From Alloascoidea hylecoeti (taxonomy: Eukaryota): a stretch of 64,000 bases of DNA. Below are positions 1-64,000 of the stretch, piece by piece. The notes under the pieces were generated by a model. The model ran no database searches. It saw only the letters and a program-made list of their open reading frames with translations, and was not told the origin of the DNA. Positions within the stretch are counted from its first letter, which is position 1. The number at the start of each line of letters is the position of its first letter. The position numbers were made by a program, and so were the translations under genes. Location: positions 248,001-312,000 of the forward strand of contig BCKZ01000002.1 of assembly GCA_001600815.1 (NCBI GenBank), in the 5' to 3' direction.

Positions 1-916
1 GCAATTAATCATAATATAGGACTTCAATTTTAAGTTTCAAAATTTATCATAACGTACCATTGTATTACTAGTTATAAGCTTGTTATTGAATTATTATCCA
101 AATCCCATCCAGCTTATTTTAATTTTTGATTTTTGATTCTTCTACTTTGAGCATTTTTTTTACTATTTTTATTTCTGTTAATACCTTTTTATTATTCATG
201 ATTTTTCTATGGGTAAGATATAAGTTATATGCTACATCCGCCAGGAGCAATTGAAATTTTCAACTAGAAAGACACCTTCCCCTTTTTAAGAAAGAGTATA
301 CCTTTTAAAGAAATATATAACGACAAGTAGACGATGTAATAATCTCTCTAAGTCATGGTATAATTAACATTGTAATTTACCATCTCTACCATCAAACTTT
401 ATAAAACTTAGTCTTTACCATTTTAGCCGGTATTAATATGCATTATGCATACCCGTAAAATTAAGTGGCATGGACTTTCCTTGGTTATTTTTGAATTCTT
501 TGTAAATAAGAAAGCTTACCAAGCTTGCAAATATTCTAATATAGATGATTCATGATTCATGATCAATGATCTAATTATATTAATTAAGTCTATTTCCTAA
601 GGGAAAATTACCACATGTAGGCCTATATCTATTTATTTCGTAACAATAAATTGCGATGGTTCATGATATATAAGTCGTGATTGCATATTATACATCATTG
701 TTTTATGCAGTGATTTTTTGAATTTCCATAAGTAACCTCTTCTAATAATATAATATCATTACAGACAATTGCAATGCCCGTATTTTGAATCTTATATAAT
801 CTTAACTAAGCTTAAAGTAATCACACCAAAACCGTAATATGAAGCATAAGTAGGTAGAGAGGCTTCAGAAATCCATAAATTGTATAATTATTGCACACTC
901 AAAATGTTAACTATAA

Positions 917-2077
917 TTATGTGCTAAACATATTCACACTGGTTCTGGCAGTTGCAGAAACCGTGGGCCAATTAGTCCAATCTGCTGAGAATAAAAGGTT
1001 ATCACTACACCCACTTCCTAAAGCGCTATTATTCATGAAACCAGGCTCCCAATAAAAGACACCGGTACCAAGATCATTATCCAAACCTTTAACAGTAGAT
1101 ACAATATCCTGGACCCATTCTGTCTGGCCCGCTGCGCTTACTGAAATACTTTGATCGCTCAAAGTGACACCAGGACAATCAACAGGCCAATCGGTTTCAA
1201 CTACCATCATCGGTTTACTATAAGTTGAGCCGAGTGTATTCAGCGATGTTTTGAGATTTGATAATGTAGCGCTTGTACTATAAAATGGATAAAACGAAAC
1301 CCCCATTACGTCCCAATCATCAGTAGTTATTATACCTGTTTTAACCAGGGTCCAATACCATGTTGATTGTTTATCACTATCCCAACCGTTATCTAAATGA
1401 ATCATAATTTTGGGCTTGGTAACACCAGAATTAACAGCATCTGTAACACCATTTCTAGCAGCCTTCCAAAGATATGCGAAATTTGTAAAATTTGAAATAC
1501 GGGCTTTTTCCGAAAGCGAAACATCAACTCTTCCTACTGGCCAAAGCATACCAGCAGTGATTTCATTACCAAGAGAAACAATAGCCAGTTCAACACCAGC
1601 ATCATTGAACGAAACTAAAGTCGATTTCACATATGATCTAAGTTTAGTTTTGAGAGTTGAACGTGAGGTCGGCCAACCTGTTGGAATTGCTTGTTTTGAC
1701 GGATCAGCCCAATTTGAACTAAAAAAGAAATCAAGATAAATATTATAACCAGCTTTATAAAATCGTTTTGCAAGTTCGAGATTATAATTAAGACCATATG
1801 TTCCATCTTCGGTAACCCAAAGGCGAAGACGCACAGTATTCATACCACCATCGCCGAGAATTTCTTCAATACTAGATTCTACGGAGGATGAGGTATAGAA
1901 TGTATATCCATTATCTTCGAGAAGTTTACATGATGATAAATCATGTCCTTTATAAAATGTGGTGGTGCTTCGACGAGACAACATCTTATCTATCACATAA
2001 CTGGCATTTACAATAGACAGAACAGAAAAAATCGTTATCAACTGTAAAACGTTGCAATTGTAATTGAAAAACCTCAT
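917..2077 (-). CDS. Secreted GH53 arabinogalactan endo-beta-1,4-galactanase
   Basis: Intronless ORF, ATG at 2077. Hydrophobic N-terminus, then GH53 motifs GHDLSS, MNTVRLRLWV, LDFFFSSNWADP, SLGNEI (acid/base Glu), MIHLDNGW, GVSFYPFY, VVETDWP (nucleophile Glu) and FYWEP. Confidence 0.92.
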   Translation of the reverse strand: MRFFNYNCNVLQLITIFSVLSIVNASYVIDKMLSRRSTTTFYKGHDLSSCKLLEDNGYTFYTSSSVESSIEEILGDGGMNTVRLRLWVTEDGTYGLNYNLELAKRFYKAGYNIYLDFFFSSNWADPSKQAIPTGWPTSRSTLKTKLRSYVKSTLVSFNDAGVELAIVSLGNEITAGMLWPVGRVDVSLSEKARISNFTNFAYLWKAARNGVTDAVNSGVTKPKIMIHLDNGWDSDKQSTWYWTLVKTGIITTDDWDVMGVSFYPFYSTSATLSNLKTSLNTLGSTYSKPMMVVETDWPVDCPGVTLSDQSISVSAAGQTEWVQDIVSTVKGLDNDLGTGVFYWEPGFMNNSALGSGCSDNLLFSADWTNWPTVSATARTSVNMFST

Positions 2078-2859
2078 ATCTAATTTTGTGAATCTCAATT
2101 GTAAGAGAGGTATATGAAATAAACAAAAATGAGTAATTTTTCCCTTTATATACCCATAAGCTTTGTTTCAACTTATTTGCCTGGGATGATTTGAGACATC
2201 TGGGCATATTCTTTGACATACTTGCAATTGATAAGGAGATTAATTTTTGTGTATTTATCCGGATCCCCTACTTATATGTCTAGTATTGTCTACATTATAA
2301 TTTTTAATTAGGGTAGACCCTTGCAATAAGCCTTTTAGAGGTGTAGAAATCAAAAGAATAGAATAAGAAGACGTAAGCTATTGGTTACAACTTTGTGGCA
2401 CGTCTATCAATAATCCAAAGATCACCAATTATAATCACTGTGGTGTACTGTTTCTTAATGATCGCGAATTCAGAGTGGAAAAACTGTATAGTGGGTTAGG
2501 AATAACAGAACCCAATCACTGAAAATGGTTAATTTCTCTAATTGCAACTACTGTTGAAATTGATGCTTGTTGATATTCATAATCTTCGGTTAATTGATAT
2601 TTAACATATTAATTAGCTTTAATGGTTGGTATAAGCCTTATATAGACTTTACATATGGGCCATCAATAGCTAGGGTCAGCTTTGTTTCATTATATAAAAT
2701 AGAATTTATAATTATAAACACAAAATTAAATCTTGATTATAGGATTTAGGTCTGTAGAGCTCATAGGACAACACAGCCGTTCCAATTTGATTTTCTTCTG
2801 TTTCCTTTTTTTTTTCTGATCTGTAGATTGTGCACATTATCTTCTTGAGAATACCACCT

Positions 2860-3050
2860 TCAAAGGCTTGAATAAAAGGTATTGGAACGCGTTATAATAC
2901 CGATATAGAGCTCTGAATTAATATTTCCTGAAACCTCACAGACGAATATCGCGTGTTTGTAGTCGAACCTTTTTGTAATTCTCTTATTAGAGCCCTACGG
3001 CCTAGCGAAGATTTGTATAGCGCCAGTGGGTTTAAGCCACACGCGTATTA
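2860..3050 (-). repeat. Decayed dispersed repeat, family B, copy 1
   Basis: Collinear matches to 25060-25230: ctctgaattaat..tgaaac, aatatc.c.tgttt, cttttgtaattctcttatta, ccag.ggg.ttaa. Minus strand reads ..RRALIRELQK.. versus ..RKGIIRELQK.. Confidence 0.75.
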
Positions 3051-3572
3051 CGTCTGGGGTTGCTTTTATTATTATTAAATTTTATACAGTTTTTCCACTC
3101 TGAATTAGCCTCAATAGAGTGACTTTTTCGCCACCTCGGTATGTATATTTTCGTCATATTGGAGTCTAAATAATTTGGACAAAAACAGAGCTGGCTATAA
3201 TTATAAGTCATTAAGATTATACTCTACATGTTTAAAAAGTCAAATAATCAGCAGCGACATAGCTACCCAGTGTAGTAGTACCCACAAGTTAATTGTAACC
3301 TTAAACTATTTTTCTTCAACCGAAGAACACCCATTGGAACCCTAAATACTATTGAGGATTCCTTCTAATACTTTTATTTCGCAGGATCTCGGTATATTTA
3401 AGCTTCTTATTTAAAGTATAAATGGTTTTCAGGAAAGTCATTGTTTGAAGAGAGAAAATTTTGGAGCTTGCTAGCATATTCATAATTACTTGTCAATTAA
3501 TTCTGTACCAGTCTTGTGGTTTGCTTAAGCTATGATACTCAATCGACCAAATTTAAATTTGTTGTTAACTAA

Positions 3573-4160
3573 CTATTTTTTTATCGACTTCTAGCCTATG
3601 TATTATATCATCAACCGGTTCCGTAAGATCGGGGAATTCCTCCTTCAGCTTCTCAGCCAATGAGTCTCGTAGCAACTATAATTAGTGTTAGTGTATAAAC
3701 TTACTGTAATTCCACACAAAATGTACTGAAATAAAATAAACATACATTCATTCCAATCATTTCTCCTCGTAGAAATTGATTCGTTTTTCTCGTACTTTCT
3801 ACAAATTCTCTAGTATAAACATCAGGATTTCGACCATCTTCAATATATTCTATAATTTCTTTGGAGATTGGAAATGTTGTCAAACGTGATGAAATATTGT
3901 TCACTTCCTGAAACTGTGAAATAGTTTGATTTCTGAGATAGTGTTAATAATTTGCCTTATATTAACAAGTGTAAATGTTTGTAATATATTATCTTGAAGT
4001 TTTATCTAACATACACTTTTGCAACCAGCCCTTCTCGTGCTGCCTCTGTTCCTTGAAAATCATGGACCATAACTCCCAACTCAATGAATGATTCTATAAT
4101 ATGAGCAAGCATTTCTTTTGTCGATTGAAGATTTGTAGAGGCATCATTATTTTCTGTCAT
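3573..4160 (-). CDS. MED10: Mediator subunit Med10; 3 exons (4160-4015, 3932-3746, 3675-3573)
   Basis: IESFIELGVMVHDFQGT and EIIEYIEDGRNPDVYTREFVE motifs. Two GTATGT introns restore the frame. Confidence 0.93.
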
Positions 4161-4239
4161 TGTATTTATAGCAATATATTCATGAACATAGAAGATCAGG
4201 TTTCAAAGGTACATCATGTGATTTGTAACATAAACCATG

Positions 4240-4247
4240 TTACCCGG
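4240..4247 (+). promoter_or_regulatory. Reb1-type site TTACCCGG in the divergent MED10/NOP8 promoter
   Basis: Exact TTACCCGG in a 150-bp divergent intergenic region. The same word occurs at 36649 and 59116. Confidence 0.55.
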
Positions 4248-4310
4248 ATATCACATATTATAACTTTTCTTTGAGAAAAAAAATAGTGAAGGACTTAGGT
4301 ACCAAACAAA

Positions 4311-5741
4311 ATGACAGGTGATGATATTTCAATTGAAAGGCGGCTTCACATTGGAGCTATATCACCTACACTAGCGCAGGATATATCAGATTTAGAAAAC
4401 CGGATAGAGAAACATGGAAAAATCATAAAATCAATAGAATTGAGAAAGAAGGATACACTAGATACATTTTATGGATTTATTACTGTTAAAATGACCCAGA
4501 AGGAATATTCTCAGTTACGATCAGCATTAAATGGAGTTAATTTTAAGGGTTCCAAACTGATTATTGATATTGCAAAGAGTGATTTTCAGGAAGAGTGGAA
4601 AAGAGATCATGATAGAAAAGACCAAACGACTCAGGTACTCAAAAGGAAAGAACTTATAAAGCAAAGGAATGAATCCAAGAAGGTGTTGAAGCTGAATCTT
4701 CTTGAAGGTAGGATAAGAAAGTCAAAGAGAGATTTCAAGAATGTTACATATAGAGCATTAATTAAAGGGAAACTTAAAACCATCAAATGTTGGAAACAAA
4801 AGTTATGGGGATATCAAAAAGAGAAAACTATGAAAGACTTAGTCTGGCGGTATGCTAATGGAATTTGGACTGATGGAACCGAGCATGTTATTGAAAGGAC
4901 AAACTTTATTAAAACAAAACGCCCTGATAATCTTACGATTGAATCCAATCATAATACAGTTAGGGCACCGGCCTTCCAAGAAAATGAAGAAGCCGAAGCA
5001 GTTGAAGCAGAACGTCTGAAAAATCAAAAGATCTTAGACGGCTTAATGGAGCAATTTGATTTTGATCAAAAGTTGGAAACACCTATCCCCGGTGAAAAAC
5101 TAGAAGATCAGGATGCCGATTCAGACTTTGAAATACAATATCATAGCGATTCAGAATTATACAACGCTAATAATACAAAACCGCTTTCCAATTGTCCTGT
5201 GAATGAGAGGGAATCCGTTATTTCCAAGAGCGCTAATTATAGTAAAAAAGCTGTTCATTTTGGAGAAGAAGAGAATAGTGAAGATGAAGATGAGGATAAT
5301 GAATTTATGCCCTCATTTGAAGGTTCAAATTTCAAAATAGATGAACCGAAAATCAATGATACCACCATTTTACGTGGGATTTTTGGTACATCTGATAAGG
5401 CATCAGAATTCACATTAGTTGATGATAATAATTCAGATATTGATCTGGATAATGTTATAGAAGAGCACATTGTTTCAAGGGAGACCCCTGAAGCTGTTTC
5501 CAATGAGCCGATGTTAACTACTACTGTTCAACGGGGATTATACTTTCCACATTTTGAGTCTCCGTTTTTAAGCGCTCAATCACAAATTTCAAGATTCAAG
5601 CAATTTTCGATATCTTCAGAAGATTGGAAGACTGAATTTGAAGAAAAGAGTGAGGAATGGGAAGCTAATACTAAACGACGACGACGAGATGTTTTGCGGC
5701 AAATAGAGAAAAGTAAAGGGAAGTCACAAGCTATTCTATAA
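4311..5741 (+). CDS. NOP8: Nucleolar protein Nop8 (N-terminal RRM, 60S biogenesis)
   Basis: N-terminal RRM (RRLHIGAIS..FYGFITV..LNGVNFKGSKLIIDIAK), KQKLWG motif, acidic middle, GLYFPHFESPFLSAQSQI near the C-terminus. Confidence 0.82.
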   Translation: MTGDDISIERRLHIGAISPTLAQDISDLENRIEKHGKIIKSIELRKKDTLDTFYGFITVKMTQKEYSQLRSALNGVNFKGSKLIIDIAKSDFQEEWKRDHDRKDQTTQVLKRKELIKQRNESKKVLKLNLLEGRIRKSKRDFKNVTYRALIKGKLKTIKCWKQKLWGYQKEKTMKDLVWRYANGIWTDGTEHVIERTNFIKTKRPDNLTIESNHNTVRAPAFQENEEAEAVEAERLKNQKILDGLMEQFDFDQKLETPIPGEKLEDQDADSDFEIQYHSDSELYNANNTKPLSNCPVNERESVISKSANYSKKAVHFGEEENSEDEDEDNEFMPSFEGSNFKIDEPKINDTTILRGIFGTSDKASEFTLVDDNNSDIDLDNVIEEHIVSRETPEAVSNEPMLTTTVQRGLYFPHFESPFLSAQSQISRFKQFSISSEDWKTEFEEKSEEWEANTKRRRRDVLRQIEKSKGKSQAIL

Positions 5742-6530
5742 TCTTTAGCAATTACTAAGGTTATTATAATATAGATGGTCTCATCCTATAAAACAGATAT
5801 ATATAGGTGGATTTTAATGGATCACATATAGCGCTTGACTGTGACATGACTCTCACTAATCAAACAACCATTTTGTATTATAGCCTAGGCCTATATCTAC
5901 ATGTACAAACTTATCTATATCATATTCAATAATCTAGCTATAGGTTAATGTATTTATTCCACTATAAATTTAAGCTGAGTAATTAAAGTATACTATAGTA
6001 TTTCTTGATTCATAGGATAACTTATATAATTATATAATATATATGATTTGTTGGCAATGGCTATGTTTGCAATTGCTATGTTGTCTTCTCGTTTTTGATT
6101 TGCTAGATAGTTATGCGAATGATTATTATTGCTTGTCAAAACTTTTTCATATGCCAACGGTAGCGACAGTAGCAGTACTCGCACAACTTGCAAATACTAA
6201 TGTCAGTTTAAATTTGATTTCCGCCTGAAAGTGTATACATAATACATATTGATATTAGTATTCATTCATCCCTTTACAATTGGTACAATATTGAATTTGT
6301 AGGTTAAAATATAACCGTAACCCACAAGCTTATAAGACTCATATATGTGCATGTTCTAATACTGAAAAGTTTGTGAAACTTCACATTAACATTACAGAAC
6401 GTTGCAAAGGATTTTGGCCTATATCGTATTAGAATTTATAAACACTATTGAGAAGCAGTGGTCAAAACTTCATGAATTGGAGAATCAATTATTCAGCTAC
6501 CTAAATACGGATTATATGACAACAGATACA

Positions 6531-7470
6531 ATGATGGCATTAGATAACACAGTATATCATCCACTTTATTCGCAAACATTGAAACATTTGGAAACAACTG
6601 GCATGTTAACATCAGCCCAGGTTGGAACACTAATAAATGTCTGTAAACTTGCAAGTCAGGCTATTATTTTATCTCAAGCTATATTACCTACAATAACAAT
6701 AGGAAAAGAAAAATTATTACAACTAGTAGGGTGTTTATCTAATATTATGACTTATTATTCTCAAAAAACAGGGAAGGAGACAACCTCAAAGAAAAGTTCG
6801 AAATTTTGGGCAAATGTTAAAGCTAAGATAACTATATCACGAAAGCCGGTAATAGTATCAAAACCAGCATTTTATTTTAAAGCTGTATCTAATGCATTGT
6901 CAAATAAACAAGATGACCCCATTCTACGAATAATAAAGGCTTTACGGAATATATCTTACTGTGGATACTATTGTTTGGATTCTATATACTTGAAATGTGA
7001 ACCATATATTGTTTCGCTACAGAGGATTCTTACAGCATTAGCTACAGCCCAGTTAATGTTGGTTGATACTAAATATACGGAACCTACAAAACAGAAACAG
7101 ATAACAACAAATGCCTATAAATATTATATTTATGGACTAGCTCTTACCATGTTGGGGAATCTACGAAAATTAAATGCAGCTCATAAAAATAAGGATGAAG
7201 CACTTTCTACACAACATTCAATACTAGATCATAATCTGCCCAAAGCAAATCAAACGTAAGTGCTTATAATTAACTATATTGTTCTGGAATTAAGTTTACA
7301 CTCCATAACTCTAACTTGATATGTATTTATAGGGACTTATCACTAACATGGAAAAAACTTCTTTGGGACTCTTTGGATTTCATAATTGTCGCCAAAAACA
7401 TGAATGTTTAAAACTAGACGATGACTTCAAAGGAATATCGCGTATCATAAATTCCTTTCCAAAACGTTGA
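6531..7470 (+). pseudogene. PEX11: Highly diverged or frameshifted PEX11 (peroxisomal fission protein) copy
   Basis: Spliced translation MMALDNTVYHP..LETT/GKEKLLQLV..ISRKPVIVSKP..DPILRIIKALRNISYCGYYCLDSI..WKKLLWDSLDFIIV follows Pex11 motif order. GC donor at 6601, and a stop plus frameshift near 7410. Confidence 0.72.
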
Positions 7471-8345
7471 ATGAAAATGTCGAAATCTATAAATATAAAC
7501 ACAGAATTCAAACAAACAAGAATATGTATAATCGATCGTGATAGATGCTTACCACGTAGCATGTTAATATGTATAAGCCTTATACATGTATTTCATTCTT
7601 TAATCTGTTTGTTTAATATAGGAAAATAAATTTAATTTTATTCATTTATGTTATATTACTCATTACAAAATTTCAAAGCTAACTTTATTTCTCACGTTAT
7701 TGGTTTATATAGAATTAACAGCTTTTTAATCTGCTAATTAATATTGTGGGCGAGGGCCCTCAACTATCACGATCCAGCTACTTGGCACGCCTAGTAAAAA
7801 GGTTCTCGGTATCTTGGCTGTTACAGGTAAAGTCGTAATGGGAAGTCATTTTGTTCTAATATAAATGATTTTCTTCTTCTTCTTTTTCAACAGAATTACC
7901 TTAATTTATAAATAGACATTTGTTATATTTTGGAATTATCTCTGATGATATTTTCGATTCTTCTCTCTGCCAAACAGTATTGATTATTATTCCAAGTTAA
8001 AAAAATCTTCTGGAATACGGAAATTAAGTAACTCTAGAAATCAATTCTTTTCAAACTACGAATATAAAGTACAATTCAAGGAAAGTCGAATTCAACTGCT
8101 GATTTATGTTAAAGACATTGAGCTTAGATTACCAAAACGGGCACAGTTACTTTGAATTTGATATTCAATTCCAATCTGATGTTGTAATACCTGACAAAAA
8201 GTATTAAACTTCTATAATAAATGTGTTGTATTTATGAAAATTCTAGAGGAGATTCTGTTTAAAAACATATGATCGTTATTACACAAGTATGTGGTCATAA
8301 TGTCAATGTATAATGCTATTATAACAAAACAAAATATAGTTATAT

Positions 8346-8894
8346 TTAAGTTGTAGCAAGTGTTGGAACAGGCTCATTAGATAAACAGAACTCCAGCATT
8401 GAAGTCAGCGGTTGCCGGTCCTTTTCATCAAATATCCACAACCCATATGTTTTGCCTTCACTATTTTTAACAATTAGATATTCGCCAGATATATAGGCCT
8501 CCATCTCGATTAGTCGTCTTGCCACAGATACCGTTCGAGGAATGACACCGATTGAGAAATTGGCAGGTGATGATCTATTTAACACGACAATGCCATAAGC
8601 GTAACTATCCAGGTTGCCTTTTTGTGTATTTGCTGGATCATTTAGTCTATCATAATTTCGGGAATATAACATCAAGACCCCTTGGTAGTCAGATTTTTCC
8701 CATTCTTCGGTGGCGGATGCGTATTTATAGACGACACAGTGAGAAGATGTATAGAGAAGTTGATTTATCTTAGGGTCATAACGGGCGAGCACATTATAAT
8801 TTAATGTTTGTCGATGAAGCAACATGGCTGCCTCTCCGAGCTTAGCCGGCTCTGCGTTTGTTGTTTGATTGGGTGCTGTTGAGGCTTTTGCCAT
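8346..8894 (-). CDS. DCP1: mRNA decapping enzyme subunit Dcp1 (EVH1-like)
   Basis: RQTLNYNVLARYDPKINQLLYTSSHCVVYKY, WEK..YQG, VLNR..P.NF and YGLWIF motifs. Confidence 0.95.
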   Translation of the reverse strand: MAKASTAPNQTTNAEPAKLGEAAMLLHRQTLNYNVLARYDPKINQLLYTSSHCVVYKYASATEEWEKSDYQGVLMLYSRNYDRLNDPANTQKGNLDSYAYGIVVLNRSSPANFSIGVIPRTVSVARRLIEMEAYISGEYLIVKNSEGKTYGLWIFDEKDRQPLTSMLEFCLSNEPVPTLATT

Positions 8895-9065
8895 TTTGTA
8901 GGAGTGTTGACTGAGGTTAACCGTTGAGGTGAAGGAGGTTTAATATAGTTGACTACGGAAAAGTTTAAAATATATAACAATAATATATAAAATTAGTAGT
9001 GGTATTACAAATGATTACAAATATAATAAAATGAATATTATTTACACCAAATTTTTTCATTAGTA

Positions 9066-11054
9066 TTAAATGGCTCGTCCTTTATTCTCCCAAAACTTCA
9101 TTCTGTCGGCTTTTGAAATAACCGCTTTGCTTTCATCTACACTAGGAGGTACAAATATAGGTTCGTAATTATCATCATCACTGGGGTTTTTAAAATCATC
9201 AGGATCAGACAATATAACAATAGGATCGGCACTTGAATTGATCAATTTTTGTTTTCTTTTATACTCTAAAACACTTTGATCTGTCTTGGTCAACCCATTA
9301 TTAGTTGAATTATCAGCGGAATCAGAATCAGACTCGTCGCTGGTAAACACTAACTGATCTGTAACTGAGATCTTTTTGTTTATTATGCTTTCTTGTTTAT
9401 CTTTTTGAAATTGAAGCACGGAAGGTGCTATAGGCTTGGGACTATTCTCAAAATCGGACGGTGGAAGACTCTTTAAGCTTGGAATATCAATCATTAATGT
9501 GGGAGACAGAATTGCTGTATTAAGAATAGTGCTTCTCTCATCTTTGAAATCTCTTTTGGGACCCTTGAAGGTTATAATATTACCTAAGATAGACTGATTT
9601 AAACGTTGTTTATATGTTTTATATTCAAGCTCATAACACCTACTCGTAAGGAGATCGAAAGCACCACCAAATGCCTTTTTGATATTTCGAATATTAAAAG
9701 TGCTTCTGCTAATATTGTTCGTACTATCGTTTGGATCCTGAATTGCTAAAGAAAAAGATTGTTTGGGATTTACCATATCTGGGTTTGTATGCTTCGGTAT
9801 ATAACTACAGTTCCCATTATCATCAATTACTATTGCCGTATCGTCGTAGCCAAAATTTAGCCCATAAAGTTCAAAGAATTCGATCATTAGAGTTCCTAGA
9901 TTATCTTCAGCCCTTATAGTATTTGTCACGAGTTTTGGATGTAATTTAAGAAATGAGTACACCAGACATATAACAGAATACCCACCTAATCCACCTGTAT
10001 GAACTTCATTCATGCTCCGAGCGGAGAGAAATTGTTTCACAATAAGTGTCAATTCTCTCATGCATGGAGTTTCTTTGATCCATTTTCGAATTGTTTGAGC
10101 CGCTTCTAACCCATTCAGCCGTTCAAATGAAATATCAATAGGAATATTATGTTGTGCCTCAACAAATTTTATAATAGGTACCCTAGCACCTGCAATTACA
10201 TCCACCCTTTTTGCAACACCACTCTGTTTGATAACTGATGATAATGCATATAAATGACTTTTGGAAGTATATTTTTGGGAGGGTGAGACTACTACCATAT
10301 CAATATCAGCCCCCGGAAGATATAAATCTGTTGCACTAGAGCCAAAGCAATGCAACTTAGCATCTGGCCATTTCCGTTGCACCAATTCTTTCAGACGTTT
10401 TACAACGTCATTTCGAATTTCAATTTCTTTGCGAGAAGGAGACATGTATGCAATAAAATCTTCAATTTCATTTGATAGCCAGTCGGAAATTTCACGTTGT
10501 CTAGAATGGTCGTGATCCTTAATCCAAGGATATAGAGATAGTTTAGGCTTTTTAGGCTGGTTTAAATTTTCTGGATCATAATCCTCATCATCATCCTCGT
10601 CTTCTGAACTGACCGATCTTCTTCGTTTCTTAGAATCATCCGAATCTTCATCTGAAGAAAAATCGAACGCCACGAAATCTTCATTATCAGCCAATCCATT
10701 TACTGAATCTGTGGATTCTGGTGTTTTATCTTCGACTTTACTTTCGCTCTTCTCGTTGGATATATCGTCATTTGTAGAATGGTCACTATCATCTAATAAT
10801 ATAATATTAATGTCATTTGAAATAGAAGATGGTATATCTACTGAGGATTCTGGCGATTTCTTATTTTTCTTGGATTTCTTATTAGAAGCTCTCCCATTAC
10901 GTGTATTTGAATCATTCTTCTTTGCTCTATCTACTTTTTCACTTTTTTTAAATATCTTCTTTATAGATTTTTTAATCTTTTTCACTTTTTTCCCTTTACC
11001 TTTTGTAGATGAGTTACTTATCGTTGAACTTAAGTCTAAACTCGAGCCACTCAT
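9066..11054 (-). CDS. TRF4: Non-canonical poly(A) polymerase of TRAMP (Trf4/Trf5/Pap2)
   Basis: FGSSATDLYLPGADIDMVV, ARVPIIKFVE, NEVHTGGLGGYS and AIQDPND..NNISRSTFN motifs. Confidence 0.95.
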   Translation of the reverse strand: MSGSSLDLSSTISNSSTKGKGKKVKKIKKSIKKIFKKSEKVDRAKKNDSNTRNGRASNKKSKKNKKSPESSVDIPSSISNDINIILLDDSDHSTNDDISNEKSESKVEDKTPESTDSVNGLADNEDFVAFDFSSDEDSDDSKKRRRSVSSEDEDDDEDYDPENLNQPKKPKLSLYPWIKDHDHSRQREISDWLSNEIEDFIAYMSPSRKEIEIRNDVVKRLKELVQRKWPDAKLHCFGSSATDLYLPGADIDMVVVSPSQKYTSKSHLYALSSVIKQSGVAKRVDVIAGARVPIIKFVEAQHNIPIDISFERLNGLEAAQTIRKWIKETPCMRELTLIVKQFLSARSMNEVHTGGLGGYSVICLVYSFLKLHPKLVTNTIRAEDNLGTLMIEFFELYGLNFGYDDTAIVIDDNGNCSYIPKHTNPDMVNPKQSFSLAIQDPNDSTNNISRSTFNIRNIKKAFGGAFDLLTSRCYELEYKTYKQRLNQSILGNIITFKGPKRDFKDERSTILNTAILSPTLMIDIPSLKSLPPSDFENSPKPIAPSVLQFQKDKQESIINKKISVTDQLVFTSDESDSDSADNSTNNGLTKTDQSVLEYKRKQKLINSSADPIVILSDPDDFKNPSDDDNYEPIFVPPSVDESKAVISKADRMKFWENKGRAI

Positions 11055-11294
11055 ATTTCTCTGCTTAACTTACGCTTTTCTGGTATATGGTTGATATTGA
11101 AAAAGTGGAGATAAGTATATAAAATCTTATAGAGTTATAAAAATGCTAAGGTTACTTTATTAATTAAAAAAAAGAAATTTTAAAGCTGTCTCATCGTGCC
11201 TGAATACACACAGTCATGCTACGATATACGCATAAACAAGCTTCCTTCTCTTATCACTCAAAACATACAAACGTTACACTAACAACCAATAGAA

Positions 11295-13068
11295 ATGGCC
11301 CTTGGTACTGTTAAAACGACGGTTGTCTCACCCAGTGTATCTATTGGGTTTCTGAGTAAGGATTTTATCAGGTCATTTCCGACTTAGAAATCCATCTAAC
11401 GGTTGGACATAATTATAGGGCTGGGATCATCTATTCATACTATCGTGTCTCGGTTGAGGGCAGATAGAGCCTCTTTTTCTTGTATCGAGATTTGCTATTC
11501 AGCTCAAGACCCCTTACGCGTTCCCATCATCATACTCTTAAAGGAAAATGGACTGAGACTTACATTTGACCCAGAGGAGCAAAGACTCCGGTTAGTGGAG
11601 GTGTTAGAATGGGGTAAAATGGTTTTCTCCTATAAAAATACCGAGTTTGGGTAAGCTACAAAATTGAATATATCAATCGACAAGAATATACAACTAATAG
11701 CGAATCAAAGAAAACACGGAAACCCCAAATTTAGAACAATATATAACAAGGTCTTTGGGTAAGAATTTTAACCAATTCTAGATCTGTTTTTAAGGGTTAT
11801 TTCTAACCCTGAACTTATAAGACCCACGTTTCCTGGGAAATGGTACCCAGATTCAGGAACCTATATACTCTCATATCCAGTAAGAATGATATTTCAATCG
11901 CTCATTATCAGACTGCTTATTGTACTAACTTGAATATGTGCTTTTTAGGGGATTTCCTTTTCATTTGAACTCCCTGCAATCGAGACACCATCAGATACAC
12001 AGGAATTCGTGAAATATCTATCGAACTCGTCATCCCTAGCGTGTAAGTCTTTTGCTATATTCAAAGGACATTCTTGGGAAGAAGGAAAAAGATGGGTGTT
12101 TGATAATTCTATCAATAAAATCTCATCTGATGATTTATTTTTGGGAGGAGAAACGGGGATGCTTGATTTAGATGGTATATCTATTGATGTAAGATTGAAA
12201 ATACTGGAAGAAATAATTTCTTTTAAACGGAAACTAACATCTACTTTGCATCATTAGCTACAAAAACGTAAATCTAAGTTTAAATTTTTATATCATAAAA
12301 ATGGATTACAGTCGGTTGATATAACGTTAAACTCCACGACAATGCAAGATGTCATTGTGAGCTTAGGGGCACCTTCAGAAAGATTTAAGAAAACAGATTC
12401 TAGACTTTTAATCCATTCAGATAACTTGGAGGGAAACCAAAATGAAGGTGAGAACTCTTTGTTTATCATTTGCAAAGATAGAATTGAATTAATGGATTCT
12501 AATTTTAATTTTTTGCCTTTTAGATGAAGGAATCTTCTTCAATTATTTTGATCTTGGATTTGATATATTATTTGATACCAATAAATCTCCCCCCAAAGTC
12601 AAAAAAATAATCATACATTCAAATGTTCCCTCATCTTCTACATTCTTAAAATATAAACGATGCCGTTGGATGCTTACAATGAATGGAGATATAACCGCCA
12701 ATTCAGAACAGTATTACGATGATCTACCAGAAGAACTAAAATCTACAAGCGACCCAATGTTGTTAGATCGGACGGATAATAGCCCAAATAGTAGTGTCGA
12801 ATTGATTAGTGATGATGAGGATACAGAAAGCGAGGATGAGGATTTTTTTATGGGTGGTTTAGAAGATATTGGCGAATTAAATATCGATAAATGTATTAAC
12901 AAACTTATTGATCTACCGCCTGTGGGAAATGATATAGATTACAAAATAAATGGGATCGTCCCAAGAAGAGAAAGAGAAGATTGGTCTCAGAGTAAGCTTT
13001 ACGGTATTGAAGGGATTATTTGGGAGGTAACCAAAAATGGAGTCATCAGTTGTGTTACCTTCTATTAA
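11295..13068 (+). CDS. UPF0183/PHAF1-family protein, multi-exon (exon limits partly inferred)
   Basis: Spliced SIGFLRLGSSIHT..ENGLRLTFDPEEQRLRLVEV..IYNKVFGPTFPG..LSYP..TTMQDVIVSLGAP..FFNYFDLGFDILFD..GIIWEVTKNGVISCVTFY. Confidence 0.82.
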
Positions 13069-13170
13069 TATTGCATCGAAGATCATATATAATGGTCACC
13101 TTGGGTGGGTTTTTTTTTGCCTTTTTGTTTTCAAATTAAAATTCAAATTAGATGAAACAATTGATATATG

Positions 13171-13197
13171 ATATATATATATATATATATATATATA
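13171..13197. repeat. (AT)n microsatellite
   Basis: About 13 AT units between two convergent genes. Confidence 0.9.
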
Positions 13198-13306
13198 CAT
13201 GGTATAAGAACTATAAGAGCATATAATATTATATATAACATATCAAATTAATAATTGTCTTTAAAAGAATTGTCGAGTCTGGCTTAATGTGGAATGCATA
13301 CAACAT

Positions 13307-13984
13307 CTAGAGCCCGGATCTGAGTAGTCCAACTAGTATATTGGTACCCGCAACAACACCATCGATTATTTTGATCTCATTTCCAACCGCATCAACAACT
13401 GCTTTTTCTAATCCTGACATGCCAGCACAACCAAGACAAACTACTTTAGCTCCATCTTTAATCGCTTGTTTAGCGCATTCTCCAATCCTTTTAGCAACAA
13501 CATCAAATGACAGTCCGTGCAATTCCAGAACACCAAGCCCGGTAGAGTATGTCCTAGTGAAATGAATGTCAGAGCTAGCTCCCAGAAATTTAACCACAGC
13601 ATCGTCAAGGATTCTTTCCCAAGGTTTCCCTGTTGTGACAATCGCACATTTACCTCTCTGAAGTGCTAGACTTTGAATGATACTAGCATGAAAGATGTCC
13701 AAAACTGGTTTGGTAGTCTCAGACTTCAACAAACCTACTAAGGGATGATCTGAATAACAGGAAACAAGAAAAGCATCATGCTTGCGAATTAATGATATTA
13801 AAGCTTGTATACAACCTTGTGCTGATTGATCTGCCGTGACATTATCGTCAACCGAAGAGGGACAACTATCAGCAGGCCCAGTAAAAAAAGAATAAGTAAA
13901 ATCCGGAGGAGGTTTAAGATAATCCTGGAGTGTATCTGTTATCGATGAAGATGAATTAGGGTTTATTATAAGAATTGATGGCAT
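13307..13984 (-). CDS. DCG1: Asp/Glu/hydantoin racemase family protein Dcg1
   Basis: MPSILIINPNSS, FLVSCYSDHPLV, VVCLGCAGM and IIDGV motifs, with two conserved Cys. ATG at 13984. Confidence 0.9.
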   Translation of the reverse strand: MPSILIINPNSSSSITDTLQDYLKPPPDFTYSFFTGPADSCPSSVDDNVTADQSAQGCIQALISLIRKHDAFLVSCYSDHPLVGLLKSETTKPVLDIFHASIIQSLALQRGKCAIVTTGKPWERILDDAVVKFLGASSDIHFTRTYSTGLGVLELHGLSFDVVAKRIGECAKQAIKDGAKVVCLGCAGMSGLEKAVVDAVGNEIKIIDGVVAGTNILVGLLRSGL

Positions 13985-14531
13985 TTGGCCATATATATGT
14001 GCCTTTTTCAGGGTTATATACATGATAAAACTTACGCTGTCGTTTCTTAATATACGCATCGCACTATAAATTTTCAGTCTGAGTTACAACTTTTTCTTTT
14101 CACATAACACAACTTGAAGTAAGTAAAAATTGTTTTATATCTTTGTTATTTCTGAAGATGATGATTTCCATAATGCATAGTTCAACTGAAGTACTAGCAA
14201 TGTTGATAAACAAGCCATAATGTCTTTCGCTCCTATCTGATTTTGAAGTTTCAAAATATTAAATTGTTCTTCTGTGTGGAGACGTTTTACTAACCTATTT
14301 TGAAGAATTGTTTTTTAGTGAAGCAAGTAATGATAGGCTGAATCATTAAATTATTGTGTGGGATTGTTGGACATAGATTTATGCAAGTAGTAATAGGTGT
14401 TAAATATAGCTACGTTGGTCATTTTACTTTTTAATCGAAAATTTTCTTTTATGGGCAAATTTTTTTCAGTTGTGTATCAAACGTAGTAAAAATTAAATTT
14501 CATGTGAAGCAAATTATGGTTATACATTTAT

Positions 14532-15547
<1,016 letters not shown>

Positions 15548-15718
15548 CTCAATTTATGATTATAAGTAATGATGTTTGATGGTGAAAGAAATCGAAAAAT
15601 AAAGTAAAAAAGTACACAGTCCAATGGATATCAATGATTTTTTACCCAACATATCTAATGACAAATACTGAGATTAAGATAAATTTATATTATATGAAAT
15701 GAGTATATAAATTTTATT

Positions 15719-16056
15719 CTAGGGTAATTCTTTTTTGACAGATTTTTTCCAATTAAGCTTGCCGTTATTTGGTTTTTTACCAGGAGTCTTGGGCAATACA
15801 AAGATACGGCCCTTTCGTCTTACCGTCTAATATGAAATAAAGCGTTAGGACATTTTAGGCCATTAAAATAATGAGATATGATCGAGGGTTTACTTACATA
15901 AGTGTCATGAGCTTTCTTGAGTTTCTTTCCAGTAGTTGAAGAATTTGCGTTGGTACTTAGCCCTCTAGCCAAAATTGACCCACCAGGTATTACTAAATTA
16001 AGTAAAGAACTTGATTTCCTCACTGAACCGGTATTAAGTCGAAGAGCTGATAACAT
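15719..16056 (-). CDS. Divergent mitochondrial ribosomal protein bL36m (Rtc6-like); exons 16056-15898 and 15826-15719
   Basis: Arg/Ser/Leu-rich presequence. A GTAAGT..CTAAC..TAG intron joins KKLKKAHDTY to TVRRKGRIFV, the bL36 core motif. Confidence 0.65.
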
Positions 16057-16489
16057 TGTTGGACCTAATTATTTTTATTTACAGAACTTGGGAGTCGTTT
16101 TCCTGTTGAAACTAAGAATACAAACCTCCGAACGCCAGTGAAGATGGGATATTAATTTCAAAGCATGGTAATGTCCATGTTATTTAGTTATAACATACGA
16201 AGAGATCAAAATGACATTAAATTAATTAAGCATATTATATAAATGCCTTACAGAATAAATACGGATGCAATTAGTGCCTGTAGCAAACTCCCCCAAAATA
16301 AGCTATCTAAATGTAAAAACAAATTAAATCAGAGACACCCGTAAAAAAAGAATAGTGACAACACATAACATGAACAACCGTGAATAGATACTAATCAGGT
16401 AGTTAAATAAATAAAAAAAAAAAATAAAAAAAAAGACTAGTTAAGTAAAAGATATATACGCGTAGCAATATTAATGGATAAAAATATGA

Positions 16490-18106
16490 TTAAGAGGGTT
16501 TGATTTGACCTGTAGAAAGGGCACTACTTAAGTTCATATCAACAAATCTGCTTTGAGCTTGTTGAGCTTGTAAACGAATAGAAGCGAGATCGATTTTAAC
16601 GCTATCAGGAGATCCTGTGGTAAAACGAAAATTTTGACGCTGTAAGGTACGGGGAACATCACCTTTATCATTAATATTCACAGAAGAGTTATTTGACTTC
16701 CATCCTTCTAACCACATAGCTGTCAAAATAAATTGTGTTTCTGATTGCGCCCCAGTCTTAACAAGTTTTGAGTTCTTTGAAGAATATTTAGAAGAATTAA
16801 AAGATGGCTGAATAGTCATCTCAGATGATGAAGGAGGTTGCGAATCTTTATTATTTGTTGAATTAATTCGACCCATACTTTTGTAAGATAAAGCCATCTG
16901 AGAATTTCTAAGCTTACGCGCCACATTATTAGAAAGTGGAATTGTATCCACATTACATTGTCGTTTTCTATTTCTTTTTAAAGATTTAACAACCGGATTC
17001 CAATAACGGCGCACTGTTAAATATTCTCTTGATAATCTTTCAAATTCCATCTTATCTTGGATATTCGTACTATAAGAATATAATGACAATCTGGAAGCTT
17101 GATTACTTAGGTCCATTATGCTATTCTCTCGTTGGAGCCAAAGACGTTGCTGTGTTCTATTAACAGGTAAGCCATCTGCACCTTGAAACTGATTATCAAC
17201 CGTGTTGGTTGCCCTAAAAGAAATATTACTGTTTCTTGATGAAGTAGAAGAATCTTTAGTCGTTTGTGAAATCTTAAATTGTGAATGAGAACGAGATAGG
17301 GCTGAGGTATGTTTTAAGTCTTTCGACAACACCGGTTGATTAGCACTCTTACTGATAGATTCATCGGAGAGTTTCCTTTCAATACCCGTAGATTGTGATA
17401 ATACTACATTATATAAACCCAAATGTTGTGATTGTGGTGAATTCTCTATAATCAGTTGCTTGTTTGGAAACTTTGGCGCTGCTGTGGTTGTTTTATCAAT
17501 ATTTTCAACATGCGGTACAAGTGAAAGCTTTTTCAACTCATTTTTTATGTTTCTAATTCCTTTATCTGTTATGGAGATTTCTGTGGTCTCCGTTATCTTG
17601 TCATGATCTACATTTTCTTCGTCCGTATCAGACGATATATTCATAGGTGTACCATCAGAGTTGCTATCCGAGATGATGAGTTCCTCATGATCAGACTCCT
17701 CACCATGTCCATTTTCAACTGAAATATGAGTACCTTTCTTCGTTTCGGATTCAATACAATCCATATTCCCAGGTGACTTTGTGACCAATTTTGTAATGCC
17801 TACCGATTTAGCCCGCGATGCAGCAACATCAGATTGTCTCCTTCTACACATAATAACAGCATCTGTGCTTTTGGACCTTATAATTTGCATCCTCTGTGCT
17901 GGATGATCTATATTCGTCAAAGGAGCCAAAACTCTTAAATGGTCACTTGCATGTTCATGTGTGAGCTTTGGTGGCTTCGTAAGGTTTCTGGATGAATTTT
18001 TGTGGCTTCGGACAGTAAATTGCTTTTTTTTTCTTGTTCGTTCATCAGTTAGAGATTTTATAGAGGATGTTGATTTCCCTCTGGCAAGTGGTGGCTTCTG
18101 AGACAT
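16490..18106 (-). CDS. TCO89: TORC1 subunit Tco89-like protein
   Basis: Disordered Ser-rich protein with NRTQQRLWLQRENSIMDL..EFERLSREYLTVRRYWNPVVKSLKR. Confidence 0.78.
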   Translation of the reverse strand: MSQKPPLARGKSTSSIKSLTDERTRKKKQFTVRSHKNSSRNLTKPPKLTHEHASDHLRVLAPLTNIDHPAQRMQIIRSKSTDAVIMCRRRQSDVAASRAKSVGITKLVTKSPGNMDCIESETKKGTHISVENGHGEESDHEELIISDSNSDGTPMNISSDTDEENVDHDKITETTEISITDKGIRNIKNELKKLSLVPHVENIDKTTTAAPKFPNKQLIIENSPQSQHLGLYNVVLSQSTGIERKLSDESISKSANQPVLSKDLKHTSALSRSHSQFKISQTTKDSSTSSRNSNISFRATNTVDNQFQGADGLPVNRTQQRLWLQRENSIMDLSNQASRLSLYSYSTNIQDKMEFERLSREYLTVRRYWNPVVKSLKRNRKRQCNVDTIPLSNNVARKLRNSQMALSYKSMGRINSTNNKDSQPPSSSEMTIQPSFNSSKYSSKNSKLVKTGAQSETQFILTAMWLEGWKSNNSSVNINDKGDVPRTLQRQNFRFTTGSPDSVKIDLASIRLQAQQAQSRFVDMNLSSALSTGQIKPS

Positions 18107-18233
18107 TGTATGGTAACCTGGGGGTTGCTCAGCTGCAGTACTAATAAATGATAAGCATATTTAGTTAAGGAGGTTGGGTGTTCATAATTATATTATATCC
18201 AGGCCTCACTTCCTTCTCAACTTCACAATAGGG

Positions 18234-20317
18234 ATGGATCTTTACAAGGCAGCCCAGTTTTACGTCGACAAGTTCATTGGGTTAGATTCCAAGGCCAATG
18301 ACAGTGGCTCCCAATCGTCTTCCCTCCAGACCTCCCGGATAAAAGTTCTACTGTTGGACAAAGAGACAGTATGTAACAGAAATTTATTATTTGAAAGACA
18401 CAACTAACAGTTCCAAATTAGACACCGATCATATCATTATGCTCCACACAATCGGCATTGTTACAAAAAGAGATATATCTGATTGAGTATGTTTCACTGA
18501 AAAGGAAATTAATAATTTATCTTTGAAATCAAAGCCGATTCTAATTATAACCGCTAAGCCGCATCGATAATCTTAATAGGGATAAGATGAGGCATCTCAA
18601 ATGTGTCTGTTTCCTAAGACCTTCACCAGATTCTATAGAGTTTCTGGTGGATGAGCTTAGAAGTCCTAAATACAGTAGCTATGAGTTGTGTAAGTTTTTA
18701 TTGTGTCTCAGTCATGAAAATGTGTGCTAATATTTTATTCAATTAGTCTTCAGTAATACAGTACAAAAGAGTCAATTAGAGAGATTGGCCGAATCAGATG
18801 ACTTTGAAGTGGTGACGAAAGTACAAGAAACATTCATTGACTATCTGGTAATAAATCAGGACTTCTTCGCTCTGGATTTATACTCACCACAGAAGAGGGT
18901 TCTTGGAGATAAGATCGACACCTGGGAAATGGATTCTTTTCATCGTTCCACAGAAGCTATTATAGCTTCATTATTATCATTAAAATTGAAGCCAATAATA
19001 AGATATGAGAAAAATAGCACAATGGCCAAGAAGCTGGCCGCCGAGGTGACTGTAAGTATTTTTCAAATGAACTGTTTTTGTAAGTATTTCTAACATGAGT
19101 TTATGTATATTTAGTATACTATAAAGCAACAACCGCAACTTTTTGAATTTTCTCGAAAGGATACCCCACCTGTTCTTCTTATTCTTGATAGAAAAAATGA
19201 TCCTATAACACCTTTACTTACACCATGGACATATCAAGCCCAAGTCCATGAATTGATAGGTATTCATAACAATCGTGTTGATTTATCAAATGTCCCAAAT
19301 ATTGCCCCAGAATTAAAGGAGGTTGTACTATCTCCATCTCAAGATACATTCTTTAAGAAATCAATGTATCTAAATTTTGGAGATCTTAGCGATACTATTA
19401 AAGATTACGTACAACAATATCAATCGAAAACGAAATCAAACAGTAATTTGGAAAGTATTGCCGATATGAAGCGTTTTGTTGAAGAATATCCAGAATTCAG
19501 AAAGCTTTCAGGAAATGTCACCAAACATTTATCCTTGGTCAGTGAATTGGATAAAAAGCTATCTGAACAACGATTGTGGGATGTTTCTGAGTTAGAACAG
19601 AGTATCGCATGTAATGACTCTCATACTTCGGATTTAAGAGAATTAGAAAAGCTGTTACAAACTCATTCCGACCCCCCTAATGAGCCGCAGCAAACACCTA
19701 TATCTGATGATGCTAAGATACGATTGGTCGCAATTTATGCTCTTCGATATGAAAAACATGCATCCAATAGTTTACCTAGATTGTTATCGACTCTTGCTCG
19801 AAATGGTGTTCCGGCGAATAAAATTGAAGTCATACACCACTTACTAAGATACGCCGGATCCTCCCAACGGTTGGGAACTAATGACAATGATTCCTCAATC
19901 TTTGCGAGGGCGACATCTACTCTGACTGGCGCGAGCAAAAATAAGAAGGATAATGTTTATATGCTTCATACTCCAAGGTTGGAGAATATACTCACTGAAG
20001 TTGTTCGTGGACGGTTAAAAGATACGCTGTATCCTATTCTTGATCCATCCGATAGGAAGCCATCATCTCTCGCTTTTGAAAAGGCACAAGATATAATTAT
20101 ATACATTGTTGGGGGTGCTACATACCAAGAAGCTAGACTGGTAGCAGACTTAAACTTAAGTAGTAAAGGTATTAGATTCATTCTTGGTGGTACAAGTATC
20201 CATTCTACAAAATCATTCCTCAAAGACATTGAAGATGCTGGTACAAGATGGGGTCCTCCAATTGCTATAACAGCGAGAGGTCGTATGGAAGACCGCTTAA
20301 GTAACATCAACTTTTAA
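18234..20317 (+). CDS. VPS45: Sec1/Munc18-family vacuolar sorting protein Vps45; 5 exons
   Basis: IKVLLLDKET, MRHLKCVCFLRP, LAESDDFEVV, LLILDRKNDPITPLLTPWTYQA and IVGGATYQEA motifs. Confidence 0.96.
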
Positions 20318-20603
20318 TATATATAGTAATGCTTTTCTCTCGTGGTAAAACTTTAGCGTAAAACATTTTAAATTAATATACACCGTACACTTTTTTTTTA
20401 TAAGTTGTTATTATCATCATCCATAGAAAGCCAAAAGTCAGAATTCAAAAGTCAAAAATAAATAAATAAATAAATAAAAGAGTCATATATAAACAAATAA
20501 TATCATAAGGGTAATAATGCATTAAAATCAAAAAAGTTAAGGATTTGAATGAAGAATTGCAAAAGAGGTGTATTATAATGCTTAAAGAAACCTAAAAATA
20601 TGT

Positions 20604-22244
20604 TTACTCTTTATCTCCGTATTTTCCGAAGTTCTGTTCCCAGACAAGCAACTTTCTTGTTAAACTATCCATAAGAGTTAGACTTCCCTTATATTTATCA
20701 AATAGAGAGTCAAACACGTGGTCAATTTCAGACTGATGTTCCATGGTCAAGTCTTTGTCCTTCGAGTCAGCTAATTCATGACCCTTAAACAATGCCTTTT
20801 CCGTAAAGTCTCGCCTTTCCCTTTGTTCAGTTGCCAACTCTACCTGAGTCCTACCAATAAATTCAAGAATTGCAGCAACACGCTTTTTCATATCCGTCAT
20901 TGTAACTCTTGTGGGTGGGAGTCTTGGTTTTGCTGGTTTGTCTATTTTCGAAGAACGAGACATTGGTGTTCCATTTTGTGAACGTGTGGATACCGAAGAA
21001 TTGGTGGTAGCGGATGATGAACGTTTGTGCCGTTTATTACGTTTTCTGGATTTAACTTCGGTAGAATCAGAGGTTAACTCCATTGATGATAACTCGTTAT
21101 TTGGATGCAACTCTAATGGTTCTTCAACTTTGTCTGACTCGCTTCCTAGTGATTTATCTAAATGAGTATTTCCTTTTCTTCTCTTTCGCGATCCTGGAGT
21201 TGATGCAGAATTGTCTACTCTAGATACTCGTTTATTGGGAGTAACAAAAAATGAATCTGGACTATTGAGAGGATTGTTGTTTTTATTATTGCCAGATTTT
21301 CCGACCAACTCAAGGTCATTTTTCTCATCAATTTGTGCAGATTGTTCTCTTTCTTTGATAGTTGAGAGTTTCTTTTTGAGCTGTCGAGAAGACCTCTTTG
21401 GTGAAGATGATGTTTCTGTTCCTTCGGAATCTGAGCCATTTACCTGGCTGTTTGATTCTAGAGCCGATTCTTGTAACACACGCTCAAATGTCTCCTGATT
21501 TGCGCTGGAATTCAATGTAGAGCGACGTTTTGTTTTTCGAGCTTCATGGGGTGGGGACGAGTCTGACTTGGAGCCTGAAGTACCATTCTGTCTGGATGCT
21601 CTTCTGGAGCTGACATGCTTCTGTGGTGATGATTTTCTCTGGGCAGGAATATATTGAGATGTTTTTCCTCCAGGTTTAACGGTGATGATATGAAGTTCAG
21701 GTTTACATTGCTCACACCAGTATTGATCAGGAACATCTTCAAGAATACCAACACAATATCCATGTTGCCAAACACCACATTTATCACATTGAATAAAGAG
21801 GCCAATATCAACATCTGAGGAAAATTTCGATTCATCCGGATCCTGTAATTCTTCATTTTCACAAATGCACCTTGTAGCTTCTTCTTCTTCATTTTCGTCA
21901 GCATTGACCTCCTTATATTCACCATCTTCAATAGGTGGTAAATCATTATCATCATTATCAGACGCAAAGTAACTTTTTGACGAAGACACCCTCGGCCTTC
22001 GGAGCCGCCTTGACAGTGTATCATTTTCAGTAGGCTCATCTTCCTTTTCCTCTTCTTTCAAAATTTTAGGGGATTTGGACCTTCTCCCTTCATCTTCAAG
22101 GTCCCCTGGACCTTTATGGCTGGTATTATTATTGTTATTATTATTACCGTACTTTCCATACTTGTGATCATTATTTGTCCTGTCAATAGACTTTTTCCTA
22201 GAGTAGGATGCACGGGACCGTGAGCCTCTATGAGAGTATGTCAT
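20604..22244 (-). CDS. CTI6: PHD-finger Rpd3L histone deacetylase complex subunit Cti6
   Basis: PHD finger TRCIC..FIQCDKCGVWQHGYCVG..YWCEQCKP, plus C-terminal KPRLP..MKKRVAAILEFIGRTQ..MDSLTRKLLVWEQNFG. Confidence 0.9.
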   Translation of the reverse strand: MTYSHRGSRSRASYSRKKSIDRTNNDHKYGKYGNNNNNNNTSHKGPGDLEDEGRRSKSPKILKEEEKEDEPTENDTLSRRLRRPRVSSSKSYFASDNDDNDLPPIEDGEYKEVNADENEEEEATRCICENEELQDPDESKFSSDVDIGLFIQCDKCGVWQHGYCVGILEDVPDQYWCEQCKPELHIITVKPGGKTSQYIPAQRKSSPQKHVSSRRASRQNGTSGSKSDSSPPHEARKTKRRSTLNSSANQETFERVLQESALESNSQVNGSDSEGTETSSSPKRSSRQLKKKLSTIKEREQSAQIDEKNDLELVGKSGNNKNNNPLNSPDSFFVTPNKRVSRVDNSASTPGSRKRRKGNTHLDKSLGSESDKVEEPLELHPNNELSSMELTSDSTEVKSRKRNKRHKRSSSATTNSSVSTRSQNGTPMSRSSKIDKPAKPRLPPTRVTMTDMKKRVAAILEFIGRTQVELATEQRERRDFTEKALFKGHELADSKDKDLTMEHQSEIDHVFDSLFDKYKGSLTLMDSLTRKLLVWEQNFGKYGDKE

Positions 22245-22403
22245 TATTTGTGTGTAGAGAATAATATTTCAGAGTTTGTTTAGATCGAAGGACAAGAGAT
22301 TAAGGTTTAAGCAAGTTCAGTCGGATCACGTGTGCATTGCATTCTGAAATTTACCCTTCAATATATCATTATTTAATTTATTTAATATTTATATCGTTTT
22401 TCC

Positions 22404-23939
22404 TCATTTTATATGAGATCTAATTCTTTTCATTGCTTTCTTGAGTTTTGCCTCATCCAAAGGTTTCAAAAGTTCAAAATTGCAGAGTAAAGTCTTTGAA
22501 ACAGACATGACAGCCCCCCAATTATTAAATTGGCCATAATAATTTGGAGCTGAAAATATAGTGACTAACTTCTTGCGATTGAAAAATTCATACCCATTTT
22601 CAACAACCATATGGGCTCTACATACCAAATCAAACCCAAAGTCTCTGCAAAATTTGGAGACAGCCTGCTTACCAAAACAATATGAGATTCCCCTGTCATT
22701 CTCGCTCCAATTGACAGTCTCGGCATCAGGGTCAGACCACAATAAATCACAAATGAATCCAGTGTCCGGGATGTCTGTAGGTCTAACCACTTTCTTTATC
22801 TCATCAAGACTATGTAATGTTGGAGATAAGCCTCCATGTACACAATAGATCTTACCTCCTATAGTAGCAGCTAATGGAAGAGTATTAAACGCATCGATGA
22901 ATGATTTCCATACCTTAACACTGCATCTTCTTTTGCATTCATCGTAGAAGCCATACACTCGAGTTATTGAAGCACATTCATGGTTTCCTCTTAATAAAAA
23001 GAAATTACCTGGATATTTAATCTTAAAACAGAATAGTAATAAAATAGTCTCAACTGATAATTTACCTCTATCAACATAATCTCCCAAAAATAAATAATTG
23101 GCTTTCGGGGGCATTCCACAAAGCATAAACATTCGAATTAAATCATGGAATTGCCCATGAATATCTCCAACCACCTTCACAGGCGAGCCTAACTCTAATA
23201 ATGTTGGTTGTGATAGAAATGTTTCAACTGCGAGTTGGCAAATGGTGAATATATCGGATTGACGAACACACAATCTGCTAGAGTATGACCCTGAAAGCCC
23301 TCTTTCCAGTAATTGTTCGATAGTATTATCAATATCAAAAGATTTATTTTTCGAAGAATTGGGAGAAGTTTTTGATGCTGATATTGGGCTCTGATTGCCG
23401 TTTGTTAATGAGTGTTTATTATGGTGGTGTTGTTTCCCTGTAGATATTGATGAGCTTTTTGTAGTTGACTTACATTGTTCCTCAGTTCTGGGTGCATTAA
23501 CCGAAGTTTCTTCGTGGATAATTGCAAGTTTATTCGTCAAAGTAGGAGACTGAGAGTATTGACTAGAAGAATTTGAAGATACACTACTACTAGCTAAATC
23601 TGCTAAACTAAAATCTGAATCTCTGGACGTAGCTGATCCTGGAGAACTGGATGGATTTAAAGTATTGTCTAACCCCCCTTCTAATGGGTGATAACCATCC
23701 AAGACACTATTAGCATATTTTAAAGAAGGTTTGGGACTCTTTGAGATATTAATGTGAGTCTCTAACGATAATCCCAGAGCATCTATTGCTATCTCATTGC
23801 TATTGTCACCTTGCACAAAGTATTCCAACCCTGTTCCTTTTGAAGTAGGAAAAGATGTGGATTGTTGAGAAATAGCCACAGAATCTTGTTTTATTGCACT
23901 GCTGGGAATAGTAACATTATTCGAATGGGGGTGTCCCAT
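22404..23939 (-). CDS. PPQ1: PP1-related Ser/Thr phosphatase Ppq1
   Basis: GDIHG, GDYVDRG, LRGNHE, HGG and RAH motifs. Ser-rich N-terminal extension and NWGAVMSV are typical of Ppq1. Confidence 0.88.
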
Positions 23940-24412
23940 CTGGAAGTGGAATTATTAAATGTAAGTTTTTAATGAAACCAAAAAAAGAATGGAGCAAAGA
24001 AAAGGGAAAAGCAGGGTGCAACTATTTAATTCGATTTTATGTATAATTACCAATCATGCTTTAATTTTGGATTTTGTGTGTGTTTTAATAAATACCGTAT
24101 CAACGTCTGCCATGGAAATCCAGATATACGGGTTCCATGGCCAACTATATTTATTCTAGAACATCAAAATACCAAATTCCATCTTTTAATATAAGAAAAA
24201 AATTGAAATATACCTTTACTATATTAAATATTAGTGCTGAGATTATAACCATCTTTTTTCTAATTTTAAGATTTATAATTACAAATTTAAATACATAGTC
24301 TGCCGTTAACGTTAGTTTATGATACACATTATAATTATATAATCATATTTGATATACTGCTGGGAGAATAGTTATACGTATAGTCAGCTAAATGAAAGTA
24401 ATAGTCGCAATA

Positions 24413-25330
24413 TTAAAGTTTTAAGTCTTGTAGCGTGATCATACTAATAAATTTAAAAATAGTCATATAAACTAGTTCCACATTGGCGCCATCAATTTCG
24501 TTAATTGACTCCAACATCTCCATTAATTTAAAGTGGAGACATATATAATCCAATAAAAGATTGGAAATTATCGACTCCAACCCCCTACATCCACTTCGTG
24601 AGATTCCGTACTGTATATTCGAAACCAACTAAATGAATGATCTGCTGATCCGCTGAAGATTTTTTAATGTTAGTTTATAACGACGTTGAACGAAGACTCA
24701 ATTTTCATTACCCTGGTAATGAAACCTCAGTAAAGATGAAGGGCGGAGACCCGACCAGTTTCTTTTATTTTTATTTTCTTTACCGATGATTTGTAACCGT
24801 AAACACTGTATGAGCATTGAGCAATGAGCATATATATCTTATAATTGTAAGAGTTATACAGGTATATATAATATTAGCTGTTAAATCTCAACTAACAAAT
24901 AAGAAAATCGATAAATGGTCACTTAGGTCTAAGTTAATTTTGGGGGTGTTGCAATAATTCTGGAATATACAGCTTTATAAGAAGTTGTTGGAAATTGAGA
25001 GGGTTTAAAAGTACCAAGTATTGTCACAAAGACTTGGGAGAGAAGACTACTAGTTAACACCTCTGAATTAATCATTCCATGAAACTTCCCACCAACAACC
25101 CAATATCCCATGTTTTTCTTCAGACTCTTTTGTAATTCTCTTATTATACCCTTACGATCTGGTGTAGATAGCTTTGGTTTGCCGCTATAGTACCAGGGAT
25201 TTTGTATGAAACCAGGGGGCTTAAATGAGCTGATGGAATCTATTGTATCCTTTGTATCATACATTCACAGCAAGAAAGTGAATTTATTTGCTGATGTTGG
25301 AGATGAGGTGGATGGAACTACTGAATTGTC
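24413..25330 (-). pseudogene. Decayed coding-derived repeat, family B, copy 2 (residual ORFs 24929-25264 and 24413-24628)
   Basis: Residual 111-codon ORF homologous to 2860-3050. No recognisable family. Limits are approximate. Confidence 0.55.
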
Positions 25331-25793
25331 TAGAAACCTGTAGAATACTACTACCAATAAAGAAGACCATTAAGGTCATTTACTTGATTTAGGCCATACA
25401 TCTATTAAGTATTAGTTTACACTATGAACAAACTGCTTGCCTACTTTTTAAGCTATATGATCCTCCATGTGATACAATATTGCTCCACCAAGCTGATAAA
25501 TAAATATCCACACACATTAGGCCAAAAAATAAAGGGAAATCTTGTATTCAGCATGGCCGAACATCGGTGCACGAATATTTAGAGTATCACATGGCCAAAA
25601 CGTATCATGTGGTCCAAGTGACCGAAAGTAAGTGTAAGTCGATGCACAGTACGCAGGATGGGTGAATGCATATAAGTAGTTTGGTGATAACTTAACGTCA
25701 ATCCTTTAAGTTGATGACCAATTACCTAGAGCCTATGTTCGTGGGTCTAGAGTCGTGGCCAGAAAAGTATGCTGGAAATGTGCATCTAGCGAT

Positions 25794-25829
25794 GTGTGCT
25801 GACTGTGGTTTACGTGCTGATTGTGGTTT
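25794..25829. repeat. Two-copy 19-bp-period tandem repeat (gtgctgaytgtggttt)
   Basis: gtgctgactgtggtttac followed by gtgctgattgtggttt. Confidence 0.8.
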
Positions 25830-26129
25830 CCATCCTGGAAAGACCCCTTTTATGCGGCTGGTTCTAGGATGGAGTTTCTGACCCACACTTGGAGATTCAT
25901 AGTCATTATTTATTGAAGTCTATAAAAAAATTGGCTCCTACATGAGCCGAGATTATAAATATTTAACATATGAATTAGGTATAGAATGAACAGAGGCTTA
26001 AATAAGACGTGTGTATGTGTCAATAATAAACCCTAAATCTTAACATATACTTATAGTTCTTAATTTTATACAATGACATGTTTAATTAATAAAAAGAATG
26101 TTTCAATTGTCCAGAGAATACCCCAAATG

Positions 26130-26975
26130 GACACATTATAGGATAAGTTGTGCAGACGAGTGGGCCAACCAAGAGGCAAAAAATCATCTTGAGATTTCAT
26201 ACCGTAAAACATTAAAAATATCCAACTCCATATCAAAATGTCACCATAAAAATGACCAGAAAAATTTAGAAGACGCTACTCTACATGTGTGGCTAATCCT
26301 ATGAAAAATTCAAGCAATACTCAGGAAATGGCAGAGTTTGGTTGAGAGTTTGGTTGAACCCCAGATAGACCACAAACTCGTGCCGTTGATGAGTATATCG
26401 AAACCCGTATTTTAAACAAGTTAGATAATAGCAGAAGCTTCAAAAAATCTGTGAACGGGGCCATATGGGTAACAGTCTGACAGATGGTTATTTGCAGATG
26501 GTTATTTGCAGATGGTTATTTGCCTTTAATAATCGACATGCTGAATTAAAAAAATCCAAATACATTTAAAAAGGACTAGTATACTCCCATTAAATTCAGA
26601 AGAAGTTTTGAAAAAGTGCAATGGAAAAATCATGACTAAATAGATTTAAAATACGTCTATTTCATAAGAAAGAATTACAAAGAGGCTGAAAAACAAAATA
26701 TGAAGGCCGATTTGGTGGAATAATATACTAGATTTCTGATGAGAGCTCATCGGCTGCATACTTATATTTGAGTCCCACAACGCTACTTTCATGTAATCTG
26801 CTAGAGCCACGCAAAGCACTCCACTGGAAAACTTGGACAGATCATCTTCTAGATTTAATTCAGGTGTGAGGGGGGTTTCCAAGAGAGTATCAATTCTTAA
26901 CATTGACAGAATCGTGGGAATGGTGATGTGGAGAAGCTGCACCATATTTACGACGTATTCCACCTGCTGAACAAC
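26130..26975 (+). repeat. Decayed coding-derived repeat, family A, copy 1
   Basis: Collinear with 55530-56618, including exact agaagacgctact (26268/55640) and a 23-bp exact acgacgtattccacctgctgaac (26950/56592). Confidence 0.85.
26481..26523. repeat. 14-bp tandem repeat x3 (cagatggttatttg)
   Basis: Three perfect units read directly from the sequence. Confidence 0.95.
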
Positions 26976-27273
26976 GCCAAATTTTAAATAATATGTGGTA
27001 CGTATATAATTATGTTATACCGGAGCTAAATAAGGTCGTAACTTCCAAATATTCTACGCTTATCTTTATTTAATAATCTCATTATATATTATTCATAAAA
27101 ATACAAAACTATAGCTAGCGGCAAATATATGCTTATATATTGGGGTGTAATATTGCAATTGCTATATATTCACTAAAAATTAAACCCAATAATATTACAT
27201 ACAAATTAAAAAGAAATCCTTATCCCTTATAGACAACAGATCTATAATCATAAAATAACATATTAATGTTACA

Positions 27274-28149
27274 TCAACTTTTATTAATCGTGTGTTTTAC
27301 ATGATTGTAATTGTGTGAATTACCATATCCATTCCCTCTTCTATACCTCTGAAGATTTTGTTGTTGTAATACAGCAGGAATTTTCCTCCTTCTAGCATTA
27401 ATAAACCAGTTTGACAGTTGGCTTGGAGTTAACCCAGTTTTGCTTATCAGCTCAGATTTTTCCTTTTCAGTGGGATATGGATGAGATAGATGTTCCCTAA
27501 ACCATCTCATTAACAAACTTGTAACAGCCTTTGGAAGGTTAGACCTTCTCTTCTTCAAAATATGTGATGAGTTCAAAGTTTCGTTAGTCTCTATTCCTGT
27601 TACTTTCATTTTTGTTTGCTCTTCGGGGGAAGAGAAGGAGATTCTAGGATGCAGAAAACTTTTATCTTTATAAGTGAATTCAGATCTAGGACGTTCAATT
27701 CGAGAAATAGGAACTTCGAAAGGAGGTGATGGTGAAGAGTAAAGATCCTGGCAATCATGAGATGCAATATAAACAGGAAAGATTGGCTTGGGAAGAGAAA
27801 GCTTTTTAGATTGTTCTGAGAGCTGAGAAAGGAGAATCAAATTCTGTTCTTCGACATTGTGTGAAATTGGTCTAAGATTATTTTGTCCCAACAGAGATGA
27901 AGTAAATTGAATCTGAGGCTTAATATCAGAAAAAAGCTCTGAAATTGGAGGTAAAGAGATAGTTCTCTTAGCATTATATCGAGCGCGACTAGAGGATAAT
28001 ATACTATTTACCTCTTCTCTACTCAAAGTGGAATGAGATAGTACCCTTGGTGATTCTCCTGATATGTATAAATTCCTTTCCGATTCCTTGAACATCTGAT
28101 TCTGCAGTGGCTTAAATATGGGGCGTTGTGAAGTGCTATGTAATAACAT
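27274..28149 (-). CDS. CUP9: TALE-class homeodomain transcription factor (Cup9/Tos8 family)
   Basis: KKRRSNLPK..LMRWFREHLSHPYPTEKEK..TGLTPSQLSNWFINARRRKI, plus an N-terminal SLPPISEL motif. Confidence 0.9.
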   Translation of the reverse strand: MLLHSTSQRPIFKPLQNQMFKESERNLYISGESPRVLSHSTLSREEVNSILSSSRARYNAKRTISLPPISELFSDIKPQIQFTSSLLGQNNLRPISHNVEEQNLILLSQLSEQSKKLSLPKPIFPVYIASHDCQDLYSSPSPPFEVPISRIERPRSEFTYKDKSFLHPRISFSSPEEQTKMKVTGIETNETLNSSHILKKRRSNLPKAVTSLLMRWFREHLSHPYPTEKEKSELISKTGLTPSQLSNWFINARRRKIPAVLQQQNLQRYRRGNGYGNSHNYNHVKHTINKS

Positions 28150-31100
28150 TAGTGAAGAAATATGGTGCTAATAGATGAGTATAGAATGATAAATTATGGA
28201 AATTCCTGGGAATAAAATGAAGATTATCTCCATATATATATATCTATAGCTCGTTCAACTATTATCAATCTAAGTATGGATCTCTACCCCTGTTTGCAGG
28301 ATATCCCATAGCCACCCCAGAAAAAGCGAAAAGTTTAAATCTTTAGAACTCCAAAACTATAATTATGCTTTAGCGTTTATATGCAAAGTTTGAAAAATGG
28401 ACAAGTCCAAGATTGTTATAATTAACATACGTTTATAAATTTATATATTTCGCGGATCCTAGTGATACTTTTCGCTCGTATTAATTATCAATGATAAAGT
28501 AGATATTTATGAATATTAATTAATAATTTAAAATATACCTACAACTAGTGCAATCCATATGTTGGGTGCTTAATTTCTAATGACAAGCAAATAATTTTTG
28601 TAGCCGTTTATTTATTGATTTCATTCAAGGATAATTAGCTATAGGAGTTGAAATTAAAGCTTATAATTATAAATTAATGCCCATATAGTATATGTATTCT
28701 TTTCTATTTAATAAGTTGCGACCAAACAGATTTTGTCCTATATATATTTAATTATATCAACATTAGTTATACACTCTAAGCTTATAGCTAATTGAATAAA
28801 TTTTTGGAGCAATAGAGAAGAAATTTTGCGAATGAAATCCAGCCCTTAAATTTAAACTTTTCTTTCAATGGTGATCGATCGACAACATATTTATAATGCA
28901 GTTGTGTAAATATTTATTAGGAATACTTTTATTCAAACAATATTGATTAACTGTTGCGATTTTCTGTAAAACTAGAACAATCAATATTCCTTGCGATCGA
29001 TATTTCCGCCAGACCCATGTTAATATTATATGTGCATGATAGTTTTATTTTCCTGTTTCCCACGAATATAATTGCTTATAACAATATAACCACTGCGTTC
29101 TGGTTATCATATATAAGCCTTAGAATGCCTAATATCTTGATTATCTTGAAATAATTGTGAGGATATTAATTAAAATAAAGTTAATTAACTGTGTATCAAT
29201 TTCTCTCTTTTCTCTATTTTAATAAATTTCCAATTAAAATTAATAAGGAACTACAACATATGTCATAGATGAGGAAATTACACTTAATTTGAAAAACTTC
29301 TATACATATGCATCATCTTTCTTATGTAAAGTATATGTTGCTTTGTTATATTCAAAAAAGATTCATTTATTCTTTCTTAGGGATACCACAATTTTTATGT
29401 ATATTTTCCAATATCAATATATATATCAACTAAAGTATTTTGATATTAACATTTCCCAATCTATTTCCAAGAGTATTGATCGATTGTCTATATAACTAAT
29501 AAAATAGCAGAGTTAACAACATTCACCGCAGGTTTCCGACGTATCTTCTGTGGATAATTCATATATTTGAATATGAACAAAAATTACGTTTAGGACATGA
29601 TTGTTGTTTCAAACCTAGTACCTGGGTATGTACATGTATATCACATATCATTAGGGTGTCTAATACTTGGATACATACTTATATTTGTATATAAAATGAA
29701 AGTAAAATTTATTTAAAGCTGATGATATATATAATCAACTGTTCTAAAATTTAGTAATTCAGGAAATTTCAAATATATATGGTGAGACATTGATATAACA
29801 AAATTACAAAAATATTGATGAAACTAGCTGGGTTATACTCAAATATTATATAGCTATACCGATATATAAGCTTATATATGCGTGCTGTTAAGTAAAACTC
29901 TGATCTCCATTTAAATATAAAACCTTATGAAATATGATGGTATAACTCATACCTATATGTCATTTTGGCTAACCCCATTCAACGAAACTTTACAAGGGTC
30001 AGTAGGGCTCTTTAGGTTTACAATTAGACTCGTATTAACAGATGAATCACATTGTAATGAACTTTAATACAGTGACGTACACTTATATAAGATCTTATAA
30101 GCTTATTTTTAAAAGCTTTTTGAGAATCAACGGCATTGACGTTTATGCATGCACCAGATAAATCATACCATGGCCATAATTACAAATAATCGTACCTAGA
30201 GTTTAGATTTGGTGGTGTTAGCTAGAAGCAATATGTTCATACATCTTTATATGATTATGATTTATTCAATCTACACGTTTAAAAGTAACGTTACAGTAAC
30301 TCAAGGCCAGTATAATTATATTAGATGGCATAGTTAATTAAAGTTAAACTTGTATTTAAATTCACATACACATATGGCTATTTCGAGTTGTAGGCACGGC
30401 TTGCAGTCTGACCTAAAATTGTAGCCGCAGCTTAATTAAGATATTTCCCGTATATCAATAATAATTTCAATCAATATAGTGCGGGACACTTAAGATGAAC
30501 AATTTTTAAGAACATCAAAAGTGTCCTGCACCATATATTAATATTCTTTTTCAGTTTTTTAATTAACACATTTACTGTACCATATGGCAACCCAAACGAC
30601 TAATTATATATAATCACGTATACAGATGCATGGTTAAATATTCAGGTTTTTCAAACATCCAACGATATATATTGTTTGACCTATCCGTATTTTAGTGATT
30701 CGTTGTATTTCAACTACAAAAATAGATATCATAGCTAGTTCTTGTGATCCCATAGACAGAGAAAACTATGCATATGCATATGTAATGTGTTTACACTCCA
30801 GATGGGGATGTACGTAGGGACTGGTGAAATATATACCGGTAGATAATTTCAGAGTATACTATAATTATGGTTACATCTATTCAGTAGATACAGACGTTCT
30901 TTCACCACTCCATAACATTCTAAAGTGGTAATAATGAAAAGCAACTTAAGTAGTAAAAAGGCTAGAAGCGCTAAATGTGTAGAACAAATTGCATTTAGAT
31001 CGAACACACCTAGTTCAAAGATTACTATGCATAGAAAAATCGCGTAACCCATTTAACTCTTTTTCTCAGAAAGAATGATGGACACTCTTCGGCGGGGGTA

Positions 31101-33879
31101 AGCGAAAAATACAAATTGCTTATAAACTTAGAGAAAGACTTACTAATTCATTGGTTTTTTGTGCTAGAATGGGAATTTGGACTAACATGGTCCAGATCCC
31201 GTTTTATCGCATCGGTGAATGAATTGACATCGATTGTCCGGAAATACACAACAGTCCCGGGAGGAGAACAAACCCCGCATAAATGATAATAATAAAGCCA
31301 TTGCACATATAATTAATCATTCATATAGATCTAAATGGTGTACTCTTAAAATTTCGATGAATTCAAAGTATTGTTTGGAATTAAGATTATAGATATAAAT
31401 TGGGTATATCAATAAAAATCGGACTTTTATATTATAGACCCATATTTGACATTTTGGCAAGTTTAAGTTAATCTAATCTAAAGGGAAACCTTAAGCTTAA
31501 TATTAATTGCAATTTGGAAGAAAAAATATTATAAATATCATATATGAGAGTATATATCGATGATTACTATGCGCTAATTAAATATAATGAAAATTGCCCT
31601 GGAGTTTTGGACATTTCTTTTAGTTAGAACTTTTATATAATAATTTTAATTATTCAAATGAATGCTTTTATTTTCCTTTCCCGTAGCTAGTGAATATTTG
31701 TTAGCTATATGTAGAATTCGAACTCATTTGAACATTTATATTTATAGTTTTTAAAGAACATTCTATGCTATTTTTTTTCATTTACTGAACACATCATTTA
31801 TATATTTTAAAACTGGAATTGTATGATAATAAGTTGCGGTGATAAAATATAATTTTGAAATATATTAAACGTTTATTATTAATTTCAGGCCAACTTTAAA
31901 TAGACTCAGAAACATTTTGCATTCATTTTATAACCTTAGAGTTAGGACAAAGTAAACAAAAGGGGGGGATAGAATTGAGTATATTTTGGATTTAAAAAAA
32001 TAAATATATATATATATTTATAATATTTATTTATGTTATGTTATATTATAAATATATATATAAGTATATCTTGTCTATAACTGTTACGTGAGATTTTGTG
32101 GATTGTAAGATTCTTACCTTCTGCAGGTGTTCTATAAGCGCTAAGATGCAGGGATACTTGTACATATCTTAATTATATATATAAGAGAAGCGATACAAAT
32201 ATTAATCAATATTCAATATTAGTACCATAAAGGAAAACTATTGCCATTATCATTAATATATTATAATGCTAAGTCCCTATAGATATAGATAGATAGATAT
32301 ATATCTATGGTACATCATATATTCGTATAGCTTCCTATATAAAATAAGCACTTAAGCTTAGAGTAGGTAGCAGTACAGAACAATATTGAAACCAAATATT
32401 ACGCATATATGTGCAAAATTCTTATATCGTTTTTACATTTTAGATTAAAGTTAGCATTTAATTCATGATCACTTGATTGGAATTGATTGCAAGGTACTAA
32501 GGTTATATGCATATGTATGAATATTCCATAATGATAATTATACATAAACTTTTGATAGAATATTAAATCTTGCTATATTAGACTTGAAATCAAATAAATA
32601 TAAGTTTAATAAATAAATTTGAGTTGATTTATATTGCAAAATTTCATCTGGAAGTTCACCGTCGCATTAAATGCTATTTTAAATCCATGGGCCTAAACTG
32701 ATTTTTCATGTGGCTGACCTGGAGAAAATGTGATTTTAACAATCCTCATATCCGAATTGATATTCAAAATGCATTTAATTAGCTATAAAATTGTAATAAA
32801 TAGAGTAAAAAGAAGTATTCTTCTATAATTATGATTACTTCGAGGTTGGTCGTATCGATATACTGCGGCAGGTATAGTTATTTACTTGATTAAGTATCTA
32901 TAAGATCGATCCGGAAGCTGAATAATACATTATACTATGTATAGGATTTTGGAGTTTTGTGACAATTAGCTAAGTAGTATTAATTTAAGGTTTTTAATAT
33001 AGTTAGATCTTAATATCAGATAAATATTGGTAAACATATATTATAAATAATTATAGCTGATTTTCATTAATTCTATATATAGAATCGAAACTTGTAGTAA
33101 AATGCCCCTTACAAAACATTTAATATCTCTTGATATTCAGCTCTCTTAAAATTTTCGTAATATAACTATGCAATACATCGAGACTCTTGAATATCTATTA
33201 AATAGAATTGTAATCAGGTGATAAATCTTGCAATTGAGATATTGATCAGTACCTTATAATAGGTATTAAATCCTCTGTAGCTAGTTTTTAGTTCCAAATA
33301 TATCGTCCTCTTCCTATAATACTTTACTACTATTTTCTCGTAACTTTTGGTTTAAAAAGCTCAAACGTATATAGAGTATGCGACTATACGTACTGTAGGT
33401 AGAAATCCTGTAGTGATATAAAAAAATTGAATTCGTAAATTTACAACTTCCTACTATAATCATCATGTTGTATTTTACTTTTTACCTTCCAAATTTATCG
33501 CCCACAAGATAGACTATATGCATGCAGGTATGCTACAGTGTGAATTATGTATTGATGGAGGTGTTATATGCATAATTGTATAGGGTAGTTGGGGACCTTA
33601 ATACTCCGCTCCTTGTAGCTCAGTAGCCGGTAATATTATTACCATTTTTATTTGGAGTGATGACCCAAAAAAGAAGCTGGATTTTAGACTTGGCCAAGCT
33701 GTAGGTGTTGAATCTTTGAGGATTCTTCAAGAATTATTATATGACTATCATATGAGTAGCTGTTTCAGGGATTCACCTTATTGTCATTCTTTTCTTTTAG
33801 TTTACACTGTTTCCGTCTTTTAATATAAATTCATTGAGCGACTGCTCTGTTTCCTTTTTCATCACTATACAACTACCGA

Positions 33880-34310
33880 CAGTGGATAACCAGTACCGTC
33901 TTATGCCCTCCGAGGAGCCTATATGTCCTCAATTGGGGAGAAGATGGCGTTACACAAATTCAACCAAAGATCCTACATACACCAAAATCAAGCCGCTGAC
34001 AGTAAAAAAATACTATGTCGGCGATGATCTATGTAGCATTAGATTAACTTCTTCTAGGGGTTTAGGAAGACTGGAATGTGGCTGTTTGATCCGAACATAG
34101 AGGTTAAATCTGTTTCCATGGATACACCACTAGGAGACAGAATATTATCGAAACCCTAATCTTTTGGCCGAAAACTCACAATATGCACAATAAGCGGAGA
34201 CCGTGTTTTCAACTACTCTGCAGCATCTGCACTGAGTCTGCAGATGTCAAACAATGCGGCCACCCTTAATTATACATGGTAATGGATCTTAGACATCTGA
34301 CGGGAAGAAA
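33880..34310 (+). repeat. Decayed family A repeat, copy 3 (internally deleted)
   Basis: Ordered short matches to 55840-56410: ttatgccct, ggggagaaga, gatgatctatgt (KKY..DDLC), gaaaccc, tttggc.ga.aa, atctgacg.gaag. Confidence 0.6.
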
Positions 34311-36071
34311 TAATACTAGATACACATACACGTATACACTATATATTGTGTTATAATTGTGTTTTTACACCCACGCAATTCCTTTCTATTCTGTTTTCTA
34401 CCAATTTTTTTCAGCCAGGAACATTAAATAAATTTTAAAGAAGTTAAAATTACTATTCAATTAGTATCAGCTATCAGAGATTTCGATACTTGTCTGATGG
34501 AAGATCAAGCTTATGTGCAGTCTCGTGTAGACGTTCTATCATTATCCCACTTACTTTAGGTGCCACTATCTTGAAGTTGGGAACATGTATTTTCACTGTA
34601 GTATTGTGTATCTCTACGAATATTTTTCGTCGCTAATTAAAAGATTCAAAAAATGAAACTCTTTCGGTAAGGTATCAAAATCAACAAAATTAAAAAGATG
34701 TCTTTTTTAGCATATTATTAGTGAGCGTTATTGTCTCTTTTCTTATCACCATAAATACACATTTGTGATAGGTTATTAATTAGAAACCGGATACTTCTAG
34801 ATAAATTGTTTTTACTTCAGGGTAAATTCAATAAACCTTTTAAAATTTTGAGAGCATTGCAAATTCGCAATTGGTTTTGTTCTTTTAAGGGATTCCTTCT
34901 CTCTGTACATGTACAATAAGATAAAATCAAGTTGGGAAATAAATCTAGCCATAGGTTAATCTATTATAAATTTTTGGGAATATTCAATCTTCATATTTTT
35001 TTTTTTTTCCAATTCTGGTACTATTCTTCAAAATTTATTGAAAGACGTAGATAATCACAGCAAAACAAACTTGTCACACACATATAACATGTAAATGCAT
35101 ACGGATATGTCAAATTGAAGCTTGGATATGTAGTCGGGTTAATTCAAAATCAGTTTCCAACTCTAATATCCAACTCTAATACAGTAGAGGGATTAGAACG
35201 ATGTTTAACATACGTACTCAAGCATCAAACATAAATAATGAATTGGCTTGGATTTTACGTTCATTCGAGTACCGGTCCTTTTTACTCCATCATCGTAGAA
35301 GGCACAGGTGGAACCTCTTGAAAATCTCGAATAAATAACTACTCTTTGAATATTTTTGATGTAGCTTCGTAAATGTAAAACTATAAAGCTTATATAATGA
35401 GTTTTAAAGAAAAAGTCTATCGAAACCATTTATTTTCTCCTCCAATTTGGCTTTGCTTACAACTTCTGAAAATGATGACGTTAAATGAAGTTGGAACTCG
35501 ATGGTTGTATATTTTTATCCGAGAACTATATACTTTAAAAGCAATAAACTTTATTTTCTTGGAAGCCAAAAAAGTATTATTTAGATTTTACAAAGCAGAA
35601 CATATGCAGGTTCACGGAAACCTTTTAACACAAATACATACTAGCAGTAGTAGGTCCGGTACTCTTTAAATTTTAACTGGTTAAAACATTAAAGAAAGTG
35701 AAGCTCAAGATTAATAAGGGGGTAAAAGTATTTGTCCAAAAGGAAATAAAGGTGCTAATTGTCTTATTAAATAATATCTCCTCTCTCCCACATTTACCTT
35801 TCCTGTTACTATGTATTTTATTGGTAAGACTCCGGATTAACGTTAGCTGGTTCTTTTTGTACTCCAATTGGGGTTGCCATAGATTTTTACATAAACCTCC
35901 ACTGTTCCAAGTTCAACAAACTTATACTCACACTCCCAAAAATACATTAACATTGAACATATGACTATCCCCACAGCTTTGCTTTTACACATCAATATAA
36001 ATGAAAAACTTTTAATTAAAAATTATCTTTTGAGATACATTTACATAACATATAACGAAACTATTTTTCAT

Positions 36072-36523
36072 TTAAGCAATAGTAGACAGGATGTCAGAGT
36101 CACCAGCATCAATGATAGCCAAAACACCGACACTGAAAAATTTACCACAAGCTGTACCTAGTTCGTTGTTGCCACCTTGAAAATAGTGGACATTGGTCTT
36201 TGACAACATGGCATAGTATTCTAATTCTGATTTTCTTAAAGTTGGTGTGTTTTGAGCAATGATGATCAATTTAGCTTTACCTTGACGGAGGGATTTGACA
36301 GTACTCTTATAACCAAGGGTATATTTACCAGACTTAATAACAAGACCAAGTTTGGAATTGATGTTTTCCTGATTCTTCTTAACTTTTGGGGCCTTTATTA
36401 ATGTTAGTATTTATCGAAATAGAAAGGAAGTCAAGTCATTAATCTCAGTGGTATCTGAATCGCATTAATGACTAACATAGATCTTTGGTATGATCAAAAG
36501 TTTAGGGATATTATACTAACCAT
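36072..36523 (-). CDS. RPL30: 60S ribosomal protein eL30; ATG-only first coding exon, intron 36520-36393
   Basis: [53 protein letters not shown]. Confidence 0.98.
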
Positions 36524-36580
36524 CTCTGTGCTTTTTTATTAAAAATTTATAAGTTTAAATATGTCAAAGCACTCCGGTCT
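36518..36580 (-). promoter_or_regulatory. L30-binding kink-turn autoregulatory RNA element (5' UTR plus 5' splice site)
   Basis: GACCGGAGTGCTTT ... AAAGCACAGAGATG|GTT matches the known yeast RPL30 element GACCGGAGUG...CGCAGAGAUG|GUC. Confidence 0.9.
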
Positions 36581-36648
36581 GTTTGAATGTTTTGAATGTT
36601 TAATGTCTGCGAAGAAAAGAAATTTCACCCTAAATATTTATAACAGAG

Positions 36649-36656
36649 TTACCCGG
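36649..36656 (+). promoter_or_regulatory. Reb1-type site TTACCCGG in the RPL30/RPL24 bidirectional promoter
   Basis: Exact motif, with a Tbf1-like ACCCTAA nearby at about 36627. Confidence 0.55.
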
Positions 36657-36821
36657 ATTATTAATTCTCGGATCTTAGCGTGGTCCTTTATTTACTATAT
36701 CGGTCTGATAACTACTACAGAGTAATCTATAAAACAGTCACAGTTTCCATTTTGAGTTCAATGGACTCAACTTAACTTCAACCTTCTCTTCGACTTTGAT
36801 TTATCAATAACCATAAATTAG

Positions 36822-37097
36822 GTATGTTTCACGAACAATATAAAAACCGAATTGTTACACAGAGGTTTTAAGGGCGAATAATTTGATTGCTGAAAATTAA
36901 TTTGTAAAAACACGATTGAATGAATATGAAATTTAATGGAGATATGCAAATTAATACAAAAATCGGGAGCAGTGACTACTTAAATTTTGAGGAGTACATG
37001 GGACATTAAACCATGATATCGCTTTAAAATGTCTGTGAATATTGGAGGTTATAATAGAAAAAGTATGATGTTCAAATTCCCTAACAGTTATTTGTAG
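36822..37097 (+). other. 5'-UTR intron of RPL24
   Basis: GTATGT at 36822, CCTAAC branch point at about 37080, and TAG at 37097, 6 nt before the ATG. Confidence 0.75.
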
Positions 37098-37103
37098 ACA
37101 GCA

Positions 37104-37628
37104 ATGAAGGTTGAAATTGATTCATTTTCTGGTGCCAAGATTTACCCTGGAAAAGTATGTTGGCGTTTTCACTCTTTTGTTTAAGGGGCTATTTTACATC
37201 TAACATTTTTATAGGGTAAACTTTATGTTAGAGGTGACTCTAAGATTTTCAGATTCCAATCTTCAAAATCAGCATCTCTTTTCCTACAAAGAAAGAATCC
37301 TAGAAGAATTTCATGGACTGTTTTATATAGAAGACAACACCGTAAAGGTATCACTGAGGAAGTTGCCAAGAAGCGTTCCAGAAAAACTGTCAAACGTCAA
37401 CGTGCCATTGTTGGAGCTTCTCTTGAGTTAATCAAAGAGCGTCGTTCTATCAGACCAGAAGTCCGAAAATCACAACGTGAAGCTGCTGCAAAGGCTGATA
37501 AGGACAAGAAGAAGGCTGCAAAGGAACAAAAGAGAGCCGACAAGGTTAAGGGCCTCAAATCTGGTTCCAAGGTTAGCAAACAACAAGCCAAAGGTGCCTT
37601 CCAAAAGGTTCAAGCTACCTCCCGTTAA
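37104..37628 (+). CDS. RPL24: 60S ribosomal protein eL24; intron 37155-37214
   Basis: MKVEIDSFSGAKIYPGK/GKLYVRGDSKIFRFQSSKSASLFLQRKNPRRISWT..KVQATSR. Confidence 0.98.
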
Positions 37629-37865
37629 AATATTCAATTAGAGTAACGACCTGTACACTTTAATATATTAAACTTCTTTTTAGATTCGTCAAATGTAGCT
37701 GCTTTGTAATTCTGAGAACTGCCGTATATATCATACTACGCTACACCCATACATACATGAACCAAAGCTGCTGAATCACTCTCATATGATTGGCTGAAGT
37801 TTTTGATTATTACCAGTTTCTCCATCTCCAACTACCTATTCTATTAAACTCACCAACGAACAAAC

Positions 37866-38729
37866 ATGGGTGTTCATCAAAATCCGCAATCTACCCCTTA
37901 CGAAGTATGTAAAACCAAATGTTTTATCAAAGGATCACAAATAATTGTCCAGTTTCCAATGGTGGGATACCAAATTCAAATTCAATAGTAGTCGAGACAA
38001 ATGAGATATATTCAACTTTCTTTATGAACACGAGATTGATATTCTATAATTGTCATCAATCGATTATTGGATCATGGGAACCAAGAGTTCTGATTTATGA
38101 ATTTCAGAATTTTTGAATTGATCAAACTAGATTTTAACATGCCGATTTTTTTCTCTTAGTTAATTGATTCTGACCCACACTTTAACCGGGTCGTCCGTTT
38201 CTTCAGATCTAGCGACTATGCCGTTTGGGCAGCTGGAACGGTAGGGTTTCCTGCGCTATTACTTCTTATGGAAGGCGTTTCCCCCGTTGGTTCCAAAAGA
38301 TTTAAGGTCCCAGCAGGTATTCATATGCGAACTAGTACTTTATTAGGTTTCTTTGGCGGTTTTCAATTAGCTTATTGTAGATCTACTTTGAGATTTTGGG
38401 GTTGGCAAGAAAATAGCAGAGAAATTGAAAAAGATAGATATGAAACTAAAGCATCTCTTGCTCAGAATATAAATCCATATAATCAAAGATCATCTTTACC
38501 CGCATGGTTACAGGGTATTTCTACTGAAACCACTACTAACTCTCAATTGAACATGGCTATGATTCCACTTGTCAATGTTACACATCATCCATTTCATGGA
38601 ATAGATATCAGAAAATACTACGAGGTCCGACCTGGTGAAGAGAAATGGGGGTTTAATCTTACATTACCCAAGGAGCTTGAAGGAGAGTTTAAAGAGCCCG
38701 TTAAAGAACGACGAATAGGACTATCCTAA
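37866..38729 (+). CDS. Complex I accessory subunit NUXM (20.9-kDa family); intron 37905-38159
   Basis: PYE/LIDSDPHFNRVVRFFRSSDY, GFFGGF..AY.RST.RFWGW.EN.RE and HHPFHGID motifs. Confidence 0.9.
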
Positions 38730-39562
38730 GATTAATTTAAAGATTCCGCTATCAACCGAGACTGAAAAATTAGAAGTAAATCGGTAATAATGGTTTAATA
38801 TAGTAGTTATCAGTCTATAATTTCCATTGAATGCTATAAATCATTTTAACACGGATATGGGTTTATACTTTAAATAATCATTGCAATTGGAATCATAAAA
38901 TCATTAAATCATTTAATATATATTCATACATCTGCAAGTATTGTTGCTACCTATATAAAAGTAAGAAATCAACCCAGTAGTAGGGTCAGTACACCTTTTT
39001 TTTTCCATTTTCCTCAGACAATTATAAAAATTATATCCAAGTTTAAAAAAGTTGTAAAAAGTTTCACAATTTTCATATCACCCTCCGCATATTATAGTGC
39101 AATATTTTATGATTGCGATCACTTATTGACTTTTCGCAATCTCATTTTACTTACAAATTAAATATATTTTGATGTTATTCTTACATTTCTTTTTTTTTGT
39201 ATTAATTTTCCCAATTGGAAAGGTGTGATATAATTAACCTTTAAAATAAATGTATGCATGTAAACCATTAAGTGGTATAGCTTCTAATTACGTGTACATG
39301 TATGATTAATCGGATAAACTATAGCTATAATATACAGTTATAAATATATATCTCGATAATTTACTGCCAATGGAATGGAATTTGCAATAATAATACTTTT
39401 ACATCTATCCTGCAAGCTTTGGAAAGACCGCCGGTGTCTGGATGTAACAGAAAACATTGGTTGGCATGGCAACAGTACATGTTTATCACGTTTCATCAAA
39501 ATTAAAACTTGTTTACCTAACCTTTAAATCTATTTGAACTCGTTTATATCAACAACAATACA

Positions 39563-42452
39563 ATGGGTGATAAACAAGATGAAGATTATTCCTCTTTACC
39601 AGTGATTGAGAAAATAGTCCACAAGGTAAGTGTGATTTATCATTAAAGTTTTTTAAAATGATTGGCAAGATTTAACCTTTGATCATCACATAGGTTTGGA
39701 AAGTCCGTTCAGAAGGATATCAAGAATTGGCGAAAACCTTTTCTAAATCATCAAGTGATTATGACCCATGTTTTCAGCCATATCTTGATAATCCTGATTT
39801 ATTTCGTAAGGTGGTTACAGATTCTAATGTGGTAGCTCATGAACAAGGCCTGACTGCATTAAATGCGATGCTTGAATTTGGTGGGACCAATGCTTGTTTA
39901 CGATTAAGATCAATGGTATTAGGACCTATGATTGAAAAGTCCATTGGCCAGACAAGAGCTGGAACCAAACAAAAGACACTCGATGCTCTTTGCTGGTTTG
40001 TTGAATTAGACACACCAGACCCAGTTATTGACGAATTATTACCTTTCCTTTCTCACAGAACTCCCAAAATTGTCGCTGCCACGGCCCATGCATTGGTAGA
40101 AATATTAAAACTATTTGGCGCTAAAACTGTGTCTCCAAAGCCTCTGATACCTGTTCTCCCGAAACTATTTGGTCATGCCGATAAAACTGTCAGATCAGAA
40201 GCTTCAAACTTAACTATAGAGCTATATAAATGGATGGGCGACAGCTTAGAAAGCATCATTTTCCCTGATCTGAAACCTGTCCAACAGAAAGATTTAAAGG
40301 CTTCTTTTGAAAAAATCAAAGATGTGCAACCACACCAAGAGCGATACTTAAAATCTCAAAAGGAATCAATGGAAAGACAGCAAGCAAATGGTGTTTCTGC
40401 AGATGGTATGGATGGCGATGCAAACGATGAGGAGGTCGATGAAGGCATTAATACATATGATATGGTTGAAGCTGTTGATGTCCTATCAAAAATTCCAGAT
40501 GACTTCTACTCCAGACTTGGTTCTCCAAAGTGGAAAGAAAGAAAAGCAGCACTGGAGGAAGTTCACTCAATATTTAATGTTATGAAAGTATCAGAAGGTG
40601 ACTTCCATGAAATTATAAGAACTTTAGCAAAATGTATGAAAGACGCAAATCTTCAAGTAGTTACTCTTGCTGCTGACTGTATCACTTATCTTGCCAATGG
40701 TATGAGATCTGCCTTCTCAAAATACCAACAAATAGTAACAGGGCCAATTTTGGAAAGAACTAAGGAAAAGAAACAATCAGTTGCTGATGCTCTTAATGCC
40801 GCTCTTGACGCTATATTTAAAGGGGTAAGTTTGTTTAAATTTATTATTATTATTATCTTATACTAACGGAACATTGTTAAAAGTCCTCATTATCTGATAT
40901 TCTTGAAGTCACTGTTGAAAATATGAACCACAAGACCCCGAATATTAGAATTGAATCCATAAATTTTCTAACAAGATGTCTAAAAGAAACAAAGATTCCA
41001 CCAAAGACTCCAGAGGTTGAACTTATTATGACTGCAGCTATAAAATTGATTGCAGATAATCAAGCTCTAGTTAGAAATGCTATTGCAGAAGCTGTTGGAA
41101 CATTAATGAAGATTACTGGTGAGCGTTCTTTAAATCAACAGATGGAGAAAATTGAAGAAAACAGAAGAGGTAAAATTATGGAATATTTCGAATCAGCTAC
41201 AGTAAAAGCCAAAACACAGAAACCTCCTGCTCCAAAAAAGAGGAAAATATCTGGTGGAATCAAACGTCCAGCACCTAACTCGAACTCTACTGTACCTAAG
41301 AAAACAGCTAAAACAAGCACCCGACCCACTTCACGGCCGTCAACAAGAACGCCTACTTCAAATGTTTCTAACGAGCCCACACCTAAACCGGCACCATCAA
41401 CTAGGATGACACAGGCTAATACAAGAAAAAGATTACCCACCACCGAGAGTAGAAGACCCGGGGCAGCTATGCCACGTCGATCCCCTATACCTCGGGAAGA
41501 GTTTCTTTCTCCTCCACCTAGAAACAATAATTCCAATACCACAAAACCAGTAGCAATAAACAGAGGACTAGCAAGTATGTCATTATCTTCCACTGCTATG
41601 CCTTTAGCTTCTTCAAAATTAGACATATCTTTAAGCGCCGCCGAAAAGGCCGAATTAGAAGAATTAAGATCAGAAAAACTAGTTTGGGAAAAAGAAAGAG
41701 AAAAGCACACTTGGCAAGAACAACAGTTTATTGCTGACAAGACGAGATTCATGCACGAAATTACTTCTATTCATGTACAAAACGCCAAATTAATTGATGA
41801 TCACGCAAGAGAAATTTTATCTTATAAAGCTAAGGAAACACGATTGATGCGTGTTGAATCCGAATTGGATATTGAAAAGTCAAAGGTTGAAAAACTTGAA
41901 CATGAGATTGAAAAAATGCGTCTTAATTTACAAAAACAAGCATCAGATATGGAAAAAGAGAGATCAATAGAATCTTCGGTTCAGAGCATTAATTCAATTT
42001 CTTCCTCTAGTGAGTTTGGAAAGCCATCTCCTTTGAAAGAATCTGTTAAATCTACTAGATCCAATTTTATCCCAAGCAGTGGCATTAGATATAACCCACA
42101 ACAAAATACAAATTCAAGGCAGCGACCATCCGCTTTCGAGCGACCCATTACGCGTGGACCTCCTCGATTTTCACAGGATCAAAAGGAAAATCGAATAGCA
42201 TCATCACAGTCGTTTGTAAAGTCTGATGATTTAGAGGATCATCTTAAATCGCCAACTAGATATAGGCCGAATGGAAGGCAGAGCCTAGCCAAACGGCCTT
42301 TACGAGAAGAAGATGGGCATAAAACGATAATTCCACCAGGTAAAACTGAAAACTGGAAAAGAACAAGTGAGGTTACTAGTCAACTACGGGCAAGAATAGA
42401 GAATATGAAGAAAAGAAGTCTTCAACCCCAAACATCTTTGTATAATCGATGA
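39563..42452 (+). CDS. STU2: XMAP215/Dis1-family microtubule polymerase Stu2; introns 39626-39693 and 40825-40883
   Basis: TOG1 (HK/VWKVR, DSNVVAHE), TOG2 (KWKERK.ALEE, KDANLQVV, RTKEKK), basic linker, coiled coil, and C-terminal WKRTSEVTSQLRARIENMK. Confidence 0.95.
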
Positions 42453-42722
42453 TTTTTAAATTAATCTACAGGTTTTCATTATGGTTTTTTTACGTGTTGA
42501 TGTCGTCGGTCTGCATATGTTTTCTCTTTTGTTATATTAATATTTAGCTCATGTATATTTCCAATTGCAAATTGAACAAACCTATGTTATCAGCATTATA
42601 TTATATATGTAAAATATTTTCTTCACTCCCATAAAATGAACATTCGTTTTATGTCCTTAAAAGTTGAGGAAAACGGGTAGTTTCGTGTGTTATATGTGTA
42701 TTATTATAAAATATTGGATCAG

Positions 42723-45680
42723 TCATATGGTGAACCGATTATTAGGTGATACTTCATTTAGGTATTCTTCTACGAATTCGCCTTGGATTGTTTGTAAAAC
42801 CCTTCTGACTTCCCATTTAAAAGATTGTGTTCGGCCAAATGGATAGTTAATAGGAGGTAAATATGGTTCTAAATGTTTAGCAATAGAACGGATACATGCC
42901 GATTGTCTTGGGAATGCGGGATAGGTTTGATCATTCCATCTCAACTGAATAGTCTTATAATTCCCTTCATCATGGTACCAGAACCAACAGGAGGAGATAT
43001 TAGGATTTGTATAGCTAGCTTCAAGTAACTTTTCCCGCAATTGTAATAGTCTTAGATCCCTTTCGGTAAAATAAATGACTTTTCTTTCTTCGGGTGTCAT
43101 ACCAACAAGCTCTTCATTTTCAATTATATCCGCTTCTAATAACAGTCTAAAACAATATGCCCTTGCAGCAACATGTGAAATGAATCCTTTGATTGGCTTT
43201 CCTAGTTTTTTGCATTGTATTCTGAAATCATAAATCGTCCTACTCCATAGATCCATTACTTGATATCTATCTAAATCAGGAGGAAATAAATTGAAAAAGT
43301 TTTGCAATATGAAATCAACAAATATAACATCATATTCCTGACTAAATGTGAAAAGGTATGATTGTTCTGAAGCCAATTGATCACCGTCCGTTTTCCTCTT
43401 AAGGAATCTTTTCCCTGGTTTCCACATATCCCTCGGTCTTTTATCAAATTTAAAATCCATTGGAGGTAGATATCTCTCAAGATTTTTAGCAATAAAACGA
43501 ATGTAACCACTCACCTCACTAATATTATAAGATCCTGGATGCTTACTTTGTAGGATCCCGACATTTTCGAATTCATCTTCACCATTTAATTTCAACCAAG
43601 TATTCTTAAAACGAATGATACCGTCTTCTTGTAAAATTGACCATATTCTCCATAGATCATTGGATTTCTGATCAGCTTGAAATAAGAATTTATCCGCAAG
43701 TATTTTTGATGGTGATTTTTCAGTAATCTCCAAGTCAAATCCATAAAGTAATTGGTACAAGTAAGATCTTGCAGATAATGGACTAATATCTCCAACTATT
43801 GGCATTGCAGAATCAGCACATGTTATTCTAAAGTCTTGAATTACCTTTTCCCATAGTTTCATATGGTCAACTAAATTTCTTTCGTTTTCGTTGCTGTTTG
43901 ATGAAAAGAACGTTAGATATACTAACCTTGTAAATATAAAGTTATAGGATTCATTAAAGACAAAAAGTTTAGGCCCGCGACCAGATATTGATATTGTTTG
44001 ATCATTATGTCGATTTTGATTTTGATGTTTCCCATTAGCGGACAATAGTCGATCGGGAATATCCTGTTGTAATGTAATAGAGTCAGTCCTTGGTCTTGCT
44101 GGTGAGAATTGGTTGGTGATAATTGATGACTGGCGTGATTGTAACTTAATATTATTCATATTATTACGGGAAGAAGCGAGTTCTGCAGCTGGTGTTCCTC
44201 TGGTAACTTTATTGGGTGTAATATTAATATACTGGCTATTAGAGTTTGGGATAAAGTTTGGTGCAACAGAATTTGGGATTGAAATGCTAGATGTGCTTTT
44301 TCTTGGTCTTCCTCTCCCCCTTCCTCGTTTGCTTTTAGCGACAGATATTGAGCCGTTTCGGGTTGGAGATTCAGAAGAAAGCGTAGCATTATTATTATTG
44401 TTATTGGTGTTTGAAAGAGAAGATAAAGCGGCTGATATTGAACGAGGGGAAATAGTAGTATTATTGGCAAATGTTGTAGGCAGCTCGGGTTGCCCTTGGT
44501 TATGTATAACGTAGCTCGAAAGTGGAGAGGCTGTTTCTGAAGCCAATCGTTGTCTTTTGGCCGTATGGTGAATTGATTCATTTTGAGAAGAGAATGAATG
44601 ATGTCTCACCCTCGTTTCAATAGGTTCCATCTCTAGAACAGGGGCTGAAATCTGTGGCAGATGTGAAAAAGGTTCATTTCCTGCCCTTTTTGAAACGTTA
44701 TCTGGGACTAATGATGCCCGTGGACTATCTAAGGAATTATTACTAACATAAGTGCTGATACTAGTTCTCTTATTGTTTGGATCTATTGTCATTGTTATAT
44801 TGGTATTGATATTAGATGTGTCTTTGGGTGAAGTATTGTCATTGATATTGGTGGAATCAAATTTTGATTTGTCTTCAGTTGTGACTTCATCATTGACATT
44901 GTTTCTGTTAGTTGCTTTACCATTTTTCACATTATGTTGATGCTTTTTCTCGTACAATTCCTCAAATGTCTTACCATTCTTATCGGCTATGATTCGCCTG
45001 ACTCTCCAATCTTTTGATTCTGGAACCGAAAGAGTATAATTGATAGGAGGTAAATATTTCTCTAATTTCTTCGCCATTGCTCTAATATAGGCATTTTGTA
45101 TATTAAATTCATGATTCTCATCATTCTGATCCCATTTTATGGTAATCGTTCTAAATTTCTTTTCATCGGGGAATCTAAACCAAACTTTTTGATTATTTGC
45201 CAGATCATTGTTTAGTACTTTTGCCCATAGTCTAATTAAAGATTTTGTACGATCGGTTGTGTTTATTAAATGTTTTTGAAATTGATCATTTGTAAGACCC
45301 GATAATTGGTCGTTAATGAAGATATCAGCTTCTAAAAGCAAACGAAAGCAATAGGCCTGTACAGCTCGTGTATTGAAGCATCCGGTGAAAGTTTTGTTAT
45401 TGAGTGAACATTCATGGTGGAATTCAGTGGTCACTTGAGACCACAGTTTTGATAAAGATAGATGTGTGGCTGGATCTTCGTTTTCAAATTGATCAAAGAA
45501 CACTTTTATAACAGCAGACACAAAGTATATATCGTATTCCATGGAGAATATAAATAAAGGACTTGAAGAGCTCTTATCATTTTCTCTAGGCGGAGTCTTT
45601 AATTTTGAAGATGATAGTGGGGAAGAGCTATGCCTGTTGGACAAAGACATCAGTTCGTTTACTGAATCTGCTGTCGACAT
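42723..45680 (-). CDS. Uncharacterised 985-aa protein with three ~190-aa internal repeats and an AT-hook
   Basis: Intronless ORF. Repeats at aa ~42-230, ~572-760 and ~776-960, and KRGRGRGRPRKS in a disordered linker. Confidence 0.85.
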   Translation of the reverse strand: MSTADSVNELMSLSNRHSSSPLSSSKLKTPPRENDKSSSSPLFIFSMEYDIYFVSAVIKVFFDQFENEDPATHLSLSKLWSQVTTEFHHECSLNNKTFTGCFNTRAVQAYCFRLLLEADIFINDQLSGLTNDQFQKHLINTTDRTKSLIRLWAKVLNNDLANNQKVWFRFPDEKKFRTITIKWDQNDENHEFNIQNAYIRAMAKKLEKYLPPINYTLSVPESKDWRVRRIIADKNGKTFEELYEKKHQHNVKNGKATNRNNVNDEVTTEDKSKFDSTNINDNTSPKDTSNINTNITMTIDPNNKRTSISTYVSNNSLDSPRASLVPDNVSKRAGNEPFSHLPQISAPVLEMEPIETRVRHHSFSSQNESIHHTAKRQRLASETASPLSSYVIHNQGQPELPTTFANNTTISPRSISAALSSLSNTNNNNNNATLSSESPTRNGSISVAKSKRGRGRGRPRKSTSSISIPNSVAPNFIPNSNSQYINITPNKVTRGTPAAELASSRNNMNNIKLQSRQSSIITNQFSPARPRTDSITLQQDIPDRLLSANGKHQNQNRHNDQTISISGRGPKLFVFNESYNFIFTRLVYLTFFSSNSNENERNLVDHMKLWEKVIQDFRITCADSAMPIVGDISPLSARSYLYQLLYGFDLEITEKSPSKILADKFLFQADQKSNDLWRIWSILQEDGIIRFKNTWLKLNGEDEFENVGILQSKHPGSYNISEVSGYIRFIAKNLERYLPPMDFKFDKRPRDMWKPGKRFLKRKTDGDQLASEQSYLFTFSQEYDVIFVDFILQNFFNLFPPDLDRYQVMDLWSRTIYDFRIQCKKLGKPIKGFISHVAARAYCFRLLLEADIIENEELVGMTPEERKVIYFTERDLRLLQLREKLLEASYTNPNISSCWFWYHDEGNYKTIQLRWNDQTYPAFPRQSACIRSIAKHLEPYLPPINYPFGRTQSFKWEVRRVLQTIQGEFVEEYLNEVSPNNRFTI

Positions 45681-48600
45681 AAAATCCAGAAGTATTTCTT
45701 TAGTTTTTTTATTTCTGTACTTTTAAATATTTATACTATATAAGACAATTTTTAGAGGTGCACGTTGTTATGTTATATTCATCAAGGAGGCGGTAAGAAT
45801 TATAAGGTTGGTATGGTACGGACCAAAAGAATCGAAAGCAACGGCAGGAGGTGATTTAGCGGAGGGGAGGAAGAAGGATGAAAAATGAGATATGGAGACA
45901 TATATATAATTAATTTAAGCTTATTTTGCAAAATATGCCCTGATTTCCAAGAAGGTAGGGATGTTTTTTTTCTCCTGAATCCACTTTTCAATGGGTGGGA
46001 TTTTCTGATTTTCTGTTCGGCTGCTTGTAAATGTAATAACTACGAAGCTTGAAGAGCGCAGGATTGATCCAGCAGAAACCCTGTTCTGTAAGATCCATCT
46101 ACTTCAGTATAAACTTCACATAAACCTCCATATAAATTGCCCATTGTTCATCCCTGTGCCACATAATATATTATGTGACCAATTCGGCTTCTTTAAGCGA
46201 AATTTCGTAGAATTTCATGTCGAACAAGATTAAAAGAAGAACCCGATAAACCGATGGAAACTCGTACCTAATAGTGCCACCTACTCTTCTGATGATAATT
46301 AATCAAATGAACAATATTTATACTGATTGATGATAAACGGTTGTAACGTTAACTAACTACCCTGTAACCTGAATGGCTACCGAAAATAGTAGACTTCGCA
46401 CCTTTATAGCCCTTCAATACTGTGGCTTGAAGTTAATTTCAATATCAAGTATTATTAACCACTGTCATGAAGAACAAAAAGAAAAAGAGATTTAGAGAAA
46501 AAAGCACAAAGAATATTTAATACGAATATGATCCACTATTTAATCTCATATTCACATATCCATATGTAATAATATATGAAATGTAGTAGCCAATATTTTT
46601 GCACATTTTGCAGCACCAGTAAATAATATAATAATATTTCAAGAGTGCCAGTGAAATATTTTGATAATATGTTAATGTTCAATTGCAATATTTATTAATT
46701 AAAGAAATTTGGGTGCTAACCACATGAAGCATATAAGTACTTTATATAAATTTAAAAAGCACCAAATTATTACCCAACATTTATATTTTAAATGCATAAT
46801 GCATAGAATCCAAGGAAATTTGTTTGATCTTCATATTATATTTATATTAATTTCTAACTTTATTTATTAATATAAGTAATTTTTCAGCTCGGATTTTTAA
46901 TTGGATATAAATGTTAATCTTGTAATTATAGTGCAAGTATCACTCCACAATTGTAATATATTCAGGGTCAAACTTAAAAAAACAAAAAACAATTCAAATT
47001 GATAAATAAAAAAGAAGAATCTTCTTTTATTATCTTTAGAGTACAATTAATTATAATACAACTATTTAATTGCTTATAATTATAACTAAACATAACCACC
47101 AAGCTAGGCCTAGATATACCGGTATAAACTGTATATAAATGTTATAGTTGTAGCTAGGAGTTTTCCGAGTACTTGAGTTTTTAGAAGAAGCATATGTAGA
47201 TTTACAGAGTAATATTACTATTAATATTTTGAAAAGTACGTGTACCTATATAGCTAATATATAAACTCCAGTTTGAAATAACACATGATCACTTTTAAAC
47301 GAAAAAAAAAGAAAAAAAAAATGATCATTACATATTTAAATAATACCAGTACTGTATCTCCAATAAATCCCTGAAGCTTGAACCCCAAAACCTGAAACTT
47401 CTAACGTGAAAACGAAAGCTTACCGAAAGGAATTTTGATTATTAGTTATAATAGTTCACATCACCTTTAGACTTGATTGATGAGATCAATTAGCGGTATA
47501 CTTAACTATTAGACAAATGAGTTTTAATAACTATAGGCCTAGAATATGCTGTATTGGTCATAATTATGTATATAGTTTTAAACACAGCTTGAATTTAATA
47601 GAACATTAATTAATTAATCAATCATCATCATCAAGCTCAATTGCAATATTAATCATTATTAATTGCATGGTTATCTTTTACACCTCTAGATCTATAAACA
47701 AATAAATACTAGTTTCAAAAATATAAAATGAAGTATAAGTTTTGATAATTCTTAATCACAGAAAAATATTTTTTGATTATAATAATAATCATTTTTAATT
47801 AAGTTTTAAAAACATATTTGCGGTTCACTGTAAGGTTATACATTTACAGCATTATAATACTCACTTGAGCAACGAACTAATATAATAGAAATATAGCTAT
47901 ATAGATATATAAGTTATAGATACATGGATTATAGCATTGTTTTGGTCCATTATTAATAACAGGTTTAACATTAATATTTACATCAAATTTAATTCTATAT
48001 CTAATTACTATAATTATGAATTTATACTAATATATATTTATGCTCCAACGTCGACACATAATCACCAGTTTTATTTTAGAATTTCAAAGTTCTTAAACTT
48101 CCAAAATATACGATCTTCTTTGGGTTAAATGAATTTATAGGTTCTCACAAAAGTTTTCTATAGAAAAAATATGAAGATAGGTCAGTTATAAAACTGTGGC
48201 TTAAAGTACAGTGCATGTTGTGTATAGACACTACAACGTTATATAATTAACAAATGTAATTAGTATTTAGATATCATTAGCATGAACAAATCTATATATA
48301 ACACTAAGTATTAGACGAAGTGAATTTAAATGAATAAAATGATGGTTCAAGCTGAATACAAGTAAGATTATAATTACAAATAGAAGTAGAAATAGAAATG
48401 TAAATTAACTTTATTGCCACACTTCGTTCCTGATATTAATAGAAATTAAGCGAAAAATTCCTCTATTTTGTTAATAAATCTTTGTAACATCATTTGTATA
48501 AACTTAAGCAATAGCTAAATATAAGTCAAATATTCTAATTTCCCTACAAACACTTATAGTTGATCCCATCCGTCAGGCCTTTTCTGTGAATTCAATTAAA

Positions 48601-49084
48601 GTAAAAGTTAAATTTTCAATTGATAATGAGCGGAGAATACTATATTATCTGAATTGATACAATAAGGACATTAACTCTAGATCTATATCTATTATACAAT
48701 TTGTATGGGATTATTAATAATACCCAGTAAGCCACAATTTTTGTGAATACTTTTTATCAAAATATGGCCTTAATCATAACTCTAATATAGGGATAATTGA
48801 AATCAAAGACTAGTTTCAAATTGTTAATTATAGTTATATTATATAGAGAAAAATATTTCTGTCAGTTTCTCAATACAGAGATTTTTCCAGAGCTTATATA
48901 ATTCGATTGAAAATATATGATCATGAAGCTAAAGAGAACAAAATTTACAATCACAAATTCACTTAAATACAATTGAAAACAATAATATAATAATAATGGA
49001 AAAATCCATAAATGGTACTCGAAGCTCACAAGCTACGAAATTTCAAGCTAAAAAGATGGATTTCAATATTAATAATCAACCAGC

Positions 49085-49092
49085 TCACGTGA
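49085..49092. promoter_or_regulatory. E-box TCACGTGA (Cbf1/Tye7-type bHLH site)
   Basis: Perfect palindrome about 190 bp upstream of the TDA10-like ATG. Confidence 0.45.
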
Positions 49093-49281
49093 TTGATGTA
49101 TGATAATAATTAAATAACCTGCAATATTAACTTCACCACTTTGCATTCAATTGCAATATAAAAATAATCCTTTATAAGATATTAGAGCTATAATTATAAA
49201 GTGCTGCTATTATCGGTTGAACCAACAAAGGATTACTGTTCTCCAACAAAAAACAATATATTTTCATAATAATAAAATAGC

Positions 49282-50229
49282 ATGTCAACTCTCAATGTTA
49301 CATTGGAATTTCTTGTTCCATACCTTAATGCCATCCGTGCCGATAAAGCAAAAGGTATCATTCACCCTCCTCTCATTCTTGGAATATCAGGTCCACAAGG
49401 ATCTGGAAAGTCGACCCTTTCTTCAAAACTTGTTAACACTCTAAACTCAAAACAATTTTATACAATAGAGCTTTCACTAGATGACTTGTATCTCACACAT
49501 GGCAATCAGTCCCAATTGGCCAAATCAGAACCTGATAATTCTTTACTCCAACACAGAGGTGTCCCTGGAACCCACGACGTTGATTTAGGTGTCAGTATAT
49601 TTGAACGACTTATAAATTGGAATAACCCCCGAAATAACTATGATACAGATTTACTTTTACCAAGGTACGATAAAGCTGCATACAATGGACAAGGTGATCG
49701 ATATCCTCCTACAACATGGCCTAAAGTTTCTCATAAAAATAATAAACATGTAGATATCGTGATTTTCGAGGGATGGTGTGTAGGTTTCAAACCATTGCGA
49801 AGCGCTGATCTTGCTCGTTCTTATAAGATTAATAGTACTAATAGATTACTAACATATTCCTCGTTGAAATTATCAGATCTTTTATTTATCAACGATAAAC
49901 TTCGTTCCTATCAACAACTATGGGAATATTTTGATCTATTTGTTCAATTGGACGCCAAAGATATCAAGTTTGTTTATGACTGGAGAAAACAACAAGAACA
50001 TGAACTAATAAAAATTCGTGGGAATGGAATGTCTGACACTGAAGTTGATAATTTCATTAATGACTATATGCCATGCTATGAACTTTATTTAGACAATCTA
50101 CGAAATTATGGTGTTGTTCAAGGGAAAGGTAAGAATCTAAAAATTTGTTTAGACAGAAAGCGGCAAATTGAAATGACCGCCCTCTCATCAAACCAAACTG
50201 CCCACAAATCTGAAATTTGCTTGCTGTAA
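49282..50229 (+). CDS. TDA10: P-loop kinase, D-glycerate 3-kinase-like (Tda10)
   Basis: GISGPQGSGKST, SLDDLYLTH, HRGVPGTHD, PRYDKA, FEGWCVGF and WRKQQEH motifs. Confidence 0.9.
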   Translation: MSTLNVTLEFLVPYLNAIRADKAKGIIHPPLILGISGPQGSGKSTLSSKLVNTLNSKQFYTIELSLDDLYLTHGNQSQLAKSEPDNSLLQHRGVPGTHDVDLGVSIFERLINWNNPRNNYDTDLLLPRYDKAAYNGQGDRYPPTTWPKVSHKNNKHVDIVIFEGWCVGFKPLRSADLARSYKINSTNRLLTYSSLKLSDLLFINDKLRSYQQLWEYFDLFVQLDAKDIKFVYDWRKQQEHELIKIRGNGMSDTEVDNFINDYMPCYELYLDNLRNYGVVQGKGKNLKICLDRKRQIEMTALSSNQTAHKSEICLL

Positions 50230-50680
50230 CTATAGACAAGATTATATGATATTGCTAATGTATGTATGACTGACTTCTTCAAATTTTATTGTTTATATAC
50301 CATATAATTATAAAAACATTCACACTATATACAGATTGTAAACTAATTAGAGTCATAAACACATGAATTTTATTAATGTGCTATGATAATAAGTATTAAA
50401 TATTCCTAGAAAAAGCTCATAAGGGATTCGGGATTCGGGATTATGGCACCCAAACATACTCTGAGTAGAGAACCAATTACATTTCTCTCATTTTAGTTAC
50501 ATGCAGCTATATCAGCTTCTGTGAATTATCGTTGAATAAGAGGCATTCATGAAAAGGTAATGGGGATGCTAATGCACGTATACCTCCGATTGAATCGTGG
50601 CGCTCGTTCCATCCGTCCTCAAATTTAACCGATTCAGCATCAGAAAAAACCATCCCTATCCGATAGTTTATCTTCTCCAT

Positions 50681-53499
50681 TTAATTCCTTGCTATGGCTA
50701 ATTTCCTTGTTGATGCCTTATTTTGTTGTTCGACCATATTTTTACTTCCCTTGTTAACATTTTGTTGTTTCAAATTTTCGGATGAACTATTCCTAACATT
50801 GTTTCCCATCGTATAAGATGAATCAGAGGTAGTAACTGGCAGATTGCTTGCGCTTGATCTCGATTGAGCAGGTACGCTCACACAGGGATTTTTATTTACA
50901 ATATTTTTAATTTCGGATTTGCTTGAATCACCTTTCATCTCACTCTCCAATTTAGTAATATCTATGTTCTCTTCCGCATTATATTGTGCGGCTTTTTCAG
51001 ATGTAAATTTATGCGTATTCATGAGGTCAGTAGGGGTAATCACTTTTTCTTCTAATTGTGCCTTAGTATTGGTAGTAGTTTCATCAGAAGGAAAATCCTC
51101 AGTATCCCGTAACTTACCTTTGCCTTTCGTAACCGGTTCTTCGGATTTTGAAGCTGGATTAGACTTGTATTTGATGCTGTCAACACTAGTTGGATTGGAA
51201 GATGCAAGGGAGCATGATGCACCGTTAACTTTTAGAGAATGATCTATGGCCATGCTCGTTGCAGATCTTGAAGGGTCGGAAATTTCATTATTGGCCTTTT
51301 TAGTAGAATCGTCAAACTTTTGAGTTGACTTGATATCTTTCGATTTATCTTGAGTAACATTAATATTTACTCCTGAGCAGTTATATATGCTTGATGTAGT
51401 GCTTGTAGGAGGAGAAGAATCATCGATTCCATTTTCTTGGGCTGTCTCTTCGATATTTTGCGAGGTAGTTATTGGGAATCCATTAAACACAGGTCGTTCA
51501 GTTGGTGGGGCTTGTTCTTCAGACAGGGAAAATGATTCTAGAGGAATTCTAAAATCAAAATGCTCAGACTCAGCGGCTCCATCTGTAGTTCCGAAACGTA
51601 CATTGTTCATTATTTCAAACGCATGTTGAAGTTCATTTAGAAAAATCTCCAGACCTTCTGTTCCTCTTTCTTCATCCTCATCCTCATCTTCATCGTCGTA
51701 TTCATCTTCGTAATAATTATTCCATACAATCCAATGACTCGCTTCATCATCGTTCCAATATGCTTCATCTCCATCTTCAGAATCGTTAATTGTATAAACG
51801 GAACCATCCTCTGAACCGACTTCATTGACCCCTCGAGATAATATAATCCCACTAGACGCTATATTATCTTCTATCCTTTCCAAAACTATCAATTGCTCTT
51901 TATTGAAATCATGCTCATCAATATCACTGTCATCATCTCCATCTCCGTTATTATGATTATTCAGTCGAGTAAAATCAGCAATATGACCATCAAAGAGTAT
52001 ATCAAGACCTTTATCATCTATATCATTAAAGCGATAATAAATACTTGAAAATCTTTTATCCGTATTTTTCACTTTTTTCAATTCTTTTTCACAAAGATTA
52101 GTAAGATCAGGTCTGTTAATTGATATTTTACCCAATGCGAGAAACCCTTCGGCCTCGTCTATTATAGTTTTTCGAAATGCTGACGTTAGCATCTTATTAT
52201 AAAATTCATCTGGTAGAATAGCCCTTAAAGGTCGAATAGAATGTTTAACAATTGATTCATCTGTCTCTTGTTTTGGGGTAGGAATTTCATCTTTTCTCTC
52301 TCCATTTAAGGACAAGATACAATGTTCAATATAAGGTCCTGCTCGTCTGTAAACAATCGCTAGCAGCTTCAAAACATATCTATCATATTTAAAAATCTGC
52401 TTCCGTGGGGTAGCATCTAAATCTTTAAAACTTTCATCTTCGTCGTCGTATTCACCGTTGTACTTATTGAGACATTGGGCTAATGGATCTTTCTTAATCG
52501 GAGAAACCGTCGAATAGGCATAAATATATAAAAATGTTAATAAACCATAGCTTAAAGAATAATCAATCATCCAGAGATCACTTTCAAATGATTTAAACAA
52601 CAACATGGCTGAACGGCGTATATTACTGCGGATAGTTCTGTAGTGATGAATCGGCTTATATCCCGGTAGTTCTTTTGATGATGAGTTTTCCATATTTAAC
52701 GTAGATTTCATTGGTAAATGAGTCTCTGGATCTAGTACTGGAAAAGGTAAAGAATTTAATGATTCAAACATTCCATCAATTATTGATTCTATGAATTTTA
52801 TATCGGTTATAAAAGTTGTTTGAGATGGAGATAATGTATTGAGTAATAGATGTAATACCCGTAAACCTTTTTCTCTTTCTTTCTCATCTTTTCCCGACAC
52901 CTTAGATAAGACATATTTAATAAATGACTTGGAGGTCACCACTTTTTTACATAAAACTTTAAGTGATCTAATTTTTTGAAAGAAAAGGTTAGTTTGAGCA
53001 CTGAGTGTTAAAAAAATTGAAGGAGATAGGAAAATACATACAAATCTTTTAGACCTGAATCGGTAGTGGAATGGAAACTTAACAAAGAATCATATGGTAT
53101 ATCTTTAACACCAAATTTTGAATCTTTCTTCTTTGGTTTATCTTTCATTATTGTGAAATCTTCAGTTGGATTTACCAACATGTCTTCATTATATTTGTTC
53201 ACTATAACCTGAAATAGTTGTTGACTTTCTTGGCCCCATTCATCAGTGTCTGCATAATATCCAAAGGAACTAGCGTTTTTACCATTTGTAGTATTCGTTG
53301 CAGATTTCTTGTTTTCATGCTTCTTCCTGATTTCTTTCAATTTGGATCTTACTATCATGAATGCTTTATCTCTAGAGTACTCCTTTTCCTCAACATCCAC
53401 ATCCCAGGATACAACTTGCCAGAATGAAAAGGTGACCGAAGCTACCAACAGCGAGCACGTTAAGGCCGCTGTTCCGATATCTTTCCAGGGCATGGACAT
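50681..53499 (-). CDS. Uncharacterised signal-anchored protein with helical (armadillo-like?) core and acidic disordered tail; intron 53041-52968
   Basis: A GTATGT..ACTAAC..TAG intron joins the 163-aa and 753-aa ORFs in frame. N-terminal hydrophobic segment AALTCSLLVASVTFSFW. Confidence 0.75.
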
Positions 53500-53854
53500 A
53501 ACGTTTACTGAAACAAACCGTTTGGCGGATGAGTGAATAACAAGGAGGTCCGGCTAATTGGGGCACAGCCATACACCCATTTTAAATTTCGTTATAATTA
53601 TTTACGATTTTTTTTAATTTTTCAATTTTTTCAATTTTTTATTAAAAACCCTTTACACACAATCTTATCTCTAAAAGTTAATCATAATATATAGGTATAG
53701 ATAATAATTAATATAATACTGTACACACAACAATTTAAACATTTATAAACCCGATCGCGAGTGATTATAAGAAAAATGTAATTAAATCTCCTTTGTGTTG
53801 GACACTACAAGTCAAGATGAATCAAGAACGGCAATGCAGTAATAATAAAGCAAC

Positions 53855-55045
53855 TTAAACAAGTTGAGAAGCAATGTCTGCTGGCATCTCATCAATTTGG
53901 GTAGAGTAAAACTTCTCAAGTTCTCTCATAGCGGCAGAGTCTTCATCGGTGACAAAGTTGATGGCAACACCCTTTCTACCAAAACGACCACCACGACCAA
54001 TACGATGAATATAGTTCTCCTTGTTAGATGGTAAATCAAAGTTAATAACAAGCGAAACTTGCTGGACATCAATACCACGAGCTAACAAATCGGTGGAGAT
54101 CAAGATACGGGAAGAGCCTGATCGGAATGCCTTCATAATGACATCACGGTCCTTTTGGGTCAAATCGGCGTGGATAGAAGAGCATGTGAAGTCCCTTTCG
54201 GTGAGCTTCTCGGTCAACCATTCAACCTTTCTTCTGGTGTTGCAGAAAATAACGGCCTGTGTAACGGCGATGGTCTCGTATAAATCACACAAACATTCAA
54301 ATTTGTAGTCTTCTCGCTCAACGTTAACATAAAATTGTTTGATACCTTCTAAGGTTAATTCGTCCTTCTTAACCAAAATGTTGACAGCATCACGCATAAA
54401 TTTTGTTGTGACATCTAAAACTTCTTTTGGCATAGTGGCAGAGAGCAAAACGACTTGAGTGCTTTCTGGCAAGAGACGGAAAATGTTGTAAATTTGTTCC
54501 TTGAAACCAGTAGACAACATCTCATCAGCTTCATCAAGAATAAACATCTTGATCTTATCGGTTTTCAAAAATCGTCTTTCAATCATATCAAAGACACGGC
54601 CTGGGGTACCAACAACGATTTGAGCACCGCTCTTGAAGGCTTCAATATCTTCTCTAACCGAAGTACCACCAATGGAGGCATGGACAACAACATCAAGGTA
54701 AGTGCCAATAGACATAACAACCTTTTGAATTTGGAGGGCCAATTCTCTTGTTGGTGCCAAAATCAAAGCTTGAGTTGCCTTATCTGAGGCATCAATACGC
54801 TCTAAAGCGGAAATGGCAAATGTAGCAGTTTTACCTGTACCAGATTGTGCTTGAGCTAAGACATCTCTGGTTTCAATGATTGGCAAAATAGCTCTTTGCT
54901 GAATGGCGGATGGTTTGGTGAAACCGTGACCATAAACACCTCTAAGGATTTCTGGCTTGAGCTTGAGGTCCTCAAAGTTGTAGATAACCTCATCGTAATT
55001 GGTTTCAATTGTTTTAGTGTCGACTTCTTGAGCTGGTTCAGACAT
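53855..55045 (-). CDS. TIF1: Translation initiation factor eIF4A (DEAD-box helicase)
   Basis: [30 protein letters not shown] and [13 protein letters not shown] motifs, with strong codon bias. Confidence 0.97.
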
Positions 55046-55529
55046 GGTGAATGTATTTGATAATCAAATGTATTTGAAAAGAAAAGGGGAAAATTTGCTT
55101 TTAAATAAATTTCTGTTTAGGCTGAAAAGTTTTTTTTATCTATTTTACGCTATCGTACTGAAAAATACGGCAATCCGTTACTTTTTTAAACCTTATATAG
55201 ACGTCATGTACGAATCCATATCCGGCATATAATGTAACAGTGTCATTAGCAATTGATCTTCATAGAAAACTAAAGCCACGGATTATAAGTTAAAACTGGA
55301 AGAGTTACTAATTTTGAAAAGTGATATCGATAGCATAACTGTTAATCTCAACATGCATAAAGGTATACCGTCGTATATTGGAACGTTGTGGTGCTTATAA
55401 TTAGCTAGATATAGTAATTAAAAGCTACTCATGTGATATGTCAATAATGTGACTTCGGTTAATATTAAGTATTATTAACACTTTAAGTTGAATTAATACC
55501 CCAATTAATATATAGGGTATGCTCCATAA

Positions 55530-56618
55530 CATCCGATAAGTTCAAGAAATCATCTCGAACATTTCCTGGCTTGTGGGGCTTAAAATACCCAATTTTTACC
55601 CAAAATGGCCAAAACTTAGAACTTGGAGGCTCAAATTACAGAAGACGCTACTACAGTGTCTACACGCTCTGCTATTCCGTGAGAAAAAAAGTACGCATCA
55701 CAAGAGATCGTGGATTAAGTGTAGCTACACTAAGAAGCCGGATAAATTGTTTCGATAGACATCAGCAACCAGTTGAAACAGGAACAAGCCCAACAGTAGC
55801 AACAATTTTAAAATATCCACGAACCGGAATTCGATGGGTGATTTTATGCCCTTAGGAATTGACATCCTGAGATCAAATATAAATGAAAACTTACTGGATG
55901 TCTACAGATTTTTTACTTCCAGGGGAGAAGAGGTGTCATATTGTAATTACTGGTTAGAGTTGTTACTCAACAGATATCACTATATTAGAATATATTAGAA
56001 TATCGAAGGAACATCTGGAACACAGATGAAACAGTATGTAATGGTTGTTGAGTAGGTGAGCTGGTTAAGGTGTTAATACCAACTACGGACAAAAAGATGT
56101 CTTAATCGGTGCTATAACAGTAGTGTGAAGGCTGCTTTCAAGAAATATAACTTAGATGATCTATGTTGGACTTACCATAAATTTTGTTCCCGGGAACCTG
56201 ACTTCTTGGGACTATATGATAAGCCTTCAAACGAGAAATTTACAAAAACAGAACTGGTGGACTCACAAAAAAAAAAAAACAGTTCTACCTACTTTTCAAT
56301 CCAGAAGAAGTCTTAAAGAACTTTGGTACGGAAACCCCGACTGATAAACAAAATGGGAAGTAGCTGGCCAATTTGGCGGAGAATTATTCTATATCTGACG
56401 AGAAGGCTGCTCATCTGCTGCATATGTTTGAGTTCTATTGGCGCTACGTCATAGATATTCGAGAGCCACACAAAACACTCAACCCATTGGGAAACTTGAA
56501 AGGACCGTCTTCTAGAATTGATGCAGGTAGCTTGACATGATATTCTTAGCATTGATGAAACCATAGAAATGGGGAACATGCTTCTATCTTGACGACGTAT
56601 TCCACCTGCTGAACCGTA
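55530..56618 (+). repeat. Decayed coding-derived repeat, family A, copy 2 (longest)
   Basis: Homologous to 26130-26975 and 33880-34310. Broken plus-strand reading frame ending ..RRIPPAEP*. Confidence 0.85.
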
Positions 56619-57444
56619 ACAAGCGCCTATACAAGATTTAAAAGAGACTGACAGATTCCCTGTGACCTCTACTAAGATGAGTACCTTTTATATAGGTGAA
56701 CTGTTAAAATTTTAATGTTTAGTTTATGTATTGCTTGTGCTTACGGCGCGACGATTAACGTTGTTACAGACCCAATAAGCTATAAATCAGCTTTAAGATT
56801 GATTAATTTTTTGTTAGTCTACAACTGGTTGATGTTTTAACCCGGATTTTTTTCGATATTCAATTAAAGTCGATATATAAATGACAGATTAGGAATGTAT
56901 AGTTATAAACCTATTTGATGCTAACTAAAGGATGTTAAAGAGACTAAACTTCTAGAGCCTGTATAATACATTGTAATTAACCAAATATTGCGTTAATTAA
57001 CAAGTTCACATTACGTGAATAGATTGGTAGTTGAAGCCTTCTGTATGGAATTACTTTAACTTCAAGCAATATAATCGACCACTGAATGACAGATAGGATC
57101 AGATGATTACATATCTTTAAATTATTTTTGAATTATAAATTAAGTGTTATGTGTCACTATTTAGAGACTTATAACAACAGGGTAACAATACAATGACCTC
57201 TGACTTCAAGCTAATATTTTGGTAGGCTAAATTTAGACCTCACTTTATTATTCAATAGAATTATTGAGCTTAAAAATCACAAATGTTATAATTAGGAATT
57301 AATAAAAAAGTATAAAATCAAACACAAAAGTGATGATATATATGATAAAAAAATAAAATAAAAGAACTCCATTACGCAATCGTTTGTTATGACTTCATTT
57401 TTCACTTCTATGAAGTATCTCCAATTCTCATATCCAAAATTTAT

Positions 57445-58227
57445 TTATAGAATTAAACAACCTTTCTTCTTTTTCTTTGGTTTACTTGGGTCAAACCTTT
57501 TCAATTTTGACTTTTTAGAATCACTATTAGATTCCTTTTGATTACCACTTGGTTTTGAAGAATGTAAATGAACTTTTGCAGGTTGTCCAGCATTTCCATA
57601 ACCATAAGCCTTATTGCTAGTAGTGCTTGTTGTTTGAGTATATGAAGATGGATCCAGTGCAATATCAATTGCATTGTCAAAAACTTCGTCAATTCTATCC
57701 ATTTTCAGTGCTGAACATTCAATATATTGTATAGCCCCTATTCTTTTTGCGACATCTAAAGCCTCTTCATTCGTAACGAACCTCTTTACCTGTCCTCCTG
57801 TTGCTTGTTCTGTTGTCGATCGTAAATCGGATTTCAAGCCAACCAGTATGAGAGGCACACCGGGGCAAAATAAAGAAACCTCCGGAACCCAATTATCAAC
57901 AATATTTTCTAAAGAAATTCCATTATTTATAGCAAAACATAAGAGAAGAACGTCTGTATCTGGGTATGATAAGGGTCTTAATCTATCGTATTCTTCTTGT
58001 CCAGCAGTATCCCAAAGCGCTAGTTCCAAGAACTTTCCGTTTGGCGTTTTTATTGGCGTGACATAGTTTTCAAAAACCGTGGGTACATAAAGATCTGGAA
58101 AGGTTCCCTGTGAATATGATAGTAATAAACAGGTTTTCCCACAACCACCATCACCTACCACCACCAGCTTTACATTATCGAGAGATCCTTTGGTCTGTTC
58201 GTAAGTGCATAGTTGATATTTTGGCAT
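57445..58227 (-). CDS. RHO4: Rho-family GTPase Rho4
   Basis: [47 protein letters not shown], polybasic tail and CLIL CAAX box. Confidence 0.9.
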
Positions 58228-58507
58228 GTCAAGTAGGAATTAAGAAAGGTAAGAAAGGTAAGAAAGTTAAGAAAATTAAAAAAATTAAATCGGATTCAAA
58301 TTAATAGAAACAGAAGGAATATTACAAACAAAATGTTTAAGTATCAATCTACAGCCAGTATGTTTTGTTTTACTTTGGGAACGAATGCCTCCAAACACCC
58401 GCAGTTGTATTTTTAAATAGATCCGGAACGATCATTTTAATTTTAAAATAAAGGCTGTGATATGGCTACAACATATCTAGAACTTGGAATTAACTGTTCT
58501 GTTTTTT

Positions 58508-59049
58508 CTACACGATATACCATTGCACCTCTTCAATCGAAACTTCACATCCACCGTTCTCATCATAATCATACCATGCTCCGCTTTCGAATTCAATGTC
58601 ACTGAACTTCGTTCTGCTTTCCGTGCTTTGACAAGTAAATGGCCCATTGGATTCGAATTTTAATGGGGTCAAACCTCTACATTCAAATTGTATCACTAAT
58701 TTTTTGTCATTGGGAGTTAAGGACTCGCTGACTAAAATAGGCTCTTTTGGATTCATTGTAATGTTTGATTCTCGATTACAAAACCGGCATCGCATTATAA
58801 ATGAGGCACTACCACGACTTTTGGGGAGATCATGTATTTCAAATCGGTTAAATGATATTTTCTTATCGTGAGTTTCATGGCATGAATTACATCTGTATTT
58901 ACATGTTATTAGAAAGAGTCGTACAAGAACTTATAATTTTAGATAACTTACTGTACTGTAAAAGTATATTCAAACGGTTGCTCGATAGTATCAAGAGGCC
59001 CAAAGGCAGTGACATTTGTCAACTCACAGGAAACATATAATCCAAACAT
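58508..59049 (-). CDS. DUF866 / CXXC zinc-binding protein (CZIB, YCR090C-like); one intron at about 58951-58893
   Basis: Spliced YTFTVQCNSCHETH..SRGSASFIMRCRFCNRE..FECRGL..WYDYDE. Confidence 0.9.
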
Positions 59050-59115
59050 TTTATTTCTAGCCAGCTGTTTAACTCAAGATCAGTGTTACTACCACTGTTG
59101 GTTATTTTTCAATAG

Positions 59116-59123
59116 CCGGGTAA
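59116..59123 (-). promoter_or_regulatory. Reb1-type site (CCGGGTAA) in the divergent DUF866/SDR promoter
   Basis: Exact motif. Confidence 0.5.
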
Positions 59124-59416
59124 TTTCGTGATTCTTGTGTGGTGTATCGTACCAATTACTTTGTCTTCGTATAGGCCCATTTATTTAGTCCTTTCTTTAC
59201 CGGGCAATAAATACTGAATTAAAGATTAGTAATATTAAATTATTAATACATATCAATGTGAATAATATTATATCAGAGATTCTAATCTAGATCTTGTATT
59301 TTGTGCCATACCTCCTTACTTTTATTGTGCATCGATACTTTGTGAGATTTAATTGATTTTTCTAGAAAGAACCTCCTCATTCCCTAAAATACCGATCGAA
59401 ATCCAATATTCATAAA

Positions 59417-60497
59417 ATGCCATCATTATCTAGTATCATTGAACAAAATGCAAAAGCAGGACCTCAGTTGAAGAATTTGGTTGCTGTTTTTGTTGGTGCC
59501 ACCAGCGGGATCGGTGAGCATACGGCTTACAAATTCGCCCGGTATACTAAATCTCCTACCATTTATATTGTTGGAAGGAACAAAGAGGCTGGTGCAAAGG
59601 TACTTGAGAATCTGAGAAAGTTAAATAATGATGCGGATTCCAAATACTATTTTTATAGCCATGACCTAACTTTGATTGCCGAAGCGGAAAAACTAAGCCA
59701 AACTGTTTTGAAACAAGAAAAAAAGATTAATGTTTTATTCCTATCCCCTGGATATCTAGCAATGGATTCTAGAAATGAAAGTACTGAAGGAATCGATAAA
59801 AAGATGGCTGTTAATTATTATGCTCGTTGGAAGATCATTGATGAGTTAGTACCTTTGGTGGAGAAAGCTGCCGATTCGGGCGAATTGTCAAGGGTTATTT
59901 CCGTTTTGGAGGCAGGAAATGAAGGGTTTACCCATCCAGAGGATCTTGGGTTAAAGAAAAGTAAGTGTCCTTAAATCTATACCTATGCATCATGTTATTG
60001 ATCCTCATCAATATTAGATAAGTTTACTAACGGTTATGATTAGATTTTTCTTTAACCAACTGTAACAGACACATTATTACATTAACATCATGTGCGGTTT
60101 TGGTGAGTATTTTTATATATATTTGATACCTAAACATATACTAACTATAAAGTAGAACTTTGCCAAAAGATATCCAAAGATATCATTTGTTCATGCATAT
60201 CCTGGCTTGGTAAATACTGGTATTTTACGTCAATTTCCCTGGTACATAAGATACCCATTATCTGGTGTGACTAAATTTATGGGGACTCCAGGCGAAGATA
60301 GTGGAGAGAAATTCTTTTATTTATCTGCTTCGAGCAAAGAATTTGCAACAGGTGGACATTTAGTTAATGCTACTTGTGATTCCATTCTTGAAAAATCTAA
60401 GAAACGCGGTGACTGGTGGAGCGACGAAAGTCAGAAAATGGTGTGGGAGCATACCTTAGAACAGTTTAAACAAGCTTCGATTAGCCAAACGAAGTAA
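59417..60497 (+). CDS. Short-chain dehydrogenase/reductase; 3 exons
   Basis: VAVFVGATSGIG, IYIVGRN, TEGIDKKMAVNYYAR and ISFVHAYPGLVNT motifs. GTAAGT and GTGAGT introns. Confidence 0.9.
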
Positions 60498-61401
60498 GAT
60501 CTAAGATCTGGTATAACAAGAAGATTAGCTTTGTAAAGATGGATTTAAATTTAAATACGGGCAGGAATTAATGTCAGGGCTCGCGTTCTGGGTATCATTT
60601 GGACATCGCTTTTTTTTATTACATTAGATTCTGAAAGTATAATTAAATCGAGTTGATTAGTTTAACAATTGCTATCTCCTAATATTAAGTCCGATTAATA
60701 GAACTCAAACATATTTCAGTTATATTTCTATTTTATAAAACATTCAATGATAATTTAATATAGGCATTAGGTAGTAATGATTCCATTACACAATGTATCC
60801 CTCGATTACAACTATTTTGTACGCGTCTAAAAGTTTGGCAAAATTGGCAACTCCTTAACTTATAAATTTATAAACTTTATGTATGAAGCAGATTTAATTA
60901 ACAAAACAAGTAGTACCTTCTAAAATTTTATCTCGATTTTTTTAGTTGAATTTTCTAGTATGAGAACATTTAAGAAATCAAATAAATCAAATTAGAATAT
61001 CTCATTATTACTGATTGGTATCATCGATTTCATTATATGCATATATATAAATAGATTAAGGTCTTCGTATATGCGGGAAGTGAGCTATATTACCAATTAG
61101 AGCCATCTGTTATTTAAATTATGCCGAATTGGGGCGTAATATTCCTGCAGGAGTACGCGCGTATATGTGCCCTATTGCAAAATCAAACTCCAGCTAAATT
61201 TTCAACGTAAAAATAAACAAACTAGTTTCTCTCTCAACATCTGCTTCAGATAGATCTGGATCGCACCTTATCTTTCATTCCCTTTCTTTAATATTTCACT
61301 TTTATCGAAATCCAGGCTTATTTCGGCTCAAATTTACATTTTTAGCTCTCTTCTTTCGTTACTTTTTCTGTCGAGGACCTTTTAATCATTTCAACGTTAG
61401 A

Positions 61402-62883
61402 ATGTATTTCTCTTTAATACCAAGGTCAAGTTCGGATGATAATTCGAACGACAAATGCTCTAAAAGCTCGGGGTCTTCATGTCAGAAGCCTATGACTACT
61501 ACTGGTCTTGCAGTTGGTCTTGCAGTTGGTGTACCAATTGGGGCTATCCTCATTTCCCTTTTTATCGTTTGGTACTACAGTTATAAGAAAAACAAGAAAG
61601 AAGAAGAAGACTTTCTAGATTTCGATAATGAAGATACAATATTACCCGAGACCTATATGGATATAAAACCGTCAACTAATGATGCTTACAGAAATAGTGG
61701 TGTTCGCGATCGAAATTTTGACTCCGACTCTAACACTAGGACAGACAAGGCTCGAGGATCAAAGTTTTCTGATTCAAATCGATTAGCAGATGTTTATTAT
61801 GATTCTCCATTTATTGTCCCTCCTTATATTTCTTCCTCGATGTCAGATCTTGATAATTATTCAAGAAACTTAATGCCCGATAATGCAAGTCTTTACAACC
61901 TGCCAATATCTAACAGCGCTGAATCAATAACACCTTCTTTTGATCAAAGAAGTATGATCAACACTAGAGATTACGCAAGAAGCGTCACTGATCGTAATGA
62001 TTTGAGGGAAAAAACGGACATCGATCTATTGGGTAGAGATACTCGAATGAACTCAAACAATTCAAAATCTTCATTCCCACCACCGGTAGTTGCAAGACCT
62101 TTTCCTGCAAGGACAAGGAATGGGAGCAACACATATTTTTCTCAATATTCAACAAGAAGCTCTAATTCAACTTTTCCAATAGATGAAGAAGTGCCTCCTC
62201 GTAATTCTAATAGGGTTGAATTACTTATAGATAACAATGCAGTTATAGGTGATTATGAGGCTGATGCTGGTCATGGTGTTTACGTCGGGGATGATAATAG
62301 TGCTGGATCTATATCGATATCTTCTTTAACAACTACTGATAATGATTCTATTGAAGTGCAAAACATTGAGAAGGGCTCTCGTGCATTCTCACCTGAACGA
62401 TTTCAGCATAATAAAGGAAAAGAAATAAGGACTCCTAGTATTGCTGAAAGTTCATATCTCAACGAAACTAATGAACTTGAAAGAACTAATTCGTATGAAA
62501 ATAACGATGAAGAAATTAAATTCAGTGCTGTCGTATTACAGAATATGGAAAGCCATAGTTCACTCTCGTTTTCTCAAGGCAGAGGTAGTGATGATGTTAG
62601 TATTAACGAAAGAGAAATAAATAAAAATAGTGTTCTTCAGGTTGTTAATTATATTTCTGAAGATGATTCATCAAAAGAAAAAGGCAATGAAAATGAAAAT
62701 GAAAATATCTCCACAGATAGTGAATCAGAAGTTGGTTATTATGGACTCGATGAGGGAGGTCAGGCAACAGCAGATCGTATGATTTCAATATATAGGGGTT
62801 ATATGAACAATGGTACGATGATAAGAAAAGATACAGGAACGGAGAATTCGAATAGGGAATCAGTTGCAGAAGAAATACTATGA
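61402..62883 (+). CDS. Skg6/Tos2-like single-pass membrane protein, apparently C-terminally truncated
   Basis: C-x8-CQKP followed by TM segment LAVGLAVGVPIGAILISLFIVWY, basic KKNKKE, SPFIVP and DRMISIYRGY motifs. Confidence 0.65.
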   Translation: MYFSLIPRSSSDDNSNDKCSKSSGSSCQKPMTTTGLAVGLAVGVPIGAILISLFIVWYYSYKKNKKEEEDFLDFDNEDTILPETYMDIKPSTNDAYRNSGVRDRNFDSDSNTRTDKARGSKFSDSNRLADVYYDSPFIVPPYISSSMSDLDNYSRNLMPDNASLYNLPISNSAESITPSFDQRSMINTRDYARSVTDRNDLREKTDIDLLGRDTRMNSNNSKSSFPPPVVARPFPARTRNGSNTYFSQYSTRSSNSTFPIDEEVPPRNSNRVELLIDNNAVIGDYEADAGHGVYVGDDNSAGSISISSLTTTDNDSIEVQNIEKGSRAFSPERFQHNKGKEIRTPSIAESSYLNETNELERTNSYENNDEEIKFSAVVLQNMESHSSLSFSQGRGSDDVSINEREINKNSVLQVVNYISEDDSSKEKGNENENENISTDSESEVGYYGLDEGGQATADRMISIYRGYMNNGTMIRKDTGTENSNRESVAEEIL

Positions 62884-64000
62884 TAAGTCTGCTGAATCCA
62901 AAAGAAAATAATAATGAGCTAGATATAGCATATCAATGCACAAACTCTCGATTATGAAAGCACAGCGTAATCAAAACCACGTTACGAGACTGGATCCCGA
63001 TCGTGAGGAGGTTGAAATCAGTAGCGGATGATTACATTCTATATTGGCAATTGATACTAGCTCATCTGTTGAAGCTTCGGATTCGGAGCTAGAAATAATG
63101 ATAGTCTCGATAGGAGCCTAAGCTATGGCTCTGGTCAAGATCAACTTCAGCTACAGCAGATGATACTGTTACACTCATCTCGAAACTTTTTCTTTCAATT
63201 GAGACAGAATAAGAATAAGAATAATAATCATCATAAAAATTCGACTGATAGTAATATATCAATTTCTCTTATCTACATTCACAAAACCCTCCGATACAGA
63301 ACAATTACAATTAATATTCCCAACAACATACATCGAATGACATACACATCTCTATCATTATTGCAACTATATTTAGAGCAACAATCCGAAGCACAACTAC
63401 TTCCAGGCTGTTCCCACCTGCACCTACTAACTCTTACTCTCAACAACCTTATTAAATGGAATAGTATAATCAATCTTTTTCATCAGTATCTGGAGCTCTG
63501 TCAGCAGAATATAATTCAAATGGAACAGTTTGAAATAAGTAAATTGGAATAAATAGTGATAGATATGCTCTATTACAACGAAACATCTATGAAGATACGA
63601 ATACAAATTCAAATCTAAATTCTACAGATATAAAGCGAGAACAACATTAACCCAAAATTGATATTTATTATTAATATATTTTATTTGTTTCGATTGTATG
63701 CAAAGCTATAGGAAAATATAATAAAAAAAGACTAGTTCTAAAGTATAATAACCCATGATAAATTAAATGCAAATTAAACTTCGCATTATCTCTAGATATA
63801 TTGGATTTTGTCTCAATTCATCAGACTTCTATGGTATGTATGTACCAGGCTTATAAGCTTACATGTATTTTTTTAGCATTGTTGTAAATCCTATATAGCC
63901 AATTGAGTCGGTTTTCTGTTTGTATTTTAAGACTGAAGTACACTAATATGTGATCATAAAGAATATGATAAACATCTATAATTAAGGAACTTCATCAAAT

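What the first reader, a model, noticed from the sequence alone, without database searches (positions are those of the whole stretch)
42723..45680. Orphan 985-aa protein with a triplicated, unrecognised ~190-aa domain and an AT-hook
Seen: three homologous units at 45557-44991, 43967-43405 and 43355-42798. They share LF.F...Y...F (LFIFSMEYDIYFV / LFVFNESYNFIFT / LFTFSQEYDVIFV), LW......F...C (LWSQVTTEFHHEC / LWEKVIQDFRITC / LWSRTIYDFRIQC), G.......AYCFRLLLEADI (units 1 and 3; SYLYQLLYGFDL in unit 2), a WF...DE..F segment, and IR..AK.LE.YLPP..Y..W (IRAMAKKLEKYLPPINY / IRFIAKNLERYLPPMDF / IRSIAKHLEPYLPPINY). The Ser/Asn-rich linker carries an AT-hook, KRGRGRGRPRKS (about 44296-44332), and an NLS-like AKRQR. 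Inference: the aromatic spacing in the first half of each unit recalls Myb/SANT/MADF trihelix folds. This may be an undescribed lineage-specific multi-domain DNA/chromatin-binding protein. I cannot assign it to a known family.
Basis: partly seen in the sequence, partly recalled or inferred. Interest (0 to 1): 0.78.

Follow-up and report, generated by a model that had tools for sequence, protein, structure and literature searches.

The report
Orphan yeast protein, three Sap1-like modules
A real but sequence-orphan fungal gene encodes a 985-residue protein made of three old copies of a two-part module whose helical half is predicted to fold like the Myb-type DNA-binding domain of fission-yeast Sap1, joined by a basic disordered linker with an AT-hook, so it is probably a lineage-specific chromatin or DNA-binding protein.

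Summary
The ORF at 42723-45680 (-) is an uninterrupted 985-aa frame. It contains exactly three homologous units of about 200 aa (aa 37-253, 567-770, 771-984), with pairwise BLASTP E-values of 2e-18 to 3e-43.

No sequence relative was found by any search: Pfam, PDB sequences, exhaustive phmmer over 1.84 billion representatives, three word-indexed searches, a JGI metagenome scan and the ESM Atlas.

DNA binding is not shown, and the helical halves are acidic.

Verdict: a new, lineage-restricted variant of a Myb-type module. Moderate interest.

The parts
42723..45680 (-). Intronless coding sequence, 985 aa plus stop (P0001)
   Evidence: identical in contigs of three runs
44922..45572 (-). Unit 1 (aa 37-253): helical N-half plus β/α C-half
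   Evidence: hmmsearch domain 1, i-E 5.5e-114; BLASTP to unit 3 E 2.9e-43
43983..44921 (-). Linker (aa 254-566), rich in Ser/Asn/Thr, basic, presumably disordered
   Evidence: For aa 246-571, 326 residues: pI 10.5, net +16, S 50, N 45, T 29. No unit-like stretch
44547..44558 (-). KRQR basic cluster (aa 375-378), NLS-like
   Evidence: function inferred only
44295..44330 (-). AT-hook-like motif KRGRGRGRPRKS (aa 451-462)
   Evidence: Pfam AT_hook 12.5 bits, E 0.15, below the 17.4 cut-off
43371..43982 (-). Unit 2 (aa 567-770), the most diverged copy; lacks the terminal β-hairpin
   Evidence: hmmsearch domain 2, i-E 1.4e-99; alignments A1 and A2
43392..43442 (-). Basic cluster KRPR...KRFLKRK (aa 747-763) at the junction of units 2 and 3, resembling a bipartite NLS
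   Evidence: function inferred only
42729..43370 (-). Unit 3 (aa 771-984), the copy that was modelled
   Evidence: hmmsearch domain 3, i-E 1.7e-109; AF2 model pLDDT 76, pTM 0.76
42990..43355 (-). Unit 3 N-half (aa 776-897): predicted four-helix Myb-type bundle with extension helix, Sap1-like
42756..42989 (-). Unit 3 C-half (aa 898-975): predicted β-α-β-β subdomain carrying the invariant IR..AK.LE.YLPP helix; fold unassigned
   Evidence: modelled alone it reaches only pLDDT 49.6, pTM 0.25
45681..49281 (.). 3.6-kb AT-rich upstream intergenic region with no ORF of 60 aa or more lying wholly inside it; presumably the promoter and regulatory region

Best explanation
This is a genuine, single-copy, lineage-restricted gene of an ascomycete yeast-like fungus. 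It encodes a nuclear chromatin or DNA-associated protein.

The protein arose by two ancient internal duplications of a two-part module of about 200 aa. The first part (about 125 aa) is an enlarged Myb-type three-helix bundle with a long fourth 'extension' helix. Its closest known structure is the DNA-binding domain of S. pombe Sap1. The second part (about 75 aa, basic) is a small β/α subdomain of unassigned fold that carries the most conserved motif, IR..AK.LE.YLPP.

One module sits at the N-terminus. Two sit head-to-tail at the C-terminus. A basic disordered linker of about 310 aa lies between them and carries one canonical AT-hook.

Most likely mechanism (inferred, not shown): the AT-hook and the basic C-halves and linker anchor the protein on AT-rich DNA, while the three Myb-type modules read several neighbouring sites. 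Covalent repetition would then do what coiled-coil dimerisation does for Sap1.

Shown here: the gene, the triplication, the orphan status, the motif positions and the charge distribution. Predicted: the fold. Inferred: nuclear location, DNA or chromatin binding and multivalency.
For: - Gene reality. A 985-codon open frame lies in DNA of about 35% GC. Three copies of 25-38% identity still share 31 invariant, mostly hydrophobic or aromatic core positions. This implies long-term selection on a fold. The sequence is identical in contigs of three runs from three studies.
- Fold. The AF2 model of unit 3 with A1 has pLDDT 76 and pTM 0.76, and the 10-residue block means for residues 1-120 run 71-93.
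- Fold class. 18 of 50 rows are Myb/SANT/trihelix-type domains. Sap1 and NgTRF1 are the very pair the Sap1 paper reports as structurally alike: a myb-type HTH plus an α4 extension (PMC6053445, section 6).
- DNA and nuclear features. The AT-hook core is at aa 451-462. The linker has pI 10.5 and net +16. The C-halves have pI 9.2, 9.5 and 7.8. Basic clusters sit at aa 375 and 747-763.
- Host context. Neighbouring genes are ordinary fungal nuclear genes: Stu2/TOG, TCO89, SKG6, PEX11, Cid1-type PAP. A neighbour's nearest Atlas clusters are mostly Ascomycota. There are no flanking terminal repeats.
Against: - Structural alignments show only 8-10% identity. No sequence search links the units to Sap1 or to any Myb family.
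- The Myb-like halves are acidic (pI 5.7, 5.1, 5.2; net -3 each). They have no invariant basic residue in the predicted recognition helix. This is unusual for sequence-specific Myb DNA-binding domains.
- 17 of 50 VIA rows are TetR-family regulators, so part of the signal is generic helical packing.
- The C-half could not be modelled alone.
- The AT-hook is below Pfam's cut-off.
- There are no expression data: no RNA holder was listed, which is a blank and not evidence.
Confidence: 0.45

Rival explanations
1. SANT-type scaffold. The three helical halves are Myb/SANT-fold modules that bind proteins or histone tails, not specific DNA. Only the AT-hook and the basic linker touch DNA. The protein would be a chromatin-complex subunit or adaptor.
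For: The N-halves are acidic (pI 5.1-5.7, net -3). Their invariant positions are all hydrophobic or aromatic, apart from one Cys, one Gly and one Asp. SANT/SLIDE, CoREST and DMAP1 rows are among the fold matches: 1ofc, 4b4c, 2y9z, 4iej, 2v1d, 6tuy. That SANT domains tend to be acidic and Myb DNA-binding domains basic is recalled knowledge, not a call.
Confidence: 0.25
2. The unit is a helical-plus-β two-domain module unrelated to chromatin, for example a COMMD-like HN + COMM-type or other oligomerisation module. On this view the Sap1 resemblance is a common helical arrangement.
Against: These rows have TM 0.15-0.19, rmsd about 20 Å and prob 0.05-0.14. There is no Pfam COMM hit at E <= 10. The predicted strand and helix order of the C-half (β-α-β-β or β-β-α-β-β) differs from the COMM order as I recall it (three strands, then a helix). 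The AT-hook and basic linker point to DNA.
Confidence: 0.12
3. Domesticated or decaying mobile-element gene, for example the Myb-like accessory protein of a DNA transposon that was triplicated.
For: Myb/SANT/trihelix DNA-binding proteins are commonly encoded by transposons (recalled knowledge). The protein is an orphan.
Against: No terminal direct or inverted repeats flank the gene; only short, AT-rich, chance-like matches were found. There is no transposase, integrase or recombinase domain. There is no second copy in the window, and none in the protein library that holds this protein. The gene sits among ordinary housekeeping genes.
Confidence: 0.05
4. Unexpressed or non-functional open frame.
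For: No RNA evidence could be obtained, and no orthologue is known.
Against: A 985-codon stop-free frame in AT-rich DNA cannot arise by chance (inference). Three old copies keep a common hydrophobic core, and AF2 folds it with pTM 0.76.
Confidence: 0.03

Closest known systems
S. pombe Sap1 (switch-activating protein 1) DNA-binding domain (PDB 6ext, 6exu, 5jdk, 5b7j)
   Different: There is no detectable sequence similarity (8-10% identity in structural alignments; no hit). Here the domain is followed by a β/α subdomain, not Sap1's coiled coil as described in PMC6053445 (passages). It is triplicated in one chain of 985 aa, carries an AT-hook linker, and has acidic helical halves. A review states that S. 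cerevisiae has no apparent Sap1 homologue (PMC5368702, passage).
Plant/telomeric Myb domains with C-terminal extension (NgTRF1, PDB 2qhb) and TRF/Tbf1 Myb domains
   Different: The helices here are much longer (16-22 residues; a domain of about 125 aa against about 60-85). There is no Pfam Myb hit at E <= 10 and no telobox-type signature was detected.
SANT/SLIDE, CoREST and DMAP1 SANT domains
   Different: The scores are weaker than for Sap1, there is no sequence match, and the size and context differ.
AT-hook proteins (HMGA type)
   Same: One motif with the Arg-Gly-Arg-Pro core flanked by Lys/Arg, inside a disordered basic region.
   Different: There is only a single hook, and it is below the Pfam cut-off (12.5 against 17.4 bits). 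The bulk of the protein is folded modules, unlike HMGA.

Membership tests
Myb/SANT DNA-binding domain superfamily | Match to a Myb/SANT sequence profile (Pfam Myb_DNA-binding and relatives) | tested here: not met
   hmmscan of the whole protein against Pfam-A at E <= 10 returned only AT_hook and DUF4123, both below cut-off
Myb/SANT DNA-binding domain superfamily | Three-helix bundle with helix-turn-helix geometry | tested here: met
   [not shown]
Myb/SANT DNA-binding domain superfamily | Regularly spaced aromatic core residues, one per helix | tested here: inconclusive
   Invariant aromatics lie in each predicted helix (Y13/F17/F25/F26, W42/F49, Y72). The spacing is about 25-30 residues, not the roughly 19 of classical Myb repeats (the latter figure is recalled)
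Sap1 family | Sequence homology to Sap1 | tested here: not met
   Sap1 chains are in the PDB sequence set, yet neither phmmer with the protein nor hmmsearch with A1 at E <= 10 reported them. Structural alignments show 8-10% identity
Sap1 family | Four-helix DBD (myb-type HTH plus α4) | tested here: met
   [not shown]
Sap1 family | Coiled-coil dimerisation domain C-terminal to the DBD | tested here: not met
   In the model the DBD-like half is followed by strands and a short helix (E138-145, H155-166, E188-194, E199-203), not a coiled coil
Sap1 family | Binding to TAACG-type sites and replication-fork barrier activity | not testable with these tools
   Needs EMSA, ChIP and 2D gels
AT-hook | Gly-Arg-Pro core flanked by basic residues | tested here: met
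   KRGRGRGRPRKS at aa 451-462
AT-hook | Pfam AT_hook at or above the gathering score | tested here: not met
   12.5 bits against 17.4, E 0.15
   [not shown]
COMMD (HN + COMM domain) | COMM domain profile, or a fold match of both domains | tested here: inconclusive
   [not shown]

The most novel reading that the evidence does not exclude
The protein is a true, very distant relative or functional counterpart of fission-yeast Sap1 in another ascomycete lineage. Sap1 is so far regarded as having no apparent homologue in budding yeast. Here covalent triplication of the Sap1-type domain has replaced coiled-coil dimerisation, and each domain has gained a new β/α subdomain. It would bind arrays of direct repeats, such as rDNA spacers, LTRs or nucleosome-free promoters. 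It would act as a polar replication-fork barrier or as a general regulatory factor.
Probability: 0.12. Interest if true: 0.65.

Novelty: new variant of a known kind. Interest (0 to 1): 0.4.

Why it matters
If the prediction holds, the Sap1-type 'Myb plus extension' domain is not confined to fission yeasts. It also occurs in a quite different architecture: three covalent copies, each fused to an undescribed β/α subdomain, plus an AT-hook. That would give a second, independent system for studying how multivalent Myb-type binders organise nucleosome-free regions, fork barriers or retroelement targeting. It would also add a new sequence family to the Myb/SANT fold class.

Taken more soberly, this is an example of a fast-evolving, lineage-restricted chromatin protein in a poorly sampled yeast lineage. 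Such orphans are common, and without orthologues or expression data its role remains conjecture.

Tried and rejected
- **Whole genome.** None is held for this window, so paralogues elsewhere in the genome could not be searched directly.
- **Word-indexed homologue searches.** The whole protein and profile A1 with 'longer' lengths found only the protein itself. Both were capped at 8000 candidates. A1 with 'near' lengths found none of 1475 candidates at E <= 10.
- **Exhaustive phmmer with unit 3.** Four proteins scored E <= 0.001: the protein itself and P0002, P0003 and P0004. I reject those three as spurious. Their matches are 24-36-residue stretches repeated 3-8 times in highly repetitive proteins (a 1750-aa calcium-binding-repeat-like protein and two tandem-repeat translations).
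- **JGI metagenome scan with A1.** 471 pattern matches, none confirmed by tblastn.
- **ESM Atlas with unit 3.** No usable hit.
- **PDB by sequence.** Anoctamin-10 at E 1.9 and mimivirus R596 at E 0.19. Neither recurs in the fold searches, so I took both as chance.
- **C-half alone (A2).** AF2 gave pLDDT 49.6 and pTM 0.25. The model is too poor to search, so the C-half fold is unassigned, not shown to be new.
- **BFVD viral fold search.** Nothing at E <= 0.001. The best row had E 0.061 and TM 0.17.
- **Complex prediction, unit 2 against unit 3.** The verdict was 'no answer' (score 0.00, the alignments were not used, and the partner's fold was uncertain). This is no evidence either way on whether the tandem units pack together.
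- **Sequencing runs.** No RNA holder was listed, so there is nothing on expression.
- **Read laying.** Contigs of X1, X3 and X4 are identical to the window over 42600-45800. There are no variants to judge selection, and all three may be sources of this DNA.
- **Repeat search around the gene.** Only short AT-rich matches, with no transposon ends and no DNA-level repeat between the units.
- **Bacterial promoter/terminator scan.** Not meaningful for a eukaryote.
- **Earlier-findings look-ups.** All empty.
- **Literature.** Searches for Sap1 structure and homologues turned up no paper describing a triplicated Sap1-like protein. This covers only the held library and those terms.
Full report
**1. 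The observation**

The window is AT-rich eukaryotic DNA, with GC 0.27-0.38 per 2 kb. The minus-strand frame at 42723-45680 is open for 985 codons from its first ATG and reads the same under the standard code (P0001).

BLASTP between slightly extended units gave these results:

| Pair | Identity | Columns | E-value |
|---|---|---|---|
| unit 1 vs unit 3 | 38.0% | 208 | 2.9e-43 |
| unit 1 vs unit 2 | 25.1% | 175 | 2.0e-21 |
| unit 2 vs unit 3 | 27.3% | 187 | 1.8e-18 |

The MAFFT alignment A1 has 31 invariant columns. A profile built from A1 finds exactly three domains (aa 37-253, 567-770, 771-984). It finds nothing else in the linker or in any other six-frame segment of the window.

KRGRGRGRPRKS lies at aa 451-462 (window 44295-44330) and KRQR at aa 375-378.

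There is no DNA-level repeat between the units. Together with 25-38% protein identity, this means the duplications are old.

**2. Context**

Neighbouring ORFs carry ordinary fungal families:
- a Stu2/XMAP215 TOG protein with the Stu2 C-terminal segment, convergent with the gene
- TCO89, SKG6, PEX11, GH53, a Cid1-type poly(A) polymerase, a PP1/PPZ-like phosphatase, a TALE homeobox protein, an eIF4A-like DEAD-box helicase and a Ras-family GTPase

The TOG gene holds a short intron with a TACTAAC box at 40861-40867. The nearest Atlas clusters of the poly(A) polymerase neighbour are mostly Ascomycota. So the host is an ascomycete, yeast-like fungus.

The stretch occurs in four DNA data sets from three studies. 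Three are assemblies of about 25-27 Mb of one coded organism, and one is a wood-decay metagenome. Contigs of the three runs laid (X1, X3, X4) are identical to the window over the gene.

No terminal repeats flank the gene. The 3.6 kb upstream (45681-49281) holds no ORF of 60 aa or more lying wholly inside it.

**3. Sequence searches: a true orphan as far as these tools see**

- Pfam at E <= 10: only AT_hook (12.5 bits, cut-off 17.4) and DUF4123 (12.3 bits, cut-off 25.8).
- PDB sequences: nothing credible with the protein or with profile A1.
- Exhaustive phmmer of unit 3 against 1.84 billion representatives: the protein itself plus three repetitive proteins matched over 24-36-residue stretches, which I reject as spurious.
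- Word-indexed searches with the protein and with A1, at 'longer' and 'near' lengths: only the protein itself, or nothing.
- JGI metagenome scan: 471 pattern matches, none confirmed.
- ESM Atlas: no usable hit.

The protein's own entry is present in these libraries, yet no paralogue from the same organism surfaced. The gene is therefore probably single-copy. No whole genome was available to check this directly.

**4. Fold**

AlphaFold2 on unit 3 with the three-row alignment A1 gave mean pLDDT 76 and pTM 0.76.

Residues 1-127 form four long helices (H11-26, H35-55, H66-87, H103-121) with mostly high confidence; the 10-residue block means for residues 1-120 run 71-93. Residues 128-205 form strand-helix-strand-strand (E138-145, H155-166, E188-194, E199-203) with lower confidence (58-83).

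The fold searches gave the following:
- **Foldseek.** No match at E <= 0.001. It gave Sap1 prob 0.91 and TMt 0.64 at E 0.61.
- **Row make-up.** By their titles, 18 of 50 rows are Myb/SANT/trihelix-type domains: TRF, Tbf1, Zeste, GT-1, ISWI and CHD1 SANT-SLIDE, RAD, PHR2, Cdc5L, DMAP1, ARR1, CoREST, TEBP-2. Another 17 are TetR-family regulators.

The Sap1 structure paper describes the Sap1 DBD as a myb-type HTH (α1-α3) plus a long α4 'myb extension', most similar to NgTRF1. In that paper α3 is modelled in the major groove, and DNA binding depends on the C-terminal coiled coil (PMC6053445; I read passages and section 6). My top two matches are thus the same pair that paper links.

The C-half modelled alone (A2) reached only pLDDT 49.6 and pTM 0.25. 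It is not an independently predictable domain, and its fold remains unassigned.

**5. Charge and motifs**

| Region | pI | Net charge |
|---|---|---|
| Helical N-halves (units 1, 2, 3) | 5.7, 5.1, 5.2 | -3 each |
| C-halves (units 1, 2, 3) | 9.2, 9.5, 7.8 | +3, +4, +1 |
| Linker (aa 246-571) | 10.5 | +16 |

The linker is dominated by Ser, Asn and Thr, and it contains the AT-hook. A basic cluster, KRPR...KRFLKRK (aa 747-763), sits between units 2 and 3.

In the N-half the invariant positions are hydrophobic or aromatic, plus one Cys, one Gly and one Asp. The only invariant basic residues are the Arg and Lys of the C-half helix IR..AK. Unit 2 has lost the terminal β-hairpin.

**6. Interpretation**

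My best reading (confidence about 0.45) is a lineage-restricted nuclear protein that engages chromatin or DNA multivalently through:
- three enlarged Myb-type (Sap1-like) modules
- their basic β/α appendages
- a basic linker with one AT-hook

Covalent repetition, with units 2 and 3 directly head-to-tail, would supply what dimerisation supplies in Sap1.

The acidity of the helical halves keeps a SANT-type protein- or histone-binding reading alive (0.25). A non-chromatin two-domain module, with a weak COMMD-like lead from Foldseek's E-value ranking, cannot be excluded (0.12). A mobile-element origin (0.05) and a non-functional ORF (0.03) are unlikely.

**7. Comparison with the known, and novelty**

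The protein works, at most, like a Sap1/TRF-type Myb reader. It is not a demonstrable member of the Sap1 family: sequence homology and the coiled coil were tested and not met, and only the predicted fold was met. A review notes that budding yeast has no apparent Sap1 homologue (PMC5368702, passage).

I rate it a new variant of a known kind. It is a new sequence family and a new architecture within the Myb/SANT fold class, carrying one unassigned subdomain.

Interest is moderate (0.4). The triplication and the Sap1 resemblance are noteworthy. However, orphans in isolated yeast lineages are common, and nothing functional is shown.

Noticed in passing
window 39727-42452 (+): A Stu2/XMAP215-type TOG protein gene, convergent with the focal gene. 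It is split into two ORFs (39868-40866 and 40923-42452) by a short intron with a canonical TACTAAC branch-point box at 40861-40867. The first ORF's tail (…LFKFIIIIILY) is probably intron read-through. The N-terminal TOG part seems to begin upstream of 39868, so a further exon or a different start is likely.
   Followed up: partly
window 28150-38268: About 10 kb of very AT-rich DNA (GC 0.28-0.33) with only one ORF of 90 aa or more. It lies upstream of a TALE (Homeobox_KN) homeodomain gene at 27274-28149 (-). It could be a very long regulatory region, intron-rich genes missed by ORF listing, or a centromere-like or gene-desert stretch.
   Followed up: no
[not shown]
   Followed up: no
window 45681-49281: A 3.6-kb ORF-free, AT-rich upstream region in front of the focal gene (GC 0.27 for 46001-48000). 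This is unusually long for a yeast promoter and hints at complex regulation.
   Followed up: partly
window 4311-5741 (+) and 50681-52771 (-): Two further long ORFs (476 aa and 696 aa) with no Pfam family at E <= 0.001. They may be additional lineage-specific proteins.
   Followed up: no
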